In this document: piece by piece, positions 1 to 64,000 of the stretch
Layout of the letters: every line of letters begins with the position of its first letter
Numbering within the stretch: position 1 is the stretch's first letter
Source of the DNA: a virus
Strand: one strand, 5' to 3'
DNA: 64,000 nucleotides
Virus record (IMG/VR): IMGVR_UViG_3300027659_000010
The notes under the pieces: model-generated
What the model was told of the DNA's origin: nothing
The model's database searches: none
The model's input: only the letters and a program-made list of their open reading frames with translations
Translations under genes and position numbers: made by a program

Positions 1-386
1 TACCAATCGATGTAATCACCTTGTTGTCGCATATCAGCTACAATTCCGCCAGCATACCTCCAAGAACATGACCATTCCTCACCTTTAAGTACAGGAATGA
101 CTTCTAGCCTAATGAATCCATTATTACACATTGCCGCATATAAGTTTTGAGCATATGCATCGTGGGAACGAACTTTCTCCAAAATCCAATCAGTGGTTAA
201 TAGATCGTACTCCACGTTGTTGATTCTGCTTTTGAGATCGTTAAACTTATTATTATGTTCTTCTAAGACTTGTTCAAACCAATCAAGATAATTTTCATTG
301 ATAGGTTCGCCTTTTTCTTCCTGTCGTTTGACATATCCCTCTTTTTGGAAGGTATGTCGATCAGGGCTTTTTGAAACTTTATCCAT
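1..386 (-). CDS. hypothetical phage protein (3' end runs off the window)
   Basis: Hand translation from ATG at 386 (MDKVSKSPDRHTF...WSCSWRYAGGIVADMRQQGDYIDW) is open to position 1; overlaps the stop of the upstream ORF. Confidence 0.75.
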   Translation of the reverse strand, partial: MDKVSKSPDRHTFQKEGYVKRQEEKGEPINENYLDWFEQVLEEHNNKFNDLKSRINNVEYDLLTTDWILEKVRSHDAYAQNLYAAMCNNGFIRLEVIPVLKGEEWSCSWRYAGGIVADMRQQGDYIDW

Positions 387-1635
387 GTGATTTTACAATT
401 CTATTCATAGATACTTCTGGATCCCATTCTTTGCAATACTTTTTACGATTAGCACGACCTTCTTTAGTATCAGGATCATAGTCGATCCACGAAAACTCTG
501 TGCCATCACATTCGGGGCAATGACTGTTGTAGTCGTCATCTTCACACATATCGCTACGCATGCCTACCCAACCGCATTCTTTGTTATCACAGATAGCATC
601 CGCTGGTTCTGGTGGTTGATTGACCCATGAGCCTGTGTCCCAATTATAACCACTCCAGGTTTGCACACCGGAGATTGTTTTGAACTTACCGTATTCCCAT
701 TCACCGAATTCTGTGCCGTTCCAATATGCTGTACCGTATGTGGTGCCATAGCTTTTCCAAACACAACTATACCAACCTTCTATAGTTGGTTTAGTTTTTG
801 CAAATTTAAATTTAGGAGTTGATTCCCATGTGCTTGGACTTGTACCAATTGGAGGATGTCCCCAATCCTTTTCTCCAGGCTCGTAGCGTTTAAATCCGCC
901 TTCATCGTCAGTGAGCCGAACCATGATCATGTCTGAACTCTTGCCGTCAGTGCTACCACCGTTGTTGTCGATTTCTTCACCGTCATACATCACTGAGTTC
1001 ACAATCTCTTCACCATCTACTTCATCGTAGTAGAGTTCTAGTTTTTCAATATCAAACGGTGCTCGAAGTTCAATTTCACCTTCAAAGAACGTGCCTTTTT
1101 CGTTGCTTCTACCAATAAACACCACTTCACCTTTTTTACGACTACCAATCCAGACTTCATCTTGACAACTCCAAGCAGGACTGTCTTCAACATCGTCGCA
1201 GTCATCAAAACTTTTTTCAAAAACTGTATTACCGTTTTCATCTTCGATCTGTATGTGTCCTGCATTGCGGCTCACACCATTCACATGTGCCATATCGTCA
1301 CATTCATACCAGGACCCCGGTCTAAACGGTAATTTTTCTAGATCCAGTCCCATTTCTTCTTGCACAATGTCTTCATCGCTCCATGCTATTTCTGTCAGAT
1401 CCACTGAGTTTTTCACGCAGTAGTTCCAGACTTTTTTATCCACGGTACCCATGACTATTTCACCACCATAGCCCCACAATGAAATTTTATAGGTGCGTGG
1501 TGTAAACTTAAGAACTTCTATGAGTTTTTGTTGTTCTGCTAGATGCTGTGCGGCTAATTCTTCAGCAGTTGGCTCCGGAGCATCGCCGGGAGCGAATGGC
1601 CATGATCCTTTGGGGTTAGCGGTTGTCATACACAA
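379..1635 (-). CDS. hypothetical acidic protein with C-terminal Cys cluster (possible Zn ribbon)
   Basis: 418-aa ORF; CDNKEC...CPEC near the C-terminus. Confidence 0.7.
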   Translation of the reverse strand: MCMTTANPKGSWPFAPGDAPEPTAEELAAQHLAEQQKLIEVLKFTPRTYKISLWGYGGEIVMGTVDKKVWNYCVKNSVDLTEIAWSDEDIVQEEMGLDLEKLPFRPGSWYECDDMAHVNGVSRNAGHIQIEDENGNTVFEKSFDDCDDVEDSPAWSCQDEVWIGSRKKGEVVFIGRSNEKGTFFEGEIELRAPFDIEKLELYYDEVDGEEIVNSVMYDGEEIDNNGGSTDGKSSDMIMVRLTDDEGGFKRYEPGEKDWGHPPIGTSPSTWESTPKFKFAKTKPTIEGWYSCVWKSYGTTYGTAYWNGTEFGEWEYGKFKTISGVQTWSGYNWDTGSWVNQPPEPADAICDNKECGWVGMRSDMCEDDDYNSHCPECDGTEFSWIDYDPDTKEGRANRKKYCKEWDPEVSMNRIVKSHG

Positions 1636-2009
1636 TCTCCTTGTTCAGCAATTTTAGAAGCAGCTTTTGCGGTTGAATTGTTTTTGGATCGAAATTTCTT
1701 AACATCATCCACCGCAGATTTCAGTGTTTCTGCATAGTTAATAGCCTGCTGTTCGGTCATGCACACAGTGGTTTCGCAGTCCACATACCCCTTTGACAAC
1801 AGAGTCCAGATATGTTGCCAACGTGTCTTTGACCAAAAGTTGGTTTTCACCGTGGTGTAGATAGTAACGGTCACTTCATGATCGTCAGATTCAATCCAGA
1901 CATTATGGCTGTGATCATCATCTCCGCAATTACAAACCACCTTGTAGACTCTGCTGTCTCCCCAATCGTGGGTCTTCAAAATACCTTCTGCTGGAATCTG
2001 TGCTTTCAT
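1626..2009 (-). CDS. hypothetical protein
   Basis: 127-aa ORF overlapping both neighbours. Confidence 0.7.
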   Translation of the reverse strand: MKAQIPAEGILKTHDWGDSRVYKVVCNCGDDDHSHNVWIESDDHEVTVTIYTTVKTNFWSKTRWQHIWTLLSKGYVDCETTVCMTEQQAINYAETLKSAVDDVKKFRSKNNSTAKAASKIAEQGDCV

Positions 2010-2227
2010 TGTACGGGCAACCTATCAAATGTTTTGACCTGCGAGCGACTGGCTGAAATAGCATCGACCATTCGATCGTAGTCGTCGGGATCCATGGCAG
2101 ATCGATAGATGCTCAGAGCCTGGGTCATCATCACTGCGGCTACTTCCAAGGCACCATGCACACCCACCATGTGATCAGTGAACTCAATATAATTGTCATA
2201 GAGCTGTTGCATTTTATCTTTGCTCAT
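2006..2227 (-). CDS. hypothetical protein
   Basis: 73-aa ORF with ATGA overlap to the next gene. Confidence 0.65.
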   Translation of the reverse strand: MSKDKMQQLYDNYIEFTDHMVGVHGALEVAAVMMTQALSIYRSAMDPDDYDRMVDAISASRSQVKTFDRLPVQ

Positions 2228-2393
2228 TTATTTTTTTCCTGTGTTTATATTCTCGTTTGATCCACCATTTATAAGTGTTCCAGTACTGTTTAATTGTAGC
2301 AGGTTCATCTCCGTAGGTCAATCTCTCCTCGCGATTCTCCATCCAAAGTCGTTGGACCCAAAGTCTAAATCTTGAAGGAGAGTTTAGGTCCAT
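2214..2393 (-). CDS. small Trp-rich hypothetical protein (59 aa, not in ORF track)
   Basis: Hand translation MDLNSPSRFRLWVQRLWMENREER...; fills the gap between neighbours with overlaps on both sides. Confidence 0.55.
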   Translation of the reverse strand: MDLNSPSRFRLWVQRLWMENREERLTYGDEPATIKQYWNTYKWWIKREYKHRKKINEQR

Positions 2394-3199
2394 AGGCTTT
2401 CCCGAATTTTAATTAAACGAATCATCATTGCTTCATCTTCATCATTGTAGGTTTTTTCAATCTCTTGACTCTTATCCAAGGCAATTTTACACATCTCTGC
2501 TTCTTCTGGTGTTTTGTCGTCCATATCCAAAAGATGGTAACCTTTCTCACGGCGCATGTCACAGTACGCACTCCACCCGCTGGCATCATGAACATCTGGA
2601 CGTTTTGGATAAACTTCCTTCCACCATATGTAAAGCTCTAGAATTTCTTTGGCTGCTTTGGCTTGATATGTAGGCTCTGCTAGATGCTTTTCACCTTCGT
2701 CTAAGAACTCTTCGTTGGTCAGTGTCATTGCCCATTCTAGATAAGCAATACCTGCTTCTGGACAACGCCAATTGCGATACCAACGGCGCCACCATGGATA
2801 ATCGTATTTTTTCTTATCCTCATCACTCCATAAACAGTGGTGCCAAGCCTGTTCTATCTCAACAAAATCCACAAGCTCGTTAAAGAGACAAGGCAGAAAG
2901 CGATTGCCCACATCACGCCAATCACCTGGCGCAATATCTCTGGGATGGGCAGTAAGGGCATGACTGCGAGTAACCCAACGATTATTAATGTAATACCTAA
3001 TATCATTTATTCTTTCCGGTATCCAACACCATACACCTTGGATTTTATCCAACCCTTCTTCAGCGATCCACCAACGGATTGGATATTGGTCTTTAGCGGC
3101 CTTTTCCCATTCTCGCCATTCTTTTCCTGTGCCACACTTTAGTTTAGTGGTCCCACGGATCCAATCAGCAAACGGGGAACAGGTCCAATAATTTCTCAT
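2384..3199 (-). CDS. Trp-rich hypothetical protein
   Basis: 271-aa ORF with AAGGA RBS, downstream of a consensus promoter. Confidence 0.75.
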   Translation of the reverse strand: MRNYWTCSPFADWIRGTTKLKCGTGKEWREWEKAAKDQYPIRWWIAEEGLDKIQGVWCWIPERINDIRYYINNRWVTRSHALTAHPRDIAPGDWRDVGNRFLPCLFNELVDFVEIEQAWHHCLWSDEDKKKYDYPWWRRWYRNWRCPEAGIAYLEWAMTLTNEEFLDEGEKHLAEPTYQAKAAKEILELYIWWKEVYPKRPDVHDASGWSAYCDMRREKGYHLLDMDDKTPEEAEMCKIALDKSQEIEKTYNDEDEAMMIRLIKIRESLWT

Positions 3200-3235
3200 G
3201 TAATTCCTTCTCAGACTTAATAGTCGAACACTTTA

Positions 3236-3264
3236 ATTATACGATCTTTTCAAGAACCTGTCAA
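3236..3264 (-). promoter_or_regulatory. sigma70-type promoter
   Basis: TTGACA-17 nt-TATAAT on the minus strand. Confidence 0.8.
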
Positions 3265-3282
3265 TAACGATTAGAAAATGAC

Positions 3283-3666
3283 TTAGATTTTTCGGTGATA
3301 CCCTGCCAAATACAACATCATACTGTACTGCTCGTAGGCTTTTTTCACAGACTCGTGTGTCATACGAAAGTGTGATTCCTCACGTTCTTTGCTCATCAGC
3401 AATTCGAACATATCGGTATAGCCCTGACTGTGAGGATTATTATTAAAGAAGCGTTTTTCCATATCCACCAAAGTCCTTAATCTGCTCTCTGGAATCTGCA
3501 GAGTATAGAGTTTCTCAGTTTGATATTCTACGACATCGTTTCGTATGACATCAGCACGTTCGGGATCTGTAAAGAATCTAGGGGGATGATATCTAGCATG
3601 TCGTCCAGTGTCATTGACCACTCGAACATCGTAGTTTTCACAAAATTTTTTGAGATTATCTTCCAC
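3283..3666 (-). CDS. hypothetical protein
   Basis: 127-aa ORF, GTG start. Confidence 0.65.
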   Translation of the reverse strand: MEDNLKKFCENYDVRVVNDTGRHARYHPPRFFTDPERADVIRNDVVEYQTEKLYTLQIPESRLRTLVDMEKRFFNNNPHSQGYTDMFELLMSKEREESHFRMTHESVKKAYEQYSMMLYLAGYHRKI

Positions 3667-3811
3667 GACCTGCAGACTTCTTGACGGGTTTGTTTACATT
3701 GACCTGGCTACCATGTATGCCGTGATTAGCATCTGTGATGTTTTTGTTGTTGTTTTGTTTTTGATTCTGTTTCTTTTTAAGTAATGCGGCTTTGAGTAGG
3801 TCTGTTTTCAT
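3656..3811 (-). CDS. small basic hypothetical protein (51 aa, not in ORF track)
   Basis: MKTDLLKAALLKKKQ...KKSAGRGR; ATGA overlap with the thyX stop. Confidence 0.5.
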   Translation of the reverse strand: MKTDLLKAALLKKKQNQKQNNNKNITDANHGIHGSQVNVNKPVKKSAGRGR

Positions 3812-4485
3812 TGCAGCTCCTTGCCTAATAAACTTTCTGCCATGGGAAACACTGTGGCAATAACTTCAGCACAGGCTTTTGCAACAAGTTGATGCTCTTT
3901 TTGTGTGCCGTTACCTGAACGCAGTTCAATGAAGTGAATCCACGAACGCAGGGTGCCGTTCATATAGAGTCTGCTTTCAATTAGGCCTTCTGGAAGAACA
4001 GCTCGAGCCTGTTCCTTGGCTATGCCATTAGCAATTGCCCATTCGTATTCCCGTTGTGCGGCATAGATGACTCGTTGCTGAGCTCGGTACCATTCATTTT
4101 GTAGCAGTTGATCTTCCACTTCGACACTGTTCTGTCTGTTCTTTGGGTCTTGAAGTCTGGCTTCTCTTGTAACGAACGCCAAATCTTTAGTTGGGTCAGC
4201 ATAGCGTTGACTGAATTCCTGAAATGAAAATGATCTGTGTCTGAGGATCTGTCGGGCAATATCTCTGGTGGTAGTGATTTCACAGCAGGCTGATACCATT
4301 TCCAAGGGACTCCAGTGTTGGTGTCGGACCAAGTATCGTATGAGCTTGTCTGATGTTTCAGTGTTAAGCTGGTTTGAGGGATTGCTGACACGGGCGCAAT
4401 ACGCAATGAGTTCCTGCGCATCCTCGATGCCCATGAGTCTAAATTCGCCTGTGGGTTGAGAATAGGATAAAAGTTTAACATTCAT
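3808..4485 (-). CDS. thyX: FAD-dependent thymidylate synthase
   Basis: ThyX signature RHRSFSFQEFSQRY, plus HWSPLE and KEQARAVLP motifs. Confidence 0.95.
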   Translation of the reverse strand: MNVKLLSYSQPTGEFRLMGIEDAQELIAYCARVSNPSNQLNTETSDKLIRYLVRHQHWSPLEMVSACCEITTTRDIARQILRHRSFSFQEFSQRYADPTKDLAFVTREARLQDPKNRQNSVEVEDQLLQNEWYRAQQRVIYAAQREYEWAIANGIAKEQARAVLPEGLIESRLYMNGTLRSWIHFIELRSGNGTQKEHQLVAKACAEVIATVFPMAESLLGKELQ

Positions 4486-4974
4486 TTATGACTCTTTCAA
4501 TATTTTCATGATCTTTTCTTTTTCTAAAAGATCTCGTTCGAGTTCCACGTATTGGTTACGCAGTTCTTTTAACTGCTCCCAACGTGATTCTAATTCTGTA
4601 TTAGGTTTCAGTATGGCCAGTCGTTGTTCAATCTTTTCTATAGCTTGGGTTAGACTCTTACCACCTACAACAATATCAGCACCTTCTTTCATTGTCAATC
4701 CGTCTGCGTCAATAAGCACCGTGGAGGGGCTAGTACTCATGGTATAACCACCGGTGCCGGTTGTTGTTGTATATGTGTAGGGGGAGGTAATACTACCTGC
4801 GGTGAACATACTGCTATCAAGGGTGATGGTGTCTGTGCCCATGCTGGCTCCTATGTTATAGGTATAGTTAGCAGCACCATATCCACCAAGATCAATAGTG
4901 GTACAATCACCACTACTGACCGCGATGGTATCGTCGATGCTTACATTACGCTGACTTAGCTTCTTTGCGGGCAT
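4486..4974 (-). CDS. hypothetical protein, Thr-rich N-terminus and coiled-coil C-terminus
   Basis: 162-aa ORF. Confidence 0.65.
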   Translation of the reverse strand: MPAKKLSQRNVSIDDTIAVSSGDCTTIDLGGYGAANYTYNIGASMGTDTITLDSSMFTAGSITSPYTYTTTTGTGGYTMSTSPSTVLIDADGLTMKEGADIVVGGKSLTQAIEKIEQRLAILKPNTELESRWEQLKELRNQYVELERDLLEKEKIMKILKES

Positions 4975-5140
4975 TTTTTTCTTCGGTGATTTCTGTGCGA
5001 CGTGCCTTGACCAACTTGCCTACTTCTTGCAGAGCTTTACGAGCGCGGGTTCCTGCAGCATTGTTTCCTGCTGCGAATTTAGCGTCCTCTGAGAGAAATG
5101 TATCTAGTGCTGCTTTGAGTTGTTCTACTGTGTTTGACAT
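4946..5140 (-). CDS. histone H1-like (Hc1-family) small basic protein
   Basis: GNNAAGTRARKALQE motif typical of Hc1-like proteins; AAGGA RBS. Confidence 0.7.
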   Translation of the reverse strand: MSNTVEQLKAALDTFLSEDAKFAAGNNAAGTRARKALQEVGKLVKARRTEITEEKNARKEAKSA

Positions 5141-5183
5141 ATCTGTTTCCTTATCGTTATGTGAATATACTTATTCCGGTCAA

Positions 5184-5294
5184 TGGTGTGGTCGGTAGGT
5201 TTCGAACCTACAAAGGCTACGAACTACGTCAGCGCCCCGTCCCCATTCTGGACTATGGGTCCAGCGGGAGCTTTGCCAATTTGCTCACGACCAC
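5184..5294 (-). ncRNA. 111-nt tRNA-like RNA with expanded anticodon domain
   Basis: 7-bp acceptor GTGGTCG/CGACCAC plus ACCA; T arm GTAGG-TTCGAAA-CCTAC; class II-like D arm; non-canonical central region. Confidence 0.8.
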
Positions 5295-5300
5295 AAGTAT

Positions 5301-5329
5301 AGTATATAACCTTATTTTTTGAAATGCAA
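5301..5329 (-). promoter_or_regulatory. sigma70-type promoter for the tRNA-like RNA
   Basis: TTGCAT-17 nt-TATACT, ending 6 nt before the RNA 5' end. Confidence 0.7.
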
Positions 5330-5358
5330 GAGATATCTGTGTTAAATACTAGCATATT

Positions 5359-6342
5359 ATGATCATAGACTTTCAAAAGATTCCGTTTAACGAGATTGTG
5401 CGTTTTGGACAGAGGACCATGCTAGACCGTCCACTGTTTTCTGTGAGTTGGATACTGGGCAGATTCTGTAACTACAACTGTTCCTATTGTTGGCCCTATG
5501 CTAGATCAGATCGAATCGATCATCAGAGTTTAGAAACCTACACCTCGACTATTGACGAAATCAAACGCCAGGCCAAACTAAATGGCTTCGATCAATTCCA
5601 TTGGAGTTTTTCAGGAGGGGAACCCACAGCCTACAAACAGTTGAATGAATTAGTCAAGCACCTACAACAGGACACAGTGTCTCCATACCAAAGCATACAT
5701 ATGACCACTAATCTTTCACCGGGATCAAAATGGTGGAACACCTGGTGCTCTAACACAGACATGCTGCAACGTCGGAGTATTACCGCATCATTTCACGCCG
5801 AGCATGCTCGAGAACAAGAGTTTGGTGATAAGTGTCTTCAGTTGATTTATGAACGGGTGCATGTGACTGTGAATCAAGTAATGGTCCCTGATCAGTTTTG
5901 GGACCTGTATGCTCGCTGTGAAAGGTTTCATCAACGAGGTATAAACATCACGCTGAAACCACAGAGTGATCCTACTGCAAGTCATATTGTCAGTGGCTAC
6001 ACAGATGAAATGGTCCAGGCCATGCAGACAGGATTTACACAGAAGGCACAAGGAGAAGATGTTTATCAAATAGCACTGTATGAACAAAATGGCACTGAAC
6101 ATTTATTTGATCAGGCCGAACGATTCAATGCATTCGGATTTAACAAATTTCAAGGTTGGAGTTGCAATAGTGGCTATCAAAGTGTTATAATAAGAGGTAA
6201 TGAGGTCAAGAGAAGTTACAGCTGTCACGATCTGCCACTAGGAAATCTTCAAGATGGTTTTACATTATTCAATGAACCGACTAAATGTATTAGTTCTAGC
6301 TGTGTGAGTTCTGCAGATTCAAAAATACCAAAATGCAAATAA
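5359..6342 (+). CDS. radical SAM protein with C-terminal Cys-rich (twitch/SPASM-like) domain
   Basis: CNYNCSYC, SGGEP. Confidence 0.9.
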   Translation: MIIDFQKIPFNEIVRFGQRTMLDRPLFSVSWILGRFCNYNCSYCWPYARSDRIDHQSLETYTSTIDEIKRQAKLNGFDQFHWSFSGGEPTAYKQLNELVKHLQQDTVSPYQSIHMTTNLSPGSKWWNTWCSNTDMLQRRSITASFHAEHAREQEFGDKCLQLIYERVHVTVNQVMVPDQFWDLYARCERFHQRGINITLKPQSDPTASHIVSGYTDEMVQAMQTGFTQKAQGEDVYQIALYEQNGTEHLFDQAERFNAFGFNKFQGWSCNSGYQSVIIRGNEVKRSYSCHDLPLGNLQDGFTLFNEPTKCISSSCVSSADSKIPKCK

Positions 6343-6923
6343 ACACCGAACATCTGCATCATTGGATGCAGGCCATACGACAGAGTTCCGATCCTATGCG
6401 AACCATGGATGCGTTTTGGAGCGGCCAATTAAAAAGCAAAGAATGGTTGATTACTAATCTAAGACATCACGTGAAAAAATTCGTTACCATAGACATACAC
6501 GGCGGGTGGGTCGGAGTATTAGCCAGCATGTTGTTTCAAAGTGATGTGCCTGTACTCAACATTCGTAGCATTGATATAGATCCCGCATGCGAACCTATTG
6601 CTGTAAACATGAACAAGATAGAAGAGATGGTTGGCAAGTTCTGTGCGGTTACCGCAGACATGTGCGAGATTCGAAGCGACGCAGATGTTGTTATCAATAC
6701 CAGTTGTGAGCATGTCACACAAGAACAGTATGATTTATGGTTAAGCAGAATGCCGCAAAACAGTTTATTAGTCTTGCAAAGTAATAACTATGATATTCCA
6801 GAGCATGTTCGTATCGCGCAGTCGCTAGAAGAATTTCAAACACAATGCGGCATTAATAAAATATGGGCCGGATCATTAGAACTGCCGTTGTACACACGAT
6901 ATATGATCATAGGTAAGAAATAG
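6333..6923 (+). CDS. class I SAM-dependent methyltransferase-like protein
   Basis: IHGGWVGVL Gly-rich motif, SIDID, VINTSCEH. Confidence 0.65.
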   Translation: MQINTEHLHHWMQAIRQSSDPMRTMDAFWSGQLKSKEWLITNLRHHVKKFVTIDIHGGWVGVLASMLFQSDVPVLNIRSIDIDPACEPIAVNMNKIEEMVGKFCAVTADMCEIRSDADVVINTSCEHVTQEQYDLWLSRMPQNSLLVLQSNNYDIPEHVRIAQSLEEFQTQCGINKIWAGSLELPLYTRYMIIGKK

Positions 6924-7888
6924 TGTATTCATTAACAGACATTAGAACAGTTCATTTAGAAGTTACTAGTAGATGCCAAGCTAGTTGTCCTATGTGCGCC
7001 CGTAATATCCAAGGTGGAATCGATAATCCGTTCATGACGGTTATAGAAATTACATTAGATCAGCTTAAAGAATGGTTTTCAGTTGAGTTTATTAGACAGT
7101 TAGATCGGTTGTTTATGTGCGGCAACTTAGGGGATCCTATCATTGCCAAGGACACTTTAAAGATCTTTGAATATATTCGAGAAGTTAATCCTAACATAAT
7201 ATTAAGCATGAATACAAACGGTTCTGCAAGAAATCTGCAGTTCTGGAAAAAACTTGCTGAAGCAAGAGTTCATGTACGATTTGGTATTGATGGACTAATA
7301 GATACTCACAGTCTGTATCGTATAGGCACGGACTGGGTGAAAATAATAGATAATGCCAAAAATTTTATAACGGCTGGGGGACATGCTACTTGGGACATGT
7401 TGGTGTTTGAGCATAACAAACATCAGGTTGAACTTTGTAAAGAGCTCAGTGAGTCTATAGGGTTTGAAAAGTTTGTGTCAAAGAATACTGCTAGATTTAG
7501 GGACAATTATCTTAATGTTTTAAACAAAGAAGGACAGACTACACATATATTATATCCCACCGATAGAAGCAAACAAATACCAGTAACCAAAAAATCTACA
7601 ACAATAAATTGTAAAGTACAAAAGGAAAGAAGCCTATATATTAGTGCAACAGGTACCGTAAGTCCTTGCTGCTGGTTAGATAATGAATGGCAATCTCCTA
7701 ATAATCCTAATCGTATTGATTACATGGATAAGATAGGAACTAGACTAAGTTTGTCTAAGAATACGTTAGAGGAAATCTTTGAACAAAACGTTTTCACGGC
7801 AATTGAAAACACGTGGGAATGCAATCCGTTAAAAGAATGTTCAAAACAGTGTGGCGAAACAGATCGATTCAACGAACAATTTAATTGA
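6923..7888 (+). CDS. radical SAM/SPASM protein
   Basis: CQASCPMC, GNLGDP, C-terminal PCC and CSKQC. Confidence 0.9.
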   Translation: MYSLTDIRTVHLEVTSRCQASCPMCARNIQGGIDNPFMTVIEITLDQLKEWFSVEFIRQLDRLFMCGNLGDPIIAKDTLKIFEYIREVNPNIILSMNTNGSARNLQFWKKLAEARVHVRFGIDGLIDTHSLYRIGTDWVKIIDNAKNFITAGGHATWDMLVFEHNKHQVELCKELSESIGFEKFVSKNTARFRDNYLNVLNKEGQTTHILYPTDRSKQIPVTKKSTTINCKVQKERSLYISATGTVSPCCWLDNEWQSPNNPNRIDYMDKIGTRLSLSKNTLEEIFEQNVFTAIENTWECNPLKECSKQCGETDRFNEQFN

Positions 7889-7894
7889 GAATGA

Positions 7895-9292
7895 ATGAGT
7901 AATAAGATCAAACAGTGGCAGGACAAAATCGAAGCAGTGTCGGGTAGTCAGACTTTTTGTGTACTACCCTGGATACATTTTGCCACCAGACCAAATGGCG
8001 ATATGCGATTATGTTGTTCCGCTAATGCCAGCGGAGCAGGAGAAAACCACACAGTGGGACTGGTGAAGAACGAAAAAGGTCAACCAGCTAACTTTGGTCG
8101 AGAAACACCTATGAGTGCTTGGAACAATGAATACATGAAAGATGTACGATTAACTATGCTTGAAGGAAAGATACCTGCTAGTTGTAGTAAGTGCATTGCT
8201 GAAGAGTCACGCGGTGTTGCTAGCAAACGTATCTGGGAAACAGGTTCGTGGATGGAAGATGGCATCGATGTTGAAGAGCTTATTAAGCAAACAGCAGAAG
8301 ATGGAACTATTCCTGAACGTCTTGTTTACTTAGATTTACGCTTAGGCCATACCTGTAATCTCAAGTGCGTTATGTGTAGTCCGCATGACAGCAGCCAGTG
8401 GGTGGCGGATCATAAAAAGATATACCCGTTATTTCAGGCAAAGGAACTTAAGGAACAGATGTCATGGGATAGGAAAGATTTTAATAATAAGTGGCACGAG
8501 AATCCAGACTTTTGGAAAGAGATGTATGCACAGATTCCTAACCTAAAGCAGGTGTACTTCGCCGGCGGTGAACCATTAATGATACGCGAACATAAATGGT
8601 TCCTTGAAGAAATTATTCGTCAAGGCTATGCTGACAAAATTCTCATACGTTACAATACAAATGGATTACTTGTAGATGATGAAATTATCGAACTATGGAA
8701 GCAATTCAAAAAGGTCAAGGTCGGTTTTAGTATCGATGCTGTGGGTGACCGTAATTGGTATATACGCTATCCTAGCGATTGGGCTATTATCGAACATAAT
8801 CTTCACAAGCTAGATAACACTCCCGACAACATACAAGTTAGTATCGCCACTGCTATACAGATATTGAACATCAAACATTTAGCAGACTTCGCCAAGTGGA
8901 AGATTACACAAAACTTTAAGAAAGTAAATCTTGAAAATACAGTAGGCGGAATACAAGCCGGTGGCGGAATTATTAATATGCATCTGCTGTATATCCCAAC
9001 CTTCTTAAGTATTCGATTGCTACCTGCTGAAGATAAAGCAGAAGTTCGCAGAAACTTTGCAGAACTTGCTAATTGGTTGCATGAAAACTATAGACAAGAT
9101 GAAGATTTTTGGAAAAATAATCCTTACGGGTGGAAACGTTGGCAGGCTGTACTGGACTTCATGGATGCCGAAGATCATACAAATCAAATATCTGCTTTTA
9201 ATGAATATATTTCAAGGTTAGATAAACTACGTGGTACACGATTTAAACTAATATTTCCGGAGTTGTCGCATTTGGAATCGTATAATGCCTGA
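7895..9292 (+). CDS. radical SAM protein with N-terminal twitch/SPASM-like domain
   Basis: FCVLPW...LCC...CSKC, then CNLKCVMC and AGGEP. Confidence 0.9.
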   Translation: MSNKIKQWQDKIEAVSGSQTFCVLPWIHFATRPNGDMRLCCSANASGAGENHTVGLVKNEKGQPANFGRETPMSAWNNEYMKDVRLTMLEGKIPASCSKCIAEESRGVASKRIWETGSWMEDGIDVEELIKQTAEDGTIPERLVYLDLRLGHTCNLKCVMCSPHDSSQWVADHKKIYPLFQAKELKEQMSWDRKDFNNKWHENPDFWKEMYAQIPNLKQVYFAGGEPLMIREHKWFLEEIIRQGYADKILIRYNTNGLLVDDEIIELWKQFKKVKVGFSIDAVGDRNWYIRYPSDWAIIEHNLHKLDNTPDNIQVSIATAIQILNIKHLADFAKWKITQNFKKVNLENTVGGIQAGGGIINMHLLYIPTFLSIRLLPAEDKAEVRRNFAELANWLHENYRQDEDFWKNNPYGWKRWQAVLDFMDAEDHTNQISAFNEYISRLDKLRGTRFKLIFPELSHLESYNA

Positions 9293-10376
9293 CTTCAATA
9301 CGTTGTATCCCGTAAAAAAGATTTTTCAGGTAGCCTGGGAGTCTACCCTTAAATGTAATTTAGACTGTAGCTACTGCGGTGACGGACACGATAATTCACA
9401 AAAGCATCCTAGCCTAGAAGAAAGCCTTAAAACTGTGGATTTTATAATTGAATATCTCAATCTTCATATGTCTATAAAAAATAAAAACAATAAGTTTGCT
9501 AATTTAAATATACAAGGCGGAGAGAGTATATTCCATCCTAATATTTTAGAAATATTAGAATATGCGGATGCTAAAAAAAGCAAATATCAAGATTGGTATC
9601 TTAGTGTTTCCCTCATCACAAATGCTATTATAGGCATAAACCAGTGGAAAAAAATATCTAGATTAGTTGACTTTTTTACAGTAAGTTATCATCCCGAGAG
9701 TTTACCTAAACAACAAGAAATGTTTAGACAGAATATATTGCACCTTAAGCAGTCTAGCAAATCATTTCATGTAGCAGTATTAATGCATCCAAAGTATTGG
9801 GATAACTGTATCGAGATGATAGAATTTTGCAAACAGCATGGGATTAACGCACTGCCTAGACAAATAGATCATCCTTGGAGTGATTTTAGATTTAATTACG
9901 ATGAAGAACAAACACAGCTTCTAACAGGAGCAAAGAAGATATCAGTCGCTACTAAAGTTATTTCTTTTTTTAGAAACGGTATAAATCTATCTGCACAAGG
10001 TCGAGCCTGTTGTGGGGGCGAAAGCATGTGCACAGAGGAGGCCAACGATATTAGATATGTGAACGGAAATAATTTCAAAGGATGGCAATGTTCTGTAGAT
10101 AAATTTTTCTTATACATACGACAGACAACAGGTGAAATTTTTACCAACAAAGATTGCAGGATGAACTATGATAACAAAGTAGGGGTTATAGGATATTTAA
10201 AAACCAGTAATGAGCTACTCGATGCTGTAAAACATCAAATAGAAACAAATACATTGCCTACTATTACCTGTAAGAAATTTAGTTGTTGGTGTGGTCTATG
10301 TGCTCCTAAAGCTAGAACAACAGAATTATATAATGATATGATGGAAAGATATTCAAATGCTAACACAGGTAATTGA
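9285..10376 (+). CDS. radical SAM protein
   Basis: CNLDCSYC, GGE, GRACCGG, C-terminal CWCGLC. Confidence 0.9.
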   Translation: MPDFNTLYPVKKIFQVAWESTLKCNLDCSYCGDGHDNSQKHPSLEESLKTVDFIIEYLNLHMSIKNKNNKFANLNIQGGESIFHPNILEILEYADAKKSKYQDWYLSVSLITNAIIGINQWKKISRLVDFFTVSYHPESLPKQQEMFRQNILHLKQSSKSFHVAVLMHPKYWDNCIEMIEFCKQHGINALPRQIDHPWSDFRFNYDEEQTQLLTGAKKISVATKVISFFRNGINLSAQGRACCGGESMCTEEANDIRYVNGNNFKGWQCSVDKFFLYIRQTTGEIFTNKDCRMNYDNKVGVIGYLKTSNELLDAVKHQIETNTLPTITCKKFSCWCGLCAPKARTTELYNDMMERYSNANTGN

Positions 10377-11334
10377 AGGTCGCGATTCTAATGTTCTTAC
10401 CATAGAACTAATGCTAGGAAACTTATGTAACTACAAATGTTCATATTGCTTTCCTGGTAGCAACGAGGGCGATCACCTTTGGCCCGACACCGACACTCTT
10501 ATTAAGAATATTACCCATCTGTTTGAAACATACAAACAACATGGCAAGAATAAGTTTGAGTTGTACTTAGTAGGTGGTGAGCCAACCTTATGGAAAGACT
10601 TGTCTAAATTTTGCTGGTTTTTAAAAAATAACTATGACGTAGTCATTAGGTTATCTACTAACGGATACAAGAAAGCAGAATGGTGGAAATTAAATTCTCA
10701 ATTGTTTGATGCTGTCGAAATATCAGTTCATCACGAATATGCAAATCTCGATCACATTGTAAGTATATGCGATGCTTTATACTACGAGAAAACAAATCTA
10801 GTTGCCAATGTGTTAATGGATCCTGATTTTTTTGATAAGTGTATTTCTATTGTAGAATATATAAAGTCTAGTAAAAAAAGATGGCCTATAGTAGCTAAAT
10901 GGGTACACTTCGATGGTAGGTCTAAATACACAAAACAGCAAGCAGAGTATTTAGAAAAACCATTAAAGCGTTGGCCGAATTTGCTTTGGTGGTTTAAACT
11001 AAAATATCATGCCCGTTACAAAACATGGGTCATTGAAGATAATAAGAAAAAACTAGTTGCAGATAACTACTTGACTTTACAAGGCAAGAATTATTTTAAA
11101 GGTTGGAATTGTAATCTCGGAGTCGACCATTTACACATATCAATGTCAGGACTCATATCGGGCAACTGCGGACAACTGTTGTATGGTAAAACTTTTCATT
11201 ATAATTTATATCAGGATAGCTTTGCTATAAACTTTAATCCTACTATAAATTCTGTGACCTGTACAAAAGATATATGTAGTTGCGGTTTTGAAACAAATAT
11301 TAGTAAAGTTATACCGATAAAGGTAATTGACTAA
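10357..11334 (+). CDS. radical SAM protein
   Basis: CNYKCSYC, VGGEP. Confidence 0.9.
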   Translation: MLTQVIEGRDSNVLTIELMLGNLCNYKCSYCFPGSNEGDHLWPDTDTLIKNITHLFETYKQHGKNKFELYLVGGEPTLWKDLSKFCWFLKNNYDVVIRLSTNGYKKAEWWKLNSQLFDAVEISVHHEYANLDHIVSICDALYYEKTNLVANVLMDPDFFDKCISIVEYIKSSKKRWPIVAKWVHFDGRSKYTKQQAEYLEKPLKRWPNLLWWFKLKYHARYKTWVIEDNKKKLVADNYLTLQGKNYFKGWNCNLGVDHLHISMSGLISGNCGQLLYGKTFHYNLYQDSFAINFNPTINSVTCTKDICSCGFETNISKVIPIKVID

Positions 11335-12406
11335 CATCATTCCATAGCTGTCTAAAGTCATCAAGATCTTTTGCCTTAGGAACACACATACCACAACCGC
11401 ATCGTTGATTAGGGCATACAATAGGTGCTATTGTTGTTTGCGATAGCATGGCACTCACATTATCAAGTATTAACTGTGTGTTAGATAAATTTCCAATCGG
11501 GCCTCTTCCTGTATGCGTTGCCTGACAAGTTTGGTGATGAAATACATCTCCGCCGTATTGATCTATGTGCAAGAAATACCAATTAACAGTACAGTGCCAA
11601 TCTTTAAACCAATTATTAACTAGTTTAACTTCCTGCCATTCGCCATCGACCTTACCCTGCGTACATCGTCCGCCACAGCAGGCCCTGCCTACATTTGTAC
11701 CTTCTTTGGCCATACTTGCTTTACTTGTTTGTCCCATCCAACTATAGAACCAGTCTTGTTGTGCTTCTGTATATTCGTGACTTGTGCGTCTGTTAGTGCC
11801 GTCTGCATCAATAAACCAACCCTTGCGCACAATGTTACCGTCGCCAATAGGCACAGGATTTACCTTGATTCCTTTTTCTTTTAGCATAGCACATATTAAA
11901 GTTGCCTGTTCAAAGTGATCACAATGCAACATTACATTAACTTGCAAACTCATACCTGCGGTGTGCAATGCTAGAATATTTTCAATTGTACGTTTGTTGA
12001 GAGGATCTTCAGCATGCCAACTAACGGTAGCATGAGAAAAATTATCTAGTATCCGTTGAGTAAATTTAGGACCCCATGTGCCGTTGGTAGTGAGACTTAA
12101 TCTAAATTTCTTTGTTTCTTTAATATAATCAACCAACGGCCAAAAGTCGGGATTAATTGTAGGCTCACCGCCAGTGAAATCTATGTTACTTATGGTCTGA
12201 TCGACACGTTTACTATTATATAAATCTGCATATTGATCTACAAAATTAAATGTTTTTTTTAATTCTTCTAGTTCGGGTAGTTTGCTGTAATTGTCATGCC
12301 TCGTACTTTCACAGTAGGTACAATCTAAATTGCATCTTCTTATGATATCCCAAGTGACCATTAATGGTTCGGGTCGGCTGAGTTTAATCGCGGTGGTTTG
12401 GATCAT
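11309..12406 (-). CDS. radical SAM protein (paralog of 9285..10376)
   Basis: CNLDCTYC, TGGEP, GRACCGG, CGCGMC. Confidence 0.9.
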   Translation of the reverse strand: MIQTTAIKLSRPEPLMVTWDIIRRCNLDCTYCESTRHDNYSKLPELEELKKTFNFVDQYADLYNSKRVDQTISNIDFTGGEPTINPDFWPLVDYIKETKKFRLSLTTNGTWGPKFTQRILDNFSHATVSWHAEDPLNKRTIENILALHTAGMSLQVNVMLHCDHFEQATLICAMLKEKGIKVNPVPIGDGNIVRKGWFIDADGTNRRTSHEYTEAQQDWFYSWMGQTSKASMAKEGTNVGRACCGGRCTQGKVDGEWQEVKLVNNWFKDWHCTVNWYFLHIDQYGGDVFHHQTCQATHTGRGPIGNLSNTQLILDNVSAMLSQTTIAPIVCPNQRCGCGMCVPKAKDLDDFRQLWNDVSQLPLSV

Positions 12407-13313
12407 ATTTTGTTAATGGTATATCTGATGCACACGTGCAGAAATTGCGATCACAGGTCACTGGAGTAGTGGGAGCAATAAAGGTACCGGTATAGATGTT
12501 GCCGATGCTGCCTCCGACTCGACAGGTAGCACGATGAACTTCGCCGTCCCAGTTAATCATTAGACTTTCAAGGCCGGCGTTGCAAGACCATCCGTTGAAT
12601 TGATTTAGGTTATTTTTAATAATATCGTTGGCATGGATAATCTTTTCTTCATCGATTCTACAATTAGGCTTTGCAGTAGCATCGTGTTCTAAGATCCATT
12701 CTAGATCTGTTCCGTCATATTTAAGGTCATCAAAGACATTGTGGTCACCCTCGGTCCATCGAATTCTGCGGATAGCATATTTGATACCAATTTCATCAAA
12801 CTTTTTAACAACCAGTTTTACGTGATGAACATATTTGTGATGAGCCATGATATTAACAAAGAAATCTCGTTCTGTGTTGTCGTAGAATTTTAAAATAGTA
12901 TCAAACACTCTAGTCCAATCTTGCTCAAAGTGTAGACTAAAAACAATATGATTGAAAAATGTCTCGTGATCCAAATACCATCGATGACCTCTGGTTCCGT
13001 TGGTAGTTAAGTTGACCCAGAATATATCTTTGCGTTTAAAATACTCGAGAAGGGCTTCAATATCAGGATGAACACAAGGTTCACCTCCTGTTAGACTGAT
13101 GCGCAAAGGCTTACCTAGCCCACATAGTTTATCTACAGCGGCTTCTAGAATATTGATATCTGTATGAGGACTGAAATTGTCGTGTATGACAGATGGGCAA
13201 TAACTACAATCATAGTTACAACGCTTACCAAGATTCCATTCTACTTTGAGCTGATCTTGATGCGGCCAACAACTGGTTATTTTATACATACGGTTTAAAT
13301 TCCGGTACAACAT
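12384..13313 (-). CDS. radical SAM protein
   Basis: CNYDCSYC, TGGEP. Confidence 0.9.
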   Translation of the reverse strand: MLYRNLNRMYKITSCWPHQDQLKVEWNLGKRCNYDCSYCPSVIHDNFSPHTDINILEAAVDKLCGLGKPLRISLTGGEPCVHPDIEALLEYFKRKDIFWVNLTTNGTRGHRWYLDHETFFNHIVFSLHFEQDWTRVFDTILKFYDNTERDFFVNIMAHHKYVHHVKLVVKKFDEIGIKYAIRRIRWTEGDHNVFDDLKYDGTDLEWILEHDATAKPNCRIDEEKIIHANDIIKNNLNQFNGWSCNAGLESLMINWDGEVHRATCRVGGSIGNIYTGTFIAPTTPVTCDRNFCTCASDIPLTKYDPNHRD

Positions 13314-14598
13314 TTAACAAATTCTGACCACGAGTAGAGTCTAAAGCAAAATTAAAATCTAAAAAGTCTTGCCACAAATTATTTTGATCATTAGCTTGTA
13401 GATAATTAATGTTATCTTGTATTTGTTGGTGTGTAACTTTACCTAACAGCGGATTGTTTTTAATTGCATCCCAGTCGTCTATTTGTGATTTAACAGATAA
13501 TAACTTTGTGATTGCTAACACTTTTAAATCGTTAGGCAATACTTGTGCTGACAAGCAGTTAGGATAGCTAACACGATGACTGTAGAATACAATATCCATC
13601 TTGTTGATAAAATAATCAATACACTCTGCGGCTTGTAATATGTTACCTGCTTGCGCTGTAAATGCTCCAACGACTCTACTAACGTTGGGTATCTTTTTTA
13701 TTTCTTTAATATTTTCTTCAACTTGATTAAAGTCACCGTTACCACGTATGTAATTGTAAACATCGTGAATGCCGTCAATGCTGACATTAACGGCAACGCT
13801 TCTAAAATGAGGCCAGTAGTCATATATAGTTCTTCCTTTGCTGATTCCTAAGGTCGTGCCGTTAGTGGCATATTTGATTTCAATGTTCTTGCCATAAGGC
13901 TTGAGCATATCAAGTATTCGATAATGCTGCGGATCCATTAAGGGCTCACCACCAGCAAACTCCACACGTTTAAAATGAGGAATTAACTTTTCAAAACTTG
14001 CCCACCAGTTGTCTGTGTCATCAAACGGACCTATGTATTGGCCGGGTTTCTTGACCAGTCGTTCTACAGTTGATACAAGATAGTTGTTTTCTTTTTTATA
14101 AAAAGGAACAACCTTGTCCCAGTCTTGCCAACTAGTGCTGTCAAGCGGATTGCACATACGACATTTTAAATTACAAAGATTATTAAGTTTGATTTCCATT
14201 GTAGGAATTTCAAATGGCATTGTGAAATCGTGTCGCATATTACTAACAGCATTAGGATATAATGTAATACGTGATTCTGGAATAACTCCTGCAATGTGTC
14301 GCTGTCGTAAACTTTCAACACCCTGATCTTCTAAACTAAAACAAGGAGCACATTCTTTAGGGCGTTCTCCGATCAACACCTGTCTACGTATGCGAGTCAT
14401 TGTTTCACTGTTCCAATGATACTCTAATGGAGCATCTTGTATGAAACCAATGGGGTGGCTGCGACAACAAACTTTAACAGCGCCATCTTCTCTGGTAGCT
14501 AGACCTGTAAAAGGATGCATACAAAATGTTTTACTTTGACTTTTCAACTGCCCACTCCCTTTCTTTGCACCAGAAACAGTTACCACAGGTTGGTACAT
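13282..14598 (-). CDS. radical SAM protein with N-terminal twitch/SPASM-like domain (start uncertain)
   Basis: FCMHPF...VCC...CAPC, CNLKCRMC, AGGEP. Confidence 0.9.
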   Translation of the reverse strand: MYQPVVTVSGAKKGSGQLKSQSKTFCMHPFTGLATREDGAVKVCCRSHPIGFIQDAPLEYHWNSETMTRIRRQVLIGERPKECAPCFSLEDQGVESLRQRHIAGVIPESRITLYPNAVSNMRHDFTMPFEIPTMEIKLNNLCNLKCRMCNPLDSTSWQDWDKVVPFYKKENNYLVSTVERLVKKPGQYIGPFDDTDNWWASFEKLIPHFKRVEFAGGEPLMDPQHYRILDMLKPYGKNIEIKYATNGTTLGISKGRTIYDYWPHFRSVAVNVSIDGIHDVYNYIRGNGDFNQVEENIKEIKKIPNVSRVVGAFTAQAGNILQAAECIDYFINKMDIVFYSHRVSYPNCLSAQVLPNDLKVLAITKLLSVKSQIDDWDAIKNNPLLGKVTHQQIQDNINYLQANDQNNLWQDFLDFNFALDSTRGQNLLNVVPEFKPYV

Positions 14599-15211
14599 AC
14601 TGTCCTGGAATATAATTTTTATAGGTTATATTTTCAAACTCACCTTCACAGCTTCTTGTTAGTTCTAATAGATCTTCTATTTGATTTTCGTAGTATTGTT
14701 CAACGATCCAATCTTTTCTAGTATGAACAAATGGGTGACATATACTTATACCCTCATGAACAAAGTAAGGAGGGATGTGCCCTTCGTCTCTATCACTCAA
14801 TGCACCTTCAATCTCGATGTCTGGATTTTTATTGATACCGCCATATAACGCATCGAGTTGATACTTATGTGCGATATATTCATTATGCGATCTTAGTATT
14901 ATCTGATTCCCACTTTTTAATTTACCATACTCATCAACGATGGTAGGACCTTTATCTCCCCATTCTAATTCTGAAGGAATTAGATTTTGATGAACATAAA
15001 ACTTGTTATCGAAATGCTGTTTAAACCAATCCATCACTCTGTTGGCAACATGTTCTTGCCAAGGTCTTGTTTTCCATAATCGTATTTGATTGGTAAAATG
15101 TATTTCAGCGTTAGTATTTGAACAGATCAAATAGGATAGTAATGCACTATCAACACCACCACTTATACTAATTCCAATTTTTTTCCAATTAGGATCTAGA
15201 TATAGTTTCAT
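14531..15211 (-). CDS. QueC-like PP-loop ATPase (7-cyano-7-deazaguanine synthase-like)
   Basis: SGGVDS PP-loop and TRSC...CGNCFWC Zn motif; start moved to MKLYLD (15211), downstream of a TAAATA motif. Confidence 0.7.
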   Translation of the reverse strand: MKLYLDPNWKKIGISISGGVDSALLSYLICSNTNAEIHFTNQIRLWKTRPWQEHVANRVMDWFKQHFDNKFYVHQNLIPSELEWGDKGPTIVDEYGKLKSGNQIILRSHNEYIAHKYQLDALYGGINKNPDIEIEGALSDRDEGHIPPYFVHEGISICHPFVHTRKDWIVEQYYENQIEDLLELTRSCEGEFENITYKNYIPGQYVPTCGNCFWCKEREWAVEKSK

Positions 15212-15251
15212 AAAAGTATTTACATCATTATAGTAGCACATAAATATTTCC

Positions 15252-15932
15252 ATGTATAAAAAAATGATCACCAAACAAATATTTACATGCCCAGAAGGGC
15301 TAATTGAACAAGCACTCAAAGAGCATCCAATTACAGAAAGTATTGTTCTTAATGAGCCAACTGGTGACTTTTTCTACGACAAGTGGGTGATCAAAGAATT
15401 TTACAAAGGTACAATTTGGCAACAAGTTTTAGACACAATGCCTATGTCTGTTGGCCAAGCACGGATTATTAAACTAGAGCCGGGAGAAAGTTACATGGCT
15501 CATGCTGATATAGACAATCGCTGGCATTTAAATTTAACAGGTGAACAATCATATCTAATTGATTTAGATAATAAAGTTATGTACGAATGCGTAAGAGATG
15601 ATCACTGGGCGTACATGGATGCTAGTCATATACATGCTGCAACAAATTACGGATCCATTCCACGCTTGCAATTAGTAGTCCGAGAACTTTTATTCCGCAG
15701 TCGTCAACCTGTGGACTTAGTTAGCGTTGTTATGGAACCAGCGCATCCTCAGCATGATTTTAGATACAAGTTTGATAAAATCTTTAGCCCATTTCTAAAC
15801 CGTGCTAATCAAAAATACAAGTTAGCAGACTTTGCATACAACACATCTAATCTGTCGTTTAAATTAGAGCGTGAACTGCTAGAAGATTTTAAACAGCTTG
15901 CAACAGAAGATTTTAAAATCACACATGATTGA
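15252..15932 (+). CDS. Asp/Asn beta-hydroxylase-like 2OG-Fe(II) oxygenase
   Basis: HAD...HAATN...R pattern. Confidence 0.65.
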   Translation: MYKKMITKQIFTCPEGLIEQALKEHPITESIVLNEPTGDFFYDKWVIKEFYKGTIWQQVLDTMPMSVGQARIIKLEPGESYMAHADIDNRWHLNLTGEQSYLIDLDNKVMYECVRDDHWAYMDASHIHAATNYGSIPRLQLVVRELLFRSRQPVDLVSVVMEPAHPQHDFRYKFDKIFSPFLNRANQKYKLADFAYNTSNLSFKLERELLEDFKQLATEDFKITHD

Positions 15933-16605
15933 CACAAGTAATTGGAAACCATTTTTTAAATACGGCGATGATGGTAGTCTGTGTTTAGCCCAACAAACTT
16001 ATGAGCCGTTAATTAGTCCGGATCGTACAATGTTCTGTGCCAATTACAATTGGCAAAACAAATACCAACGCACATATGAAGACAGAGAATTGTACACTGC
16101 TGAAGTATGTGACTGGTTCTTTGAAAACGAATTATATCATTTAACAAAGTTTAAAGGTAAGTCTTATGTACCCAACATTGTTGATATTGACTATACAAAT
16201 AAAAAGGTATTTTTTGAGTGGAACGGATATACGTTTAATGAAATGTTACACCGTGGCGAAGCTGTAGAGTGGGAGGATCAATTAAAATATATAATGCTAG
16301 ACTTACATAAAGGAGGTACATATAAACTTACTATGTATCCGCATTGTCATTTTTTAGATACCAACGGAGTTATGAAGACTATTGATTGGTATGGATGTGT
16401 TGCTGTACGTCATCCGTTCATACATACCAAATACATGAATGCCATAGTTCATGAAACTGCTAGATTTAGATTAGAGGAAACAGGCGACCCTGTTAATAAT
16501 CTTTTAAATTTAGAAACTATGTTCAAACGTAGTTTAAGTACACACGTACTATGGCGTGATAAAAATATGTATTACATTTACAAGGAAATATTTACTAATG
16601 AGTGA
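15898..16605 (+). CDS. hypothetical protein, possible degenerate kinase-like fold (paralog of 21525..22220)
   Basis: Shared W..E..YL...VP.I..ID..NKK and YK....P...F pattern. Confidence 0.5.
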   Translation: MQQKILKSHMIDTSNWKPFFKYGDDGSLCLAQQTYEPLISPDRTMFCANYNWQNKYQRTYEDRELYTAEVCDWFFENELYHLTKFKGKSYVPNIVDIDYTNKKVFFEWNGYTFNEMLHRGEAVEWEDQLKYIMLDLHKGGTYKLTMYPHCHFLDTNGVMKTIDWYGCVAVRHPFIHTKYMNAIVHETARFRLEETGDPVNNLLNLETMFKRSLSTHVLWRDKNMYYIYKEIFTNE

Positions 16606-16709
16606 TAAAAAAATGAACATTGGGTTAATTGCACCGTGTTATATATGCGGCAAACGTGAAAACGTTTCTGGGTTCAAATCCTCCACCTTCCGACAATAAA
16701 GGATATAGG

Positions 16710-17288
16710 ATGGCAAAATTAGTTGGAAGCACCGAAGGTAAAATTGACTGGGACTCTATAGTTCAAATATGCAAAGATTCTACTGACGGAGACTTTAATT
16801 CTGTAGGTACAGTCGTTGACCGTTCAGAATCTAGCTGGACTGAAAATCCTGAGTTATTAGGATCATACCGAGATGTTATTAAAATATGGCAAGATGCAAA
16901 ATATAATCTGTCATTAATAGAATGGTACGATTATTATCCCGGAAAACATTTTGATATTGAAGTTCAGAATAAGTTTTCAGATTTAGTTAATGCTGATCCA
17001 CGCCGCGTGTTTGTTAGTGAACTATGGCCCGGTAGATGCGTTCCTAAACACTGGGATGTTGAAGACCAAGAAAAAGAGTGGTTAGCCGAAGGTGAATTAA
17101 AACGCTGGGTTGTGTTTATAGATAAACCCCAATTTGGCCATGTATTCTTATTTGACAATCAAGATGCATTTTATTATATACCACAACATCAAGTATGGGA
17201 GTGGGATCATTATAGAAACTGGCATGCTGGTACAAACTGCGGATCAGAACCGTATTACTTGTTTCATTTTTTAGGAAAGCCAAGATGA
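16710..17288 (+). CDS. 2OG-Fe(II)/cupin-type oxygenase-like protein
   Basis: HWD...WHAGTNCG; start reassigned to MAKLVG behind AAGGA. Confidence 0.65.
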   Translation: MAKLVGSTEGKIDWDSIVQICKDSTDGDFNSVGTVVDRSESSWTENPELLGSYRDVIKIWQDAKYNLSLIEWYDYYPGKHFDIEVQNKFSDLVNADPRRVFVSELWPGRCVPKHWDVEDQEKEWLAEGELKRWVVFIDKPQFGHVFLFDNQDAFYYIPQHQVWEWDHYRNWHAGTNCGSEPYYLFHFLGKPR

Positions 17289-17830
17289 TTGAATACATCA
17301 GTAATTGTTCGGCACTAATTGATTGGGATGAAATTATTGAACAATGTGCAAACACGCAACCTGAATATATTGGTCCTAAACATAAGAAAGGTGATACGAT
17401 TCCGGGATTAGATGAAGTGGTAAATCTATGGGAGCATGCAGGATATAAGAATGTAACTGATGGTGGAACTGTAAGTTGGGGAATGTATATGCCAGGTAAG
17501 CAGTTTGACGAACGCAGTGTTCAAACATTCTGTGACATATTTGGAATTAATAACTACCATACTGCCTGGATAAGCAAGATTGATGTAGGATGTTTTGCTC
17601 CTATACACTGGGACGTTAATGACCACGAAGAAGAACTTGCAAAGTTATCACCTAAGGTTAGATATCACTGCCATATAGGAAAGCCAAAGTTTGGACATGT
17701 CTTTATAGTAGAGAACCAATGCTTTTATAATAAAGCACAGGGTGATACATTTAGATGGCAAGACAGACGATACTGGCATGCTGGTTCTAACTGCGGATTA
17801 GAACCTAAATATATTTTTAACTTATGGTAA
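17285..17830 (+). CDS. 2OG-Fe(II)/cupin-type oxygenase-like protein (tandem paralog)
   Basis: HWD...WHAGSNCG. Confidence 0.65.
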   Translation: MIEYISNCSALIDWDEIIEQCANTQPEYIGPKHKKGDTIPGLDEVVNLWEHAGYKNVTDGGTVSWGMYMPGKQFDERSVQTFCDIFGINNYHTAWISKIDVGCFAPIHWDVNDHEEELAKLSPKVRYHCHIGKPKFGHVFIVENQCFYNKAQGDTFRWQDRRYWHAGSNCGLEPKYIFNLW

Positions 17831-18291
17831 CTATGAAAGTTTGTATTACAGGAACAACACGCGGCATTGGTAACGTATTATCTAAACACTTTAAAAAATC
17901 AGGGTGGAAGGTTGTAGAGCTCAATCGCGGAGATGAAATTATTAAGTCGGGTGTGGGTTGTGATTTGTTTATTAACAACGCTTACATTAATGGACACCAG
18001 ATAGATATCTTCAACCAACTGTACGCTAGCGTTGCTAAGATGGTTGTAATGGGTAGCATTGCTTCCGATTATCCAGATCCTAATATGCTAGATTATAGTA
18101 AACACAAGAAAGAATTAAAAGAACGTGTGCTAGAAGTCGCCAATAGCTCTGTGAACAAAGCAGATATCTTGCTATTACAACTAACAGGCGACAGTTACAA
18201 CGACTACGATCTCATCATCCGCACTATAGATTTTTGGTTAGAGTATCCTAAGATAACATGTGTATCATTTATACCAGGGAAGCCAAACTAA
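17824..18291 (+). CDS. short SDR-family oxidoreductase
   Basis: TGTTRGIG, NNA, YSKHK. Confidence 0.75.
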   Translation: MVTMKVCITGTTRGIGNVLSKHFKKSGWKVVELNRGDEIIKSGVGCDLFINNAYINGHQIDIFNQLYASVAKMVVMGSIASDYPDPNMLDYSKHKKELKERVLEVANSSVNKADILLLQLTGDSYNDYDLIIRTIDFWLEYPKITCVSFIPGKPN

Positions 18292-18890
18292 TGGAAAAGA
18301 AAATTATTATCACGGGTCATACTAATGGCATTGGCAAATCTATATACAATACTTTTAAAGAAGGTAGTTGTAGAGAAATTCTAGGTATGAGTCGTAGCAA
18401 CGGATACGATATAGATAAAGACTTTGACAAAATTGTAGAAGAAGCCACCGGAGCTGAAATCTTTATCAATAATGCGTATAGAGATGGACAGCAATTAAAA
18501 TTATTACAGGCTCTTAAAAATAAGGTTGATATGATGGTAGTAATGGGTAGCGTTAGTAGATTCTATCCTGAAATTATCCCAACACAATATGTTTATGATA
18601 AGCAAGCCTTGGCCGAAGCATGTAGAAAAATTAGTCTTGATCCAACTGGCATACCGTTGTTACATTTAGATTTGAGTTTTATTGAAGGAACAACCGTTGA
18701 TGAAGATATCCCCACTGCTTTTGTAAGTGACAATACTGTAAGTCATAAAGATATTATTGATACTATTATTTTCTGGATACAACATCCTGTAGTACGACAA
18801 GTGGAGTTCAGATGGCAGCTTACTCCTTATTTAAAAGAACAACTATATAAATGTAATCCTAATTTAGATCCAGCGAGGATAACGGTTTAA
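18258..18890 (+). CDS. SDR-family oxidoreductase
   Basis: TGHTNGIG, NNA, YVYDK. Confidence 0.75.
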   Translation: MCIIYTREAKLMEKKIIITGHTNGIGKSIYNTFKEGSCREILGMSRSNGYDIDKDFDKIVEEATGAEIFINNAYRDGQQLKLLQALKNKVDMMVVMGSVSRFYPEIIPTQYVYDKQALAEACRKISLDPTGIPLLHLDLSFIEGTTVDEDIPTAFVSDNTVSHKDIIDTIIFWIQHPVVRQVEFRWQLTPYLKEQLYKCNPNLDPARITV

Positions 18891-19418
18891 GTTTTCATAA
18901 AACAAATCTACATTAATTTTCCATACAGTTTGATCTGTACCTCTGTAGAATATGTCTTTCACTTTTTTGACCACACCTATTTTTTCTAGCGTTGGAAAAT
19001 AAGTTCTGTGCACAAATCTTTGACTAGCAATCTTACTTTCGTTTGATGTAGCATATACATTATTACCGGCCCACTCAATGCATTGAGGTAATAGGAATTG
19101 ATCTGTTAAATTTTGATGTTGGCCTATAGCAACATTAGCAGTCATCATTCCACCACCATTTCTTGCTCCACGCAATATACAACAACGAGTTAAAACCCTA
19201 TAACTGTTCTGGCCCATAACATCATCAAACGAATGTGCGGCAACACTTCCAATAGCAATATCGTCTTGATACAGAATCCATGCATTCCACTTATGTTCGT
19301 TATGAAAGCATTCTATCATTGTTTTTTGACTACTGTTATTGTAAAAACCTTTCTCTGTTGCTTCTTTATAAAAACTAGAAAGGTCTAACTTATCATTCCA
19401 TTCTACTAATTTGTACAT
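18864..19418 (-). CDS. possible GNAT-fold acyltransferase
   Basis: 184 aa; beta-strand pattern AWILY...IGSVAAH; weak evidence. Confidence 0.4.
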   Translation of the reverse strand: MYKLVEWNDKLDLSSFYKEATEKGFYNNSSQKTMIECFHNEHKWNAWILYQDDIAIGSVAAHSFDDVMGQNSYRVLTRCCILRGARNGGGMMTANVAIGQHQNLTDQFLLPQCIEWAGNNVYATSNESKIASQRFVHRTYFPTLEKIGVVKKVKDIFYRGTDQTVWKINVDLFYENLNRYPRWI

Positions 19419-20376
19419 TGATTACATCTTCTTTATTTCTTATAAAGTGATCAGTTCCACACATATCGCACTCCGGTATTGCACAAAACTTTGAGAAATG
19501 AAATTTTAAAACATCACCTTCTGAACATGTTTCTAAATTTAGAGCTTGATAGTCAACATACTTCTTCCAGTCGGGGTCGTCTAAGCTATTATGGAATTCT
19601 AAAAGTTTCTTTACAGTACCTAATGCAGAACATTTGTATATCTTTTTATCTAGTAAAAAATTACACATCGGACTACTACATCCTTCTTTGTAAGAGATAT
19701 GGGGTAATCCTGTTTTAAAAGGCTTAGGTTTTGTGGCCTGCATATAGTGATTCTTTTTAAAATCAAATTGCGGACGGAAGTGAACAAAAATTTTATCGTT
19801 GCAGTAATAATGGTCATTAGGCTGTTCGCCTAAGAAATATTCTTTATTCTGATCAATCCATTTCCCAAAGTAGGGATCTTTCCTAGGATTATCTAACTGC
19901 ATGAACTTTTTTAAAAACTGATTTGCATCATCTTTAGGTAATCCTAATCTTGTAACTAACTGGTTAACGCCTTCAGTTATTTTTGAAGTCATTTTTGCAT
20001 CAAAGGCTGCAAAATGATTACATACAAACAAACCAGATTCGTGTTTAATTAAAAAGTCTGCGACTTCATCTACGTGTTTAGATAACAGTGTTCCGTTTGT
20101 TGAGAACTGTATCTTTGCAGTAGGATCTATTTTTCGTATGTGCGTTAGTATAATATCGATCTTATCTAAGTATAATAACGGTTCACCTCCAATAACACTA
20201 TACAATTCAATCTCAAACTTTTCTTTGGCTAGTGTAATGCCTTCTAATATTGTTTCAATATCCGGATCTTTATCTGTATCTCTAACGACATTACTTCTAG
20301 TATCGCACTGATTGCATGATAGATTACATTTAGCACCGTAGTACACATCAAGCATTTTAAGGTATGGTTTAGTCAT
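19393..20376 (-). CDS. radical SAM protein
   Basis: CNLSCNQC, IGGEP, STNG. Confidence 0.88.
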   Translation of the reverse strand: MTKPYLKMLDVYYGAKCNLSCNQCDTRSNVVRDTDKDPDIETILEGITLAKEKFEIELYSVIGGEPLLYLDKIDIILTHIRKIDPTAKIQFSTNGTLLSKHVDEVADFLIKHESGLFVCNHFAAFDAKMTSKITEGVNQLVTRLGLPKDDANQFLKKFMQLDNPRKDPYFGKWIDQNKEYFLGEQPNDHYYCNDKIFVHFRPQFDFKKNHYMQATKPKPFKTGLPHISYKEGCSSPMCNFLLDKKIYKCSALGTVKKLLEFHNSLDDPDWKKYVDYQALNLETCSEGDVLKFHFSKFCAIPECDMCGTDHFIRNKEDVINVQISRME

Positions 20377-21532
20377 TTGATGATCTCAGATCTATAACAG
20401 GATAAAATTTTCGTACATGCTGATTGCTGATTTCTTTTTTAGATTTATAATTTTCAATATATTCTGCCAGTTCTAAATTAACGTCTTTTAACGAATGACC
20501 GGTTAATTTATCTACAGAATTATTATAAAAAATAAATTCTTCAAAGTAGTTGTTGTCATCTTTGTTTAAAAATTGCAAAACTTCCGGGTAGTCTTGTACA
20601 GCATGTTTTATGATATTTTTATATTCCTTAGGCAAACATGAAATCCGTAGAAATTCAGGATAAGATAAGAATTTTTTTTCTAATTCGAACTGTGAAAATT
20701 CTTTAGTTATAAACTGATCTAGTTCTTTTAATTTGTTTACATTATACACATTTACAACCGTAGAAATTCCTATAGTAGTACTCTGCTTTGGTCTTGAATC
20801 AATTAAAGAACTATAGAATTTTAAATTTTTTACTATCTCATTAAAATCTGATTTGCCTCTAATGTATTCATTTAAATGTCCAACCCCGTCTATGCTTACA
20901 TTTAAGTCTAAAAATCTACATTTTTTAAATGCTTCGAGTATATAATCTGTTGGCAGCACCGTTCCGTTGGTGTATGTAGAAACAACAACTTTTGATATCT
21001 CATTGGATAGTACCATATCTTTAACAAACTCCTGAGCCCGAGGACTTATCAACGGTTCGCCCCCAAATAATTTAATTTCTTTTAAATGAGTTTTATCGAT
21101 ATCGTTGTGTGTTGTAGATGCTACAAATTTTTTAGGGCTAATTGGTTTCCCTAATATTTTTAATTCGTCATCGTATAATAGATGACTGTTTGCAGATGAA
21201 CACATTCTGCATTTTAAATTGCATAGATTATCAAATTGTATTTGTATAGCATGTATCTCTATATTTTCAACATTACCATATTTCTTAACACTCCGTTGAC
21301 GCATGGATTCTATGCCTGCAACTTCCTCCCTGTAGCATTGATCACAACCGTTTACAATTTCGCCAGCCAACATTTGTTTTCTTACTTTTTCTAATTGACC
21401 GGTATTAAACGATTTCTCAAAAGATTCGTTAATTAGTATCTGATGGGAATAATTCTGACAGCACGGTTGCAACACGTCGCCGTTGTTTATTGTAACTTCT
21501 CTAAAAGGTAATGAACAATAAGTGTCATGCAT
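20369..21532 (-). CDS. radical SAM protein with N-terminal twitch/SPASM-like domain
   Basis: YCSLPF...PCC...CDQC, CNLKCRMC, FGGEP. Confidence 0.9.
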   Translation of the reverse strand: MHDTYCSLPFREVTINNGDVLQPCCQNYSHQILINESFEKSFNTGQLEKVRKQMLAGEIVNGCDQCYREEVAGIESMRQRSVKKYGNVENIEIHAIQIQFDNLCNLKCRMCSSANSHLLYDDELKILGKPISPKKFVASTTHNDIDKTHLKEIKLFGGEPLISPRAQEFVKDMVLSNEISKVVVSTYTNGTVLPTDYILEAFKKCRFLDLNVSIDGVGHLNEYIRGKSDFNEIVKNLKFYSSLIDSRPKQSTTIGISTVVNVYNVNKLKELDQFITKEFSQFELEKKFLSYPEFLRISCLPKEYKNIIKHAVQDYPEVLQFLNKDDNNYFEEFIFYNNSVDKLTGHSLKDVNLELAEYIENYKSKKEISNQHVRKFYPVIDLRSSND

Positions 21533-22220
21533 ATAATTGTTTTGCTCGGTCCATGAAGTCTATGGGGAAATTTGTCTTAAAACTTTCAAATGCTAACATT
21601 TGAAGATTGCTAAATGAAGTAGGAATATCTAATGAAATCCCCATTGAATCTATTTTAGAAAACAAATCATGTTGTCTATCTTCACTAATATGACTTAATA
21701 CACTACGTATAGATATTTGTGGTTCAAAATCTTTATAGCAGAAGAAATAATTAATGCTCTTAAGTTTGCCATCTACTATAAAGTAACTACTAGGATGCAA
21801 ACTGTACTTGTATATACCTAATGTTTTGTGCGCTTTAAAAATTTCTAACATCTGTTCTTGCCAATCGGGTAATATGTCGTCATACGCACAGTTGTTATCT
21901 AGAGTTTGTTGCCAAAAATCTACACCTTGTATTTGCATGTAGATTTTTTTATTATCTAAATCTATATTTGTTATTTCCGGAACCATGTCCGGGAATGAAT
22001 TACGCATTTGAGTAAGATAGTTCACTTCTCGTAGCCACTTCTCTTCCATTAATGCTGGATCAACTACTTGGTTCTGTTCTTTATGATAATCGGTATCGTT
22101 GGTATAATGTTGGCAAAAAATTGTTTTGTCTTCATTAACTAAACTTGTGTAGATCAAATTATTCCTACATAATCCTTTTCCCGGAACGTTATTATAGTAG
22201 TACTCAAACTTTGTTGTCAT
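21525..22220 (-). CDS. hypothetical protein, possible kinase-like fold
   Basis: Paralogous to 15898..16605. Confidence 0.5.
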   Translation of the reverse strand: MTTKFEYYYNNVPGKGLCRNNLIYTSLVNEDKTIFCQHYTNDTDYHKEQNQVVDPALMEEKWLREVNYLTQMRNSFPDMVPEITNIDLDNKKIYMQIQGVDFWQQTLDNNCAYDDILPDWQEQMLEIFKAHKTLGIYKYSLHPSSYFIVDGKLKSINYFFCYKDFEPQISIRSVLSHISEDRQHDLFSKIDSMGISLDIPTSFSNLQMLAFESFKTNFPIDFMDRAKQLYA

Positions 22221-22273
22221 ATAGCTACTTATCTGATAAGTATGTACGTAATTTAAATTAAGGATAGTATATA

Positions 22274-22873
22274 ATGAAAGAGGTTGTCTATAGCGAGATG
22301 CCTAGGGTAACAGTGTACGAAGACGTTGTAGATCATGAGTTTTGTGACTATATTATTAACAAATTCACCAAAGCAGGAATGAACCCAAGAGCAGGATGGG
22401 AATCATATCAACAATCTGACGGGCAAGTGCACGAAGGTATAGAGCAAAGAAATATTAGCTGGGACACTCCTCAAGAGATTCGAGAATTCTTTTGGGCTAT
22501 TATAACTAGAGTTACCGGTGTTCCTAGAACACACATCGAAGCAGGCGATATTTATAGATATGATGAAGGTCAATTTTTTGATCTGCATGTTGACTATCCT
22601 CTTGAACCAAAAAAGATAAATTATTATACTAATGGTGGGGATAGAAAACACACTGCAATTTTTTATTTAAATGATAACTTTGAAGGTGGTGAGTTTTACT
22701 TTCCAATTTTAGGATTTTCTATTAAACCTAAAAAAGGATCAATGGCTTGGATAGAGTATGACTATCCGGACGAGTCTATTAATCAATCTAGCGTACACGA
22801 ATCTACAATAATTACCAAAGGTGAGAAGTGGATATGTGCAACTTTTATTGCAAACGGTCCGAGGGTTGAATAA
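22274..22873 (+). CDS. prolyl 4-hydroxylase-like 2OG-Fe(II) oxygenase
   Basis: HVD, FYLNDNFEGGE, HES...GEKW. Confidence 0.85.
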   Translation: MKEVVYSEMPRVTVYEDVVDHEFCDYIINKFTKAGMNPRAGWESYQQSDGQVHEGIEQRNISWDTPQEIREFFWAIITRVTGVPRTHIEAGDIYRYDEGQFFDLHVDYPLEPKKINYYTNGGDRKHTAIFYLNDNFEGGEFYFPILGFSIKPKKGSMAWIEYDYPDESINQSSVHESTIITKGEKWICATFIANGPRVE

Positions 22874-23799
22874 TGACCGATAGAATAAAATTTGAGACTA
22901 ATTTCTCCGTGATGGTGAACAACTTGTGTAACATGACTTGTAGTCATTGCACAGGGTTAGCTATGTATGATTTCTTAGGTACGTTCAAATGGGGTGATTG
23001 GAACCAACGATATAAGCGATGGTCTGAAATTCTAGATCTAAGATATGTGTCTATATGCGGTGGAGAGCCTTATCTACATCCAGAGTTAGAGTTATGGTTT
23101 GATAGCTTACGTGAATGGTGGCCTGAGGCTAAAATAGAAATACTCACTAACGGCACTAGATTATCTAAACGGATTGAGTTATCAAGAAAAATAATAAGAG
23201 ATGGTAATGCATACTTACAGGTTTCTTGCCATGATGCAGATACATTTAATAGTATGAATGAAGACTTATTAGCAATTTTAGAGCCCTGGAAAGATTCACT
23301 ATCAAATGTTAAAAAAGAGAAAGTACCTTTAGAGTCTTGGAAAATGCTTGAGTACTATTCAGAAGGACGATTAATAGCAAGACTACAACAAGTTACAGAA
23401 ATGGCGCCTCCTTATCACAAGTATGTCGACAACGGTACTGTGTATTTTGAGATGGGTGGGGATATGGTTAAAAGCCATGAATCATGTGTGTGGAAAGACT
23501 CTTACACATTCCAGCATGGAATTCTATATAAATGTCCACCTGTAACAAATTATCCAGAGGCTAAGTTACAGGTTGGATTTGAAAAAGAAGCAAGAGAAAT
23601 ATTAGAACAGTATAAGGGATGTGATCCTTTAAGCGATGACAAATCGGTAATTGAGTTTATTAACAACTTAGCAGTACCAATACGAGTATGTGAACTATGT
23701 GCATTTGACAAACAAAAAGTAGAACTAGGAATACCAGTCACGTTAGATTCTAGTCGTAAGAAAAAATTTAGACAATTTAAATTAACTCAGTATGATTAA
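22873..23799 (+). CDS. radical SAM protein
   Basis: CNMTCSHC, CGGEP, LTNG. Confidence 0.88.
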   Translation: MTDRIKFETNFSVMVNNLCNMTCSHCTGLAMYDFLGTFKWGDWNQRYKRWSEILDLRYVSICGGEPYLHPELELWFDSLREWWPEAKIEILTNGTRLSKRIELSRKIIRDGNAYLQVSCHDADTFNSMNEDLLAILEPWKDSLSNVKKEKVPLESWKMLEYYSEGRLIARLQQVTEMAPPYHKYVDNGTVYFEMGGDMVKSHESCVWKDSYTFQHGILYKCPPVTNYPEAKLQVGFEKEAREILEQYKGCDPLSDDKSVIEFINNLAVPIRVCELCAFDKQKVELGIPVTLDSSRKKKFRQFKLTQYD

Positions 23800-24607
23800 A
23801 GGTATCGGCGGTAAGCCTTATATAAACTTAGATTCTTACTTAGACATTGAAGGATTCAAAAACTTACATCCTGAAATATGTAAGGGCTTTGCTTTGGCAA
23901 GAGATTATGCTAAAGAAGGCACCTGGATGAAACCTGGATTTAATTGGAAAGATGCTAGTTACATTATTAACTGGAAACCAATTTATAAGGCAGTAGAAGA
24001 ATACCTAGCGTTGCCAGAAACAGATCCTATACGTGTTGCCGGTGACCCATTGTACTTTACAGACCTGAGCAATTTTAAAAATCGTAATACATTTACACGC
24101 TATTTAAAAATGGTGCTAGGCGCTAGTGATCCTTACATTTACTATTTCTTATGGGAGCAAGGTGACTGGAATAACCGTGGTGCTGAACGTAGACCCACAG
24201 AAGAAAGCAAATATTTTCCAGGTGTAGTAGTATGGGTAAAAAACTTATTAGAACAGAATATTATTAGCCAGGTAGGTCGTGTTATATTCTTCCACTGTGA
24301 CCATAACGGATTAGGATTTGAGCATAGAGACCTAGATGCCAACAATGGCATATTAGAAAAAAACTCTTACACAGATCATCGCAACGAGTTTATACACATA
24401 CGTTTTAGAACCAAGCGTGGATTTTATATTTGGGATCCAGATACTGAAAATAAACACTATATTAACAGCAACGCAGGCTTCTGGAACGATGAAGATTGGC
24501 ACGGTGGAGACAGCATAGGCGAGCAAGACTATGCGTTACGTGTGGACTGTAAGTTTACACAAGAGTTTCGTGCCAAGTTAGGCATTGCACACTTGGATAG
24601 CTATTGA
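23792..24607 (+). CDS. cupin/2OG-Fe(II) oxygenase-like protein
   Basis: HRD...WHGG...LRVD. Confidence 0.55.
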   Translation: MIKGIGGKPYINLDSYLDIEGFKNLHPEICKGFALARDYAKEGTWMKPGFNWKDASYIINWKPIYKAVEEYLALPETDPIRVAGDPLYFTDLSNFKNRNTFTRYLKMVLGASDPYIYYFLWEQGDWNNRGAERRPTEESKYFPGVVVWVKNLLEQNIISQVGRVIFFHCDHNGLGFEHRDLDANNGILEKNSYTDHRNEFIHIRFRTKRGFYIWDPDTENKHYINSNAGFWNDEDWHGGDSIGEQDYALRVDCKFTQEFRAKLGIAHLDSY

Positions 24608-24616
24608 GGAAACATT

Positions 24617-25114
24617 ATGAAATATATTGGAAATTTTGCTGAATTTATAAAAGACGAGTGGATCGCAGAAGTGTTATCTGGCCGAGGCAAGGCTAGACCA
24701 AAAGATTGGCCGCCGGCATATACACAAGAAAGCAATGAATACAAAAAGGCAACAGATGCAGGATACGACCTCGAAGGAATTCACTGGTATGTATTTGACA
24801 GCGGGGAAGATCTTAGTTTTCAAATTGAGTTCCCGTTTTTAAAGAATGAAAATCATTGGTGGATTACAAAACTTTATCCCGGACAGTACATGCCGATGCA
24901 TTCAGACCCGCATGTACATGAAAAGGACGGAACGCGATATTGGATTCCTTTACAGGACTATCATCCTGGGCATGTGTTTATATATAATGACACACTAATG
25001 ACAGGTTACAAAAAAGGGGATGTGTTTGTGTTTCTCGATTCTTACGATATGCATGGGTCTGCAAACATTGGACATATTCCTAGATTAAGTTTGTTGATAA
25101 CCGAATACGTATGA
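24617..25114 (+). CDS. 2OG-Fe(II)/cupin-type oxygenase-like protein
   Basis: HSD...HGSAN...R. Confidence 0.65.
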   Translation: MKYIGNFAEFIKDEWIAEVLSGRGKARPKDWPPAYTQESNEYKKATDAGYDLEGIHWYVFDSGEDLSFQIEFPFLKNENHWWITKLYPGQYMPMHSDPHVHEKDGTRYWIPLQDYHPGHVFIYNDTLMTGYKKGDVFVFLDSYDMHGSANIGHIPRLSLLITEYV

Positions 25115-25863
25115 AAATAGGGTTTTATGGTGATAGTTATTGCGTGAAAATAGATTCGTTACACTGCCAATATCACAAATATCAAACATATATCAAACTT
25201 GTCAAGAATCATTATAATGCAGAAGTTATAAACCTAGGGGTGGGAGGTAGTAGTTATTGGGACTTGATGCTGAAACAGTTTCCACCTGCCTTAAACAATT
25301 TACCAGATATATGCATATTTTGTTGGACTGATCCTTCTCGTATATATAACCCGAGTACTAGAAATTTAGGTTCATGGGTAATGGAAAAAATTAATTACAT
25401 GGATCATCCTGGCCATATATTAAATCACAATACATACCTTGCAGCACAGAAATATTTTACACATTTGTATGATGACGAAAAGGCATTACACGAAGCATTG
25501 TCAGCATTTTATTTTTTTGATCGAGAAGTGCTTGCTCCTATACAAGATAAGACTAAAATTATTCACTTGTGGAGTTTTGGTATTCCGAGAAATACTGATT
25601 CTAATAATATCTATATTCCGGATAATCTTGATTATATTTACAGATGGAAGACTGGAGTTGAACTAAGACCTAGTTTAAAATGTTTTGGTAATCTCTCTGG
25701 GGATGTATTAGATGAAGGTCCGGTGCCTAATCATTTATATGGTAATCTGAATAATACATTACTTGCAGATTTTATTATAGAAGCCATCAATGAGCATCAC
25801 AATGGAAAATTACTAACCAAAGACGATATTGTAGAACAAAATCGACTATACAAAATTTCATAA
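25111..25863 (+). CDS. SGNH/GDSL hydrolase-like protein
   Basis: GFYGDSY, NLGVGGSS, late NH motif. Confidence 0.55.
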   Translation: MKIGFYGDSYCVKIDSLHCQYHKYQTYIKLVKNHYNAEVINLGVGGSSYWDLMLKQFPPALNNLPDICIFCWTDPSRIYNPSTRNLGSWVMEKINYMDHPGHILNHNTYLAAQKYFTHLYDDEKALHEALSAFYFFDREVLAPIQDKTKIIHLWSFGIPRNTDSNNIYIPDNLDYIYRWKTGVELRPSLKCFGNLSGDVLDEGPVPNHLYGNLNNTLLADFIIEAINEHHNGKLLTKDDIVEQNRLYKIS

Positions 25864-26985
25864 ATGCCATGTTGGTATAGTATCGAACAAACTTGCTTTT
25901 AAACTAAAGTAAATTTCTGCATCAAATTTATCATTAATGGCCTTTAATAATTTTTCTTCTTTAAATTTACGATATTCAAGGCTGTAAAAAAATGTTGTTC
26001 CTTCGTAATTAAATATGTTTGAAAGATTTATTAGTGTATTACCTATGCTTGTGTCCACATAATCTAACAAATTATCGTTGCCTAGAAGATCACACTTTAC
26101 AAATTTGTAATCAGGATATTGCTTCTGCCAATAATCTAAAGACGATTTGTTGTAATCATACATAATTACTGTTCCATTATCGGATAGATATTCAGCAAAC
26201 CACACTCCACTAGCAGGAGTAACAATCTGATCATATTTCTTTACAGGAAGATCTACAGTTTCGGTGTTAGCTGTATGAACGTATGTATCGTGGCAATAGT
26301 TTAGTCGATGGTATGCCCAACTTAATTGCTTGTAAAAATCATCAGGACTCTCGGGATAGAAATGTTTTTTATTATTCCTAAGTTCTTCGTCAAACACTAA
26401 CATAGTATAACCTTCTTCGAAACCTTTGCTAAGTATATTCCAACCGTGGCATTGGTGATTATATTGTTTAGTATCATCCCCTACGCTGACCCATTTAGGA
26501 GTAAAGTCGTCGTGCCAATTTTCACGGCTACGCCAGGGCATCCACTGCTTGTGTTTTGCTCCTAGTTGCTGTTTTCCTATTTTTGGATTACCTAGTTGTT
26601 TATAATGCTTTAAGTTAATAACATAACATTGGTGATGCAATTCATAATACGCATCACTTCGATCTAATATATGTCCTGCTATAAAAAAATCTTTTGTAAT
26701 CAGATTTGATAATGCATCAAAGAATGCTGTTCCGTTGATAAATTCTGTACCAGTGCTTACTACTAATGCAAAGTCATATTCTAATGTAGATACATGATTA
26801 ATCAGTGCGTCCTCATCTACCCATTGAAAAACAGTATAACCTTTTTTGTATAGATTAGATAAAACTCCGTCTGCTTGATTTTTTATTAATTGGCGGATCT
26901 CGGGCTGATACTGTCTTGTGTTATCAACAAAACATACAGCTATGTTTCTATCCCATCCGGGATTAAATTCTAGAATGTTTATCAT
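25858..26985 (-). CDS. hypothetical protein
   Basis: 375-aa ORF within the enzyme island. Confidence 0.65.
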   Translation of the reverse strand: MINILEFNPGWDRNIAVCFVDNTRQYQPEIRQLIKNQADGVLSNLYKKGYTVFQWVDEDALINHVSTLEYDFALVVSTGTEFINGTAFFDALSNLITKDFFIAGHILDRSDAYYELHHQCYVINLKHYKQLGNPKIGKQQLGAKHKQWMPWRSRENWHDDFTPKWVSVGDDTKQYNHQCHGWNILSKGFEEGYTMLVFDEELRNNKKHFYPESPDDFYKQLSWAYHRLNYCHDTYVHTANTETVDLPVKKYDQIVTPASGVWFAEYLSDNGTVIMYDYNKSSLDYWQKQYPDYKFVKCDLLGNDNLLDYVDTSIGNTLINLSNIFNYEGTTFFYSLEYRKFKEEKLLKAINDKFDAEIYFSLKASLFDTIPTWHL

Positions 26986-27718
26986 ACTGTTTTATATAAC
27001 TTCGAACAACCAACTCTGCAAATGCTTCTTTTTTAATACCAGGAATACCGTGCGATATTAAGTGTACTCTAGGAATGTGAGAAAGATTGATAACACTATG
27101 ATAGTTCCTTATGTTAACAATAAATGCTCGACCTTCTTTAAAAGGAACAACTCCATACCCTTGAACTGATAGATAACAATTATCTGGATGATGAATAGCT
27201 ACATTAATTGGTACTCCGAAATCTAACATATCAAGATCATTTTCTCCCGGCAGTTTTCCAGGTGCATCGCTATGAGGATTAATATATCCGTTAGATTCTA
27301 CCTGCATAAATCTTATTCTGCGATAAGACTCGTAAGGGAAATCTTTCCAAAAAGATTTTATAGAAGGAGTCTGTTCCGATAAAGATGTCCAATTATAAGG
27401 AACTTGAGATTCATCAGTATAGCCATAGTTCGTCCAGGCTCCTGTTTTATCAACATCAATACCGTGTATACAACAACTGTTCCATCCCTTGCTGTCTGTT
27501 TCTCTATGTGGTACTAAGCGAAATGTAGATTTGTCTGATTCTCTTTGCCAGTTTTCGACATCAATGTCCATATCAAGTTCTAACCATCCTATCTTGGAAT
27601 AGTTTAAAATCCATCGGGCAATCTGCAGATTGCCGAGAAGGTCTTCTGGTATTTGTGGAGTCTTCCAAATTATATCTTTGTTCTTCAAATAAAAATCAAA
27701 TGCTGTCTGGATATTCAT
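26963..27718 (-). CDS. Asp/Asn beta-hydroxylase-like oxygenase
   Basis: RIRFM...PHSD...YHSVIN...RVHL. Confidence 0.7.
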   Translation of the reverse strand: MNIQTAFDFYLKNKDIIWKTPQIPEDLLGNLQIARWILNYSKIGWLELDMDIDVENWQRESDKSTFRLVPHRETDSKGWNSCCIHGIDVDKTGAWTNYGYTDESQVPYNWTSLSEQTPSIKSFWKDFPYESYRRIRFMQVESNGYINPHSDAPGKLPGENDLDMLDFGVPINVAIHHPDNCYLSVQGYGVVPFKEGRAFIVNIRNYHSVINLSHIPRVHLISHGIPGIKKEAFAELVVRSYIKQYDKHSRI

Positions 27719-27757
27719 ATAAGTAGTTATCTGCGTATTTAAAGAATAAGTAGTTAT

Positions 27758-28615
27758 ATGACTGTACCACCTAACGATAAAAGATCGCTACCCTATGGCG
27801 GATCATTTGCTATTATGGATCCGGAAACTTTGGACATCCTACCTCAGGCTATGAATGTAGATGCCGAGACATTTTGTAAAAGATACTCAGAGTGGATAAA
27901 ATCCACTGAACTAAACACTATTACAGGAATAGAACACTTTCCATACGCTGTATTTTCTAACGGAACTACAGAAGCATTTGATAAGTTCTATATCAAAAAT
28001 AATAAACGACGATTTCGCTGCTTCAAAGGAGAATATATCTATCATCAAGTGACCTGGAGGAGCAGCTGGCCGAATTGGCAATTTATAGAAGATGCTCCAT
28101 TAGAAACTAACGATGCAGTGATTATCAGCCTACCATTTAGCGACACAGGGAACGAACATTCCAAAATGGGAGAAACTTTGCGTATCTGTACAGAACTTGA
28201 AATTCCTGTATTAGTTGACTGTGTGTATTTTGGTGTATGTTCTAACATAGATTTTAATTTTAATTTTGACTGCATTACAGATATTACGTTTAGTCTATCA
28301 AAAGCATTTCCTTTAGCATATGCTCGTGTTGGTATGAGATTGACTAGAGAGGACAATGACGATTCTTTGTTAATGATGCACAAGATCGATTACACCAATA
28401 GAGTGGGAGCAGGATTAGGATATAAAATGATCGAAAGATTTTCTCCAGATTTTATTGTTCAGCGTTATAAGAAACGTCAAATAGAACTTTGTAAGACTCT
28501 TGGTATTAAATCTAGTAATACTGTGTTGTTTGGTATAGACGAACACAATCGTTATCCAGAATACAACAGAGGCGGTTCAACAAATCGTCTGGGATTATAC
28601 AAGCACTATGTATAA
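27758..28615 (+). CDS. PLP-dependent fold type I enzyme (aminotransferase-like)
   Basis: NGTTEAF, LVDCVY, FSLSKAF...RVG. Confidence 0.75.
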   Translation: MTVPPNDKRSLPYGGSFAIMDPETLDILPQAMNVDAETFCKRYSEWIKSTELNTITGIEHFPYAVFSNGTTEAFDKFYIKNNKRRFRCFKGEYIYHQVTWRSSWPNWQFIEDAPLETNDAVIISLPFSDTGNEHSKMGETLRICTELEIPVLVDCVYFGVCSNIDFNFNFDCITDITFSLSKAFPLAYARVGMRLTREDNDDSLLMMHKIDYTNRVGAGLGYKMIERFSPDFIVQRYKKRQIELCKTLGIKSSNTVLFGIDEHNRYPEYNRGGSTNRLGLYKHYV

Positions 28616-29645
28616 GATTGTTAATTTAGAAACATTTGCTATATCACAAGACACAGTTGAAGATTTATTAAAGCAAGAGATAGGTGATAGCAAACAGATT
28701 TTAGGGTTGCTATTATTAGATGGATTTCTTTTTAACAACAACTGTAACATAGATCTACTAGACAAAAGTATCGATCTGCATGTGGTGGCAGGCATAGTTA
28801 ACGATCAACATCAATACAATAATATAATTCATTTTGATTTTATGATGCATACTGTTTTCTTGGGATATAAAAATAAAGAAACATACATCTGGAATAAAAA
28901 TTCTAATAAATTTTTATTTCTAGGAGGAGTTCCTAACAGGCACAACAGAGCAGGTCTCCTGAATAAATTTAAAAAAAGCGATTTATTAAACGATTCAGTA
29001 TATACATTTTTTAAACCCTGGACCGAAGAACAAAAACAATGGTGTAAAAATAATGTAGATGGGTATGATAAGATAGTCGAGCAGTCTATAGACGATGTTT
29101 ATTCCGCATCTAAGCATTACGGAACCAATCCTTCTCAGAATGAATGGACGAAAAATATAGGATGGATCGAACCGGCAGTTTATAAGAATACCGCATTAAG
29201 CATAATTTCAGAAGGTGTAAGCAGCAGTGACTTAACTTCTAGATATCTTACAGAAAAGACCTACAGAGTATTTGTCCAACGCCATCCATTTTTACATGCT
29301 TCTACTCCGGAGATGTTTAAATACATTAAGGAATTAGGATTTAAAACTTTTGAAGAATATATGCTAATAAAAGATTATGCTTATTTGCCAAACGAACAAG
29401 ACAGGTTAGATGCTATTGTAAAAAATACAAAACATTTTCTAGCAAACTATCAAGCATACCAACTAGATATTGAAGCAGATATCGAGCATAATTACAATCT
29501 GTTTTACAAATTAGCAAACAAGAATTTAAAAACGTTGGATTATATAAAAAACAAATTTCATATAGAACAACACGAGATTGATAAATGGTTCAATCAAAAA
29601 GGATTCCATCATCTAGTGAGGGCATATGCTAGTCGAACACAATAA
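28608..29645 (+). CDS. hypothetical protein, glycosyltransferase-like
   Basis: SIISE...YLTEKTY resembles the GT10-type TEK motif. Confidence 0.45.
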   Translation: MYKIVNLETFAISQDTVEDLLKQEIGDSKQILGLLLLDGFLFNNNCNIDLLDKSIDLHVVAGIVNDQHQYNNIIHFDFMMHTVFLGYKNKETYIWNKNSNKFLFLGGVPNRHNRAGLLNKFKKSDLLNDSVYTFFKPWTEEQKQWCKNNVDGYDKIVEQSIDDVYSASKHYGTNPSQNEWTKNIGWIEPAVYKNTALSIISEGVSSSDLTSRYLTEKTYRVFVQRHPFLHASTPEMFKYIKELGFKTFEEYMLIKDYAYLPNEQDRLDAIVKNTKHFLANYQAYQLDIEADIEHNYNLFYKLANKNLKTLDYIKNKFHIEQHEIDKWFNQKGFHHLVRAYASRTQ

Positions 29646-30273
29646 TTATCAGTACTATACTTTGTTAGAAGAACTGTTAGCCAGTCTTACTGCTACTGTA
29701 AATTCTAATCCTTGGAGAAATGTACTGTCAAGATTGTTAGAACTTCCCAAAGAAGATACCACCGAAGACGTATGGTGGGTGCTATCTACAGACAACGATA
29801 CACAAAAATACGAAACTAATTTTTCTATAAATTATGGTCGTGTAAACGAATCAAAGAATGGCTCTAGCTGGTTAGTAATTATGTTGGCCGACGACAGCTG
29901 GAAAGAAACGCATGACAATAAAATAATTGATAGTATTTTTTTTAAAGAAAAACAATTAATTAATAAGCTACCTGGAATAAGGATGGCAACACTATCTTTC
30001 ATCAGTGATAACACAGTAGTTCAGCATCACGTAGACGGTTATGAAAAGTTTGAAGACGACAGCTACTATTATCAATTGCTGTTAAATGCAGATGCTCCTA
30101 TATCCGATGACATATCGTTGATTATAGAAGATAAAAAATTTAGACAACAACCGAATAGTATATTCGGATTTGATTCACATTACCCCCACGGAGCTGAAAA
30201 TTTCTCAGGCGGTGACTGGATTGTTTTAAGTATTAAAATACAAAGAAAGTATTTTGAAAATAATATCAAATAA
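29626..30273 (+). CDS. Asp/Asn beta-hydroxylase-like oxygenase
   Basis: HHVD...FDSHYPHGAEN. Confidence 0.6.
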   Translation: MLVEHNNYQYYTLLEELLASLTATVNSNPWRNVLSRLLELPKEDTTEDVWWVLSTDNDTQKYETNFSINYGRVNESKNGSSWLVIMLADDSWKETHDNKIIDSIFFKEKQLINKLPGIRMATLSFISDNTVVQHHVDGYEKFEDDSYYYQLLLNADAPISDDISLIIEDKKFRQQPNSIFGFDSHYPHGAENFSGGDWIVLSIKIQRKYFENNIK

Positions 30274-31309
30274 TGATTGGGATCCTTTAAAGGAAATAAT
30301 TGTTGGCAGAGCAGACAACGCCCGTATTCCAACCGTAGATCGTAGTACTATGAGCATGAGTTATACAAACTATGACATAGAAAAAATTAAGCCGTTAGAA
30401 GGGCCTTACCCAAAATGGTTAATCGAAGAAGCCAACGAAGATGCAAATGAATTATGCAATGTGTTAACACTTGCTGGAGTTAAAGTACATCGTCCTTTGC
30501 CTATCGATCACAGCAAAACTTTTAGTACTCCGGATTGGACCACTACCGGGTGGTACACTTGGTGTCCCCGAGACCTGTTGTTGCCGTTAGATAACCTAAT
30601 GATTGAAACTCCTAGTCCATGCAGAAGCAGACAGTTTGAAACAACGGCTTATCATGATGTGATGATAGAGGCTATAACAGATGGGACCGAATGGATCTCT
30701 GCACCTAGGCCTAGACTGTTAGACGAGTCTTATCAATTCACCGATCTTAGAAAACCCAGTCTTAATAATCTTGAACCTATATTCGATGCCCCTAATTGTA
30801 TAAGATTAGGACGCGACATTTTATTTCAAATATCTAATACAGGTAATTGGTTAGGATTCCAGTGGTTAAAAAATACTTTAGAGTCCAGAGGTTATCGATT
30901 ACACGCAGCAGAACATATCTATAGTTTCGCACACTTTGACAGCACCATTATTCCTCTTCGTCCTGGTTTGGTATTGTTAAACAGCGCACGAGTAACACCG
31001 GAGAATTGTCCTAAATTATTTGAGAAGTGGGATAAGATTTATTTTAAAGACGTTAATGTTAATCCTGTTACACAATCTGGCCCGGGAAGTATTAGTCCGT
31101 GTAGTCCTTACATTGGAATGAACATTCTAAGTATCGATCAGAATACGGTAATAGTAGGAAAAGATCAAACTAATTTAATAAAGGTATTAGAGCAACACAA
31201 GTTCACAGTCATTCCAACACGCATGAGACATGCACAAACCCTCAGTGGAGGTTATCATTGTGCTACGTTAGATCTAGTAAGACAAGGCAACCTCGAGGAT
31301 TATTTTTAA
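30254..31309 (+). CDS. amidinotransferase (glycine / inosamine-phosphate amidinotransferase family)
   Basis: WDPLKEIIVG, CPRD, FDA, HFD, GGYHCATLD catalytic motifs. Confidence 0.9.
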   Translation: MKIISNNDWDPLKEIIVGRADNARIPTVDRSTMSMSYTNYDIEKIKPLEGPYPKWLIEEANEDANELCNVLTLAGVKVHRPLPIDHSKTFSTPDWTTTGWYTWCPRDLLLPLDNLMIETPSPCRSRQFETTAYHDVMIEAITDGTEWISAPRPRLLDESYQFTDLRKPSLNNLEPIFDAPNCIRLGRDILFQISNTGNWLGFQWLKNTLESRGYRLHAAEHIYSFAHFDSTIIPLRPGLVLLNSARVTPENCPKLFEKWDKIYFKDVNVNPVTQSGPGSISPCSPYIGMNILSIDQNTVIVGKDQTNLIKVLEQHKFTVIPTRMRHAQTLSGGYHCATLDLVRQGNLEDYF

Positions 31310-32751
31310 TGCAAAATATTATCTCTAGATACATGATCAGTGATAATTTTATAGGATTACCTTTACATATGGGACATCAATACGATAAAAAAGATCTAGT
31401 TTCTAAAATCGATCTTTGGAAATATGTATTGAAATATAAATGTGCTGCACAATCCGGTGAATCTGTTCTCATAGGAATGCAGACACTTAATATTGATTAT
31501 CTTGCAGTGTGTTTCGCTGCGGCAGAATTGTCTTTAAAGATAGTGATAGTGGACTACACTAGAAATGATGATTTTTCAGATGTTACATATTTTGATCCAA
31601 AGACAAAAATACTATCACCTATAGATATATTTTTGCACGATTATTCAAAAAAAGAAATTGAAGAAAAGCCAAAAGCATTTTCTAAGTTTATATTTTTTTC
31701 AAATTGCTCAAATAGAACCTACAGTATAAAAGAAATAGATTTTACTGTCGATGATGAACAGTTCAAAATTTCTAAGAATATTTTCCCTAACCCGTCCAAC
31801 GTAGTGATGCGATGCACCAGCAGCGGTACTACGGGAACACCTAAAATAGTAGAACATACACACGAATTCTTGTACAAAGTTTCTATAAGAAATTCAAAAA
31901 AGTTTTCTGGAAAATGTTTACATGTAAGAAACCTAAATCACGGAAGTAGTTTAGCAGTATATCTTTTACCAACATTAATCAGCGACAAGGTAACTGGACA
32001 CATATTCAACGATCTAGATGAAATGCTTCCGATAGAAGATTTTATAAACGATATCTACGAATTTAAAAATGATCTAGAGTTTGTTATATTCCCTTATCCG
32101 TTTATGATAGATAAGTTTATAGATGTTAGCATAAAAAATAATATTCAATGGCCTAACTTAAATGTACAAACTTTATCATACATACAAGATAAACCAAAAC
32201 AGGCTATCGCTCAAGGAGTATTTAGATCTATTACCAGCATATTTGGTTCTAATGAGACTAGCGGACCAATTTTTACAGTGGTCATTGATAAATCAAATAT
32301 ATATCAGGATTCTGCGATATTTGATCACGTAGATGATTTTTATAAAATCAAAATTTATCAAGGCGGGCTGCTAGGAGTTACCCTGCCAGTATATGATACA
32401 GAAATAATAACCAACGATCTTTTTGAGCTACAGGGAGTGTCTTATAGACATAAAGGAAGAAGCGATCTAGTTAAAATTAATGGTGAAGTATTGGACATAA
32501 AAATTGTCAATGATTTTAACAATAAAAATACCAACTTATATCTAGTCACAGATACTGTTAAAAATTGTCTATATCTGGCATTTTGGAACAATAAAGATTC
32601 GTACATACTTAACGAGTACACTAACTTTTTTAAAAATAATTTCAAACGGATAGAGATAGCAAAGACTGCAGTATTAAATAAACATAAATTCTTAACAGGT
32701 ATTAAGATAGATAACGAATTGTTGAGAGAATACTTTAGAAATTATGTTTGA
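31309..32751 (+). CDS. AMP-binding (ANL family) adenylation enzyme
   Basis: TSSGTTGTPK, FGSNE, GRSDLVKING; start reassigned to MQNIISR. Confidence 0.8.
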   Translation: MQNIISRYMISDNFIGLPLHMGHQYDKKDLVSKIDLWKYVLKYKCAAQSGESVLIGMQTLNIDYLAVCFAAAELSLKIVIVDYTRNDDFSDVTYFDPKTKILSPIDIFLHDYSKKEIEEKPKAFSKFIFFSNCSNRTYSIKEIDFTVDDEQFKISKNIFPNPSNVVMRCTSSGTTGTPKIVEHTHEFLYKVSIRNSKKFSGKCLHVRNLNHGSSLAVYLLPTLISDKVTGHIFNDLDEMLPIEDFINDIYEFKNDLEFVIFPYPFMIDKFIDVSIKNNIQWPNLNVQTLSYIQDKPKQAIAQGVFRSITSIFGSNETSGPIFTVVIDKSNIYQDSAIFDHVDDFYKIKIYQGGLLGVTLPVYDTEIITNDLFELQGVSYRHKGRSDLVKINGEVLDIKIVNDFNNKNTNLYLVTDTVKNCLYLAFWNNKDSYILNEYTNFFKNNFKRIEIAKTAVLNKHKFLTGIKIDNELLREYFRNYV

Positions 32752-32986
32752 TAAACATCTCAATTCAAGCAAAGTTACATACCTAGAGCATCTATCCTGG
32801 GCGTTGATTTCTGGAATAAGATTAATTTATGCTGGTATGGCTAGTATTATTCACGGAGTATTACCTTCCTTGTTTAACAGCACAGCACCTAGGACAGTTA
32901 TTGACATTTATCATTCTCATCTAACAGATCATCCAAATGCAGAATATCAAGATTTAATAGAAAAGGCCAAAAAGAAAAATGATTGA
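32744..32986 (+). CDS. small hypothetical protein (DUF6356-like)
   Basis: HL...TY.EH...IIHGVLP pattern. Confidence 0.55.
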   Translation: MFDKHLNSSKVTYLEHLSWALISGIRLIYAGMASIIHGVLPSLFNSTAPRTVIDIYHSHLTDHPNAEYQDLIEKAKKKND

Positions 32987-33464
32987 ATATGTAAGGAACA
33001 TAACAAACTTCTGGGAGGATGATTTAAAAATCCACGAGTTTGCGAGGCAAGTTCCTTTTGTTGCTAAAAATTTTGAGCATTTGGATAGGAAGTTTTATAA
33101 TTCTGGTTATCTATTGCAGAGCTTTAATGACGAATTAGTCAATGCTGAAGGATTTAAAAAAGTGTTAAATGTTGCAGAAGGTTCTGTTAGTTGGACTTGC
33201 ATACTTCCAAATTTAATATTGCCCACGCATTCAGATACATTCTATACCCTACGAGAACAACACAGCATAGACTTAGACAGGTGCTTTAGATATCTAATCT
33301 TTTTAGAAGATTGGACATTTGGGCATCATGCGGGATTTGAAAAACTTAATATAACAAATTGGAAGGCCGGCGACGTTTGGATCTTTGATAGCAAGGAAGC
33401 GCACTACGGTGTTAATGCCAGCAATGTTCCTTTTTATTCATGTCAAGTGAGTTCATTCAAATGA
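32979..33464 (+). CDS. 2OG-Fe(II)/cupin-type oxygenase-like protein
   Basis: PTHSD...FLEDW..GH...HYGVN. Confidence 0.6.
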   Translation: MIEYVRNITNFWEDDLKIHEFARQVPFVAKNFEHLDRKFYNSGYLLQSFNDELVNAEGFKKVLNVAEGSVSWTCILPNLILPTHSDTFYTLREQHSIDLDRCFRYLIFLEDWTFGHHAGFEKLNITNWKAGDVWIFDSKEAHYGVNASNVPFYSCQVSSFK

Positions 33465-34201
33465 AATTAGGAATTGCAGGCTACGGTATTGTAGGAAAGG
33501 CCACACACAAAGGTTTACTTAAAAATGGTCCTGTAGTAATACACGATTTATTAACTGGAACAACGATTGAAGATTTATATGTTTGTGATTATGTGTTTTT
33601 TTGTACACCAACTGACACCGATTTGAGTCTACAAGTACTAGTCGATAATATCAAATGTCTTAAGGCTGTTAATCCTAGTTGCAGTATTGTTATTAGAAGT
33701 ACTGTTCCTGTAGGAACCTGTAAATCTATTGCACAAATAATCAATGATAAAATTTACTATATGCCAGAATTCCTGCGTGAACGTATGTGGGAAGAAGATT
33801 GTTACGATCGTCCTATAATTGTAGGTAATGATAACCAAGCAGTCCCTATTTGGTTACGGGGAGAGGAATGTATATTTTGTACATTAGAAGAAGCAGAAGT
33901 TATTAAGATGTTAAGCAACAATATGGCCGCGGCAAGGGTTGTATTTGCAAATCATATGTATGAACTAAGCAAGGCAGCAGGTGCAAATTACGATAACGTA
34001 CTAAATGCATACTTACAGGTTAATCACGATCAACACTATCTAGAAGTAAATGACAACCTGCGAGCATTCGGAGGCAAATGTTTGCCAAAAGATCTAGATT
34101 TTTTAATCAATACCTTTAAGCAGCTAGGTATTCCGCAGACTTATTTTACAGCAATGAAAGAAGACAATCAACTATGGCCAGTAACCGTAAGAAAATCTTA
34201 A
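33461..34201 (+). CDS. UDP-glucose/GDP-mannose dehydrogenase family protein (short, lacks C-terminal domain)
   Basis: GYGIVG, RSTVPVG, PEFLRE, FGGKCLPKD. Confidence 0.85.
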   Translation: MKLGIAGYGIVGKATHKGLLKNGPVVIHDLLTGTTIEDLYVCDYVFFCTPTDTDLSLQVLVDNIKCLKAVNPSCSIVIRSTVPVGTCKSIAQIINDKIYYMPEFLRERMWEEDCYDRPIIVGNDNQAVPIWLRGEECIFCTLEEAEVIKMLSNNMAAARVVFANHMYELSKAAGANYDNVLNAYLQVNHDQHYLEVNDNLRAFGGKCLPKDLDFLINTFKQLGIPQTYFTAMKEDNQLWPVTVRKS

Positions 34202-35064
34202 TCACAGGTGCATGTGGATTAATTGGAAGAGAACTTTGCGATCAACTTAGTCCGTATAATGATGTCACGGCTGTGGATAACAATCAACGTTTTAGTGATT
34301 ATATGCCTAAAAATTGTTCGTATGTAAGATCCAATCTAATTGAATATTTAGATCAATCGTCTAATAAATTTGATATAATCTATCACATGGCCGCAACAAA
34401 TGGCACAACGTATTTTTATAGTCAAGCAAACGATGTGCTAAGAAACAATGTAACACTAGATCTATCCATGTTTAGATTTGCAGAATCTAATCCTGCCTGC
34501 AAATTAATCTATGCAAGCAGCAGTGAAGTTGTAGCAGGCACTACTGTTTTTCCTACACCTGAAATTACAGACATAAATGTTAGCAACATTCACAACCCTC
34601 GTTGGAGTTACATGTTACCTAAAGTAATAGCAGAGAATTATTTGTTTAACAGTAATATTGATTTTTTAGTTATTAGATTTTTTAATGTGTATAGCGAACA
34701 TTCTGGCACTGGCCATTTTGTTAAAGATATTATTGATAAAATTCAAAAGGAAAATTTTGAACTTGTTGGTGCGGACGAAACTCGTTCTTTTTGCTATGTA
34801 AGAGATGCAGTTGATGCAGTGATTAAAATATCAAACTGTAGCAAACAAGTAGTGAATGTTGGCAGTGACGAGGAATTAACTATCTTAGAAGCAGCTAATA
34901 TTATTGCTCAGTCGTTAGGAAAAACTCATATTAAATGGATTACAATCCCTGGGTTATTAGGTAGTGCTAAAAAACGAAAACCTGATATTACAAAATTGAA
35001 AAAATTATTACCAACTTTTTCACCTAGTGCGTTCAGAGAAATAATCAACTCTGTTAAGGATTAA
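34174..35064 (+). CDS. NAD-dependent nucleotide-sugar epimerase/dehydratase
   Basis: TGACGLIG, YASSSEV, YMLPK, RFFNVY, TRSFCYV.D. Confidence 0.9.
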   Translation: MASNRKKILITGACGLIGRELCDQLSPYNDVTAVDNNQRFSDYMPKNCSYVRSNLIEYLDQSSNKFDIIYHMAATNGTTYFYSQANDVLRNNVTLDLSMFRFAESNPACKLIYASSSEVVAGTTVFPTPEITDINVSNIHNPRWSYMLPKVIAENYLFNSNIDFLVIRFFNVYSEHSGTGHFVKDIIDKIQKENFELVGADETRSFCYVRDAVDAVIKISNCSKQVVNVGSDEELTILEAANIIAQSLGKTHIKWITIPGLLGSAKKRKPDITKLKKLLPTFSPSAFREIINSVKD

Positions 35065-36154
35065 TTGCGTACATTGGAATAGCGTACTCAACTGAATTAA
35101 AGGTCACTTTCATCCATGAAAGAATTGAACTAACATTTACTTGTCCGCTCGCTCCGCCTGCTACTAGTGCAGGAGCTACTAGTGTCAGTTGTCCATCAGG
35201 ACCAATACTTAATTTTATACTTGGAACTCCAAGTGTAGAAGTAGTCAAAATATTCATTCTACCTGGTAAAACTCCAGGACTTACTACACCTCCAACACTG
35301 GCAGTAATATAGGCTGCTCCGTAAGTGCCACTTCCAGTGCTGCCACCAAATTCTAATGAAAAGATAGCATCATTGTTTATTAATGCAGTTGGACTGCTCG
35401 GTGTTCCCCGGCTTCGCCCCAACACCATTGCTCCAGGTAACCCTTCATCATGATATGTATCAATCTCAAACAAATTAACATTTGACGTGCCTGCAGAAGT
35501 AACTATTTTTATTCCTGTCGTAGCTGGTAGCTGATTAAGTAAAATTCTATTACCGGTGACATCACCTGCGAGATCACCTTCGACATTACCTTCGACATTA
35601 CCAACCAAATTAGCAAATAGTTGATTATCTACAGTAACATCACTGTTGAATACCACAGCAGGTGTGAATGTTATCGCAGATGAATCTGCTGAGTCGATTA
35701 AATTAGTGAATATATTGCCAGTGACATTACCTGTGACATTACCTGTGACATTACCTGTGACATTACCTGTGACATTACCTGTAAGCGGACCAAAAATTTG
35801 TCCCGAAGCAGCATCTATAAGCAGTGTAGAATCTTCGGCAACCACGTTGCCTTTGAAAACTCCTCCTATAGTTCCTGTGTTATTAAGAAGGTCGACCACC
35901 GCAGTTATACTAGCACCTGCATCATTATATGTGAAATTTATACCAGTATGTGGTGCGCCGTTTACAAACAACTGAGCAGCAGCATCTTGTGCGTCTTCAT
36001 TGGTATAGCCAGTGATTTGTACACCACCCAGTGTGCTACCATTACCTATGTATAGTCTTTGATCATCTGTAACATACAGCAGTTCGCCCTGGGCAAGAGC
36101 CTGGGTCATAGCTTGTCTTTGTGCGTTTGTGCCTCTGCGAATCTGTAAGGGCAT
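35054..36154 (-). CDS. putative virion fibre protein with Mtd-N-like N-terminus and GNVT repeats
   Basis: MPLQIRRGT...LAQGELLYVTD...LYIGNG; (GNVT)5. Confidence 0.7.
   Translation of the reverse strand: MPLQIRRGTNAQRQAMTQALAQGELLYVTDDQRLYIGNGSTLGGVQITGYTNEDAQDAAAQLFVNGAPHTGINFTYNDAGASITAVVDLLNNTGTIGGVFKGNVVAEDSTLLIDAASGQIFGPLTGNVTGNVTGNVTGNVTGNVTGNIFTNLIDSADSSAITFTPAVVFNSDVTVDNQLFANLVGNVEGNVEGDLAGDVTGNRILLNQLPATTGIKIVTSAGTSNVNLFEIDTYHDEGLPGAMVLGRSRGTPSSPTALINNDAIFSLEFGGSTGSGTYGAAYITASVGGVVSPGVLPGRMNILTTSTLGVPSIKLSIGPDGQLTLVAPALVAGGASGQVNVSSILSWMKVTFNSVEYAIPMYAINP
35721..35781. repeat. 12-bp tandem repeat (gtgacattacct x5) encoding GNVT
   Basis: Read directly in the sequence. Confidence 0.9.
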
Positions 36155-36217
36155 ATCTCAACTCCTGGAATTGTTCCTACTAGTATATTTATGTCACGGA
36201 GTTCAGAACATATAGCC

Positions 36218-36246
36218 AAAAAAATAGCACCCGGAGGTGCTATTTT
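36218..36246 (-). terminator. intrinsic terminator (possibly bidirectional)
   Basis: AAAATAGCACC/GGTGCTATTTT inverted repeat with a 4-nt loop and U tract. Confidence 0.8.
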
Positions 36247-36295
36247 ACCCTTTTTGTAAAGCGCCTAAGGGCTGGCGCTAAAATAGGACTATGTC

Positions 36296-36901
36296 CTAAT
36301 CTACTGTAGGACCGTTACCGTTCCTAAATCCCACTTCTCCGCCTTCTGCTTCGATGCGTTTAACTACATCTTCAAACAAAATAGGTGCAAAGTCTGGGGT
36401 CTGCTCCACGCATACGCAATGATAACGTGTATCCACCTCATCACTGTATAACACAGTACCTGTTCTAGCTTCAACCCCACGGGCTTTTTTAACACGATTC
36501 CAATGCAGATGTCCGTGTATGTTCACTCCAAATCGGCCCAAGCTAGCTTCGTGTATAGGAATATGGCTCAAGATCATTCCATTCATCACATGATATGCAC
36601 GTAATTCACGGAAGTGTTCTCGATAGTCTGTGTCCTTGAAAATATCATGGTTACCACGGATCAACACCTTGTCACCATTCAAACGATGCAGAATGTTCAA
36701 CGCCTTTCGGTTGATCACCACATCGCCCAAGTGATAGACCTTGTCTGAGGGTTTGACCCGTTCATTCCAGGCCTTGACCATGGCTTCATCCATTTCATCA
36801 GGGTCGTCCCAAGGACGCAATTTTGAGCCATCATCTCGGGTAAAACGGCAAACACCTGTGTGTCCGAAGTGTGTGTCTGATACTAAAAATACGCTGGGCA
36901 T
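36296..36901 (-). CDS. calcineurin-like metallophosphoesterase
   Basis: SDTHFGH, LGD, GNHD, HGHLH. Confidence 0.9.
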   Translation of the reverse strand: MPSVFLVSDTHFGHTGVCRFTRDDGSKLRPWDDPDEMDEAMVKAWNERVKPSDKVYHLGDVVINRKALNILHRLNGDKVLIRGNHDIFKDTDYREHFRELRAYHVMNGMILSHIPIHEASLGRFGVNIHGHLHWNRVKKARGVEARTGTVLYSDEVDTRYHCVCVEQTPDFAPILFEDVVKRIEAEGGEVGFRNGNGPTVD

Positions 36902-36914
36902 GTATTGCTCCTTT

Positions 36915-37451
36915 CTAAGTTTCGTCTCTCTGCCTGCGAGCTCTACGTTCAGCTGCTAATATAAAGACTTTTTCGTTATCATTGGTCCAATCTTCTGGAA
37001 CCGGCACTCCGTTTATCGAGTGAGGTTCCTGTTCATCGTAGGTCCATCCCAATGCTCGCATCATACGATGCTTGACCAATAGGTTAGGGCTACGAAACGC
37101 TTCAGTGTCTCGGAAGCCTAACATAACACCGATTTCACAAACAGCACCACTGCGACACACGCCGGCATGGCAATGCACAACAACATTCATGCGATTTTCA
37201 AATGCGTATTGCAGTAAGCGCACAAGTTCGTTGGCCTGCTCTTGACTACACCGCATGGCTTCGTCTAAGGCATGATCCTTTTCTTCTATGTCTAAAAACT
37301 GGAATTGATGAACTTCTTTGAATTGATGCTTGGGAGTAGGAAACTCCATGTCAGGATCTACAATTTGGATCAGCATAGAGTTTATACCCGCGTCGATGTG
37401 ATGTCCTTTTGGGATGTCGCTGAGTGCTACGTTCTGTATCCATGGATTCAC
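36915..37451 (-). CDS. Cys-dependent (PTP/dual-specificity) phosphatase-like protein
   Basis: HCHAGVCRS CX5R motif. Confidence 0.8.
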   Translation of the reverse strand: MNPWIQNVALSDIPKGHHIDAGINSMLIQIVDPDMEFPTPKHQFKEVHQFQFLDIEEKDHALDEAMRCSQEQANELVRLLQYAFENRMNVVVHCHAGVCRSGAVCEIGVMLGFRDTEAFRSPNLLVKHRMMRALGWTYDEQEPHSINGVPVPEDWTNDNEKVFILAAERRARRQRDET

Positions 37452-37452
37452 A

Positions 37453-37875
37453 TCATGCTCCTGTTATTGCAAAAATTTTATTGGCTAACACACGTTCTTT
37501 AGAATAGGCTTCTATCTCCCAAGGTTGGTCGTAGTAGCTTTTGCGTATGTGCTGCCCCATCCAATAGTGTGTTTTACAACTGCGACTGGGCTTAATCTGA
37601 CCACGAGCATACTGTTTGACATGTACCATTTCGTGCGCCAAGGTAATGATCAGTCTTTCAAACTCCAGTCCAGAATCTATGATCATAGTTATAAATTTTG
37701 GACCTACTTTATGCACCACACCTCGCATGCCTTCTTTACGGGCCATTCCTTTTTCAGTCATGATTAACAGAGTGAAACGGCTGCGATTCAATCCCAGTTC
37801 TTTGGCAAAGAAATTCGCGGAAGTTTCTATGATTGATTTGGTAGAACTAGCTCTACCTTCCATGATGATCTGCAT
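37453..37875 (-). CDS. HExxH zinc metallopeptidase-like protein
   Basis: TLAHEMVHVKQY...PWEIEA; start reassigned downstream of the promoter. Confidence 0.7.
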   Translation of the reverse strand: MQIIMEGRASSTKSIIETSANFFAKELGLNRSRFTLLIMTEKGMARKEGMRGVVHKVGPKFITMIIDSGLEFERLIITLAHEMVHVKQYARGQIKPSRSCKTHYWMGQHIRKSYYDQPWEIEAYSKERVLANKIFAITGA

Positions 37876-37902
37876 CTGTGGCCTTTGAAGATTGTTTATA
37901 CT

Positions 37903-37931
37903 ATTATACAATCACTATCGCTGTGTGTCAA
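37903..37931 (-). promoter_or_regulatory. sigma70-type promoter
   Basis: TTGACA-17-TATAAT. Confidence 0.8.
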
Positions 37932-37932
37932 G

Positions 37933-38006
37933 TGGTGCTCTCAGGTGGTAATGCTCCACCGTTTCTACATTACCAATGTAGTGTAATGCTTTTATACTAT
38001 GAGAGC
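37933..38006 (-). tRNA. tRNA-Thr(GGT), atypical T and D loops
   Basis: GCTCTCA/TGAGAGC acceptor plus ACCA; anticodon arm CTACA-TTGGTAA-TGTAG; T loop AGCATTA. Confidence 0.75.
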
Positions 38007-38010
38007 GGCG

Positions 38011-38085
38011 TGGTCCGGCCAGCAGGAATCGAACCCACATTCGCGAGGTAGAAGCTCGCTGTATTATCCATTATACTATGGCCAG
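38011..38085 (-). tRNA. tRNA-Arg(TCT)
   Basis: Cloverleaf, loop CTTCTAC, encoded CCA. Confidence 0.92.
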
Positions 38086-38086
38086 T

Positions 38087-38662
38087 TTAGTCTATTTGAA
38101 TGTCTGCGGCTAATACAAATCTGTATTGAAGGCTCTGTACGATGCCGGGGCGGTGCCACATGTTGCCGGGATAGATCAACCAATTACCGTCTGTGGGGCG
38201 CACAAAATATCTGTCATCAGATTGTGGACCCTCTGGTGCCATCTCTGTACCGCAATAGTCTCGATCTTTAACATCCTCGGGTATGTGTAGATACCAAATA
38301 CCACTGAGTATTTGTGCGGTAGGGGTAGTAGGATGCCAATGATGATGCCAGAGATTATCACGGTTTTCGGCACCCTCGAGATTGGTCATAAAACTCCAGG
38401 CCATCATGTTAGATATTTTGGCTTCACGGCCTAGATACATGAATACACTCATCATAAAACTCACACGGTACTTTAACCATACAGCCTCCGATCTAGCAAA
38501 GATGTTTTCTTTGGTCTGGAACTTAGGTGAATTGGTAAAATAGTTACCGTCGGCAATGATGCCTTTGATAATCTCACAGGCTGCGAGATCATCCTGTTTG
38601 GTTATTAGAGATGAGAAATCGTATTTGCAAGCCTGAGGATTATGATCTATAACTTTCAACAT
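38087..38662 (-). CDS. putative 2OG-Fe(II) oxygenase-like protein
   Basis: WHHH...LSGIWYL...YPGNMWHRP...R. Confidence 0.55.
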   Translation of the reverse strand: MLKVIDHNPQACKYDFSSLITKQDDLAACEIIKGIIADGNYFTNSPKFQTKENIFARSEAVWLKYRVSFMMSVFMYLGREAKISNMMAWSFMTNLEGAENRDNLWHHHWHPTTPTAQILSGIWYLHIPEDVKDRDYCGTEMAPEGPQSDDRYFVRPTDGNWLIYPGNMWHRPGIVQSLQYRFVLAADIQID

Positions 38663-38668
38663 ATTATT

Positions 38669-38742
38669 TGGAGCGGGGTAAGAGAATCGAACTCTCCGCT
38701 TTAGCTTGGAAGGCTAAGGTATTACCACTATACGAACCCCGC
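38669..38742 (-). tRNA. tRNA-Gly(TCC)
   Basis: Cloverleaf, loop CTTCCAA, U73, CCA. Confidence 0.95.
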
Positions 38743-38760
38743 ATAGATTTATTTACTCAT

Positions 38761-38835
38761 TGGCCTCACTGCCAGGAATCGAACCTGGATCTAATTCTTA
38801 GGAGGAACTTGTTCTATCCATTGAACCACAGCGAG
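38761..38835 (-). tRNA. tRNA-Arg(CCT)
   Basis: Cloverleaf, loop CTCCTAA, CCA. Confidence 0.92.
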
Positions 38836-38838
38836 CAA

Positions 38839-39066
38839 TCAGACTTTTTTAAGGTATTCTCGACCTACAGCACCTGACTGCACATCTAACAGTGCGCCAA
38901 CAGGTGCGTTCATCTGAGTCTGTAGTTCAGCTGCTTTGTGTCTGCGACTGAGCTCTCTGGCACGAGCTGATGCTATCAGCACCAAGTCGAATCTATTACC
39001 GCCTACATTTTCCACACATTTTTCTGTGTCAATTTCAGGACCACGACTTAGTGTTTTGTTTTTCAT
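38839..39066 (-). CDS. rpoZ: RNA polymerase omega subunit homolog
   Basis: NRFDLVLIASARAREL motif; 75 aa. Confidence 0.85.
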   Translation of the reverse strand: MKNKTLSRGPEIDTEKCVENVGGNRFDLVLIASARARELSRRHKAAELQTQMNAPVGALLDVQSGAVGREYLKKV

Positions 39067-39080
39067 ACATACCTTATAGT

Positions 39081-39154
39081 TGGTTGCGGGACCCGGAATC
39101 GAACCAGGAACTAGAGCTTATGAGACTCTCGAGATACCGTTTCTCTATCCCGCG
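39081..39154 (-). tRNA. tRNA-Met(CAT), initiator-like
   Basis: C1:A72 mismatch, A11:U24, loop CTCATAA. Confidence 0.9.
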
Positions 39155-39160
39155 ATAGTT

Positions 39161-39736
39161 TTAAATCAAGGCTTCAGCTTGCAATACAGCCACTACATCT
39201 TCTGAAAGAGGTATCTCTGTTTTGATGTTAAGTTCTAACACCTCGTCATTGATCTTTTGTTTCTGTTTTTTCAGACTCAACACTTCTGCTTTGGCCTGTG
39301 CAATCTGTTCTAATCCCAGCACCCCTGTGGTCACTGTGTCACTGTAGCCGTAGATACGACTGCGAGTAGATTCGCTCTTGTCGTTGCGGATCTTGTCCAA
39401 CTTGCCTTTGATCACATCTAGTGCAGTGATCTCTGTGGCCTTGGCCAATTCTTCTAGCTGACCTATACGCTTATCTATAAAAGCTGCTTTGGCCAAAGCA
39501 GTGTCGATACCGCTGGCGCTGTTAGCTGTGCCTACTAGGGCACGGATATTGTACAGAGCCATGGTAAGCTTCTGACGGCGACCGTCATTTTCTACCAAGA
39601 CACTATTGGCTTTGGTGATAACGTCCTCGACTGATTGGAACTCATTGATCTCAACAGTGAGATCAATTTTGATGTTCTTAATTGCTTCTGTGATGCTGTT
39701 CTGCACAGCATTTGCTTTTCTCAGTGTGATATTCAT
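39161..39736 (-). CDS. hypothetical coiled-coil protein
   Basis: 191-aa helical ORF, AAGGA RBS, long structured leader. Confidence 0.75.
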   Translation of the reverse strand: MNITLRKANAVQNSITEAIKNIKIDLTVEINEFQSVEDVITKANSVLVENDGRRQKLTMALYNIRALVGTANSASGIDTALAKAAFIDKRIGQLEELAKATEITALDVIKGKLDKIRNDKSESTRSRIYGYSDTVTTGVLGLEQIAQAKAEVLSLKKQKQKINDEVLELNIKTEIPLSEDVVAVLQAEALI

Positions 39737-39744
39737 TTTTTTCC

Positions 39745-40022
39745 TTTTTCAAACAACAATGACGGATCGACGAAAGGTCAAGTAATAGACCGGACAATGG
39801 ACAATGAAGGGTTGTAATCTTCGTTGACAATGTGCAAATAACAATACACAGAGGTCCATATATTTCCGATTAACAAATGACATTCTATTAGAGATCGGAT
39901 CACATAAACACGTTCCAATTTTCAAGGTTGGATTGTAAGTTCGGATTAGGATTGTAGCCTAAACCTATTTGTCTATCCTCTTCTACCCTTCGCTTCACCG
40001 GTCACGTTATTTCTAACGCAAC
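39745..40022 (-). ncRNA. putative structured leader/ncRNA (about 280 nt)
   Basis: Nested complementary segments, local hairpins, repeated AUUGU; lies between a consensus promoter and the RBS. Confidence 0.6.
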
Positions 40023-40028
40023 AAAACA

Positions 40029-40057
40029 ATTATAACATGGTCTAGGGTGTTTGTCAA
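40029..40057 (-). promoter_or_regulatory. sigma70-type promoter
   Basis: TTGACA-17-TATAAT. Confidence 0.85.
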
Positions 40058-40073
40058 CACTTATTGGTAAAAT

Positions 40074-40147
40074 TGGTGCCCCGTGACAGAATCGAACTGC
40101 CAACCCCTGATTACAAAACAGGTGTTATACCACTTAACTAACAGGGC
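40074..40147 (-). tRNA. tRNA-Thr(TGT)
   Basis: Cloverleaf, loop TTTGTAA, CCA. Confidence 0.93.
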
Positions 40148-40164
40148 CTTATAGTATATATCTC

Positions 40165-40238
40165 TGGTGGAGGATGAGAGAATCGAACTCTCAATCTCGA
40201 CTTGCAAAGCCGATGTTATCCCATTTAACTAATCCCCC
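40165..40238 (-). tRNA. tRNA-Ala(TGC)
   Basis: Cloverleaf, G3:U70, loop TTTGCAA. Confidence 0.95.
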
Positions 40239-40244
40239 GGAATT

Positions 40245-40424
40245 TTATTGTTTGCCTGTGTCGGGCTTGCGACCTTTTTCACGTTTAGGTTGTATGGCTG
40301 CACATAGTTCAGCGTCAATCATAGCACGTTTCCACTGCCCCTTTTGATGTGCATCTTTGAACTTGCCTGTGGCTAAACTGATTTTTAGCAGCGAACTCAT
40401 TCTATAATTTGGACCTGGTTTCAT
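40245..40424 (-). CDS. small basic hypothetical protein (59 aa, not in ORF track)
   Basis: MKPGPNYRMSSLLKISLA...; AAGGA RBS. Confidence 0.6.
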   Translation of the reverse strand: MKPGPNYRMSSLLKISLATGKFKDAHQKGQWKRAMIDAELCAAIQPKREKGRKPDTGKQ

Positions 40425-40446
40425 ATATTTCCTTTTTAAAAAAAAT

Positions 40447-40536
40447 TGGCGGAAGACCGGGGACTCGAACCCCGAAGACGTTTTAAAGCGACCGACGGTT
40501 TAGCAAACCGCTCCAATACCATTATGGGAGTCTTCC
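40447..40536 (-). tRNA. tRNA-Ser(GCT)
   Basis: Long variable arm, loop TTGCTAA, G73. Confidence 0.92.
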
Positions 40537-40543
40537 GTATTAC

Positions 40544-40617
40544 TGGTACCTCGTGACAGAATCGAACTGCCGTATCCCACTTGTAAGGAGGGCATTCTAC
40601 CATTAAATTAACGAGGC
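40544..40617 (-). tRNA. tRNA-Val(TAC)
   Basis: Cloverleaf, loop CTTACAA. Confidence 0.93.
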
Positions 40618-40620
40618 ATA

Positions 40621-40789
40621 ACCATTAAAAAATAACATTACACCCTATGGGATGAGACGGATTTCTGAGTGGAGTTCGATTCTCCTCATCAGCCATTGTC
40701 CACGGTTGTTTCAGAAGAGTAAGATGGCCCTATTCTTCATAAGTCTATGCGTCCATAGACGATACCCGCTAATGCTATTTTTTAATGGT
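40621..40789 (-). ncRNA. putative structured spacer RNA closed by a 20-bp stem
   Basis: 20-bp inverted repeat (one G-U on the minus strand), internal hairpins and a potential pseudoknot. Confidence 0.55.
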
Positions 40790-40866
40790 GCCCCCAGCGA
40801 GACTCGAACTCGCACCCGAAGACTGGCTTCTAAGACCAGCGTGTCTACCAATTCCACCACAGGGGC
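40786..40866 (-). tRNA. tRNA-Leu(TAG)
   Basis: Cloverleaf, loop CTTAGAA, short variable arm. Confidence 0.93.
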
Positions 40867-40880
40867 CTAACACATCAACT

Positions 40881-40909
40881 ATTATACGACAATTTTAGAC
40901 TCTTGTCAA
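40881..40909 (-). promoter_or_regulatory. sigma70-type promoter inside the tRNA array
   Basis: TTGACA-17-TATAAT. Confidence 0.85.
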
Positions 40910-40917
40910 GAGTTTTT

Positions 40918-41001
40918 TGGTGCGAGTGGAGGGACTCGAACCCTCATGCCCTAAGACGGGAGATTTTAAATCTCCTGAGTATGCCATTTCTCCACACTCG
41001 C
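40918..41001 (-). tRNA. tRNA-Leu(TAA)
   Basis: Cloverleaf, loop TTTAAAA, variable arm. Confidence 0.93.
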
Positions 41002-41006
41002 ATTCT

Positions 41007-41082
41007 TGGTGCTGCCTCCCCGGATCGAACAGGGTTCCTCGGATTTTCAATCCGTTGCTATGACCACATCAGCTAAAGCAGC
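41007..41082 (-). tRNA. tRNA-Phe(GAA)
   Basis: Cloverleaf, loop TTGAAAA. Confidence 0.92.
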
Positions 41083-41490
41083 TTAGTCCACAGTAGTGTC
41101 AACTACCTCTACACTAACATCTTCGGAATAGTATCCATTACTGGAACCATACCATCGAACTGTTACACTACCTTTTCGTGTACGAAAACGATAGAATGTC
41201 CATGTGTATGATTCTTCGTATTCATTTAGTGGCCCAGCTTCATAGTTAGAAACTTCTTCAGCTTCTATTAATGGTGCTCCGACTAGGTCTTCAAGATCCC
41301 CACAGATGTCTTCTATGTAAACACTTTCACAACAGTTTTGATGATGTTGGAATCGTACATAGTTTGTCTTTGACAGATACAAAGTTAGTGTTTCGTCATC
41401 TGCTTCTGCCTTGTATAATGTTCGTCCTAGTAGTTCATCGAACTCTCGAACAGAACCTTTTAATGTGTTTAATGTTTTTATTTTTTCCAT
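41083..41490 (-). CDS. hypothetical phage protein
   Basis: HHQNCCESVYIEDI...WTFY...RWYGSSNGYYSE. Confidence 0.75.
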   Translation of the reverse strand: MEKIKTLNTLKGSVREFDELLGRTLYKAEADDETLTLYLSKTNYVRFQHHQNCCESVYIEDICGDLEDLVGAPLIEAEEVSNYEAGPLNEYEESYTWTFYRFRTRKGSVTVRWYGSSNGYYSEDVSVEVVDTTVD

Positions 41491-41500
41491 AATAATTCCT

Positions 41501-41575
41501 TGGGGAGAATGATGGGAATCGAACCCACGCGACGAGAATCACAATCTCGGATGCTACCATTACATCACAGACTCC
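41501..41575 (-). tRNA. tRNA-His(GTG)
   Basis: G-1:C73, loop TTGTGAT; two acceptor-stem mismatches. Confidence 0.88.
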
Positions 41576-41581
41576 ATTGAC

Positions 41582-41656
41582 TGGCACCACCGCCACGAGT
41601 CGAACGTGAACTTAAACTTTCGCAAAGTTTCGTGATATCCCTTTCACTACAGTGGT
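41582..41656 (-). tRNA. tRNA-Arg(GCG)
   Basis: ACCACTG/CGGTGGT acceptor; AAACT-TTGCGAA-AGTTT anticodon arm; CCA. Confidence 0.85.
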
Positions 41657-41815
41657 ATCTTTTTCCAACACATCCTTACGCATAAGAAACATTCTAGAAT
41701 TTTCAGGACGATGAACAACTAGATATTCAACGTCGTCTATTCTTTCTACATTGCGAATGTTCTCGCAGATAACTCGCTCGTTGTTTAGACGATTTCGAAA
41801 TATAATAGGTTTCAT
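41612..41815 (-). CDS. small hypothetical protein (67 aa); 3' end overlaps tRNA-Arg(GCG)
   Basis: AAGGAG RBS before MKPIIFRNRLNNERVIC. Confidence 0.6.
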   Translation of the reverse strand: MKPIIFRNRLNNERVICENIRNVERIDDVEYLVVHRPENSRMFLMRKDVLEKDTTVVKGISRNFAKV

Positions 41816-41832
41816 GCTGATCTCCTTTAATA

Positions 41833-41907
41833 TGGCCGGGCTTAGAGGAATCGAACCTCTACCTGCGGTTTCGAAGACCGTAATGATATCCATTTCACCA
41901 AAGCCCG
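41833..41907 (-). tRNA. tRNA-Arg(TCG)
   Basis: Cloverleaf, loop CTTCGAA. Confidence 0.92.
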
Positions 41908-41914
41908 ATAAAGT

Positions 41915-41988
41915 TGGCACGGGAACTAGGGCTCGAACCTAGAATGACAGAGTCAAAGTCTGTAGTGTTACCATTACACTATTCCCGA
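41915..41988 (-). tRNA. tRNA-Gln(TTG)
   Basis: Cloverleaf, loop CTTTGAC, unpaired 1:72. Confidence 0.92.
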
Positions 41989-41996
41989 ACAGAAAC

Positions 41997-42072
41997 TGGT
42001 CTCCCTACTAGGATTCGAACCTAGACCACACGGCCCCAAACCGCGGATGCAACCAGATAACACTTTAGAGAG
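41997..42072 (-). tRNA. tRNA-Pro(TGG)
   Basis: Cloverleaf, loop TTTGGGG; A at position 8. Confidence 0.9.
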
Positions 42073-42077
42073 ATAAT

Positions 42078-42152
42078 TGGTGGAGGACCAGGGTATCGAA
42101 CCCTTGTAGTCATGAGTCTTGCAAGGACCCACCGCCGTCCTCGGCTTCCCCC
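42078..42152 (-). tRNA. second, non-canonical tRNA-Ala(TGC)
   Basis: GGGGGA/TCCTCC-ACCA with G3:U70; D arm GCCG-AGGA-CGGC; 7-bp anticodon stem. Confidence 0.7.
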
Positions 42153-42158
42153 AAATTT

Positions 42159-42233
42159 TGGTGGTAATGGAAAGAGTCGAACTTTCACTGGGCACCGTAT
42201 GAAGGTGTTGCACTACCGTTATGCTACATTACC
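42159..42233 (-). tRNA. tRNA with CAT anticodon (elongator Met, or Ile2)
   Basis: Cloverleaf, G1:C72, loop TTCATAC. Confidence 0.88.
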
Positions 42234-42291
42234 ATATAGAAACACACTATGCCACGCTCTGAACCTGGACTCTTAGTAATGTGTTTTTATA

Positions 42292-42366
42292 TGGTAGGGG
42301 CACAGGGACTCGAACCCTGATAGACCGGTTAAAAGCCGGCTATTCTAGCCTTTGAATTATACCCCC
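42292..42366 (-). tRNA. tRNA-Lys(TTT)
   Basis: Cloverleaf, loop CTTTTAA. Confidence 0.93.
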
Positions 42367-42369
42367 ATA

Positions 42370-42444
42370 TGGTCCCTCCGGGCAGACTTGAACTGCCAAC
42401 CAGCGGATTAAGAGTCCGTTGCGCTACCATTGCGCCACGAAGGG
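42370..42444 (-). tRNA. tRNA-Lys(CTT)
   Basis: Cloverleaf, loop CTCTTAA. Confidence 0.93.
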
Positions 42445-42504
42445 ATGGATCGTAAATATTTTCTTTTACGTGCCATCCAGGACCATACGGGGTCTAGGAT
42501 GACA

Positions 42505-42525
42505 CTAGAGTTTACCTCGTTTCAT
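42505..42525 (-). CDS. putative regulatory mini-ORF MKRGKL
   Basis: GGAG RBS at 42532-42535; ATG AAA CGA GGT AAA CTC TAG; embedded in alternative helices. Confidence 0.45.
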   Translation of the reverse strand: MKRGKL

Positions 42526-42539
42526 GTCATTCTCCGTTG

Positions 42540-43997
42540 TTAATATTTCTGAGTACTTAACTTTTTATCTTTGTAAGATTGTATTTTTGGCAGTGCAACC
42601 GCAAGGTCACCCTGGCTGAATTTAGCAGTTTCATTTAGTCTGTTGATTAGACCACCGTCAATCCCTATCGATGCAAGAGCCCAACAGTTAAATGTAAAAC
42701 CATTTTCTTTCTTAAACAGCTCACGCCACATTTTTTCTTGTAGATCCGTTGCTTGATTTATATTCATAAACTTGTTTTGCCAATGTAATACTGTAGAAGC
42801 AACCTTAGCATCCTGGTCCTCGTTAGATCGTATGATCGCATCATCCATCACGGTATAACCATATTTTTTATAGTCTATACTAATTTTAGATTGTGTGTCA
42901 AACTCTCCCGCTGGTATTTCTAAAACAAATGGAAGAAATGATTGTCCTCGCCAGTTTTCTTTTAACCAGTCAATTGTTCTTTCTATTTGTTCTACAGTAT
43001 CCCCTGGTAGACCTATAATAAAACTTATATTTCCCCGGTACAATCCCCGGTTCATAAAATAGTTTTTACTATCTATCAATCCTGCTTTTATCCTGTCAGG
43101 GTCCATGCCCTTACCGATAACTTTAACTGACTCTTTGTTAAAACTTTCTATACCATAATGGTGACCAAGAAATCCTAATCTAGCTAATTCTTCTTTTTCT
43201 TCTTTTCTAGCTATCATTAAGTCTGCCCTAATAAACCCACTAAACCAAGGACGAAATGGCAATAGTTGTGTTACATCAGCAAATTTGGTTATTTTTTCTG
43301 TTCGATCATTAAATGTTTCGTCGGATACATAGTAGTTAGTAACTCCAAACCTATCATAGGCATCCATAACTTGTATGTAGTAATCTAATGCATCTCTGCT
43401 GTAATCTCCTTTTACACCTAGTACAGGAAAGTTACAAAATGCACATCTAAACTTACAGCCTCGAGCAAACTCAATTCCTAACCACTCGTCGGGACTAATG
43501 TAGTCCCGGTCTTGATACTTTACCATTAAACTTTTCATTGGAAACGAAGGATACATTTCATTTCCGTTGATTAACTTTTTATTGAAAATAGAAAACTTTG
43601 GAAGTTCTCCGTTGCTAAAAAGCCATTTTAGCAAAACTAACAAAGCGTTTTCGCCGAAACCTTGAATGTAATAATCTATACACTTTGATTTGAACTGTGG
43701 AGCAACTCCTGAGCCTGATATTAAAACAACCCCAGGATACTCAATCTTCAACCATTCTGTAAAGTTTTCTAATTCTACACTCCACACCGAAAACATGTGA
43801 CCAAATCCTATAAATTTTGTGTCTTTATCGATTCTTGATCTAGACAGTTCTTTTAACTCATCTAAAGTCCAATATAAAGTATAATCGATAACCTCAGAGT
43901 CCCAATCATGTTCTCTAAGATAGTGTGCTATTCTGTATACACCTAAATTCCTTCCTAACTGGTTAGTTGAAACATTGAATAATAAACATTTATGCAT
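42540..43997 (-). CDS. B12-binding-domain radical SAM protein (class B methyltransferase-like)
   Basis: EFARGCKFRCAFC, SDETFN, GIES, FIIGLPGDT; N-terminal cobalamin-binding-like domain. Confidence 0.85.
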   Translation of the reverse strand: MHKCLLFNVSTNQLGRNLGVYRIAHYLREHDWDSEVIDYTLYWTLDELKELSRSRIDKDTKFIGFGHMFSVWSVELENFTEWLKIEYPGVVLISGSGVAPQFKSKCIDYYIQGFGENALLVLLKWLFSNGELPKFSIFNKKLINGNEMYPSFPMKSLMVKYQDRDYISPDEWLGIEFARGCKFRCAFCNFPVLGVKGDYSRDALDYYIQVMDAYDRFGVTNYYVSDETFNDRTEKITKFADVTQLLPFRPWFSGFIRADLMIARKEEKEELARLGFLGHHYGIESFNKESVKVIGKGMDPDRIKAGLIDSKNYFMNRGLYRGNISFIIGLPGDTVEQIERTIDWLKENWRGQSFLPFVLEIPAGEFDTQSKISIDYKKYGYTVMDDAIIRSNEDQDAKVASTVLHWQNKFMNINQATDLQEKMWRELFKKENGFTFNCWALASIGIDGGLINRLNETAKFSQGDLAVALPKIQSYKDKKLSTQKY

Positions 43998-44036
43998 TGT
44001 TTATTTAAATGATTAGGCTACTGGAGTTTAATAAAA

Positions 44037-44093
44037 CAGGATAGCATCTTTTTTCATTAAAAGTGAAATTGGATTTTTGCTGTTGCTATACTA
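44037..44093 (-). ncRNA. putative mini-RNA presenting a tRNA-Lys(UUU)-like anticodon stem-loop
   Basis: Outer stem TAGTATAGCA/TGCTATCCTG enclosing TTTCA-CTTTTAA-TGAAA. Confidence 0.5.
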
Positions 44094-44097
44094 AACT

Positions 44098-44171
44098 TGG
44101 TTCCCAGAACAAGAATCGAACTTGTAATGACCGGTTATCAGCCGATTGTTATACCATTTAACTATCCGGGA
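44098..44171 (-). tRNA. tRNA-Ile(GAT)
   Basis: Cloverleaf, loop CTGATAA. Confidence 0.93.
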
Positions 44172-44175
44172 AAAT

Positions 44176-44265
44176 TGGTGGAAGCGGTGAGATTCGAACT
44201 CACGGACCCTTTCGAGCCGTCTGTTTTCAAGACAGGTGCAATAAACCGGACTCTGCCACACTTCC
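44176..44265 (-). tRNA. tRNA-Ser(TGA)
   Basis: Long variable arm, loop CTTGAAA. Confidence 0.93.
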
Positions 44266-44273
44266 ATAAACTT

Positions 44274-44354
44274 TGGTACCCCTGCCCGGACTCGAACCGG
44301 GATACATAACACTCCTTTTGAGAGAGCTGCCTTTACCAATTTGGCCACAGGGGC
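44274..44354 (-). tRNA. tRNA-Leu(CAA)
   Basis: Cloverleaf, loop CTCAAAA. Confidence 0.92.
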
Positions 44355-44360
44355 ATTACG

Positions 44361-44452
44361 TGGTACCAGCGGAGGGAATCGAACCCTCTCAAGAACGCTA
44401 ATCTGGCGCTAAAAGGTTTATAAAACCTCTCTGACTACCAAGTCTCGCTGGC
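44361..44452 (-). tRNA. non-canonical tRNA with TAT anticodon (Ile by anticodon)
   Basis: GCCAGCG/CGCTGGT-ACCA; D arm GACT-TGGT-AGTC; GAGAGGT-TTTATAA-ACCTTTT; long variable arm. Confidence 0.75.
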
Positions 44453-44457
44453 ATTAT

Positions 44458-44535
44458 TGGAAGTGCGGGTGAGATTTGAACTCACGGTTTTAGAGTTTTG
44501 CAGACTCTTGCATTGGACCTCTCTGCCACCGCACT
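44458..44535 (-). tRNA. tRNA-Cys(GCA)
   Basis: Cloverleaf, U73, loop CTGCAAA. Confidence 0.93.
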
Positions 44536-44541
44536 ATAGAT

Positions 44542-44615
44542 TGGCTACCCACCAGGGACTCGAACCCCGACGAACAGTTTTGGAGACTGTCATGCTGCCA
44601 TTACATCAGTGAGTA
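44542..44615 (-). tRNA. tRNA-Trp(CCA)
   Basis: Cloverleaf, loop CTCCAAA, G73. Confidence 0.93.
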
Positions 44616-44620
44616 ATTCT

Positions 44621-44694
44621 TGGAGCGGGTAGCGAGAATCGAACTCGCGAATAAACCTTGGCAAGGTTTCAGGTTACCATTACATCATACCCGC
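44621..44694 (-). tRNA. tRNA-Gly(GCC)
   Basis: Cloverleaf, loop TTGCCAA, U73. Confidence 0.93.
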
Positions 44695-44700
44695 ATTATA

Positions 44701-44775
44701 TGGTACACGGTACGAGAATCGAACTCGTCTTTCCGCCTTGAAAGGGCAGCGTCCTAACCGATAGACGAACCGTGC
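44701..44775 (-). tRNA. tRNA-Glu(TTC)
   Basis: Cloverleaf, loop CTTTCAA. Confidence 0.93.
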
Positions 44776-44782
44776 ATAATAT

Positions 44783-44858
44783 TGGCTCCCCAGCGTGGGA
44801 TCGAACCACGGACACCTTGATTAACAGTCAAGTGCAACTACCGCTGTGCTACTGGGGA
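44783..44858 (-). tRNA. tRNA-Asn(GTT)
   Basis: Cloverleaf, loop CTGTTAA. Confidence 0.93.
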
Positions 44859-44864
44859 ATAAAC

Positions 44865-44940
44865 TGGCGCCTCGTAGGGGAGTCGAACCCCTGTGTTCCG
44901 CTAGACAGGCGGGCATAATAGACCGTTATATGAACGAGGC
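44865..44940 (-). tRNA. tRNA-Asp(GTC)
   Basis: Cloverleaf, loop CTGTCTA, G73. Confidence 0.92.
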
Positions 44941-44946
44941 AAAACT

Positions 44947-45034
44947 TGGTGGGGACTGAAGGAATCGAACCTAACCGCCAGCCACTCTGCAATTAAGGCA
45001 AGAGATTTACAGTCTCCCGCAGAGAACAGCCCCC
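44947..45034 (-). tRNA. D-armless tRNA-Tyr(GTA)-like RNA
   Basis: GGGGGCT/AGTCCCC-ACCA; GGAGA-CTGTAAA-TCTCT; TTCGATT loop; no D hairpin. Confidence 0.7.
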
Positions 45035-45260
45035 AAATCGAAAACACTCTCCATCGACTATGTCAACCTGTCCTTTCGATACATGAAAGTAGGAGAGTGT
45101 GTATTAAAGTACTCTAAACTACTTAGGCTGCCTGTTCGTAAAGAATACTTTAATACGCTACCATTTTTTTATCCACATAAGGATAAGCCATCCGGTAGGC
45201 CGCCCATTCGCCCATTTTAAGTGCGGGCTAGGATCTCGTTTCCTATCACACTCTTCGAAC

Positions 45261-45431
45261 TTAATGATCAGTGGACTCGAGAAGATTACTCTTCTTCAAA
45301 GCTTCTCTGAGCTTGTAGGCTCGGTCAAACTTATCTTGAATAAGTTTGCGTGTCTGTTCATCGGTTAAGGTATAAGCAGATACGTAAGCCTGTTCAACTT
45401 TTTTATTGTGTTCTATCTGTTCTCTATGCAT
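45261..45431 (-). CDS. small hypothetical protein (56 aa), first gene after the attenuator
   Basis: AAGGAG RBS; MHREQIEHNKKVEQAYVSAYTLTDEQ... Confidence 0.55.
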   Translation of the reverse strand: MHREQIEHNKKVEQAYVSAYTLTDEQTRKLIQDKFDRAYKLREALKKSNLLESTDH

Positions 45432-45444
45432 TTTTCTCCTTTAT

Positions 45445-45479
45445 AAAAACAAAAACCCCAGGGTGTTTATTCCTGGGGT
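45445..45479 (-). terminator. intrinsic terminator of the tRNA-array leader (attenuator)
   Basis: ACCCCAGG-9 nt loop-CCTGGGGT followed by TTTTGTTTTT. Confidence 0.85.
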
Positions 45480-45505
45480 CCTTTGAAGTAGCTGTGTATT
45501 TTCTG

Positions 45506-45649
45506 TTACACTAACATCTCCACGGACCCCGGCTGTAGCTCTGGTGTGCGATCATTAGATATACTATCAATCGCGAGCCAATATGAGGGCACAAAGCCTC
45601 CCATCTGGGCTAGGGATTTACAAGATCTATGTAATGATGCTGTTTTCAT
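45506..45649 (-). CDS. putative attenuator leader peptide (47 aa, contains all 20 amino acids)
   Basis: MKTASLHRSCKSLAQMGGFVPSYWLAIDSISNDRTPELQPGSVEMLV; codons 40-42 carry the antiterminator strand GGGGTCC. Confidence 0.7.
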   Translation of the reverse strand: MKTASLHRSCKSLAQMGGFVPSYWLAIDSISNDRTPELQPGSVEMLV

Positions 45650-45699
45650 TGTCTTTTCATTTCCTTGAAAGTCACACACTGTTTCTAGTGCATGTGTTA

Positions 45700-45728
45700 A
45701 TTATACATGTATTTAGTCTCTGTGTCAA
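45700..45728 (-). promoter_or_regulatory. sigma70-type promoter (proximal) of the tRNA array
   Basis: TTGACA-17-TATAAT, with TAAATA in the spacer. Confidence 0.88.
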
Positions 45729-45783
45729 CCTCTATTTGCACTTCTGGCAAAAAAGTTTTGACTCTTTGCTAAACATTACTGCT

Positions 45784-45812
45784 AGTATACGGTCTTTTTA
45801 TTTATGTGTCAA
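45784..45812 (-). promoter_or_regulatory. sigma70-type promoter (distal) of the tRNA array
   Basis: TTGACA-17-TATACT, with TAAATA in the spacer. Confidence 0.8.
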
Positions 45813-45841
45813 CCTAGACCCGGCCTGTTTATGTGGCTTTT

Positions 45842-46087
45842 TTACAACAGATCATCCTGTGCGATCAGTAGATGCTTGCCGATTTCAAAGAGTCCGACTC
45901 CGCCTGGCAGGTCCAAGGCACTGACATGTATCTGCGCCACTCCATCTCGGTCGAGAGTACAGGCTACCATTTCTCGGATCTCGCCCTGTTCAATCAATTC
46001 TTTTACGTGGTTGATCACTTCGAGCAGTGATTGCTTGCGCTCTTCATCTTCTTTGCCCTTGGGATCAAATGTGTAAACGTTGTTCAT
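45842..46087 (-). CDS. hypothetical protein
   Basis: 81 aa; ATGA overlap with clpP. Confidence 0.7.
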   Translation of the reverse strand: MNNVYTFDPKGKEDEERKQSLLEVINHVKELIEQGEIREMVACTLDRDGVAQIHVSALDLPGGVGLFEIGKHLLIAQDDLL

Positions 46088-46659
46088 AGCATTAAATGAT
46101 CCGCTACGCCGATTTCCACAGTTTCTTCTGCGGTAAGATAGACATCTGAGGCTGGCAACAATTTTTTCTTGATCACTGATGGTGCCAGTCCAGTGGCTGT
46201 TTTCAAAATAGATACCATGCGTTCATTGCAGCTGTCATTTTCTCGCATGGTGGCTTTGAGATCGTGATATTTATTGTCCATGCTTTCTGAAAATTGGTGG
46301 CACATGAAACTGGTGTTCTTGGCAGCGTATCTTTCACCGTGGGTGCCTGATGCAAAGATCAGAAATGCTGCGCTCATCACAGCACCTATGCCCACACAGC
46401 GTAGTTTATGGGGACTGGCTTGCATGACATCTATCAAGGCAAATGCCTGATAAAGATCTCCTCCGGCGGAGTTGATGTACAGAGTCAGAGTTTTTTCTTT
46501 GGCTACATCGAGATTTTCATAGATCAACCAGCGCACACATTCGCCCACAGAATCCTCGTTGATCTCACCGTTGAGGAAAAAGGTACTGGATTCCAGTAGT
46601 TTGAGATCAATCTGATCCTCAGCATTGAAATATTCTGATCGTTTCACTTTCTGCTCCAT
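46084..46659 (-). CDS. clpP: ClpP-family protease subunit
   Basis: LYINSAGG, GAVMSAA (catalytic Ser), FMCHQ (His), DVYLTAEE...GVAD. Confidence 0.85.
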   Translation of the reverse strand: MEQKVKRSEYFNAEDQIDLKLLESSTFFLNGEINEDSVGECVRWLIYENLDVAKEKTLTLYINSAGGDLYQAFALIDVMQASPHKLRCVGIGAVMSAAFLIFASGTHGERYAAKNTSFMCHQFSESMDNKYHDLKATMRENDSCNERMVSILKTATGLAPSVIKKKLLPASDVYLTAEETVEIGVADHLML

Positions 46660-46716
46660 GCGTATGCTTTACTTATCCTTAATATATTATAGCATGATTA
46701 ACTGCGTATATTATAG

Positions 46717-46986
46717 TCAAATATGCCAATTTTTGGAATCTGAATTCCAATGCCTGCGATCATAGACTTGGAATTCTACATTATAGCCCACTAGTCCAAT
46801 ACCCATGTGCAGCCCTGCATGGCTCTGTTTATGAGTGAATCTGATAAAAATATCTACTATGTCTGCACCCTTGTAGATCTGCAGTTCCCAAAATTTATTC
46901 CTAAAGACAGTAGATCCGTGCCAACATCTGATATTTTCAAATCTATCACTGCCAGGTATCCTGAGATTGAGCTGTAGGCTTATCAT
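46717..46986 (-). CDS. hypothetical protein
   Basis: 89-aa ORF in a run of coupled genes. Confidence 0.6.
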   Translation of the reverse strand: MISLQLNLRIPGSDRFENIRCWHGSTVFRNKFWELQIYKGADIVDIFIRFTHKQSHAGLHMGIGLVGYNVEFQVYDRRHWNSDSKNWHI

Positions 46987-47168
46987 TCTGGCTGTTCTCG
47001 AAATCGTGTCAAAAAACTTTCTTCATAACAGCTGAATTCATTGGGCATGTGATCTTGGGGTTTTTCTGCTCGATAATATACCCAATCTTTGCCGTCTATA
47101 TTAGTGGTGCTAATCACCACAAATACTTTGCCGTCGCTGCCTGCCCACTTTGATCCCTGTTTCACCAT
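46983..47168 (-). CDS. hypothetical protein
   Basis: 61-aa ORF with AAGGA RBS. Confidence 0.6.
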   Translation of the reverse strand: MVKQGSKWAGSDGKVFVVISTTNIDGKDWVYYRAEKPQDHMPNEFSCYEESFLTRFREQPE

Positions 47169-47177
47169 AGCAGTTCC

Positions 47178-47579
47178 TTATCTAAATGTTTCTAGTGCCT
47201 CACTGTCGATGTTCTCAGTCATATGTAGCATAAATCTATAGTTATCCCAGGCCGTTTTGACTGACTGATTTTCGCTGAGTTGGGTAGGAAACATATCTAC
47301 CCAAACTGAATTTTCTGGCTGTGCGTGTCTGTGCATGCCCTGTGCTCTTGGCTGCAATACTCTGTTAGAACTCCAAAGCAGATGTGCGACTTCTTTGCAA
47401 CTGTCGTGGTCTAGTCCTAGGAGATACCCGGGCTCTGTCATATAGACACTTATTACATTATCCAGATGATCTAGATCTTTGATGTTTGTCGCAGTGATTA
47501 AAAATGCCACATCGTCTATGCTGACGTCCCCATTTACTATATCACGGATACATCGACCAAAACTAAATCCTATCTTCAT
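47178..47579 (-). CDS. hypothetical protein
   Basis: 133-aa ORF MKIGFSFGRCIRDIV. Confidence 0.7.
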   Translation of the reverse strand: MKIGFSFGRCIRDIVNGDVSIDDVAFLITATNIKDLDHLDNVISVYMTEPGYLLGLDHDSCKEVAHLLWSSNRVLQPRAQGMHRHAQPENSVWVDMFPTQLSENQSVKTAWDNYRFMLHMTENIDSEALETFR

Positions 47580-47800
47580 TCTTCAACTCCGAAATGTTTT
47601 TTAATCTGTTCAGCACAAGTATCACCATCGTGAACCACATAACTATCAGAATCCTCTGCCATCTTATGACACACTTCAACACATTCCTTGACAATCAACT
47701 CGGCGAACTTTTCTAGGTCAAACCCTATCAACTTCATTGCGGCTTTGTTAATTTCATCGTAGCCAGCGACTTTGGCTAGGGTCTTAATTCGTTCGTTCAT
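47576..47800 (-). CDS. small MNERIK...KFAELIV...HFGVEE family protein
   Basis: Tandem paralog of the next ORF. Confidence 0.7.
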   Translation of the reverse strand: MNERIKTLAKVAGYDEINKAAMKLIGFDLEKFAELIVKECVEVCHKMAEDSDSYVVHDGDTCAEQIKKHFGVEE

Positions 47801-47982
47801 TCTTCAACTCCAAAATGCTGTTTAATCTGTGCCCTAGCATCGTCATACCCATGTAGATATAAATTAGACATACATTCCCGAACAATCAACTCGGCGAACT
47901 TTGTTGAACTGAACAGGGCGTAAGGCTCAGACTGACTAGATACCCAACATTGTTTTTCAATTTCTTTAATTCGTTCGTTCAT
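47797..47982 (-). CDS. small MNERIK...KFAELIV...HFGVEE family protein
   Basis: Tandem paralog; start reassigned to MNERIKE. Confidence 0.7.
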   Translation of the reverse strand: MNERIKEIEKQCWVSSQSEPYALFSSTKFAELIVRECMSNLYLHGYDDARAQIKQHFGVEE

Positions 47983-48006
47983 ATAACACTTTCTCAACAA
48001 AATACC

Positions 48007-48035
48007 ATTATAACATCATCTAGGTCAACTGTCAA
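48007..48035 (-). promoter_or_regulatory. sigma70-type promoter
   Basis: TTGACA-17-TATAAT. Confidence 0.8.
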
Positions 48036-48041
48036 GTATTA

Positions 48042-48299
48042 TCATGACCACCTCATCGCAAACAGCATGGCATCCTGTTCATTTTGAAAATACCAAGCTC
48101 GCCCATTTGGATCGCTGAGGTCCCGGAATTTGTTTTGGCAATTTTCCAGACACCATGTTAGTTTTTCTGAAAAGTCATCGTCCTTGAGCACAATAGCGTG
48201 ATAGGAGTTTAACAAGGCCATTAGTCTATCATCTACTTTGAGATGCTCTTCTGCTCTCTGGGCCTTGAGTATGGTTGCTGTAGGATCGGGGTCTATCAC
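48042..48299 (-). CDS. small protein, WC...F-x-x-RW family
   Basis: C-terminus DAMLFAMRWS. Confidence 0.65.
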   Translation of the reverse strand: MIDPDPTATILKAQRAEEHLKVDDRLMALLNSYHAIVLKDDDFSEKLTWCLENCQNKFRDLSDPNGRAWYFQNEQDAMLFAMRWS

Positions 48300-48652
48300 T
48301 TTCCATGCCTCAACATATATTCAGTGAGTCTAGCACCAGAAAGTTTGGCTCGAATCTCATACCGGTAGCCATACTGCATTACATCTGGAATTCTATACCA
48401 GCTGGGAGTTTCCACTGCGTTAGACATGATCCACGCACCTTCTTCACTTTGCTGCCATTTCCATAACGGTTCTGCAGCATACAGGTCTGGATCCTCAACA
48501 TCCCCCATGGTGAATGTATGTACCACTACTTCTCTGACTTCCTCTACTCGATCGTCGATTATCATATACCTATATGTATCTAGTCTAGGCCTGCGACCTA
48601 AGTAATCTCGAGCAGGCTCAAATTGATAGCCTTTTGTTTTTGCTATTGCCAT
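48296..48652 (-). CDS. hypothetical protein
   Basis: 118-aa ORF; GDVEDPDLYAAEPLWKW. Confidence 0.65.
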   Translation of the reverse strand: MAIAKTKGYQFEPARDYLGRRPRLDTYRYMIIDDRVEEVREVVVHTFTMGDVEDPDLYAAEPLWKWQQSEEGAWIMSNAVETPSWYRIPDVMQYGYRYEIRAKLSGARLTEYMLRHGK

Positions 48653-48903
48653 CTCAGAGCAAAATTGACAGCGTCTATTTCAGATTCAAAGATAAAGTCT
48701 GCACCCCTTCTTTCAAAGGCATGATTACAGTGTTCTGCTAACCAATGTGTGATATCCACGGCATGAGTGTTATCAGTGAATCTATCTAAATTCACTCTGC
48801 GCCACCCTAGTGATTTCAGCATACCCCAAAGTATTTCTCTATCTATCTCACTCTGCATCCGTGTGCCAAGTTCGTCTATGATTTGTTTTTCTAGATTATT
48901 CAT
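48643..48903 (-). CDS. small protein, F-x-x-RW family
   Basis: C-terminus DAVNFALRWQ. Confidence 0.65.
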   Translation of the reverse strand: MNNLEKQIIDELGTRMQSEIDREILWGMLKSLGWRRVNLDRFTDNTHAVDITHWLAEHCNHAFERRGADFIFESEIDAVNFALRWQ

Positions 48904-48906
48904 ACA

Positions 48907-49200
48907 TTAGCGCCATTTCATCACAAACATAAGTCGATCTGCATCATCACGAAACCAAAACTTGCGATTGTTCATGTACCAACGCTGTGCGGGCTCGGGC
49001 GGAGGATTCTCTCCCCAGATAGATCCCTGGGTTGAATCAAAGGCATTGATGCACCACGCTTCCATTTCCAGCCAAACTCCTCCTATGGGTTCTACACAGT
49101 AGTATTGACAGCCGTAGGCTGTGCCTTCTGTGAGTTTGAGATCCTCCACAGGACGAGCGTGTAGATCGTTCCACAATCTCTGAAAGGCCACGCTATTCAT
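48907..49200 (-). CDS. small protein, F-x-x-KW family
   Basis: AWC...DRLMFVMKWR. Confidence 0.65.
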   Translation of the reverse strand: MNSVAFQRLWNDLHARPVEDLKLTEGTAYGCQYYCVEPIGGVWLEMEAWCINAFDSTQGSIWGENPPPEPAQRWYMNNRKFWFRDDADRLMFVMKWR

Positions 49201-49433
49201 TTCACACTATTACCTTCTGCTGACCCCCAACGCAGCATGAACAGCATGGCATCACGTTCCTGTTCAAACTGCCAATACAAGGCGTAATGTGTTTCTTGCC
49301 GCCAAATGCCTTCACAGTTTGTTTCACACCATTCTTTCATTTTATCTATGTTAGCATAGCCTATGTTTTGGAAATTTATCCGATAGCTAAACACGGCACG
49401 ACTACGGGTGGCCAGTATCTGTGCTAGGTCCAT
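49197..49433 (-). CDS. small protein, F-x-x-RW family
   Basis: EWC...DAMLFMLRWG; start reassigned to MDLAQ. Confidence 0.6.
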   Translation of the reverse strand: MDLAQILATRSRAVFSYRINFQNIGYANIDKMKEWCETNCEGIWRQETHYALYWQFEQERDAMLFMLRWGSAEGNSVK

Positions 49434-49636
49434 CTTAGAGAAAATATTACTAGGTCTTTGGGATTCCTGAAAAAGAAATGTGTGTTGCCAAACATTGAAT
49501 CCACCGCCCATTCCGCCTTGGAATTTTCGGTCATGGCACGCCAACCACCATTCTTGAAACGAGATTCACACCATGCTATCATCTCACCCTGTTGGTGATA
49601 TCTATCTTTGCCAAAACTAACGCGAGTTATTTCCAT
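49424..49636 (-). CDS. small protein, F-x-x-RW family
   Basis: AWC...DLVIFSLRWT; start reassigned to MEITRV. Confidence 0.6.
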   Translation of the reverse strand: MEITRVSFGKDRYHQQGEMIAWCESRFKNGGWRAMTENSKAEWAVDSMFGNTHFFFRNPKDLVIFSLRWT

Positions 49637-49953
49637 GTGCGGTGATCCTCGGCTACCCACTCCACACCGTCATACTCGCCGATGTGCCACGACACATCTC
49701 CGGGTATTTCTACGATCTTCAGCTTGGCATGGCCACCGCTGGCTTCAGAGCCTAGTTCTTTGACCACCTTGACTAGATAAGGATCGTCACGAGCTACCTC
49801 TCGATCATACCAACCGGGATCTGTGATGCCTGCGAGTTTTTTGTATTCCTCGCAGGCACGAGCACTGAGACCAAAGCCGCCATAGCAGTCATTAATTACT
49901 ATGTGTCTTATGCCAGTTTTTAGATCTTCCAAAAACTTTTGAGTTTCAACCAT
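49627..49953 (-). CDS. hypothetical phage protein
   Basis: IVINDCYGGFGLS...RDDPYLV...EYDGVEWVAE. Confidence 0.75.
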   Translation of the reverse strand: MVETQKFLEDLKTGIRHIVINDCYGGFGLSARACEEYKKLAGITDPGWYDREVARDDPYLVKVVKELGSEASGGHAKLKIVEIPGDVSWHIGEYDGVEWVAEDHRTWK

Positions 49954-50519
49954 TAACGGCCTTTCTTTTTCTTTTTCTTTTTCTTTTCTACAGAAAAATC
50001 AATGTCATTTAACATGCGATGTTGGTCGATGGCTTCTTGTAGCGCGATCTCAACCAATTGATTGAAAGTGATATCACGATCGTGTGCGATCTTCATATAT
50101 TCTAACAATTCTGCATCGTCGAATTCTACTTGTATCTGCACTCGAGTATCGTAGTCTTCACCTTCACGAATGGCCAGAGCTTTTTGGAAGAAATCATCAT
50201 CTACATCTAGATCAATGTACTTGACATCATCCCAGGCATTATTGACACTGATTCCACGCTCTTCACTTTCATCGGAGTGGTCACTTTGGAAGTCAGGATT
50301 GATTAATCTATAGGCACGATTATGCACATAATCGTGAGCCTGGACTTCATAGACTACCTGTGTTTTATTATCAAAAATGATGCAAAAACTATGTCCATTC
50401 TGATCACCATTCCAACTATCTAGGGTGTAAGCATCAGGACCATAGCATTGCCAACAGTATTCACTGCCCTCAGTGATGCGATAGTCTACCAATTCCATCC
50501 ATTCTTTAAGAGTAATCAT
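49953..50519 (-). CDS. hypothetical protein with basic C-terminal tail
   Basis: 188 aa; AHDRDITFNQLVE (ribbon-helix-helix-like) and poly-K end. Confidence 0.7.
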   Translation of the reverse strand: MITLKEWMELVDYRITEGSEYCWQCYGPDAYTLDSWNGDQNGHSFCIIFDNKTQVVYEVQAHDYVHNRAYRLINPDFQSDHSDESEERGISVNNAWDDVKYIDLDVDDDFFQKALAIREGEDYDTRVQIQVEFDDAELLEYMKIAHDRDITFNQLVEIALQEAIDQHRMLNDIDFSVEKKKKKKKKGR

Positions 50520-50543
50520 GATAATCCTTTCATTTAATGTGCT

Positions 50544-50572
50544 ATTGTAACACTAATTCTTCGTGTTGTCAA
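50544..50572 (-). promoter_or_regulatory. sigma70-type promoter
   Basis: TTGACA-17-TACAAT. Confidence 0.7.
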
Positions 50573-50798
50573 TGTCTTTTTGTTGCTCAAAGTTGGGCTC
50601 TTTGTATTCAAAATCTTCTGGAACGCTATAACGTATTTTTGGATAAATGCTTTCATTTCTAAAAAACACTATGGTCACTGGTTTCCAATATTTGTGCAAG
50701 AGATTGTTGATCAATATCAATCCGAAAATCAGCACTATACTGCCCAAAGCAAATAAAATACTTCCTACCAACCAAATGGCCATTTGTTCTGCTATCAT
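50553..50798 (-). CDS. single-pass membrane protein
   Basis: N-terminal hydrophobic helix. Confidence 0.6.
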   Translation of the reverse strand: MIAEQMAIWLVGSILFALGSIVLIFGLILINNLLHKYWKPVTIVFFRNESIYPKIRYSVPEDFEYKEPNFEQQKDIDNTKN

Positions 50799-51277
50799 TG
50801 CTCTGTCTCCTTTGTAAGTTCACACATTAATAAAAAATGTTCATATGATTTACGAACACTCTCATGTTTCATAAGTTTGTCTGCTTCTTCCTGCATGGCT
50901 TGAATGCCGGCCTCAGCACAATCACGAATACACAATCCGTTAAGAGTGGCCAGCTCATCGCCCAATTCTTTAGCCAACTTTTCCCAGGCCTTTTTTTGGC
51001 TAGGAGTAATTGGAGTACGCTGTGGTCGCATTTCACTGGCCTTGCTAATAGCTCGACATACAGCATCTTCAGCAACACGGCCAGCGGCAATCATAGGAGC
51101 ATATGCTGGGTCAATGTTGTACCGGCGACTTTGGCCACCAGGATACACCATGAGCAAATGTGTACCGTGGGTGTAGCTGTCCATAAAGTCGCCGTCGTAT
51201 TCTGACACAGGCACATACCTGCGTCCAACTTTTTCGTAATAGATTTTTTTCATACTGCTGCTTTCAATAACTTTCAA
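50795..51277 (-). CDS. hypothetical protein
   Basis: 160-aa ORF; KKIYYEKVGRRYVPVSEYD. Confidence 0.7.
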   Translation of the reverse strand: MKVIESSSMKKIYYEKVGRRYVPVSEYDGDFMDSYTHGTHLLMVYPGGQSRRYNIDPAYAPMIAAGRVAEDAVCRAISKASEMRPQRTPITPSQKKAWEKLAKELGDELATLNGLCIRDCAEAGIQAMQEEADKLMKHESVRKSYEHFLLMCELTKETEQ

Positions 51278-51626
51278 TTATCGTTGTGTTGTTGATGATA
51301 AATTTGCCAAACTGTTCATGGAACTGATCAAACGTTTTTAGCCTATTTGGATCCAACGGTAACTTGTAGGTACTTAACCAAGTCTTGAGGATCCTTACTG
51401 CAGGTTCTTTATCAAACAGATTCATGATGGTCAATATATGTTTGTCTGCTGTGGAATTCATAGACTTGTATCTTTTTCTTTTACCTTGATTTAGTACCGC
51501 AAGTAGATCTTTTCCTGATTCATGAGCATACCAATCAGGTCCTTTGAGCAGAGCCATAAGTCTTTGGTGTTCTGACATCATATCTTCATCTCTTTCAAAA
51601 CAGCACAGGTTCAACTGTAGATTCAT
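51264..51626 (-). CDS. hypothetical protein (start uncertain)
   Basis: 120-aa ORF. Confidence 0.55.
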   Translation of the reverse strand: MNLQLNLCCFERDEDMMSEHQRLMALLKGPDWYAHESGKDLLAVLNQGKRKRYKSMNSTADKHILTIMNLFDKEPAVRILKTWLSTYKLPLDPNRLKTFDQFHEQFGKFIINNTTIIESY

Positions 51627-51990
51627 CTCGAAGAGCCAACATCACTTCTTCTTGTTCAGTGTAGATCAAATTAGTCTTTTCGAGCACAAGCCTACGAGCT
51701 TGTGGAGGTAGGTAGCACCAATTGCTGACAAAATCGTAACTGCCGTGAGCTTCACGAGGCATGCAGTCTGAAATCCATCCACTTAGATTTTTCAATGCTT
51801 CTATGGTGTTAACAGGATGACTGTGAGCCATAGCACCATGGAAGTCATTGGCTAAAACAGAAGTAAAGAAGTGGCCAGGACTGTATCCGTAGACCAAATA
51901 ATTAGCCATGGGGTCTGCAAAGTCGCGAGGAACATCCCACTTAGAGAATGTTTCGTACAGGCGGTTCCGACTGTAAACAGTTATGTTCAT
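51595..51990 (-). CDS. hypothetical protein
   Basis: 131 aa; YLVYGYSPGHFFTSVLAND. Confidence 0.7.
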   Translation of the reverse strand: MNITVYSRNRLYETFSKWDVPRDFADPMANYLVYGYSPGHFFTSVLANDFHGAMAHSHPVNTIEALKNLSGWISDCMPREAHGSYDFVSNWCYLPPQARRLVLEKTNLIYTEQEEVMLALRDESTVEPVLF

Positions 51991-52790
51991 ACTTCAACTA
52001 CTTTCTCTGGATCCCATCCAGTGTCTTCACTCCATCCGCTGGCTTGGTGATAACCACGCGGATTACACACCACTCTGGTCTCACCTATGACATAATCAAA
52101 ACAATGATGTGTATGACCATGTGTCCACAGTTTGATCTGTGGATGATCTAACATAATTCCGGAAAGATCACTGTGATAGGCACCGTTCATGATATAGTCA
52201 CTGCGATACTGCTCGTGACAGCTCTGATAGCTAGGCGTGTGATGCCCTACTACCACTACCCGCTTGTCTGCGTGTTCTTTGACAATCAACTCGATATACT
52301 GCCTAGTCTGTCTATGACGCTCTGCAGTGGTGGCAGGCTTGAGTTTGATATAGCCCAAGGTGTCATCAGTGATAGATCTAAAATCGTTCATCATGTCACG
52401 GACACCGTGCAGAGTTAATGGATCATGTCTATTCATGTCTGTCCAAAGCGTCCCGCCTACAAACACCACATCGTCGATGATTTTGGTATCACGTTCAAGG
52501 AAATAGATGTTGTCGTGGACACCACAGGCCATGCGCAGTTGTTCAAGACTCTTAGACCAATAGCCGCCATAGAACTCATGATTGCCAGCGATATAGATCA
52601 CATGCGGAAATTGGAAACTGCAACGTTTCAAGAAATCTCTGAAACGGATGCCTAATTCACTTTCAGGCTTGAGAACTTTCTCAGCCAACATGATGTCACC
52701 TCCGAGTATCAATACATCGGCGTTATTGGTATTTTTGATCAGTATGTCCGAAAACTCTAGATGTAGATCGGATACAATTTGGATTTTCAT
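51987..52790 (-). CDS. calcineurin-like metallophosphoesterase
   Basis: SDLHLEF, GD, GNHE, HH.P, HGHTH, NPRGY. Confidence 0.9.
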   Translation of the reverse strand: MKIQIVSDLHLEFSDILIKNTNNADVLILGGDIMLAEKVLKPESELGIRFRDFLKRCSFQFPHVIYIAGNHEFYGGYWSKSLEQLRMACGVHDNIYFLERDTKIIDDVVFVGGTLWTDMNRHDPLTLHGVRDMMNDFRSITDDTLGYIKLKPATTAERHRQTRQYIELIVKEHADKRVVVVGHHTPSYQSCHEQYRSDYIMNGAYHSDLSGIMLDHPQIKLWTHGHTHHCFDYVIGETRVVCNPRGYHQASGWSEDTGWDPEKVVEV

Positions 52791-52818
52791 TAAAGTCTCT
52801 CTTGCTTAATATGTGTAT

Positions 52819-52847
52819 ATTATAGCATCAGTTATTTATTTTGTCAA
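52819..52847 (-). promoter_or_regulatory. sigma70-type promoter
   Basis: TTGACA-17-TATAAT. Confidence 0.8.
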
Positions 52848-52884
52848 TCGGTTAAATACACGTATAAAACCCGGGAGCGAATCG

Positions 52885-53166
52885 ATGGGCGAATTTTTTA
52901 AATTAGTAGCAGAACTAGGATTTCCAATCGCTGCGGCGCTGGCAGGCGGATACTTTGTATTTCTAACCCTCAAATTGGTATTAGGCTCTGTTATGAGTTC
53001 AGTAAAAGGTTTGAGCGGCATAATCACAGCCCTAGATAACCGCGTTAAAACCATGAATCACGATGTTATACGCATAGATGCTGTAGTGTCTAATGCCTTG
53101 GGTCTTCGTCCAGATGTAGAACGTATAGCTCGTGCAGATGGCAAGAACGATGCAAGGAGAGATTGA
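52885..53166 (+). CDS. small membrane/coiled-coil protein (paralog of 53692..54030)
   Basis: GFPIAAALAGGYF transmembrane segment; start reassigned to MGEFFK behind GGAGCGAA. Confidence 0.7.
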   Translation: MGEFFKLVAELGFPIAAALAGGYFVFLTLKLVLGSVMSSVKGLSGIITALDNRVKTMNHDVIRIDAVVSNALGLRPDVERIARADGKNDARRD

Positions 53167-53372
53167 TGTTATACATTGATTATTCTTGGGACTGTTCCCC
53201 TAGCGGTATTATATTAGATGAAGAATTTAATGCTGATAAGCTAGGTTGGCGAGACGGGGATTATTTTCAATTGGTAAATGTCAATGGTCGCTGCTATCTT
53301 AAAAAAGTAGATCCTTTAGTAAAATTTATCAAAGACGGAGAGCGAAATGAGCAAATATCAACAATGGTATGA
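53163..53372 (+). CDS. hypothetical protein
   Basis: 69-aa ORF; AbrB-like LGWRDGD pattern. Confidence 0.55.
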   Translation: MMLYIDYSWDCSPSGIILDEEFNADKLGWRDGDYFQLVNVNGRCYLKKVDPLVKFIKDGERNEQISTMV

Positions 53373-53547
53373 CAATTTACCTGAGAATACGAAAACTTAT
53401 CTAGAGTCACAGCCCATTTACCATGGAAGAGATCTATTTAAATCATCATTGATAGGTGCTGTAATTGGATTCATCGTTGGAGTATTAGTAGGATTTGAAT
53501 GGGCCTATCAGCCCGTGGTCAGTGCGATTAGACCGTTGGTGGGATGA
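53347..53547 (+). CDS. small membrane protein
   Basis: C-terminal Gly-rich transmembrane helix. Confidence 0.6.
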   Translation: MSKYQQWYDNLPENTKTYLESQPIYHGRDLFKSSLIGAVIGFIVGVLVGFEWAYQPVVSAIRPLVG

Positions 53548-53691
53548 TGTTTGAAGCATTCATGGTGTTCTATTTGTTAGAATGCCTAGTATTGATCTCT
53601 GTGGCAGTTTGGTACTATAAAGAACCAAAAATAAAATCAAAGAAAATATGGAACCCCTGGGGTGAAGTTTGGAACGACAAGGAGATGACAA

Positions 53692-54030
53692 ATGGACGTG
53701 GTATCGCTGATTAACAAATACGGGTTTCCTATCGTGGCCGCCGGTGGTATGGGCTACATGATTTTCTATGTATGGACTTGGGCCACCAAAGAAGTCAAAC
53801 CCGTTCTAAACGAAGCCAACACAGTGCTGATAGCACTGATTGACAGAATACGCATGTTAGACAACGATTTGATCAGATTGAATCAAAAGGTCAATACAGT
53901 TCTACATCTGCGTGGTAAGATCATCGAATCAGAGCGTGTGATAGAGCAACAGAAAACTGAAGAAGAAGCCAATGCCAAGTTCAAAGATGCATTAGTCGGC
54001 TCTGATAAATCTGAGGAGCCAAAGAAGTAA
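53692..54030 (+). CDS. small membrane/coiled-coil protein
   Basis: GFPIVAAGGMGY transmembrane segment; LIDRIRMLDNDLIRL. Confidence 0.7.
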   Translation: MDVVSLINKYGFPIVAAGGMGYMIFYVWTWATKEVKPVLNEANTVLIALIDRIRMLDNDLIRLNQKVNTVLHLRGKIIESERVIEQQKTEEEANAKFKDALVGSDKSEEPKK

Positions 54031-54034
54031 CAAT

Positions 54035-56086
54035 CTATTTGCTGGTAGCTATAAAAACACCATTCCAATCTGCAGGTAATTTCTGTGTCAATTGGAACTC
54101 ACATCGCTCTATCCACATATCATAATAGCCAGTTAATCTACCGTCGAATTGATCTCTCAGCTGTTTGCACATGCTAATCGCTGTGCTGAAATTCTGTGAT
54201 CTGTATGCACCATGCATGGCATTGTGTATTTTCTTAGACACGTGATAGTCAGCAGCGACATCGTCCAACACTGTGTAAATAGCTACCCCTACTGTCTTGC
54301 CCTTGACTGCTAGGTCATCTACTTTTAGGAAGAAGAAATCATCACCACACTGTTCTACTGTGGCACCGCCGACTAATAGCACACACCCGTATTCTTTGCA
54401 TTTGCTTTCAATACGTGCGGCTGTGGAAACTGCATCACCTAAGACATCATACGAATGGCGTCGAGTTGATCCCATCTCTCCTATATAACCTAGACCAGTA
54501 TTGATACCTGCGCCCATTTTGACTCCTGGACGTCCTGTGGCTTCTAACTTGATGCTGAATTCTTTTACAGCCTTCAACATCTTGAGTCCAGTGGCCACTG
54601 CGGTCTTGGCGTGGTGAGGATCATCTATAGGTGCGTTATGGATGTGCATGCTGGCATCACCAATATATTTGATGATCATACCATCAGCATCTAACACAGG
54701 CTGAGTGATGGCATCCATGTAACCATTCATCACTGCTGTTAGTCCTTTGACATCATCTCCAAAACTTTCACCGAGAGGGGTAAAGCCACGTAGGTCGGAA
54801 AACACTATAGATACTTCACGCTTGGTTCCGTTCTTGATAATGTCTGGATTTTCCTGCAAGAGTTTGACCACTGTGGGACTGGCATATCCCTCAAACTGTT
54901 TCTTAATGGCCTGCTTCTGTAAGAACTCGCTTACAAACTTGACACCATAGGCATGCAAAGCGACCAAGACTGTGCCAACAAGAATGGCAGTAGCATCAAA
55001 TAAGAATAGAAAATTAGAGAAAGCGTAGTGACTGCCAAAGACCACGCCAATACATATAATGATAACACTCGCAAGTCCCGCATATACCCACCTCGTTAAA
55101 AACAATAATAATAATCCCGCAGCTAGAATTGCAATAATTTCTACGCCGTCTGCATAGTCGGGTCTTTCTATAACCACTCCATTTGCCATAGTGGCAATCA
55201 CACTGGCCTGTACATCATGCGGGAACACTGCGCCTATGCTGGTTGGCAAGGGATTACTGATTCCTGCGGCTGTCGGACCTACTATAACGACAGCTCCTCC
55301 AAAGTCTTTAGGCAAGTTAGTTATACTCACTGATTTATTCTGCTGACTCCAGTCAATCCATATACGTCCTAATGGATCTGTGCTGATAGGACCAAACTTT
55401 GGAATACGCATTTTCTCAACACCGTATTCGTTTAGTTTGATCTGGAAGGTAGAATCGCCTGCAGCAGCACGTAGAGTTTCTAAACTTAGACTGGGATACA
55501 AATTATCGTTGACACTGACCACTAATGGTATGCGCCGATTCACTCCATCAACTTCTGGCAGGGTTGAAACAATACCTATGCCCGCTGCGCTGTTTTCTAA
55601 TTTCGATATATTGGCAATTAATCCAGGATACTGCACAATTTGATCCTGCCACTCAGGTCCTATAACTGCACTACCCGGCTTGCGTGGCGTGTTTTTGGTT
55701 TTTCCACTAGGCACTGACCCTAGTATCACAGGATACTTTTTTAGAGCATTTGCGAGAACATCACCACCACCAGTACGATCAGGCTCAGCCATGATAATGT
55801 TAAGCACAACAAGGCCAGCGCCGCGATCATAGAGATCTTTAATAATTTTCGCATACTCTTCTCTCGGTAATGGCCATTGCCCATATTTGTCCAAAGCACT
55901 TTCATCTATGTTGACCGTATAGATGTTGTTGTCTGTGATTTCTTTGGCAGTGATCAGTGTATCAAAGTAGCGTAGTCTTATGCTCTCTACAAAGACAGGA
56001 TCAGCGATTCTTATACTTATAATAAGTGCCAATGTCAGCAGTGCTGTCCACGGATTAGTAAGGATTTTTTTTAGTTGATTTCTCAT
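54035..56086 (-). CDS. CHASE2-domain class III adenylate/guanylate cyclase
   Basis: IDE...GQWP CHASE2 region, three TM helices, FSDLRGFT, KYIGDA, GINTG, YDVLGDAV..AARIE. Confidence 0.92.
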   Translation of the reverse strand: MRNQLKKILTNPWTALLTLALIISIRIADPVFVESIRLRYFDTLITAKEITDNNIYTVNIDESALDKYGQWPLPREEYAKIIKDLYDRGAGLVVLNIIMAEPDRTGGGDVLANALKKYPVILGSVPSGKTKNTPRKPGSAVIGPEWQDQIVQYPGLIANISKLENSAAGIGIVSTLPEVDGVNRRIPLVVSVNDNLYPSLSLETLRAAAGDSTFQIKLNEYGVEKMRIPKFGPISTDPLGRIWIDWSQQNKSVSITNLPKDFGGAVVIVGPTAAGISNPLPTSIGAVFPHDVQASVIATMANGVVIERPDYADGVEIIAILAAGLLLLFLTRWVYAGLASVIIICIGVVFGSHYAFSNFLFLFDATAILVGTVLVALHAYGVKFVSEFLQKQAIKKQFEGYASPTVVKLLQENPDIIKNGTKREVSIVFSDLRGFTPLGESFGDDVKGLTAVMNGYMDAITQPVLDADGMIIKYIGDASMHIHNAPIDDPHHAKTAVATGLKMLKAVKEFSIKLEATGRPGVKMGAGINTGLGYIGEMGSTRRHSYDVLGDAVSTAARIESKCKEYGCVLLVGGATVEQCGDDFFFLKVDDLAVKGKTVGVAIYTVLDDVAADYHVSKKIHNAMHGAYRSQNFSTAISMCKQLRDQFDGRLTGYYDMWIERCEFQLTQKLPADWNGVFIATSK

Positions 56087-56227
56087 GACTGTATTTATTT
56101 GCGGGTTTTGTTCTAGCTTTGGCAAATATTCTATTGGTCAGTTGTCCGTGGTTTTTCTTATCTTCTTCTAGTTGGCGGTGTAAATGTCTTTTGAAATCGT
56201 CGTCAGTCATTGTGTTCCTTGGTTAGT

Positions 56228-56521
56228 TTATATAGGTGTACCTAGTGTAATTTTAGATTCCTCGCCCGTTCCAAGTATACATGAAACTTCTGATGTCATC
56301 TTTAATAATGTCCATGTTCCTTCTTTTTCATTGACCCACAGACTATAAACACTGTTGTCACTGGTGTGTTTTCCACTCCAAGTCAGCGTTTCTTTCCAGT
56401 TGTCTCCTAGACTTTGTATGATCTTTGCAGTGCGGTCGCACAACAATGGATAATCGTATTGAAATTGGGCGTTAACTAGGCTGGATGAGCAGACGAGGAA
56501 CGCCAGTAGCAGTGAACGCAT
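56228..56521 (-). CDS. small secreted protein
   Basis: Signal peptide MRSLLLAFLVCSSSLVNA; AAGGAG RBS; two Cys in the mature region. Confidence 0.65.
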   Translation of the reverse strand: MRSLLLAFLVCSSSLVNAQFQYDYPLLCDRTAKIIQSLGDNWKETLTWSGKHTSDNSVYSLWVNEKEGTWTLLKMTSEVSCILGTGEESKITLGTPI

Positions 56522-56565
56522 TACCGGCTCCTTAAACATATATTTACCAGAATATATTTGAAATT

Positions 56566-56901
56566 TCAAGGTGAAAATTCAGAACTCATTATGTATACAG
56601 TTACACCAACACGCTGCCTTTCGTTAAAGATATCTCGCCAAGCAGGCATTTTGCGAAATCCATTGGTCACTCGATCGTAGACAAAGTCAGGTTGGTAACT
56701 GGAAGATTTGAGTTTGGGCGCCTTGCCGGGATACGCACTGTTGCCGTGGCAATGTCGACACTGACTGTCCCATACCTGCTGACCTAACGCAATTAACGAA
56801 GTATCCTTCATTACAGTATCTGTGAATGCTGGTACTGATTCCTGGGCGTCGGCTATAGAGCTAATTAGGCAGAATAGGAACGCCAATGCTAATATACGCA
56901 T
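56566..56901 (-). CDS. monoheme c-type cytochrome
   Basis: Signal peptide, CRHCH, distal Met in MPAW. Confidence 0.88.
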   Translation of the reverse strand: MRILALAFLFCLISSIADAQESVPAFTDTVMKDTSLIALGQQVWDSQCRHCHGNSAYPGKAPKLKSSSYQPDFVYDRVTNGFRKMPAWRDIFNERQRVGVTVYIMSSEFSP

Positions 56902-56928
56902 GGCTTACTCCTTAAAACTATATTTAAT

Positions 56929-56953
56929 AAAAAAGTCCGCCGCAGCGGACTTT
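56929..56953 (-). terminator. intrinsic terminator
   Basis: AAAGTCCGC/GCGGACTTT hairpin with U tract. Confidence 0.75.
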
Positions 56954-56981
56954 GTAGGTGGGCTATGCCCTATTGTTATTA

Positions 56982-59030
56982 TTAGAATCTAATTATGCCG
57001 TTAAGTGAAATTGTGTTAGTATTGATATTATTACCTTGTTGTGTCGCTGCTGTTAACGCAATAGTGCCGATTTTTGTTGGAGAATACGCAACTGTGGCTG
57101 AACCTGTGGTTACGGAATCTGTTGTTGTGCCGACGTCACCGATTAAACGAAACTTGTTGATGGCTTTTTCATAACGTACACCGGCTTCACCGTATGTGTA
57201 GTTGTCTACGATTTTAGCCACAGTTCTAGCACTCTGAATATCACCTGCTTCTGTGTAGCCGCCTATAGTTGAACGTCCAACAGTTACACCGGCGTATGGA
57301 CGTAATCCATTGGTCTCTGGAGCATAGATCCTGTTGTTCAACCAAACATTTTCGCCGTTGGTACTATGACTGTTATTAAAAACATTTTCTATGGTGCGAT
57401 TGCCTTTGACTGCATTATTAGAGTAACCTAAGTTGTTGACAATCTTAACATCATTTTCTGCTGTATACACAGAGAACATACCAACGTGATTTTTGTCTTG
57501 TGCTGTTTTAGAATCTGTGCCGTCCATGGTAGTATTCACACGATTGTATTGAGCACCTAATCTCCAGTTTGGGTTGATTTCTTTTTCGACACCTAGGCCA
57601 TAGATTTGACTCTTAGCGTTGTAACCATTATCTATGTTTGATCTCGCACCACTGGCATTCACATATACCGTGACTTTTTTATCTTGATCTGTGTAACCGT
57701 CTTGACGGAAAGCATCCATGTTTAGGCCACGATCTAATTGTTGATTCAAATTAGATAGATACGACATTTGGTCGACACGACCGCTGAATGAATCATTGGC
57801 TACAGTAGTGGTCACATCGTTGATCAGCGTATCGCTAGTTGTAGTGGCGCTGTCGGATGTTGTAGTCGTACCATCACTCCATGTATTGGTGGTTCTAACC
57901 AGCGTGACAACAGAACGTGTATATGGCGTGGTCACATTGGTTGTGGTCTCGCGAGCAATAGTCTGCTTACCACTGGCTTCGCTGGCGTCGTGGTGAGCAA
58001 GGCTAGCAGTGATGACTGGAAGGCTTGTGTTCACCACAGTGGTATCACTCACAGTAATGGTCGCAGTTGATGTACCAGTGATAGTTGGAGTCGTGGTAGT
58101 ACCTGATCCCGCATCAGTGGCACTGCCAACGTCTACCAGTGTACCAAAACTACTTGTACCTGCTGTGCCGCCGCCAGCCCCACCTGTTATAGCATAGTTG
58201 GCCGCAGTAAACGCACTTGGTCCAAAGATGTAAGCATAGTTGTATGTTAGGATATCGCCTACTGCAACATTGGCTGCATAGAATGCAATACCTATAGTGT
58301 CATCACCGTTGCTAACATCAGCACGACCGTTTGTATTTAGGTAGTAGTTCTTTGGATCACTTGTCCAACCTTGTATACTTGTATTAACAGTTCCAACTTG
58401 TGCTGAGTATAAACCAAGAGCATAACGACTCACAGTTGCTTCTGAGAATACAACGTTGGTCTTTGGAATAATACCGTAGCCACGAACGTTGTCAGTTGCT
58501 GAACTGTCGCCAGGTGCTGCCACAGCATCTGGATCAATGTAACGACCAAAGTACAAATGCGGCATTGCGGCGGTAGCCTCAATACGTGTGGTGATGTCTA
58601 AATAACGCTGTGCTGATGGCAAACTGTAGGTATGTCTAATACCGAATTCTGTTGCGGTACCTGCCCATATCGCAGATGCCGCAGTAGGTGTGCCAACCCA
58701 TGCTCCAGTTACAGGAATGTTACCGTCCATTTGGAATCCAGCATTGTTGTTACCGTATAACTTGAACTTCGTTCCGTCTGCGTTATCTATACGAACAGCC
58801 CAACCCTCATAGGGCGAACCTGGTGTTAGATAATCGTATGCAGAGTTAAATGTTCCAGTACCAGTGTTATCGTACTGTAGTCCTGGATTGGTGTTTCCTC
58901 CACTTCCCAGCGTACCTGTGGACTCATTCACTCCTGCTTTTATAAATTCATTTACTAATATTTCATTTCCTGCCAATGCCGACGCTGATAGCATAGCGGC
59001 AACTATTGTTGCAATTAATTGTTTTTTCAT
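56982..59030 (-). CDS. autotransporter-like outer-membrane protein
   Basis: Signal peptide, beta-rich passenger, Thr-rich linker, C-terminal beta-barrel ending in F. Confidence 0.75.
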   Translation of the reverse strand: MKKQLIATIVAAMLSASALAGNEILVNEFIKAGVNESTGTLGSGGNTNPGLQYDNTGTGTFNSAYDYLTPGSPYEGWAVRIDNADGTKFKLYGNNNAGFQMDGNIPVTGAWVGTPTAASAIWAGTATEFGIRHTYSLPSAQRYLDITTRIEATAAMPHLYFGRYIDPDAVAAPGDSSATDNVRGYGIIPKTNVVFSEATVSRYALGLYSAQVGTVNTSIQGWTSDPKNYYLNTNGRADVSNGDDTIGIAFYAANVAVGDILTYNYAYIFGPSAFTAANYAITGGAGGGTAGTSSFGTLVDVGSATDAGSGTTTTPTITGTSTATITVSDTTVVNTSLPVITASLAHHDASEASGKQTIARETTTNVTTPYTRSVVTLVRTTNTWSDGTTTTSDSATTTSDTLINDVTTTVANDSFSGRVDQMSYLSNLNQQLDRGLNMDAFRQDGYTDQDKKVTVYVNASGARSNIDNGYNAKSQIYGLGVEKEINPNWRLGAQYNRVNTTMDGTDSKTAQDKNHVGMFSVYTAENDVKIVNNLGYSNNAVKGNRTIENVFNNSHSTNGENVWLNNRIYAPETNGLRPYAGVTVGRSTIGGYTEAGDIQSARTVAKIVDNYTYGEAGVRYEKAINKFRLIGDVGTTTDSVTTGSATVAYSPTKIGTIALTAATQQGNNINTNTISLNGIIRF

Positions 59031-59110
59031 TTTCGCTCCCCAACTTTATTATTGTTATAGGTGTTGGATATAATTATTTACAGCGGTATCACTGAAATAA
59101 AAATGCTGAG

Positions 59111-60214
59111 TTAATTCTGTGTAACGATTATTGTGCTGGTACTTCCTTTATTGACATTTTGTATTATGGTCTGGCCGTCTTGTATCAGAGTAAAGGTAAC
59201 ATTCTTTGTGGTATCAAATGTGGCAGTGGCGTTGTGTGTTCCAGCTTTGTACAATGTGACTTTGCTTTGATCGTCATTGAAATAATATAACAGGCCCAAT
59301 GACTTGTTAGATGCATACCCCGGCAACACTGGTATGTCTAGTTCATCGTTGAGCAATGATGCGTTCTGTCTGTCTAATTCGTTCAATGCGTTGTAGGCCA
59401 ATAGGTCAGTGTTAAGGTCGTTTCGATCCAAGGCCTTGTTGTCATCTAATTTGTTTTCTTCTAGTGCATTATATTTTAACAGGTCTATATCTAGTAAATT
59501 GAAATCTAATAATCCTTTTTCTTTCTTGTTTATTCCTGCTCGAACATCTTCTTGTATTTCTTGTGGTTTACTTATGATCAGCATGTTGTTGATATTAGCC
59601 TGATCAATTTTAATTACCACAGGGTCGCTAGGACGTTGATAGGCGCTGTTTACCAGCGTGGCCTGGAACGGCACATCTAACACCACTACCCCTGCTAGGC
59701 TACTGACTTCGATTACTCCAGTAACACAACCTCCTCGGGCATCACAACTGGGCAGCAGCATGACCAAGCTGCGCCCTAGTTCATCTACGGTCATAGAAAA
59801 GTCTGTACCTCGAACAGCGATGGTAGCCGTAGGAGTTTTAATTGCCACCTGCTGAGGATTATTTTTGGCGATTTGTCCACTGGCATACCTAGCTGTGCCC
59901 AAGGCCATGTTGATGGCCAATTTGCCAGAACCTTTCTTGGGATCGTAGACAAAATCATCTATGATCATTTTTGAATGCTCTGTGAGTTTTACTTTGGTCG
60001 CGTCCTCAAAGGTCAGCTCTGCCCGGGCCTTGGCTGTGCTGACCGCATCATTCATTTTCACGGCCGTGTTAAGGCTAGAAGATATGCTCTTCTTGTCTCT
60101 TATTATCTCAGTCGGTCCGGTCTGTTCAGTAACTTTACCAACAGTAGCCCAACTGTTAATCGGACTGAGTAACGATAACGTTGTTATTAGAACCGTTGCT
60201 GGTAATAACCGCAT
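59111..60214 (-). CDS. FecR-domain exported protein
   Basis: D.VSTAKARAELTFEDAT...IKTPTATIAVRGTDF. Confidence 0.85.
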   Translation of the reverse strand: MRLLPATVLITTLSLLSPINSWATVGKVTEQTGPTEIIRDKKSISSSLNTAVKMNDAVSTAKARAELTFEDATKVKLTEHSKMIIDDFVYDPKKGSGKLAINMALGTARYASGQIAKNNPQQVAIKTPTATIAVRGTDFSMTVDELGRSLVMLLPSCDARGGCVTGVIEVSSLAGVVVLDVPFQATLVNSAYQRPSDPVVIKIDQANINNMLIISKPQEIQEDVRAGINKKEKGLLDFNLLDIDLLKYNALEENKLDDNKALDRNDLNTDLLAYNALNELDRQNASLLNDELDIPVLPGYASNKSLGLLYYFNDDQSKVTLYKAGTHNATATFDTTKNVTFTLIQDGQTIIQNVNKGSTSTIIVTQN

Positions 60215-60827
60215 TTTTAGTCATCGCTCCACTTTGTGTTAGTGTCACTGCATTAGCAATACTGATAGTACCGCTGCCAGTAACAGTGATCTCACCGTTG
60301 TGTGACCCTGCGCCACTTGCAGTATGCGTCACATTGTTGTAATTACCGGTGATAGCAATCTTACTCTGTACCACACCGCCACTGAGGGTTTGAACTGTAT
60401 TGTTATTGTTACCGATAATTTCCGATCTAATAATGCTTGCATTACATGTCGAACTCAATGCTGTGCCGCAACCAACAGTTTGATTGTTGTTGCTGCCGTC
60501 TGCGGATATCACTACTGTTGAACCAGTGCCGTTAGATTCGTTGTTGATTATCATCTTTACGGTGTTACTGGCACCAATTTGATTTATGGTTACATCATTG
60601 AGGTCACCCCTAATTATAGCGGCGTCGTCTGTATTACCTGTACCATCAACATTACCGTTCACTAGATTACCAGCACCTGTTTGGGTGATAGAAACCGTTG
60701 AATTGTCACCAATTTGTTCAACATAAACATCGTTGGCCCACGCTCCCGATGACAGCGTTCCAGCCATCATTAGACTTGCAAGTAATTTTCTCGACAACCC
60801 GCCACCGCCTGTGATTCTTTTTTTCAT
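60156..60827 (-). CDS. curlin-like repeat protein
   Basis: Signal peptide and repeated Q-x-G-x-x-N units (VEQIGDNS, ITQTGAGN, INQIGASN). Confidence 0.7.
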   Translation of the reverse strand: MKKRITGGGGLSRKLLASLMMAGTLSSGAWANDVYVEQIGDNSTVSITQTGAGNLVNGNVDGTGNTDDAAIIRGDLNDVTINQIGASNTVKMIINNESNGTGSTVVISADGSNNNQTVGCGTALSSTCNASIIRSEIIGNNNNTVQTLSGGVVQSKIAITGNYNNVTHTASGAGSHNGEITVTGSGTISIANAVTLTQSGAMTKNAVITSNGSNNNVIVTQSD

Positions 60828-60909
60828 TATATTCGCTCCAGATGCAAGTTAAGGTTTATAATGCATCCATATTTTTAGTGTTGTTAAATTGTCTCCAATG
60901 CTTGACTCA

Positions 60910-62157
60910 TTATGGTTTGTGTTCTGAAAGCACGTCAGTTCGCACATACCCTTTACGCTTCTCCGCGTCCGTTACATAATGCCATCCCTCCGGTCCTGGA
61001 GAAATGATATTAAATTCTGTTCCTTTTTTCAACTGCCAAGTACGTTGGCTTTTTTCATCGGGTTCTTTATACACAAACGAATCTTGTTTTAGATATCTAG
61101 GACTCCATAATGGTGTACTAGTTTTACCACTATCTGGTTGGGTAATCACACCCGTTGGTTGATCTACTTTTTCCTCAACATCTGCTTTTTTCTCTATTAC
61201 TGGAATCTGCGGAGGTTGTACAGGAACTACTCTTGAGATTTTTTCAATCGCAGTCTCAACTTTTTGTTCTGGATCTTTATTTTCTTGTTTCACAGGCTCA
61301 ACAGTAATAGGTGGTTGCGGAGAGATCGGGGCCTGTGGCACAACTGCTTGATCTTTTTTCTCTTCTATGACCGCAGGTTTTTCTACCTTGTATCTCCATA
61401 GACCTTTCTTTTCACCTTCCACGATCATGTCATAGACCGCCTGTTCAATGGCCACACGCACTGCATAGGTAGTAGGTTCATTCAAGGCCTGACCATTTTC
61501 TAATTCTAATGCTTTGGTTCCTGCATCTACAAACCGTAGAACACCTACGTTATGCTGTGTACTGTAGATGGTTTTGCTCACAGCGTTGGTCAATAATACT
61601 TCTCCACTGTTCACACTGATCAATCTTAGGCTGATAACAATTTCGTCTACGCGATACTGTTGACTGCCTCCAATGCCTAGAAACCTAGCACCATTACCGC
61701 CACTGCGTATATTACTGTCGTAGCCGATGATGCCACCTTCTATCATCACCCCAGCCACCGTCATTGGTTTCAAGGCCTTGGCATCTTTGCCTTCGTAGAC
61801 TTCTCGTTGGTTGCGAATCAATTGACGTTCTTTGATAAGGTTGTCTAGGCCCACACGCTCTACTACTTTAAACCAATTCTTTGAGTCTTGAAGTGATTTG
61901 ATTAGGAACACTTCGGCACCCTGCGTCACGGCTTTTGAAAACACAGCCAATCTATCATTGGGCTTCATTTGGCCGGTCTTGTCTTGAAAGCCATAAACAG
62001 CAATAGCGATAGGTGGTCCATCCAACGATGGAATCTTTATGGTCAGATTTTCTCGGGGTTTCAGCGCCACAGGTTCTTCCTTGGCGGTGTCCATGTGTAT
62101 GGTAGCACAGCCTGATAATGTGCTGACCATCAAGAATGATAACATCAGTCGTTTCAT
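60910..62157 (-). CDS. csgG: CsgG-family secretion lipoprotein with Pro-rich linker and C-terminal SH3-like domain
   Basis: Lipobox LSGC; AVYGFQDKTGQ.KP; FS.AVTQG; WFKVVERVGLDNLIKERQLIR; SGG.GARFLGIG. Confidence 0.9.
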   Translation of the reverse strand: MKRLMLSFLMVSTLSGCATIHMDTAKEEPVALKPRENLTIKIPSLDGPPIAIAVYGFQDKTGQMKPNDRLAVFSKAVTQGAEVFLIKSLQDSKNWFKVVERVGLDNLIKERQLIRNQREVYEGKDAKALKPMTVAGVMIEGGIIGYDSNIRSGGNGARFLGIGGSQQYRVDEIVISLRLISVNSGEVLLTNAVSKTIYSTQHNVGVLRFVDAGTKALELENGQALNEPTTYAVRVAIEQAVYDMIVEGEKKGLWRYKVEKPAVIEEKKDQAVVPQAPISPQPPITVEPVKQENKDPEQKVETAIEKISRVVPVQPPQIPVIEKKADVEEKVDQPTGVITQPDSGKTSTPLWSPRYLKQDSFVYKEPDEKSQRTWQLKKGTEFNIISPGPEGWHYVTDAEKRKGYVRTDVLSEHKP

Positions 62158-62603
62158 TAGAATGCAAAGCTCGCTATAGGTACAGTGATTTCAGTGCGGC
62201 TGCCATTGGCTTCGATAATGGTCAGTGTAACATCTGTTCCTGTTTTGACCCAACTTATATTCGTGCCTTGGAAATCCATTGTGCCACTAGTGGCACCACT
62301 GTCAGTGAACATCTGATCAGCTAGTTGTTTGGATAGTTGTGCGTAGATACGTGCTTCTACGTTCACTAGGAATTTTGATAAATTAGTCTGCTTGGCGGCA
62401 GTTTCTGCTTTGAGTAATGCCGCTGATTCCTCAGCTTTTATTTCTTTCTTACGATTTTCTTCTAGTTGATAGATACTTAGTACGTGTGAACTATATCCAT
62501 TGCCTGGAATAAAGGCTGGACTTTGGAATTGATGCACTAACTCAGCCTGTACGTGAGCACATGCAAAGATCAGTGCTGCTGACACTATGGCTTTCCTACA
62601 CAT
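62157..62603 (-). CDS. csgF: CsgF-like curli assembly protein
   Basis: Signal peptide then ELVHQFQSPAF.PGNG; C-terminal TEITVP; directly upstream of csgG. Confidence 0.75.
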   Translation of the reverse strand: MCRKAIVSAALIFACAHVQAELVHQFQSPAFIPGNGYSSHVLSIYQLEENRKKEIKAEESAALLKAETAAKQTNLSKFLVNVEARIYAQLSKQLADQMFTDSGATSGTMDFQGTNISWVKTGTDVTLTIIEANGSRTEITVPIASFAF

Positions 62604-62691
62604 GGTTCGCTCCCGGTAGTTGCTGTTAGTATTTACGTGGGGGGAGGCGGGAATTAAGTGGCGAGTTTAATCTAGATTGAAGGATAATTGA

Positions 62692-63786
62692 TTATGGTAC
62701 CTTGACCTGCATACCATTTTGAGCACCACCATTAAGTCCTATTTTTTGTATGATCATCGATTGTGCAAATTGTTCAGCAGTTTCGATATAGATAGTGGTT
62801 CCAGAACCTGTATTTATGAACAGTATGCCCTTGAATTCGTCATGTGATTTGTAGTAATCAAATGCATACTTTTTTTGTGCAGCAATAAATGAATCGAATA
62901 AAACCATACCTTTATTATTTACAGGTGCTACTAGCTGTTGAAGCTCTGCAGGAGTAGCATCAAGATAGATTGAATTAATAATGCCGCTTAGAGAAGTTCT
63001 AATAAATTTTACTACCCCGGCGGCCGGTGCGCCTGCAGCGATTAGTGATGGGCCGAAATTGGTCCAAAAATCTGAAGTTTTGCCAACGTTTACATTCGAT
63101 GGTGCAGTTATCGCTGTTTTTAATTTGAGTTTCTTGGGAAGTGCTGCGGCCGCAGTTTTTACCGCGGTTAGAGTAGAGGAACTGTTTCCATATCCTCTGA
63201 CTCCTTTTATCCTTCCGCCATTGCCTTTCACCTCGATTAATTTTCCATTTATTACTAAATCACCTGCATCTTTGCTTAACATAATATTAGGACTACAGAT
63301 AGCCAAAAACATTTCGCCTGGACCCTTTTGTGTTTTTGTTTTACCTGTTTTAAATAGTCCTTGAATGGCAATCAGCTCTGGAGCAACTTGTTGATACACA
63401 TTAGGAAATTGTGTTTGAATTATAGATTCAAGATTTAGTGAAACACCCGGGGATAACAATTTTTTAATATTGATAATTCCTTTTGTTGCCAGTTCCATAG
63501 CAAACCCTTCTTTTTCTTCGTAGGGTGCTTTGGCATCGATTATCGCTCTGGATACAACCGTATGAACTTGTCGCAGATCTTCATCTTTTTGTAGAATAGT
63601 ATCTACACCACCACCAATATCTATTTTACGGACATAAGAATAAATCTGATGCAGTTCGTCTATATCGGTTACTGTATCAATTTTAGTAATAATTGCTTGT
63701 TTGACATTTGACAATGCACTAGGATCTCCAGAATTACTAGCCGCATTAGCACTGATTTTTTCTGATATAAATTCATATTTTCTCAT
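62692..63786 (-). CDS. hypothetical protein with PD-(D/E)XK nuclease-like motif
   Basis: GPGE...AGDLVINGKLIEVKG; start reassigned to MRKYEF after TAAATA. Confidence 0.55.
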   Translation of the reverse strand: MRKYEFISEKISANAASNSGDPSALSNVKQAIITKIDTVTDIDELHQIYSYVRKIDIGGGVDTILQKDEDLRQVHTVVSRAIIDAKAPYEEKEGFAMELATKGIINIKKLLSPGVSLNLESIIQTQFPNVYQQVAPELIAIQGLFKTGKTKTQKGPGEMFLAICSPNIMLSKDAGDLVINGKLIEVKGNGGRIKGVRGYGNSSSTLTAVKTAAAALPKKLKLKTAITAPSNVNVGKTSDFWTNFGPSLIAAGAPAAGVVKFIRTSLSGIINSIYLDATPAELQQLVAPVNNKGMVLFDSFIAAQKKYAFDYYKSHDEFKGILFINTGSGTTIYIETAEQFAQSMIIQKIGLNGGAQNGMQVKVP

Positions 63787-63794
63787 ACGATTAT

Positions 63795-64000
63795 TTATCG
63801 TATTTCTGGGAACAGGCAATCCTGTATAAAATGCTGCACATCGTCCTCACTCAGCCCTAAACTCACCATTACACGCGGTGTATGCGGGTTTTGCTTCTGA
63901 TTCTGTGCGTAATAATTCTGTGCTGCCGTGGTGTTTTCAGCCTGACCTAATGTTTCTCCTACCGTGCTGAGATAGTGTTCTATGGTGTCCTTGGCCATGG
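63795..64000 (-). CDS. C-terminus of a ferredoxin-dependent bilin reductase (PcyA/PcyX-like), partial
   Basis: QNYYAQNQKQNPHTPRVMVSLG...FIQDCLFP resembles the FDBR C-terminus. Confidence 0.55.
   Translation of the reverse strand, partial: MAKDTIEHYLSTVGETLGQAENTTAAQNYYAQNQKQNPHTPRVMVSLGLSEDDVQHFIQDCLFPEIR

Follow-up and report, generated by a model that had tools for sequence, protein, structure and literature searches.

A tRNA-Leu-like, putatively non-decoding RNA at the head of a histone-like gene operon in large freshwater phages

On the minus strand of the 64,000-nt stretch of DNA analysed here (the window), a 111-nt tRNA-like RNA runs from G1 at position 5294 to the end of an encoded CCA at 5184 (Table 1). 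Its acceptor consists of seven base pairs, all Watson-Crick (GUGGUCG/CGACCAC), followed by A73 and the CCA, and it has the UUCRANY T loop, the G18G19 D loop and the 3' NCCA end of a tRNA. A first-pass annotation of the same DNA, made by a model from the sequence, had described a 111-nt tRNA-like element with an acceptor stem plus ACCA, a T arm, a D arm and a long variable arm, and all of these parts are present. What is absent is a canonical anticodon arm, that is, a 5-bp stem on the core bearing a 7-nt loop with U33 and an anticodon conserved in the family; the window has C33.

Table 1. Features of the RNA gene and its flanks, with positions in the window and the evidence for each.
Feature	Position	Strand	Evidence
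-35 element TTGCAT, sigma-70-type promoter	5324..5329	-	TTG at -35 to -33 in 92-98% of 65 contexts
-10 element TATACT, 6 nt ahead of G1	5301..5306	-	conserved in 61/65 contexts
tRNA-Leu-like RNA, putatively non-decoding, whole gene	5184..5294	-	family model R1, 98.9 bits, E 5e-24
Acceptor stem 5' strand GUGGUCG (partner 5188-5194)	5288..5294	-	100% paired in relatives
D arm AGC / 11-nt loop AAAUUGGCAAA / GCU, class II, Leu-type	5269..5285	-	loop comparison
Central arm, 27 nt in place of a 17-nt anticodon arm	5242..5268	-	length 26-27 nt in 53/57
Hairpin CUGGA-CCCAUAG-UCCAG (consensus loop in relatives CYYAUAG)	5248..5264	-	4/5 pairs compensatory
Long variable arm: GGC...GCC outer pairs, inner stem, C-GUA-G triloop	5215..5236	-	covariation
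T arm GUAGG-UUCGAAA-CCUAC	5195..5211	-	stem identical in 57 distinct sequences (imposed by the scan pattern)
Acceptor 3' strand CGACCAC, discriminator A73, encoded CCA	5184..5194	-	A73-CCA identical in 57 (imposed by the scan pattern)
Small 3' hairpin with conserved AUAAGUA	5163..5176	-	inverted repeat covaries
Shine-Dalgarno AAGGAAA of the Hc1 gene	5146..5152	-	AAGGA nearly invariant, 6-12 nt before ATG
Hc1 histone H1-like gene, 43 nt past the CCA end	4946..5140	-	PF07432 Hc1, E 5e-15

A covariance model of the family, R1, has only one strong match in the window. Rfam, searched at the gathering score and, with 501 nt including the RNA, at E<=10, returned no match, RF00005 included. ARAGORN with default settings reported nothing at the locus, and its intron, tmRNA and mitochondrial modes gave nothing or forced calls only; with introns allowed at a lowered threshold (-ps90) it forced a tRNA-Pro(GGG) with a 15-nt 'intron'. 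The RNA belongs to none of RF00005, tmRNA, Y RNA and the other Rfam families. Being missing from Rfam and from the output of tRNA finders, the family is currently unannotated in every genome that carries the RNA, and our literature search found no description of it. The suggestion that the gene is an intron-containing tRNA finds no footing, as ARAGORN -i gave no call by default and only the forced Pro(GGG), and there was no match to an Rfam intron; moreover, family members with a GNRA-capped arm (see below) yield no ordinary tRNA by any excision.

Relatives were gathered via the downstream Hc1 gene and by a scan for the T arm plus the acceptor 3' strand, and at least 199 instances with at least 57 distinct sequences are found in IMG/VR phage contigs; the exact 24-nt arm of the window occurs in 21 IMG/VR contigs. 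Lack of conservation, like membership of a known Rfam family, had been listed by the annotation as telling against its reading, and the family is strongly conserved. In five large contigs (100–282 kb) R1 finds one strong copy each, and since the largest of them is estimated to be 80% complete, the phages would have genomes of roughly 350 kb. The same scan of 185,579 bacterial and archaeal species genomes found no family member, its only two matches being of the Firmicutes tRNA-Val type, which rules out a copied host tRNA for the genomes scanned. Among cultured phages (INPHARED), blastn with the region and with a type i member (see below) likewise found no family member; it returned matches of 21–38 nt between the T-arm/acceptor part and phage tRNA genes, mostly tRNA-Tyr, at E 0.08–0.3. 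The cyanophage S-SRM01 has a histone H1 gene without such an RNA upstream. The sequencing runs that contain the stretch are from freshwater and lake samples. The family is an RNA of large freshwater phages, and the window is phage DNA.

Throughout the 57 distinct sequences, U8, A14, A15, G18 and G19 are invariant and variation in the T loop is confined to two positions, while acceptor pair 5-68 occurs as U-A, U-G or C-G. In the family alignment the variable arm covaries, its outer pairs alternating between G-C and A-U and an inner pair among U-A, A-U and G-C, and it is best drawn with GGC/GCC outer pairs, an inner stem and a C-NUA-G triloop. So drawn, a G-to-A change in relatives falls in the loop, and a U-to-C change in one relative (L018) converts a G.U into a G-C pair. 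The variable-arm hairpin reported earlier is thus present, with its drawing as GCT-G-ACG/CGT-AGC replaced by this one.

After the RNA itself, the best matches of R1 in the window are two of the phage's own tRNAs, tRNA-Leu(UAA) at 30.8 bits and tRNA-Leu(UAG) at 28.5 bits, and in phage T4 its best match is again tRNA-Leu (31.4 bits). A single base separates the D loop from its counterpart in the phage's tRNA-Leu(CAA), and the apical part of the variable arm resembles the variable arm of its tRNA-Leu(UAA); A73, the long variable arm and the Leu-type D loop are all features of class II tRNA-Leu. Because R1 ranks tRNA-Leu next and the D loop and variable arm show this likeness, the body of the RNA is therefore of the class II tRNA-Leu type. 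The length of the D loop, 11–15 nt across the family, is looser than expected for a tRNA-Leu under LeuRS constraint. An origin from tRNA-Tyr, to which the weak T-arm matches had pointed, was dropped since R1 puts tRNA-Leu first; that lead is also weakened by a tRNA-like gene of 88 nt, at 44947-45034 on the minus strand, in which a GUA loop is possible.

The phage's tRNA array comprises 30 tRNA genes at 37.9–45.0 kb, all with an encoded CCA (ARAGORN/Rfam), and lies 32.7 kb from the RNA, in agreement with the distance of about 33 kb given before. Neither Rfam nor ARAGORN at default settings picks up the 88-nt gene, which is situated just past the array. Its acceptor stem is rich in G and ends in ACCA, and a loop CUGUAAA may supply the anticodon GUA for tyrosine, the one amino acid that the array otherwise lacks. 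The same GAGA is, however, needed by both the D arm and the anticodon arm, and with -ps85 ARAGORN assigns Lys(CUU) on a poor fold. Also on the minus strand are a 92-nt class II-type tRNA with a long variable arm and A73 (44361-44452), to which ARAGORN assigns the anticodon UAU (Ile), an unusual combination, and a tRNA found by Rfam only (37933-38006, 51 bits), apparently Thr(GGU), with the atypical T loop AGCAUUA. Beside the array, 36296-37911 (minus strand) encodes a calcineurin-like phosphoesterase, a dual-specificity phosphatase-like protein and a putative metallopeptidase. In the relative L206, the segment 5609-6540 beside its tRNAs holds one ORF with a phosphatase-type motif HCxxGxxRS and another with a P-loop GxxGxGKST, both recognized by eye. 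These genes beside the tRNAs may form an RNA-end-healing set. Elsewhere in the window, radical SAM/SPASM genes are exceptionally dense (5359-14598, 19393-23799 and 42540-43997), with ten found by Pfam or PHROGs in 5.3–23.8 kb and one more inside the tRNA array; genes for Asp/Asn hydroxylase-like, AMP-binding-like and epimerase proteins lie in 15–35 kb, and an ORF at 35054-36154 (minus strand) has an Mtd_N domain, the N-terminus of the major tropism determinant, as in the targets of diversity-generating retroelements.

In place of the 17-nt anticodon arm of a tRNA, 53 of the 57 distinct sequences have a central arm of 26–27 nt, and the lengths of the D loop and variable arm are more variable than this. 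At least three types of central arm, unrelated in appearance, occur in the family. Type i, in 124 of 173 scored instances, is a long helix with one mismatch or bulge and a GNRA cap in which all four bases are found at N. Type ii (39 instances, including the window) stands on a CCC/GGG base, above which a small internal loop leads to a 5-bp stem topped by the loop CYYAUAG, and type iii (8 instances) has a GCC/GGY base and a 7-bp stem with loops such as CCUAG, UUUUU and GAAA; in addition, L206 has a 101-nt form of the RNA with a shorter arm capped by GUAA. Homology to the other arm types makes the closing helix of the window's arm CCC/GGG, formed with the first G run, and it is favoured over the previously drawn CCG/CGG base, which would need an 8-nt bulge. 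Since most members are GNRA-capped, those members have no anticodon, and a loop with a Leu anticodon (NAG/NAA) is found in none of the 57 distinct sequences. From tRNA geometry, the arm would be about 5 bp too long for the fixed distance between anticodon and CCA on the ribosome. The RNA almost certainly reads no codons, and the GNRA loops and the length of the arm bear out the earlier view that it is not a normal decoder and may be a tRNA mimic.

The earlier annotation had centred on the 7-nt loop of the window's hairpin, in which CAU is preceded by C33, and on the complementarity of its CCCAU to the adjacent AUGGG, which was taken as a possible pseudoknot or alternative fold. We compared the two helices in an alignment of ten distinct type ii sequences, with shuffled and slid controls. 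The hairpin stem has compensatory double changes at four of its five pairs (CCAAA/UUUGG, CUCGA/UCGAG, CCGAG/UUCGG and CUAGU/GCUAG), with both controls far below this level of covariation. The CCCAU:AUGGG helix has zero compensatory changes, and its A-U pair is broken in six of the ten sequences because AAUGGGG has become AAAGGGG, UUAGGGG or AGAGGGG. Throughout the family, whatever the arm type, the GGG of AUGGG recurs as a motif paired with the 5' CUC/CCC. Nearest-neighbour energies of the hairpin and of the alternative fold of the isolated domain are nearly equal; formation of both helices together is sterically implausible from pseudoknot geometry, as the connecting loops would be 0 and 1 nt. 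The complementarity is real in the window sequence, yet it is not conserved across type ii relatives and is not what selection keeps, so that the proposed pseudoknot or alternative fold through CAU:AUG finds no support. The loop itself matters, since CYYAUAG is kept while the stem changes. One relative has U33 (CUCAUAG) and another replaces CAU by UAU, at odds with a fixed anticodon; the CAU-centred loop with C33 is there in the window, but CAU is not fixed among relatives. In the window, C32 and G38 of this loop can pair, which would give a 6-bp stem with a 5-nt loop.

The -12 to -7 hexamer is TATAAT (40) or TATACT (21) in 61 of 65 distinct upstream 45-mers, while the sequence of the 17-nt spacer between the hexamers and the remaining upstream sequence are unconserved. 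From this geometry, transcription is predicted to start at or next to G1, leaving a 5' triphosphate and making RNase P unneeded, and the conservation upholds the promoter TTGCAT-17-TATACT and the start site at or next to nucleotide 1 proposed at the outset. No terminator was found after the RNA, which is placed between the promoter and Hc1 and so is not the stand-alone gene it had been called. The AUAAGUA motif is nearly invariant, and its hairpin begins 1–8 nt past the CCA. The repeat flanking the motif has a covariation of 0.241 against 0.117 when shuffled; only 74% of its cells are paired, however, and the window type uses another register. Having no U tract, the hairpin is not an intrinsic terminator. 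Three family instances have short spacers between RNA and Hc1 without the hairpin. Two other roles for the motif were set aside: as a general promoter motif AUAAGUA is not enriched in the window (11 found, 14.5 expected), and a pairing of the variable-arm loop with AUAAG in the spacer showed no consistent covariation by eye.

Hc1 lies directly downstream in more than 95% of family instances. The genes that follow Hc1 are syntenic among relatives, and in the window ORF162 downstream of it has no family match and a low-complexity, coiled-coil appearance. The upstream side falls into 12 clusters, with neighbours that include radical SAM, porin, UDP-glucose dehydrogenase, GDSL lipase-like and RNA ligase genes and an AdoMet decarboxylase gene beside an aminotransferase gene; in L088 the RNA ligase gene (1671-2570, plus strand) is of the T4 Rnl1 type and lies upstream of the RNA on the same strand, with an 81-aa ORF between. 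As the upstream neighbour varies and Hc1 is constant, the radical SAM island is no constant partner of the RNA, and the idea that the RNA donates aminoacyl groups to the adjacent enzyme island is left unsupported. There are exceptions to the arrangement. A 1.4-kb insertion separates the RNA from Hc1 in L028 and L033, and in L206 the RNA heads a tRNA-Arg gene, not Hc1. In L071, L093, L096 and L098 Hc1 stands behind the same kind of promoter with the RNA absent, and their 5' UTR forms a nearly palindromic hairpin, UUGGCAGUACUUGUCAA, roughly 110 nt ahead of Hc1; in L027 Hc1 comes straight after the upstream coding region with neither promoter nor RNA. The RNA is dispensable for phages that have Hc1 and the promoter without it, because such close relatives exist. 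The stretch is found in metatranscriptome contigs from four studies, and one of them (run X2) covers 4940-5277 and so crosses from Hc1 into the RNA; these are assembled contigs of runs chosen for this stretch, in which transcript ends, strand and level are unreadable and gaps are uninformative.

RNAs identical to that of the window at 111 of 111 positions adjoin Hc1 genes only 74–78% identical in DNA, in which 34–36 of 64 third codon positions differ, and upstream 45-mers identical at only 26 of 45 positions. Conversely, L005 and L017 have a type ii RNA, yet their Hc1 genes are 93–94% identical to those of type i phages. Judged from these comparisons, the RNA gene has been exchanged between lineages as a unit, independently of Hc1, with the borders of the exchange at the borders of the RNA. 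Within one allele every base of the RNA is retained. Recent cassette transfer, as opposed to selection on every base, could partly account for full identity across divergent flanks. Conservation and exchange together are consistent with an RNA that acts in trans and owes its specificity to its arm, and agree poorly with a mere processing signal.

On balance we favour, with moderate confidence, the view that this is a tRNA-Leu-derived, non-decoding RNA, a natural 'tRNA scaffold', that acts in trans. Host-type RNA polymerase would start at G1 from the conserved sigma-70-type promoter, and the RNA is the first element of a transcription unit that runs on into the Hc1 gene. Host tRNA 3'-end processing would then free a 111-nt RNA ending in A73-CCA. 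Its acceptor, its elbow of D and T loops, its Leu-type D loop and its variable arm would give it the handling of a class II tRNA, meaning stability, upkeep of the CCA and, as we predict, probably charging by LeuRS. The over-long arm, mostly without an anticodon loop, would bar the RNA from the decoding site and may be a lineage-specific, exchangeable module. Early in infection the RNA may serve as a decoy, sponge or adaptor for some tRNA-body-binding factor of the host or the phage. A more specific version, which we offer tentatively as one possibility, is that the tRNA-Leu body serves for processing, stability and perhaps charging, while the exchangeable arm gives specificity by binding or blocking a host factor, for instance a tRNA-directed defence enzyme, with alleles swapped between phage lineages in an arms race. 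If this is true, the RNA would represent a class of phage counter-measure RNA hitherto undescribed.

The rival that deserves most weight, though we consider it rather unlikely, is that the RNA acts in cis as 'tRNA punctuation': a former tRNA-Leu that had lost decoding would be cut off by tRNA-processing enzymes of the host to leave hc1 mRNA with a protective 5' hairpin, and the freed RNA would have no function. The position of the RNA between promoter and Hc1 in nearly all instances, the hairpin just past the CCA and the lack of a terminator speak for it, as do the RNA-less relatives with a promoter and a 5'-UTR hairpin directly before Hc1 and the tRNA-Arg gene headed by the RNA in L206. However, a processing signal needs only its shape, and here every base is identical across flanks saturated at silent sites, the CYYAUAG loop is kept while its stem covaries, the length of the arm is held, alleles are swapped between lineages, and the Leu-specific features of D loop and variable arm are retained; a start at G1, moreover, removes the need for RNase P. 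It is less probable still that Hc1 itself is the partner, with the RNA restraining a basic, potentially toxic histone-like protein in the manner of an antitoxin, or loading it. The adjacency of the two genes invites this reading, and chlamydial Hc1 is controlled by a small RNA, which counts in its favour. Yet RNA and Hc1 alleles reassort freely, each occurs without the other beside it, and the retention of tRNA identity features would go unexplained; we hold this to be very improbable.

LeuRS ignores the anticodon, as established for E. coli, and the retained A73, class II body and Leu-type D loop, together with a design that does not decode, would also suit a dedicated carrier, charged by LeuRS and kept out of translation by its arm, that gives leucine to a non-ribosomal transferase. 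No aminoacyl-tRNA-dependent transferase was found, however, by Pfam and PHROGs among 46 of the window's 84 non-overlapping ORFs of at least 70 aa, which include radical SAM enzymes, phosphatases, ClpP and sugar enzymes, and the five large contigs, which are fragments, had no match to the L/F-transferase or CCA-adding enzyme families. With the upstream enzyme island not a constant neighbour and the D-loop length variable, we regard such a carrier as unlikely, though a better prospect than the Hc1 partnership. Already disfavoured, and the most improbable of all, is a real decoder or switch, in which the CAU loop reads AUG or AUA once it has been spliced or has adopted an odd fold, or in which the hairpin and CCCAU:AUGGG are alternating states of the arm. 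The loop C-C-CAU-A-G does look like an anticodon loop, the more so in the relative with U33, and the two folds of the isolated domain are close in energy. Against this stand the GNRA loops without an anticodon in most scored instances, the relative with UAU, an alternative helix that lacks compensatory change and has lost its A-U pair in most type ii sequences, an arm about 10 nt over-long, and the failure of every intron model.

Phage tRNA genes are usually read as helpers for codon usage or as replacements for tRNAs cut by defence systems. The family described here is a widespread phage RNA that keeps the recognition features of a tRNA minus the part that reads codons, and several alleles of its arm move between phage lineages. 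It is a tractable counterpart of the T4 'species 1' RNA, the function of which has been unsolved for fifty years, and it could bring to light a new means by which phages turn the machinery that binds tRNAs to their own use or obstruct it.

With the class II tRNA-Leu of bacteria and phages the RNA shares a 7-bp acceptor, A73-CCA, a Leu-type D loop with G18G19, A15/U48, a long variable arm and the T arm. It differs in having no Leu anticodon and mostly no anticodon loop, in its arm of 26–27 rather than 17 nt, in being transcribed from nucleotide 1, in the position of its gene outside the tRNA array at the head of an Hc1 operon, and in escaping both ARAGORN and RF00005.

Also among the closest known RNAs is T4 stable RNA species 1 (rnaC), whose 3' part has a tRNA-like acceptor, a D-like loop with GG, a long extra hairpin and the T loop UUCGAAU, with no usable anticodon. 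The 3' 95 nt of rnaC (L211, 70908-71046) align to R1, with the acceptor CGGAACG/CGUUUCG, the T arm CCGGG-UUCGAAU-CCCGG and the long extra hairpin. Unlike the family, rnaC is extended at its 5' end by about 45 nt, its gene is part of the T4 tRNA cluster, it has been reported to be a late RNA, and no ACCA is encoded at its end. Its R1 score (20.7 bits) is in the same range as those of T4 tRNA-Thr (21.3 bits) and tRNA-Ser (20.0 bits), and being no better than those of ordinary T4 tRNAs it does not establish common descent with the family. According to PMC9697503, neither rnaC nor rnaD has yet been assigned a function.

Mimicry of the acceptor and T arm that engages processing or charging enzymes without decoding is known from the tRNA-like domain of tmRNA, the Y RNA YrlA, mascRNA and the 3' tRNA-like structures of plant viruses. 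The phage RNA differs from tmRNA in having G3-C70 rather than G3-U70, a length of 111 nt and neither a tag reading frame nor pseudoknots, and the tmRNA mode of ARAGORN was negative; from YrlA and other Y RNAs in that its termini form a tRNA acceptor stem, with no Ro-binding stem, and its neighbours are Hc1 and radical SAM genes; and from the plant-virus structures in that it is a free small RNA of a DNA phage and not the 3' end of an RNA genome. In the engineered 'tRNA scaffold', a structured RNA replaces the anticodon arm, and the tRNA body is processed and protected like a tRNA. That design, as used in PMC3753655, is a laboratory tool; the phage RNA has the same design in a natural and conserved form, with several alleles.

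Follow-up and report, generated by a model that had tools for sequence, protein, structure and literature searches.

Why large phages carry near-complete sets of tRNA genes, and how these sets are regulated, is an open question. Current ideas on the role of phage tRNAs include codon-usage matching, compensation for the decay of host tRNAs, and evasion of anticodon nucleases. The locus analyzed here raises the question of regulation: in a 64,000-nucleotide stretch of viral DNA (IMG/VR virus record IMGVR_UViG_3300027659_000010; hereafter, the window), a tRNA array is preceded by a short open reading frame (ORF) that encodes all 20 amino acids and ends within a pair of overlapping hairpins. What might such a leader do? 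An initial annotation, made from the sequence alone, took it for an attenuator that senses tRNA depletion in general: stalling of a ribosome at any of the first 37 or so codons would free an antiterminator and allow transcription of the tRNA genes. We followed up this proposal by a computational analysis of the locus and its relatives, and overall this interpretation is supported.

Organization of the leader locus

The leader is encoded on the minus strand, and its anatomy (Table 1) was reproduced as initially annotated. The promoter at 45728 to 45700 is a perfect match to TTGACA-17-TATAAT. The ORF runs from an ATG at 45649 to a TAA at 45508 to 45506 and gives the same 47-codon peptide, in which the set of 20 amino acids is complete at codon 37; up to that point 31 distinct codons are used, and the whole ORF uses 33. 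The segments GGGGTCC (45530 to 45524) and GGACCCC (45481 to 45475) are indeed complementary, and the 5' arm of an intrinsic terminator (45479 to 45445) overlaps the second of them. We refer to the antiterminator hairpin as H1 and to the terminator as T.

Table 1. Features of the leader element and its downstream genes in the window
Feature	Coordinates	Strand	Remarks
Upstream tandem promoter-like site, TTGACA-17-TATACT	45784..45812	-	11/12 matches
Leader promoter, TTGACA-17-TATAAT, spacer with CTAAATA	45700..45728	-	Perfect consensus
5'-terminal hairpin of the leader transcript	45672..45696	-	Centroid fold
AAGGA, Shine-Dalgarno-like	45662..45666	-	12 nt before ATG; 12-13 nt in relatives
Leader ORF, 47 codons + TAA, all 20 amino acids	45506..45649	-	Homologous ORFs open in 85/85 distinct family members
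AATGATCG, Asn-Asp-Arg codons	45549..45556	-	Invariant columns of the family alignment (A1)
H1, antiterminator hairpin: 7-bp base GGGGUCC/GGACCCC, middle helix, apical helix	45475..45530	-	Minimum-energy folds
T, intrinsic terminator: ACCCCAGG, 9-nt loop, CCTGGGGT / CCUGGGGU + U-run (T-run)	45445..45479	-	Occurs once in the window
Conserved small ORF, 56 aa	45261..45431	-	Strong AGGAG site; starts 19 nt after the U-run
tRNA array, same strand	38011..45035	-	ARAGORN count, 29 genes, with unusual ones in addition; a 485-aa ORF interrupts the array, as do internal promoters

The -35 and -10 hexamers of the leader promoter are kept across the family alignment, and relatives also show an upstream -10-like sequence. 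The promoter conforms to the sigma-70 consensus, and the whole element spans approximately 290 nt. In the 5'-terminal hairpin, the arms vary among relatives while their complementarity is kept (CACT/AGTG, GCGTT/AGCGT, GACAGC/GCTGTC); this hairpin is missing from one near-leaderless subfamily, in which the 5' UTR is almost absent. The distance between AAGGA and the ATG exceeds the usual optimum, and the intervening stretch is A-rich. A four-codon upstream ORF was checked for conservation among the relatives, and none was found.

A family of elements in uncultivated phages

The ClpP-like protease gene located just upstream of the element (46084 to 46659) served as a search seed and led to 70 IMG/VR loci; the leader region was detectable by blastn, at approximately 70% identity, in roughly 30 of them. 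Two pattern scans of IMG/VR contigs contributed further loci. A locus was taken when the core motif, the 3' strand of H1, and the terminator were present, and its ORF was read in the conserved frame regardless of composition; four upstream-extended starts were trimmed before peptides were counted. The resulting set comprises 85 distinct leader peptides of 35 to 52 residues. The frame is open in every one of the 85, and the stop codon lies 21 to 34 nt before GGACCC.

Contigs that carry the element are up to 364 kb long, and some of them are complete and have terminal repeats; thus, the carriers are uncultivated jumbo phages. Each of two complete genomes that were searched contained one significant match to the element. 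No match was obtained when the element was compared by blastn with GenBank phages. The nearest cultured relative, identified by a 696-aa protein, is Methylophilales phage Melnitz (50% identity), and its genome has no match to the RNA model of the element; consequently, no cultured carrier is known. A covariance-model scan of positions 44900 to 46100 against Rfam, judged by E-value, returned chance-level matches only, with no T-box and no other family among them. When the leader peptide was used in a protein search, two near-identical metagenomic ORFs were the only matches, and PHROGs and Pfam had no match for the leader, the downstream small ORF, or an 81-aa ORF upstream.

Amino acid repertoire of the leader peptide

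How unusual is a short peptide with all 20 amino acids? Among stretches taken from the phage's own long ORFs, all 20 amino acids occur in 0.40% of those 37 residues long and in 3.0% of those 47 residues long; at least 31 distinct codons are found in 0.77% of 37-codon stretches, and both properties are combined in 0.07%. The leader is also the only all-20 ORF among the 101 small ORFs (35 to 52 aa) in the window. Its diversity is therefore above the background of its own phage, a comparison that the initial annotation had proposed as a check. Taken within the window alone, such a composition is unusual, not extreme, and could be luck: the case against chance comes from the relatives.

All 20 amino acids are present in 82 of the 85 distinct leader peptides, and the other three miss Phe, Leu, or Cys and Leu. 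A looser capture added three further leaders that lack only Cys. We compared the 85 peptides with a tree-aware null, in which sites evolved independently along the family tree with per-column residue frequencies and rates: it yielded a mean of 15.3 complete tips (standard deviation, 6.3), with a maximum of 47 in 300 runs. The first set of 46 sequences had given the same picture, with 46 complete leaders where approximately 10 were expected, whether the root was random or was the window's own complete peptide; shuffling the columns of this set left 9.8 complete. Thus, the prediction that related phages would keep 20 of 20 amino acids despite heavy divergence was borne out, as was covariation of the antiterminator (see below).

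The excess of complete leaders is due to compensation, whereby rare residues relocate. When a leader contains a single Cys, this residue may occupy any of 17 alignment columns; sole His residues are spread over 9 columns, sole Tyr over 8, and sole Phe over 7. For example, where the Tyr of SYW is lost, a Tyr appears in SYDR or near the N terminus. Between 6 and 11 amino acids occur only once in any given leader. These comparisons show selection for completeness, under which the presence of each amino acid, not its position, is maintained.

The sequence of the peptide appears to matter much less than its content. Nucleotide diversity at codon positions 1, 2, and 3 is 0.43, 0.38, and 0.42, respectively, and such equal values indicate that the peptide sequence is barely constrained. 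At the same time, no relative has a frameshift or a premature stop, all indels are multiples of three, and the ATG is conserved. The fixed points of the leader are the start codon, one Trp, (Asn/Tyr)-Asp-Arg, and, mostly, Thr-Pro-Glu. The segment AATGATCG is nucleotide-invariant in the main family, with zero diversity at its codon positions, and is lost in distant relatives. Neither this invariant segment nor the conserved Trp is explained by a pure sensor model. A TnaC-like spacing of Trp, Asp, and Pro was considered and rejected, as it is not conserved across relatives.

There is a hint that isoacceptors are sampled as well. Both Leu codon boxes are used in 78 of the 85 leaders (58 under the null) and both Arg boxes in 73 (53 under the null), with 35.8 distinct codons per leader versus 33.1 expected; this null ignores relatedness, and some codons are forced by the arms of H1. 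Enrichment in rare codons was rejected as weak: codon adaptation is 0.67 versus a background of 0.73, a difference of about one standard deviation.

Location relative to the hairpins is a further property of the repertoire. The set of 20 is complete upstream of the 5' arm of H1 in 43 of 46 peptides; in the other three, Val is confined to the tail, which overlaps H1. Glu is usually the last to appear, approximately three codons before H1.

Mutually exclusive hairpins at the end of the leader

Between the leader ORF and the downstream genes, T forms an 8-bp GC-rich stem followed by a U-run; a consensus terminator scan missed it only because the loop limit of that scan was 8 nt. The last seven or so codons of the leader contain the 5' half of H1, and the 5' arm of T has ACCCC in common with the 3' arm of H1. 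In the minimum-energy fold of the region (z = -3.0 to -3.6), the long GGGGUCC...GGACCCC hairpin is present and precludes the terminator: formation of H1 costs T five of its eight pairs. In each of the 46 relatives that were folded, H1 forms; it starts immediately past the invariant motif and runs to GGACCC[C/U]. Predicted stabilities in this set are -18 to -30 kcal/mol for H1 and -12 to -17 kcal/mol for T (-14.3 kcal/mol for T in the window). The sequence of the H1 apical helix differs between lineages, and in 46 of 46 the stop codon lies in this apical part.

A covariance-model alignment of 92 elements was used to assess covariation in H1. Its positions are paired in 89.8% of cells, as opposed to 78% in shuffles and at most 51% when the partners were slid, and compensatory changes are seen at 11 of 17 pairs. 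T is nearly invariant, with 99.7% of cells paired across 91 sequences. A column that is common to both hairpins is informative: 56 sequences have C there, and 33 have U. Where it is U, the H1 partner has changed from G to A in 30 sequences, and T keeps a U-G (29) or a U-A (4) pair. Because this column stays paired in both structures, both pairings are maintained, as expected of a switch.

We then asked whether the position of a ribosome would select between the two structures, a fold check that had been suggested in the initial annotation. Unmasked, H1 is the predicted structure in 70 of the 85 sequences. A ribosome footprint placed at the stop codon causes T to replace H1 in 62 of 85, as proposed, whereas with a footprint at codon 20 H1 stays in 70 of 85 folds. 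The predicted fold geometry thus fits selection of the structure by ribosome position. On the other hand, when a footprint of -15 to +14 is placed on a ribosome stalled at the last amino acid to be reached, T is predicted in 82 of 85; a ribosome stalled at the late Glu codon would itself block H1, so that sensing of this codon is doubtful. Folds of the individual sequences revealed no conserved 1:2 partner for the 5' arm of H1.

Genes downstream of the terminator

The tRNA genes were initially annotated as the cargo of the switch. The array does lie downstream, but it is not the sole cargo: a small ORF of approximately 53 aa comes first. In most relatives this ORF starts 16 to 19 nt after the U-run, and its Shine-Dalgarno site is outside both hairpins. 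Of 82 relatives, 69 have an ORF of at least 25 aa after the terminator, and most of these ORFs have the motif TLTxEQxxKLIxDKFERA. The Atlas gave no lead on the downstream small ORF.

In all relatives for which more than 600 nt of sequence is available downstream, a same-strand tRNA array begins 250 to 1,015 nt after the terminator. The initial count for the window was 32 tRNA genes; ARAGORN reports 29, and the gap consists of unusual tRNAs that this program misses. The internal promoters previously placed at 40909 and 40057 were found again, and there is another at 37931. Part of the array would therefore escape control, and the element would most directly govern the proximal part.

Distant relatives and the match between leader and array

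The arrangement extends beyond the main family. In distant relatives, whose ClpP is 41 to 44% identical, the promoter, the short ORF, and the H1/T arrangement are all kept ahead of a tRNA array, whereas the arm sequences of both hairpins differ and the NDRTPE motif is absent. The distant leaders are 36 to 46 aa long and contain 20, 19, 18, 18, and 18 kinds of amino acids.

Some of the missing kinds form a pattern. In three of these relatives (G002, G003, and L256), Asp, Glu, and Tyr do not occur in the part of the leader that precedes H1, and precisely these three are missing from the same-strand tRNAs downstream (20 to 30 genes of 17 kinds). In G003, the 17 kinds of amino acids before H1 are the 17 kinds of tRNAs downstream. 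In G002 and G004, tRNAs for Asp, Glu, and Tyr are located just upstream of the element. A second leader ahead of the upstream Ser-Glu-Tyr-Asp-Met tRNA cluster of G002 was looked for, and none was seen. There are exceptions: the G004 leader has Glu and Tyr although the matching tRNAs are upstream, and the L077 leader is without Cys, yet a Cys tRNA is downstream. In G006 and G007, leader content and array do not match cleanly. Strict matching was rejected as a rule in the main family, where the exceptions do not fit it cleanly either. The few independent events are nevertheless suggestive of a leader repertoire that may track the regulated tRNA set.

Proposed mechanism and alternative explanations

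We consider it likely that the element is a ribosome-mediated attenuator of transcription, with a leader that is kept complete and through which the capacity to decode every amino acid is monitored. We infer that the leader is translated, that ribosomes stall on it, and that termination is conditional. Transcription would start at the consensus promoter, and a ribosome would translate the 47-codon leader. A ribosome that keeps pace to the end would hold the 5' strand of H1 open, freeing GGACCCC for T, and transcription would stop. If, instead, the ribosome stalled at an earlier codon because the cognate charged tRNA was scarce, cleaved, or absent, H1 would form first and T would not; an untranslated leader would likewise form H1 and be read through. 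Since H1 is transcribed first and is the stronger hairpin, read-through would be the default. H1 may also, as a speculation, make the polymerase pause until the ribosome has caught up. Read-through would reach the conserved small ORF and the tRNA array, and new phage tRNAs that relieve the stall would close the loop. Because every amino acid occurs at least once before H1, a shortage of any one could open the array. In classical attenuators, single codons are weak sensors of mild starvation. They would be adequate for outright tRNA loss, and the phage design therefore fits an anticodon-nuclease defense or infection-induced tRNA decay better than nutritional control.

A more ambitious version of this mechanism is possible, and we put it forward tentatively: a closed-loop tRNA homeostat, in which the repertoire of the leader is tuned to, and co-evolves with, the array that it controls. 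Loss of any host tRNA, for example through an anticodon-nuclease defense or infection-induced tRNA decay, would induce exactly the phage tRNAs able to replace it, and these, once made, would shut the array down. Under such a scheme, the leader would have lost its Asp, Glu, and Tyr codons when the corresponding tRNAs left the regulated unit.

Several other explanations deserve to be weighed against attenuation. The leader could be a translated decoding sensor that does not act through conditional intrinsic termination: T would be constitutive, stalling would alter RNA decay, processing, or coupling, and H1 would serve RNA stability or processing or would regulate how the small ORF is translated. 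A conserved small ORF 16 to 19 nt after the U-run is what one might expect in this case, and the internal promoters could express the tRNAs independently. However, the Shine-Dalgarno site of the small ORF is outside both hairpins, the strand common to H1 and T is maintained for both pairings, and H1 takes five of the eight pairs of T and is more stable; we therefore regard a constitutive terminator as unlikely. It is improbable, too, that the element is a general sensor of translation rate or of transcription-translation coupling, to which codon identity would be irrelevant and which would respond to host shut-off, ribosome-targeting antibiotics, or ribosome availability. Such a sensor does not predict a selected, complete repertoire or the compensatory relocation of single residues, nor does it predict that leaders without the matching tRNAs downstream would have lost their Asp, Glu, and Tyr codons, even though the architecture predicts read-through whenever the leader is not promptly translated and the systems closest in logic (whiB7, toiL, bmrB, and vmlR) respond to antibiotics.

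The remaining explanations dispense with sensing. If the ORF were an ordinary gene for a small phage protein, its 20-amino-acid content would be a by-product of some unknown structural or functional need. The strong conservation of Trp, (Asn/Tyr)-Asp-Arg, and Thr-Pro-Glu is in line with a protein gene, as is the fact that the ORF has its own consensus promoter and terminator. Yet third codon positions show no excess of diversity, which means that most residues are not under purifying selection of the protein type; rare residues change columns but are always present; and no protein family, PHROG, or Pfam match was found. The overlap of H1 and T, the placement of the stop codon, and the strict linkage to tRNA arrays would all be left unaccounted for, and this explanation is quite improbable. 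That the locus encodes a non-coding RNA of approximately 250 nt, from promoter to terminator, with an incidental ORF, is highly improbable: the frame is open in 85 of 85 highly diverged sequences with all indels in multiples of three, the stop codon has a fixed structural position, amino acid completeness has no meaning for a non-coding RNA, and there is no Rfam match. What such an RNA would account for is the folding of the whole leader, which is better than that of shuffled sequence (z = -3.6), and the nucleotide invariance of AATGATCG.

If attenuation by a complete leader is borne out, the element would provide the first demonstrated regulatory tie between the tRNA array of a phage and the decoding state of the host, as well as the first leader peptide selected for a complete repertoire rather than for a sequence or a codon run. 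It would offer a natural reporter of translation stress that covers all amino acids, as well as a search image for use elsewhere: an improbably complete short ORF followed by overlapping hairpins.

Comparison with known systems

Enterobacterial attenuators, such as those of trp, his, leu, thr, ilv, and pheA, consist of a leader ORF followed by mutually exclusive antiterminator and terminator hairpins, and upstream stalling leads to read-through. The phage element resembles the trp/his/leu type in having a short leader ORF and, after it, exclusive hairpins that are predicted to be chosen by ribosome position. However, leaders of this type have codon runs that specify a single amino acid or a small number of them, whereas the phage leader has no runs and includes all 20 amino acids, each at one or a few positions. 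They also have an additional 1:2 pause or anti-antiterminator hairpin, whereas the phage element is without a conserved 1:2 partner, so that an untranslated phage leader is predicted to read through. Finally, the trp/his/leu type controls biosynthetic enzymes, the cargo of the phage element is a tRNA array, and there is no sequence homology. By architecture, then, the phage element is a ribosome-mediated attenuator, one that lacks the codon runs and the 1:2 hairpin of the classical type and has no homology to any leader described so far.

T-box elements recognize a single, specific uncharged tRNA by direct binding, independently of translation. The likeness lies in the sensing of tRNA charging, as proposed for the phage element, and in the choice between a terminator and an antiterminator; the phage element differs in having no T-box match in Rfam. 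A literature search, for which most subscription journals were beyond reach, found no amino-acid-complete leader and no control of phage tRNA genes by attenuation.

Other leaders report ribosome stalling more broadly. The E. coli toiL-topAI system works through occlusion of a ribosome-binding site and Rho-dependent termination and responds to antibiotics (PMC12121999). In toiL, as in the leaders of B. subtilis bmrB-bmrCD and vmlR, a short ORF likewise reports stalls at various positions and alters downstream RNA structure, but none of the three has been reported to be amino acid complete or linked to tRNA genes.

The statement in the initial annotation that no attenuator with this logic had been described has to be qualified, as the upstream ORF (uORF) of mycobacterial whiB7 is a partial conceptual precedent. 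Translation of this uORF leads to a rho-independent terminator and stalling to an antiterminator; the amino acids that are sensed depend on the composition of the uORF, a single Trp or His codon is enough, and a uORF without Trp or His codons no longer responds to depletion of that amino acid (10.1101/2023.06.02.543512). The M. smegmatis uORF contains 19 of the 20 amino acids, and that of M. tuberculosis is without several; whiB7 uORFs are rich in Ala (25 to 40%), and their repertoire varies between species (10.1101/2023.06.02.543512). Thus, completeness is not conserved in whiB7, whereas in the phage leader completeness itself is under selection. The cargo differs as well: a transcription factor for antibiotic resistance in a cellular genome on the one hand, and tRNAs in a viral genome on the other. 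There is no sequence or genomic homology between the two, and the likeness is one of logic only; in that logic, whiB7 is the closest known system to the phage element.

Start of the leader transcript

The leader ATG follows the -10 hexamer by only about 10 nt in one subfamily and among distant relatives (loci L074, L076, L086, L094, L095, L101 and others, plus L232 and L233). The leaders of this L074 subfamily, as well as those of L232 and L233, have neither a 5' hairpin nor a Shine-Dalgarno site; thus, their mRNA is predicted to be nearly leaderless. Most of these short-5'-end leaders still hold all 20 amino acids, with 18 in L233. A four-codon upstream ORF overlapping the leader ATG in the window, MKRQ, was also considered. 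Its ATG is absent from every aligned relative, and judging from this alignment the ORF is therefore probably incidental.

Conserved and variable leader codons

The string AATGATCG is invariant at the nucleotide level throughout the main family, synonymous positions included, and is missing in the distant relatives. The tRNAs immediately downstream are those for Tyr, Asp, Asn, and Glu. The sole main-family leader without both Cys and Leu is that of genome G006 (locus L260), where the Cys and Leu tRNA genes are adjacent, 5860-5965 nt downstream of the element. This pair opens a distal cluster past a 1.2-kb gap, and the cluster may be a separate transcription unit.

Genes downstream of the terminator

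A conserved small ORF starts directly after the terminator. It is present in most relatives, where it is about 50-60 aa long, with the shared motif TLTxEQxxKLIxDKFERA; searches of families, PHROG, Pfam, and the Atlas gave no lead for it. Upon read-through, it would be the first product expressed.

Features of the window and of a related phage locus
Feature	Location	Strand	Remarks
AATGATCG	window 45549-45556	minus	Asn/Tyr-Asp-Arg codons; GATC inside
MKRQ upstream ORF	window 45646-45660	minus	four codons
Conserved small ORF	window 45261-45431	minus	56 aa; strong AGGAG site
tRNA-clan match	window 44950-45035	minus	Rfam; 26 bits
485-aa ORF	window 42540-43997	minus	mid tRNA array; carries CKFRCAFC
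ORFs matching radical-SAM PHROG	window 7895-9292, 13282-14598, 20369-21532
tmRNA gene	L077 5905-6292		tag ANDEQFVLAA; ARAGORN

The CKFRCAFC of the 485-aa ORF is a CX3CX2C, radical-SAM-type motif. No PHROG matched this ORF; a radical-SAM PHROG was matched by three others elsewhere in the window. The product of the 485-aa ORF might be an enzyme that modifies tRNA or RNA. ARAGORN found no tRNA-Tyr within the window, and the weak, sub-threshold tRNA-clan match is consistent with an unusual Tyr tRNA at that position.

In several relatives, ARAGORN called a tmRNA gene, marked permuted, within or just past the tRNA array. In genomes G001, G002, and G004, the called gene is located 9-13 kb downstream of the element. 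Alongside the array, these phages thus also encode a ribosome-rescue RNA.
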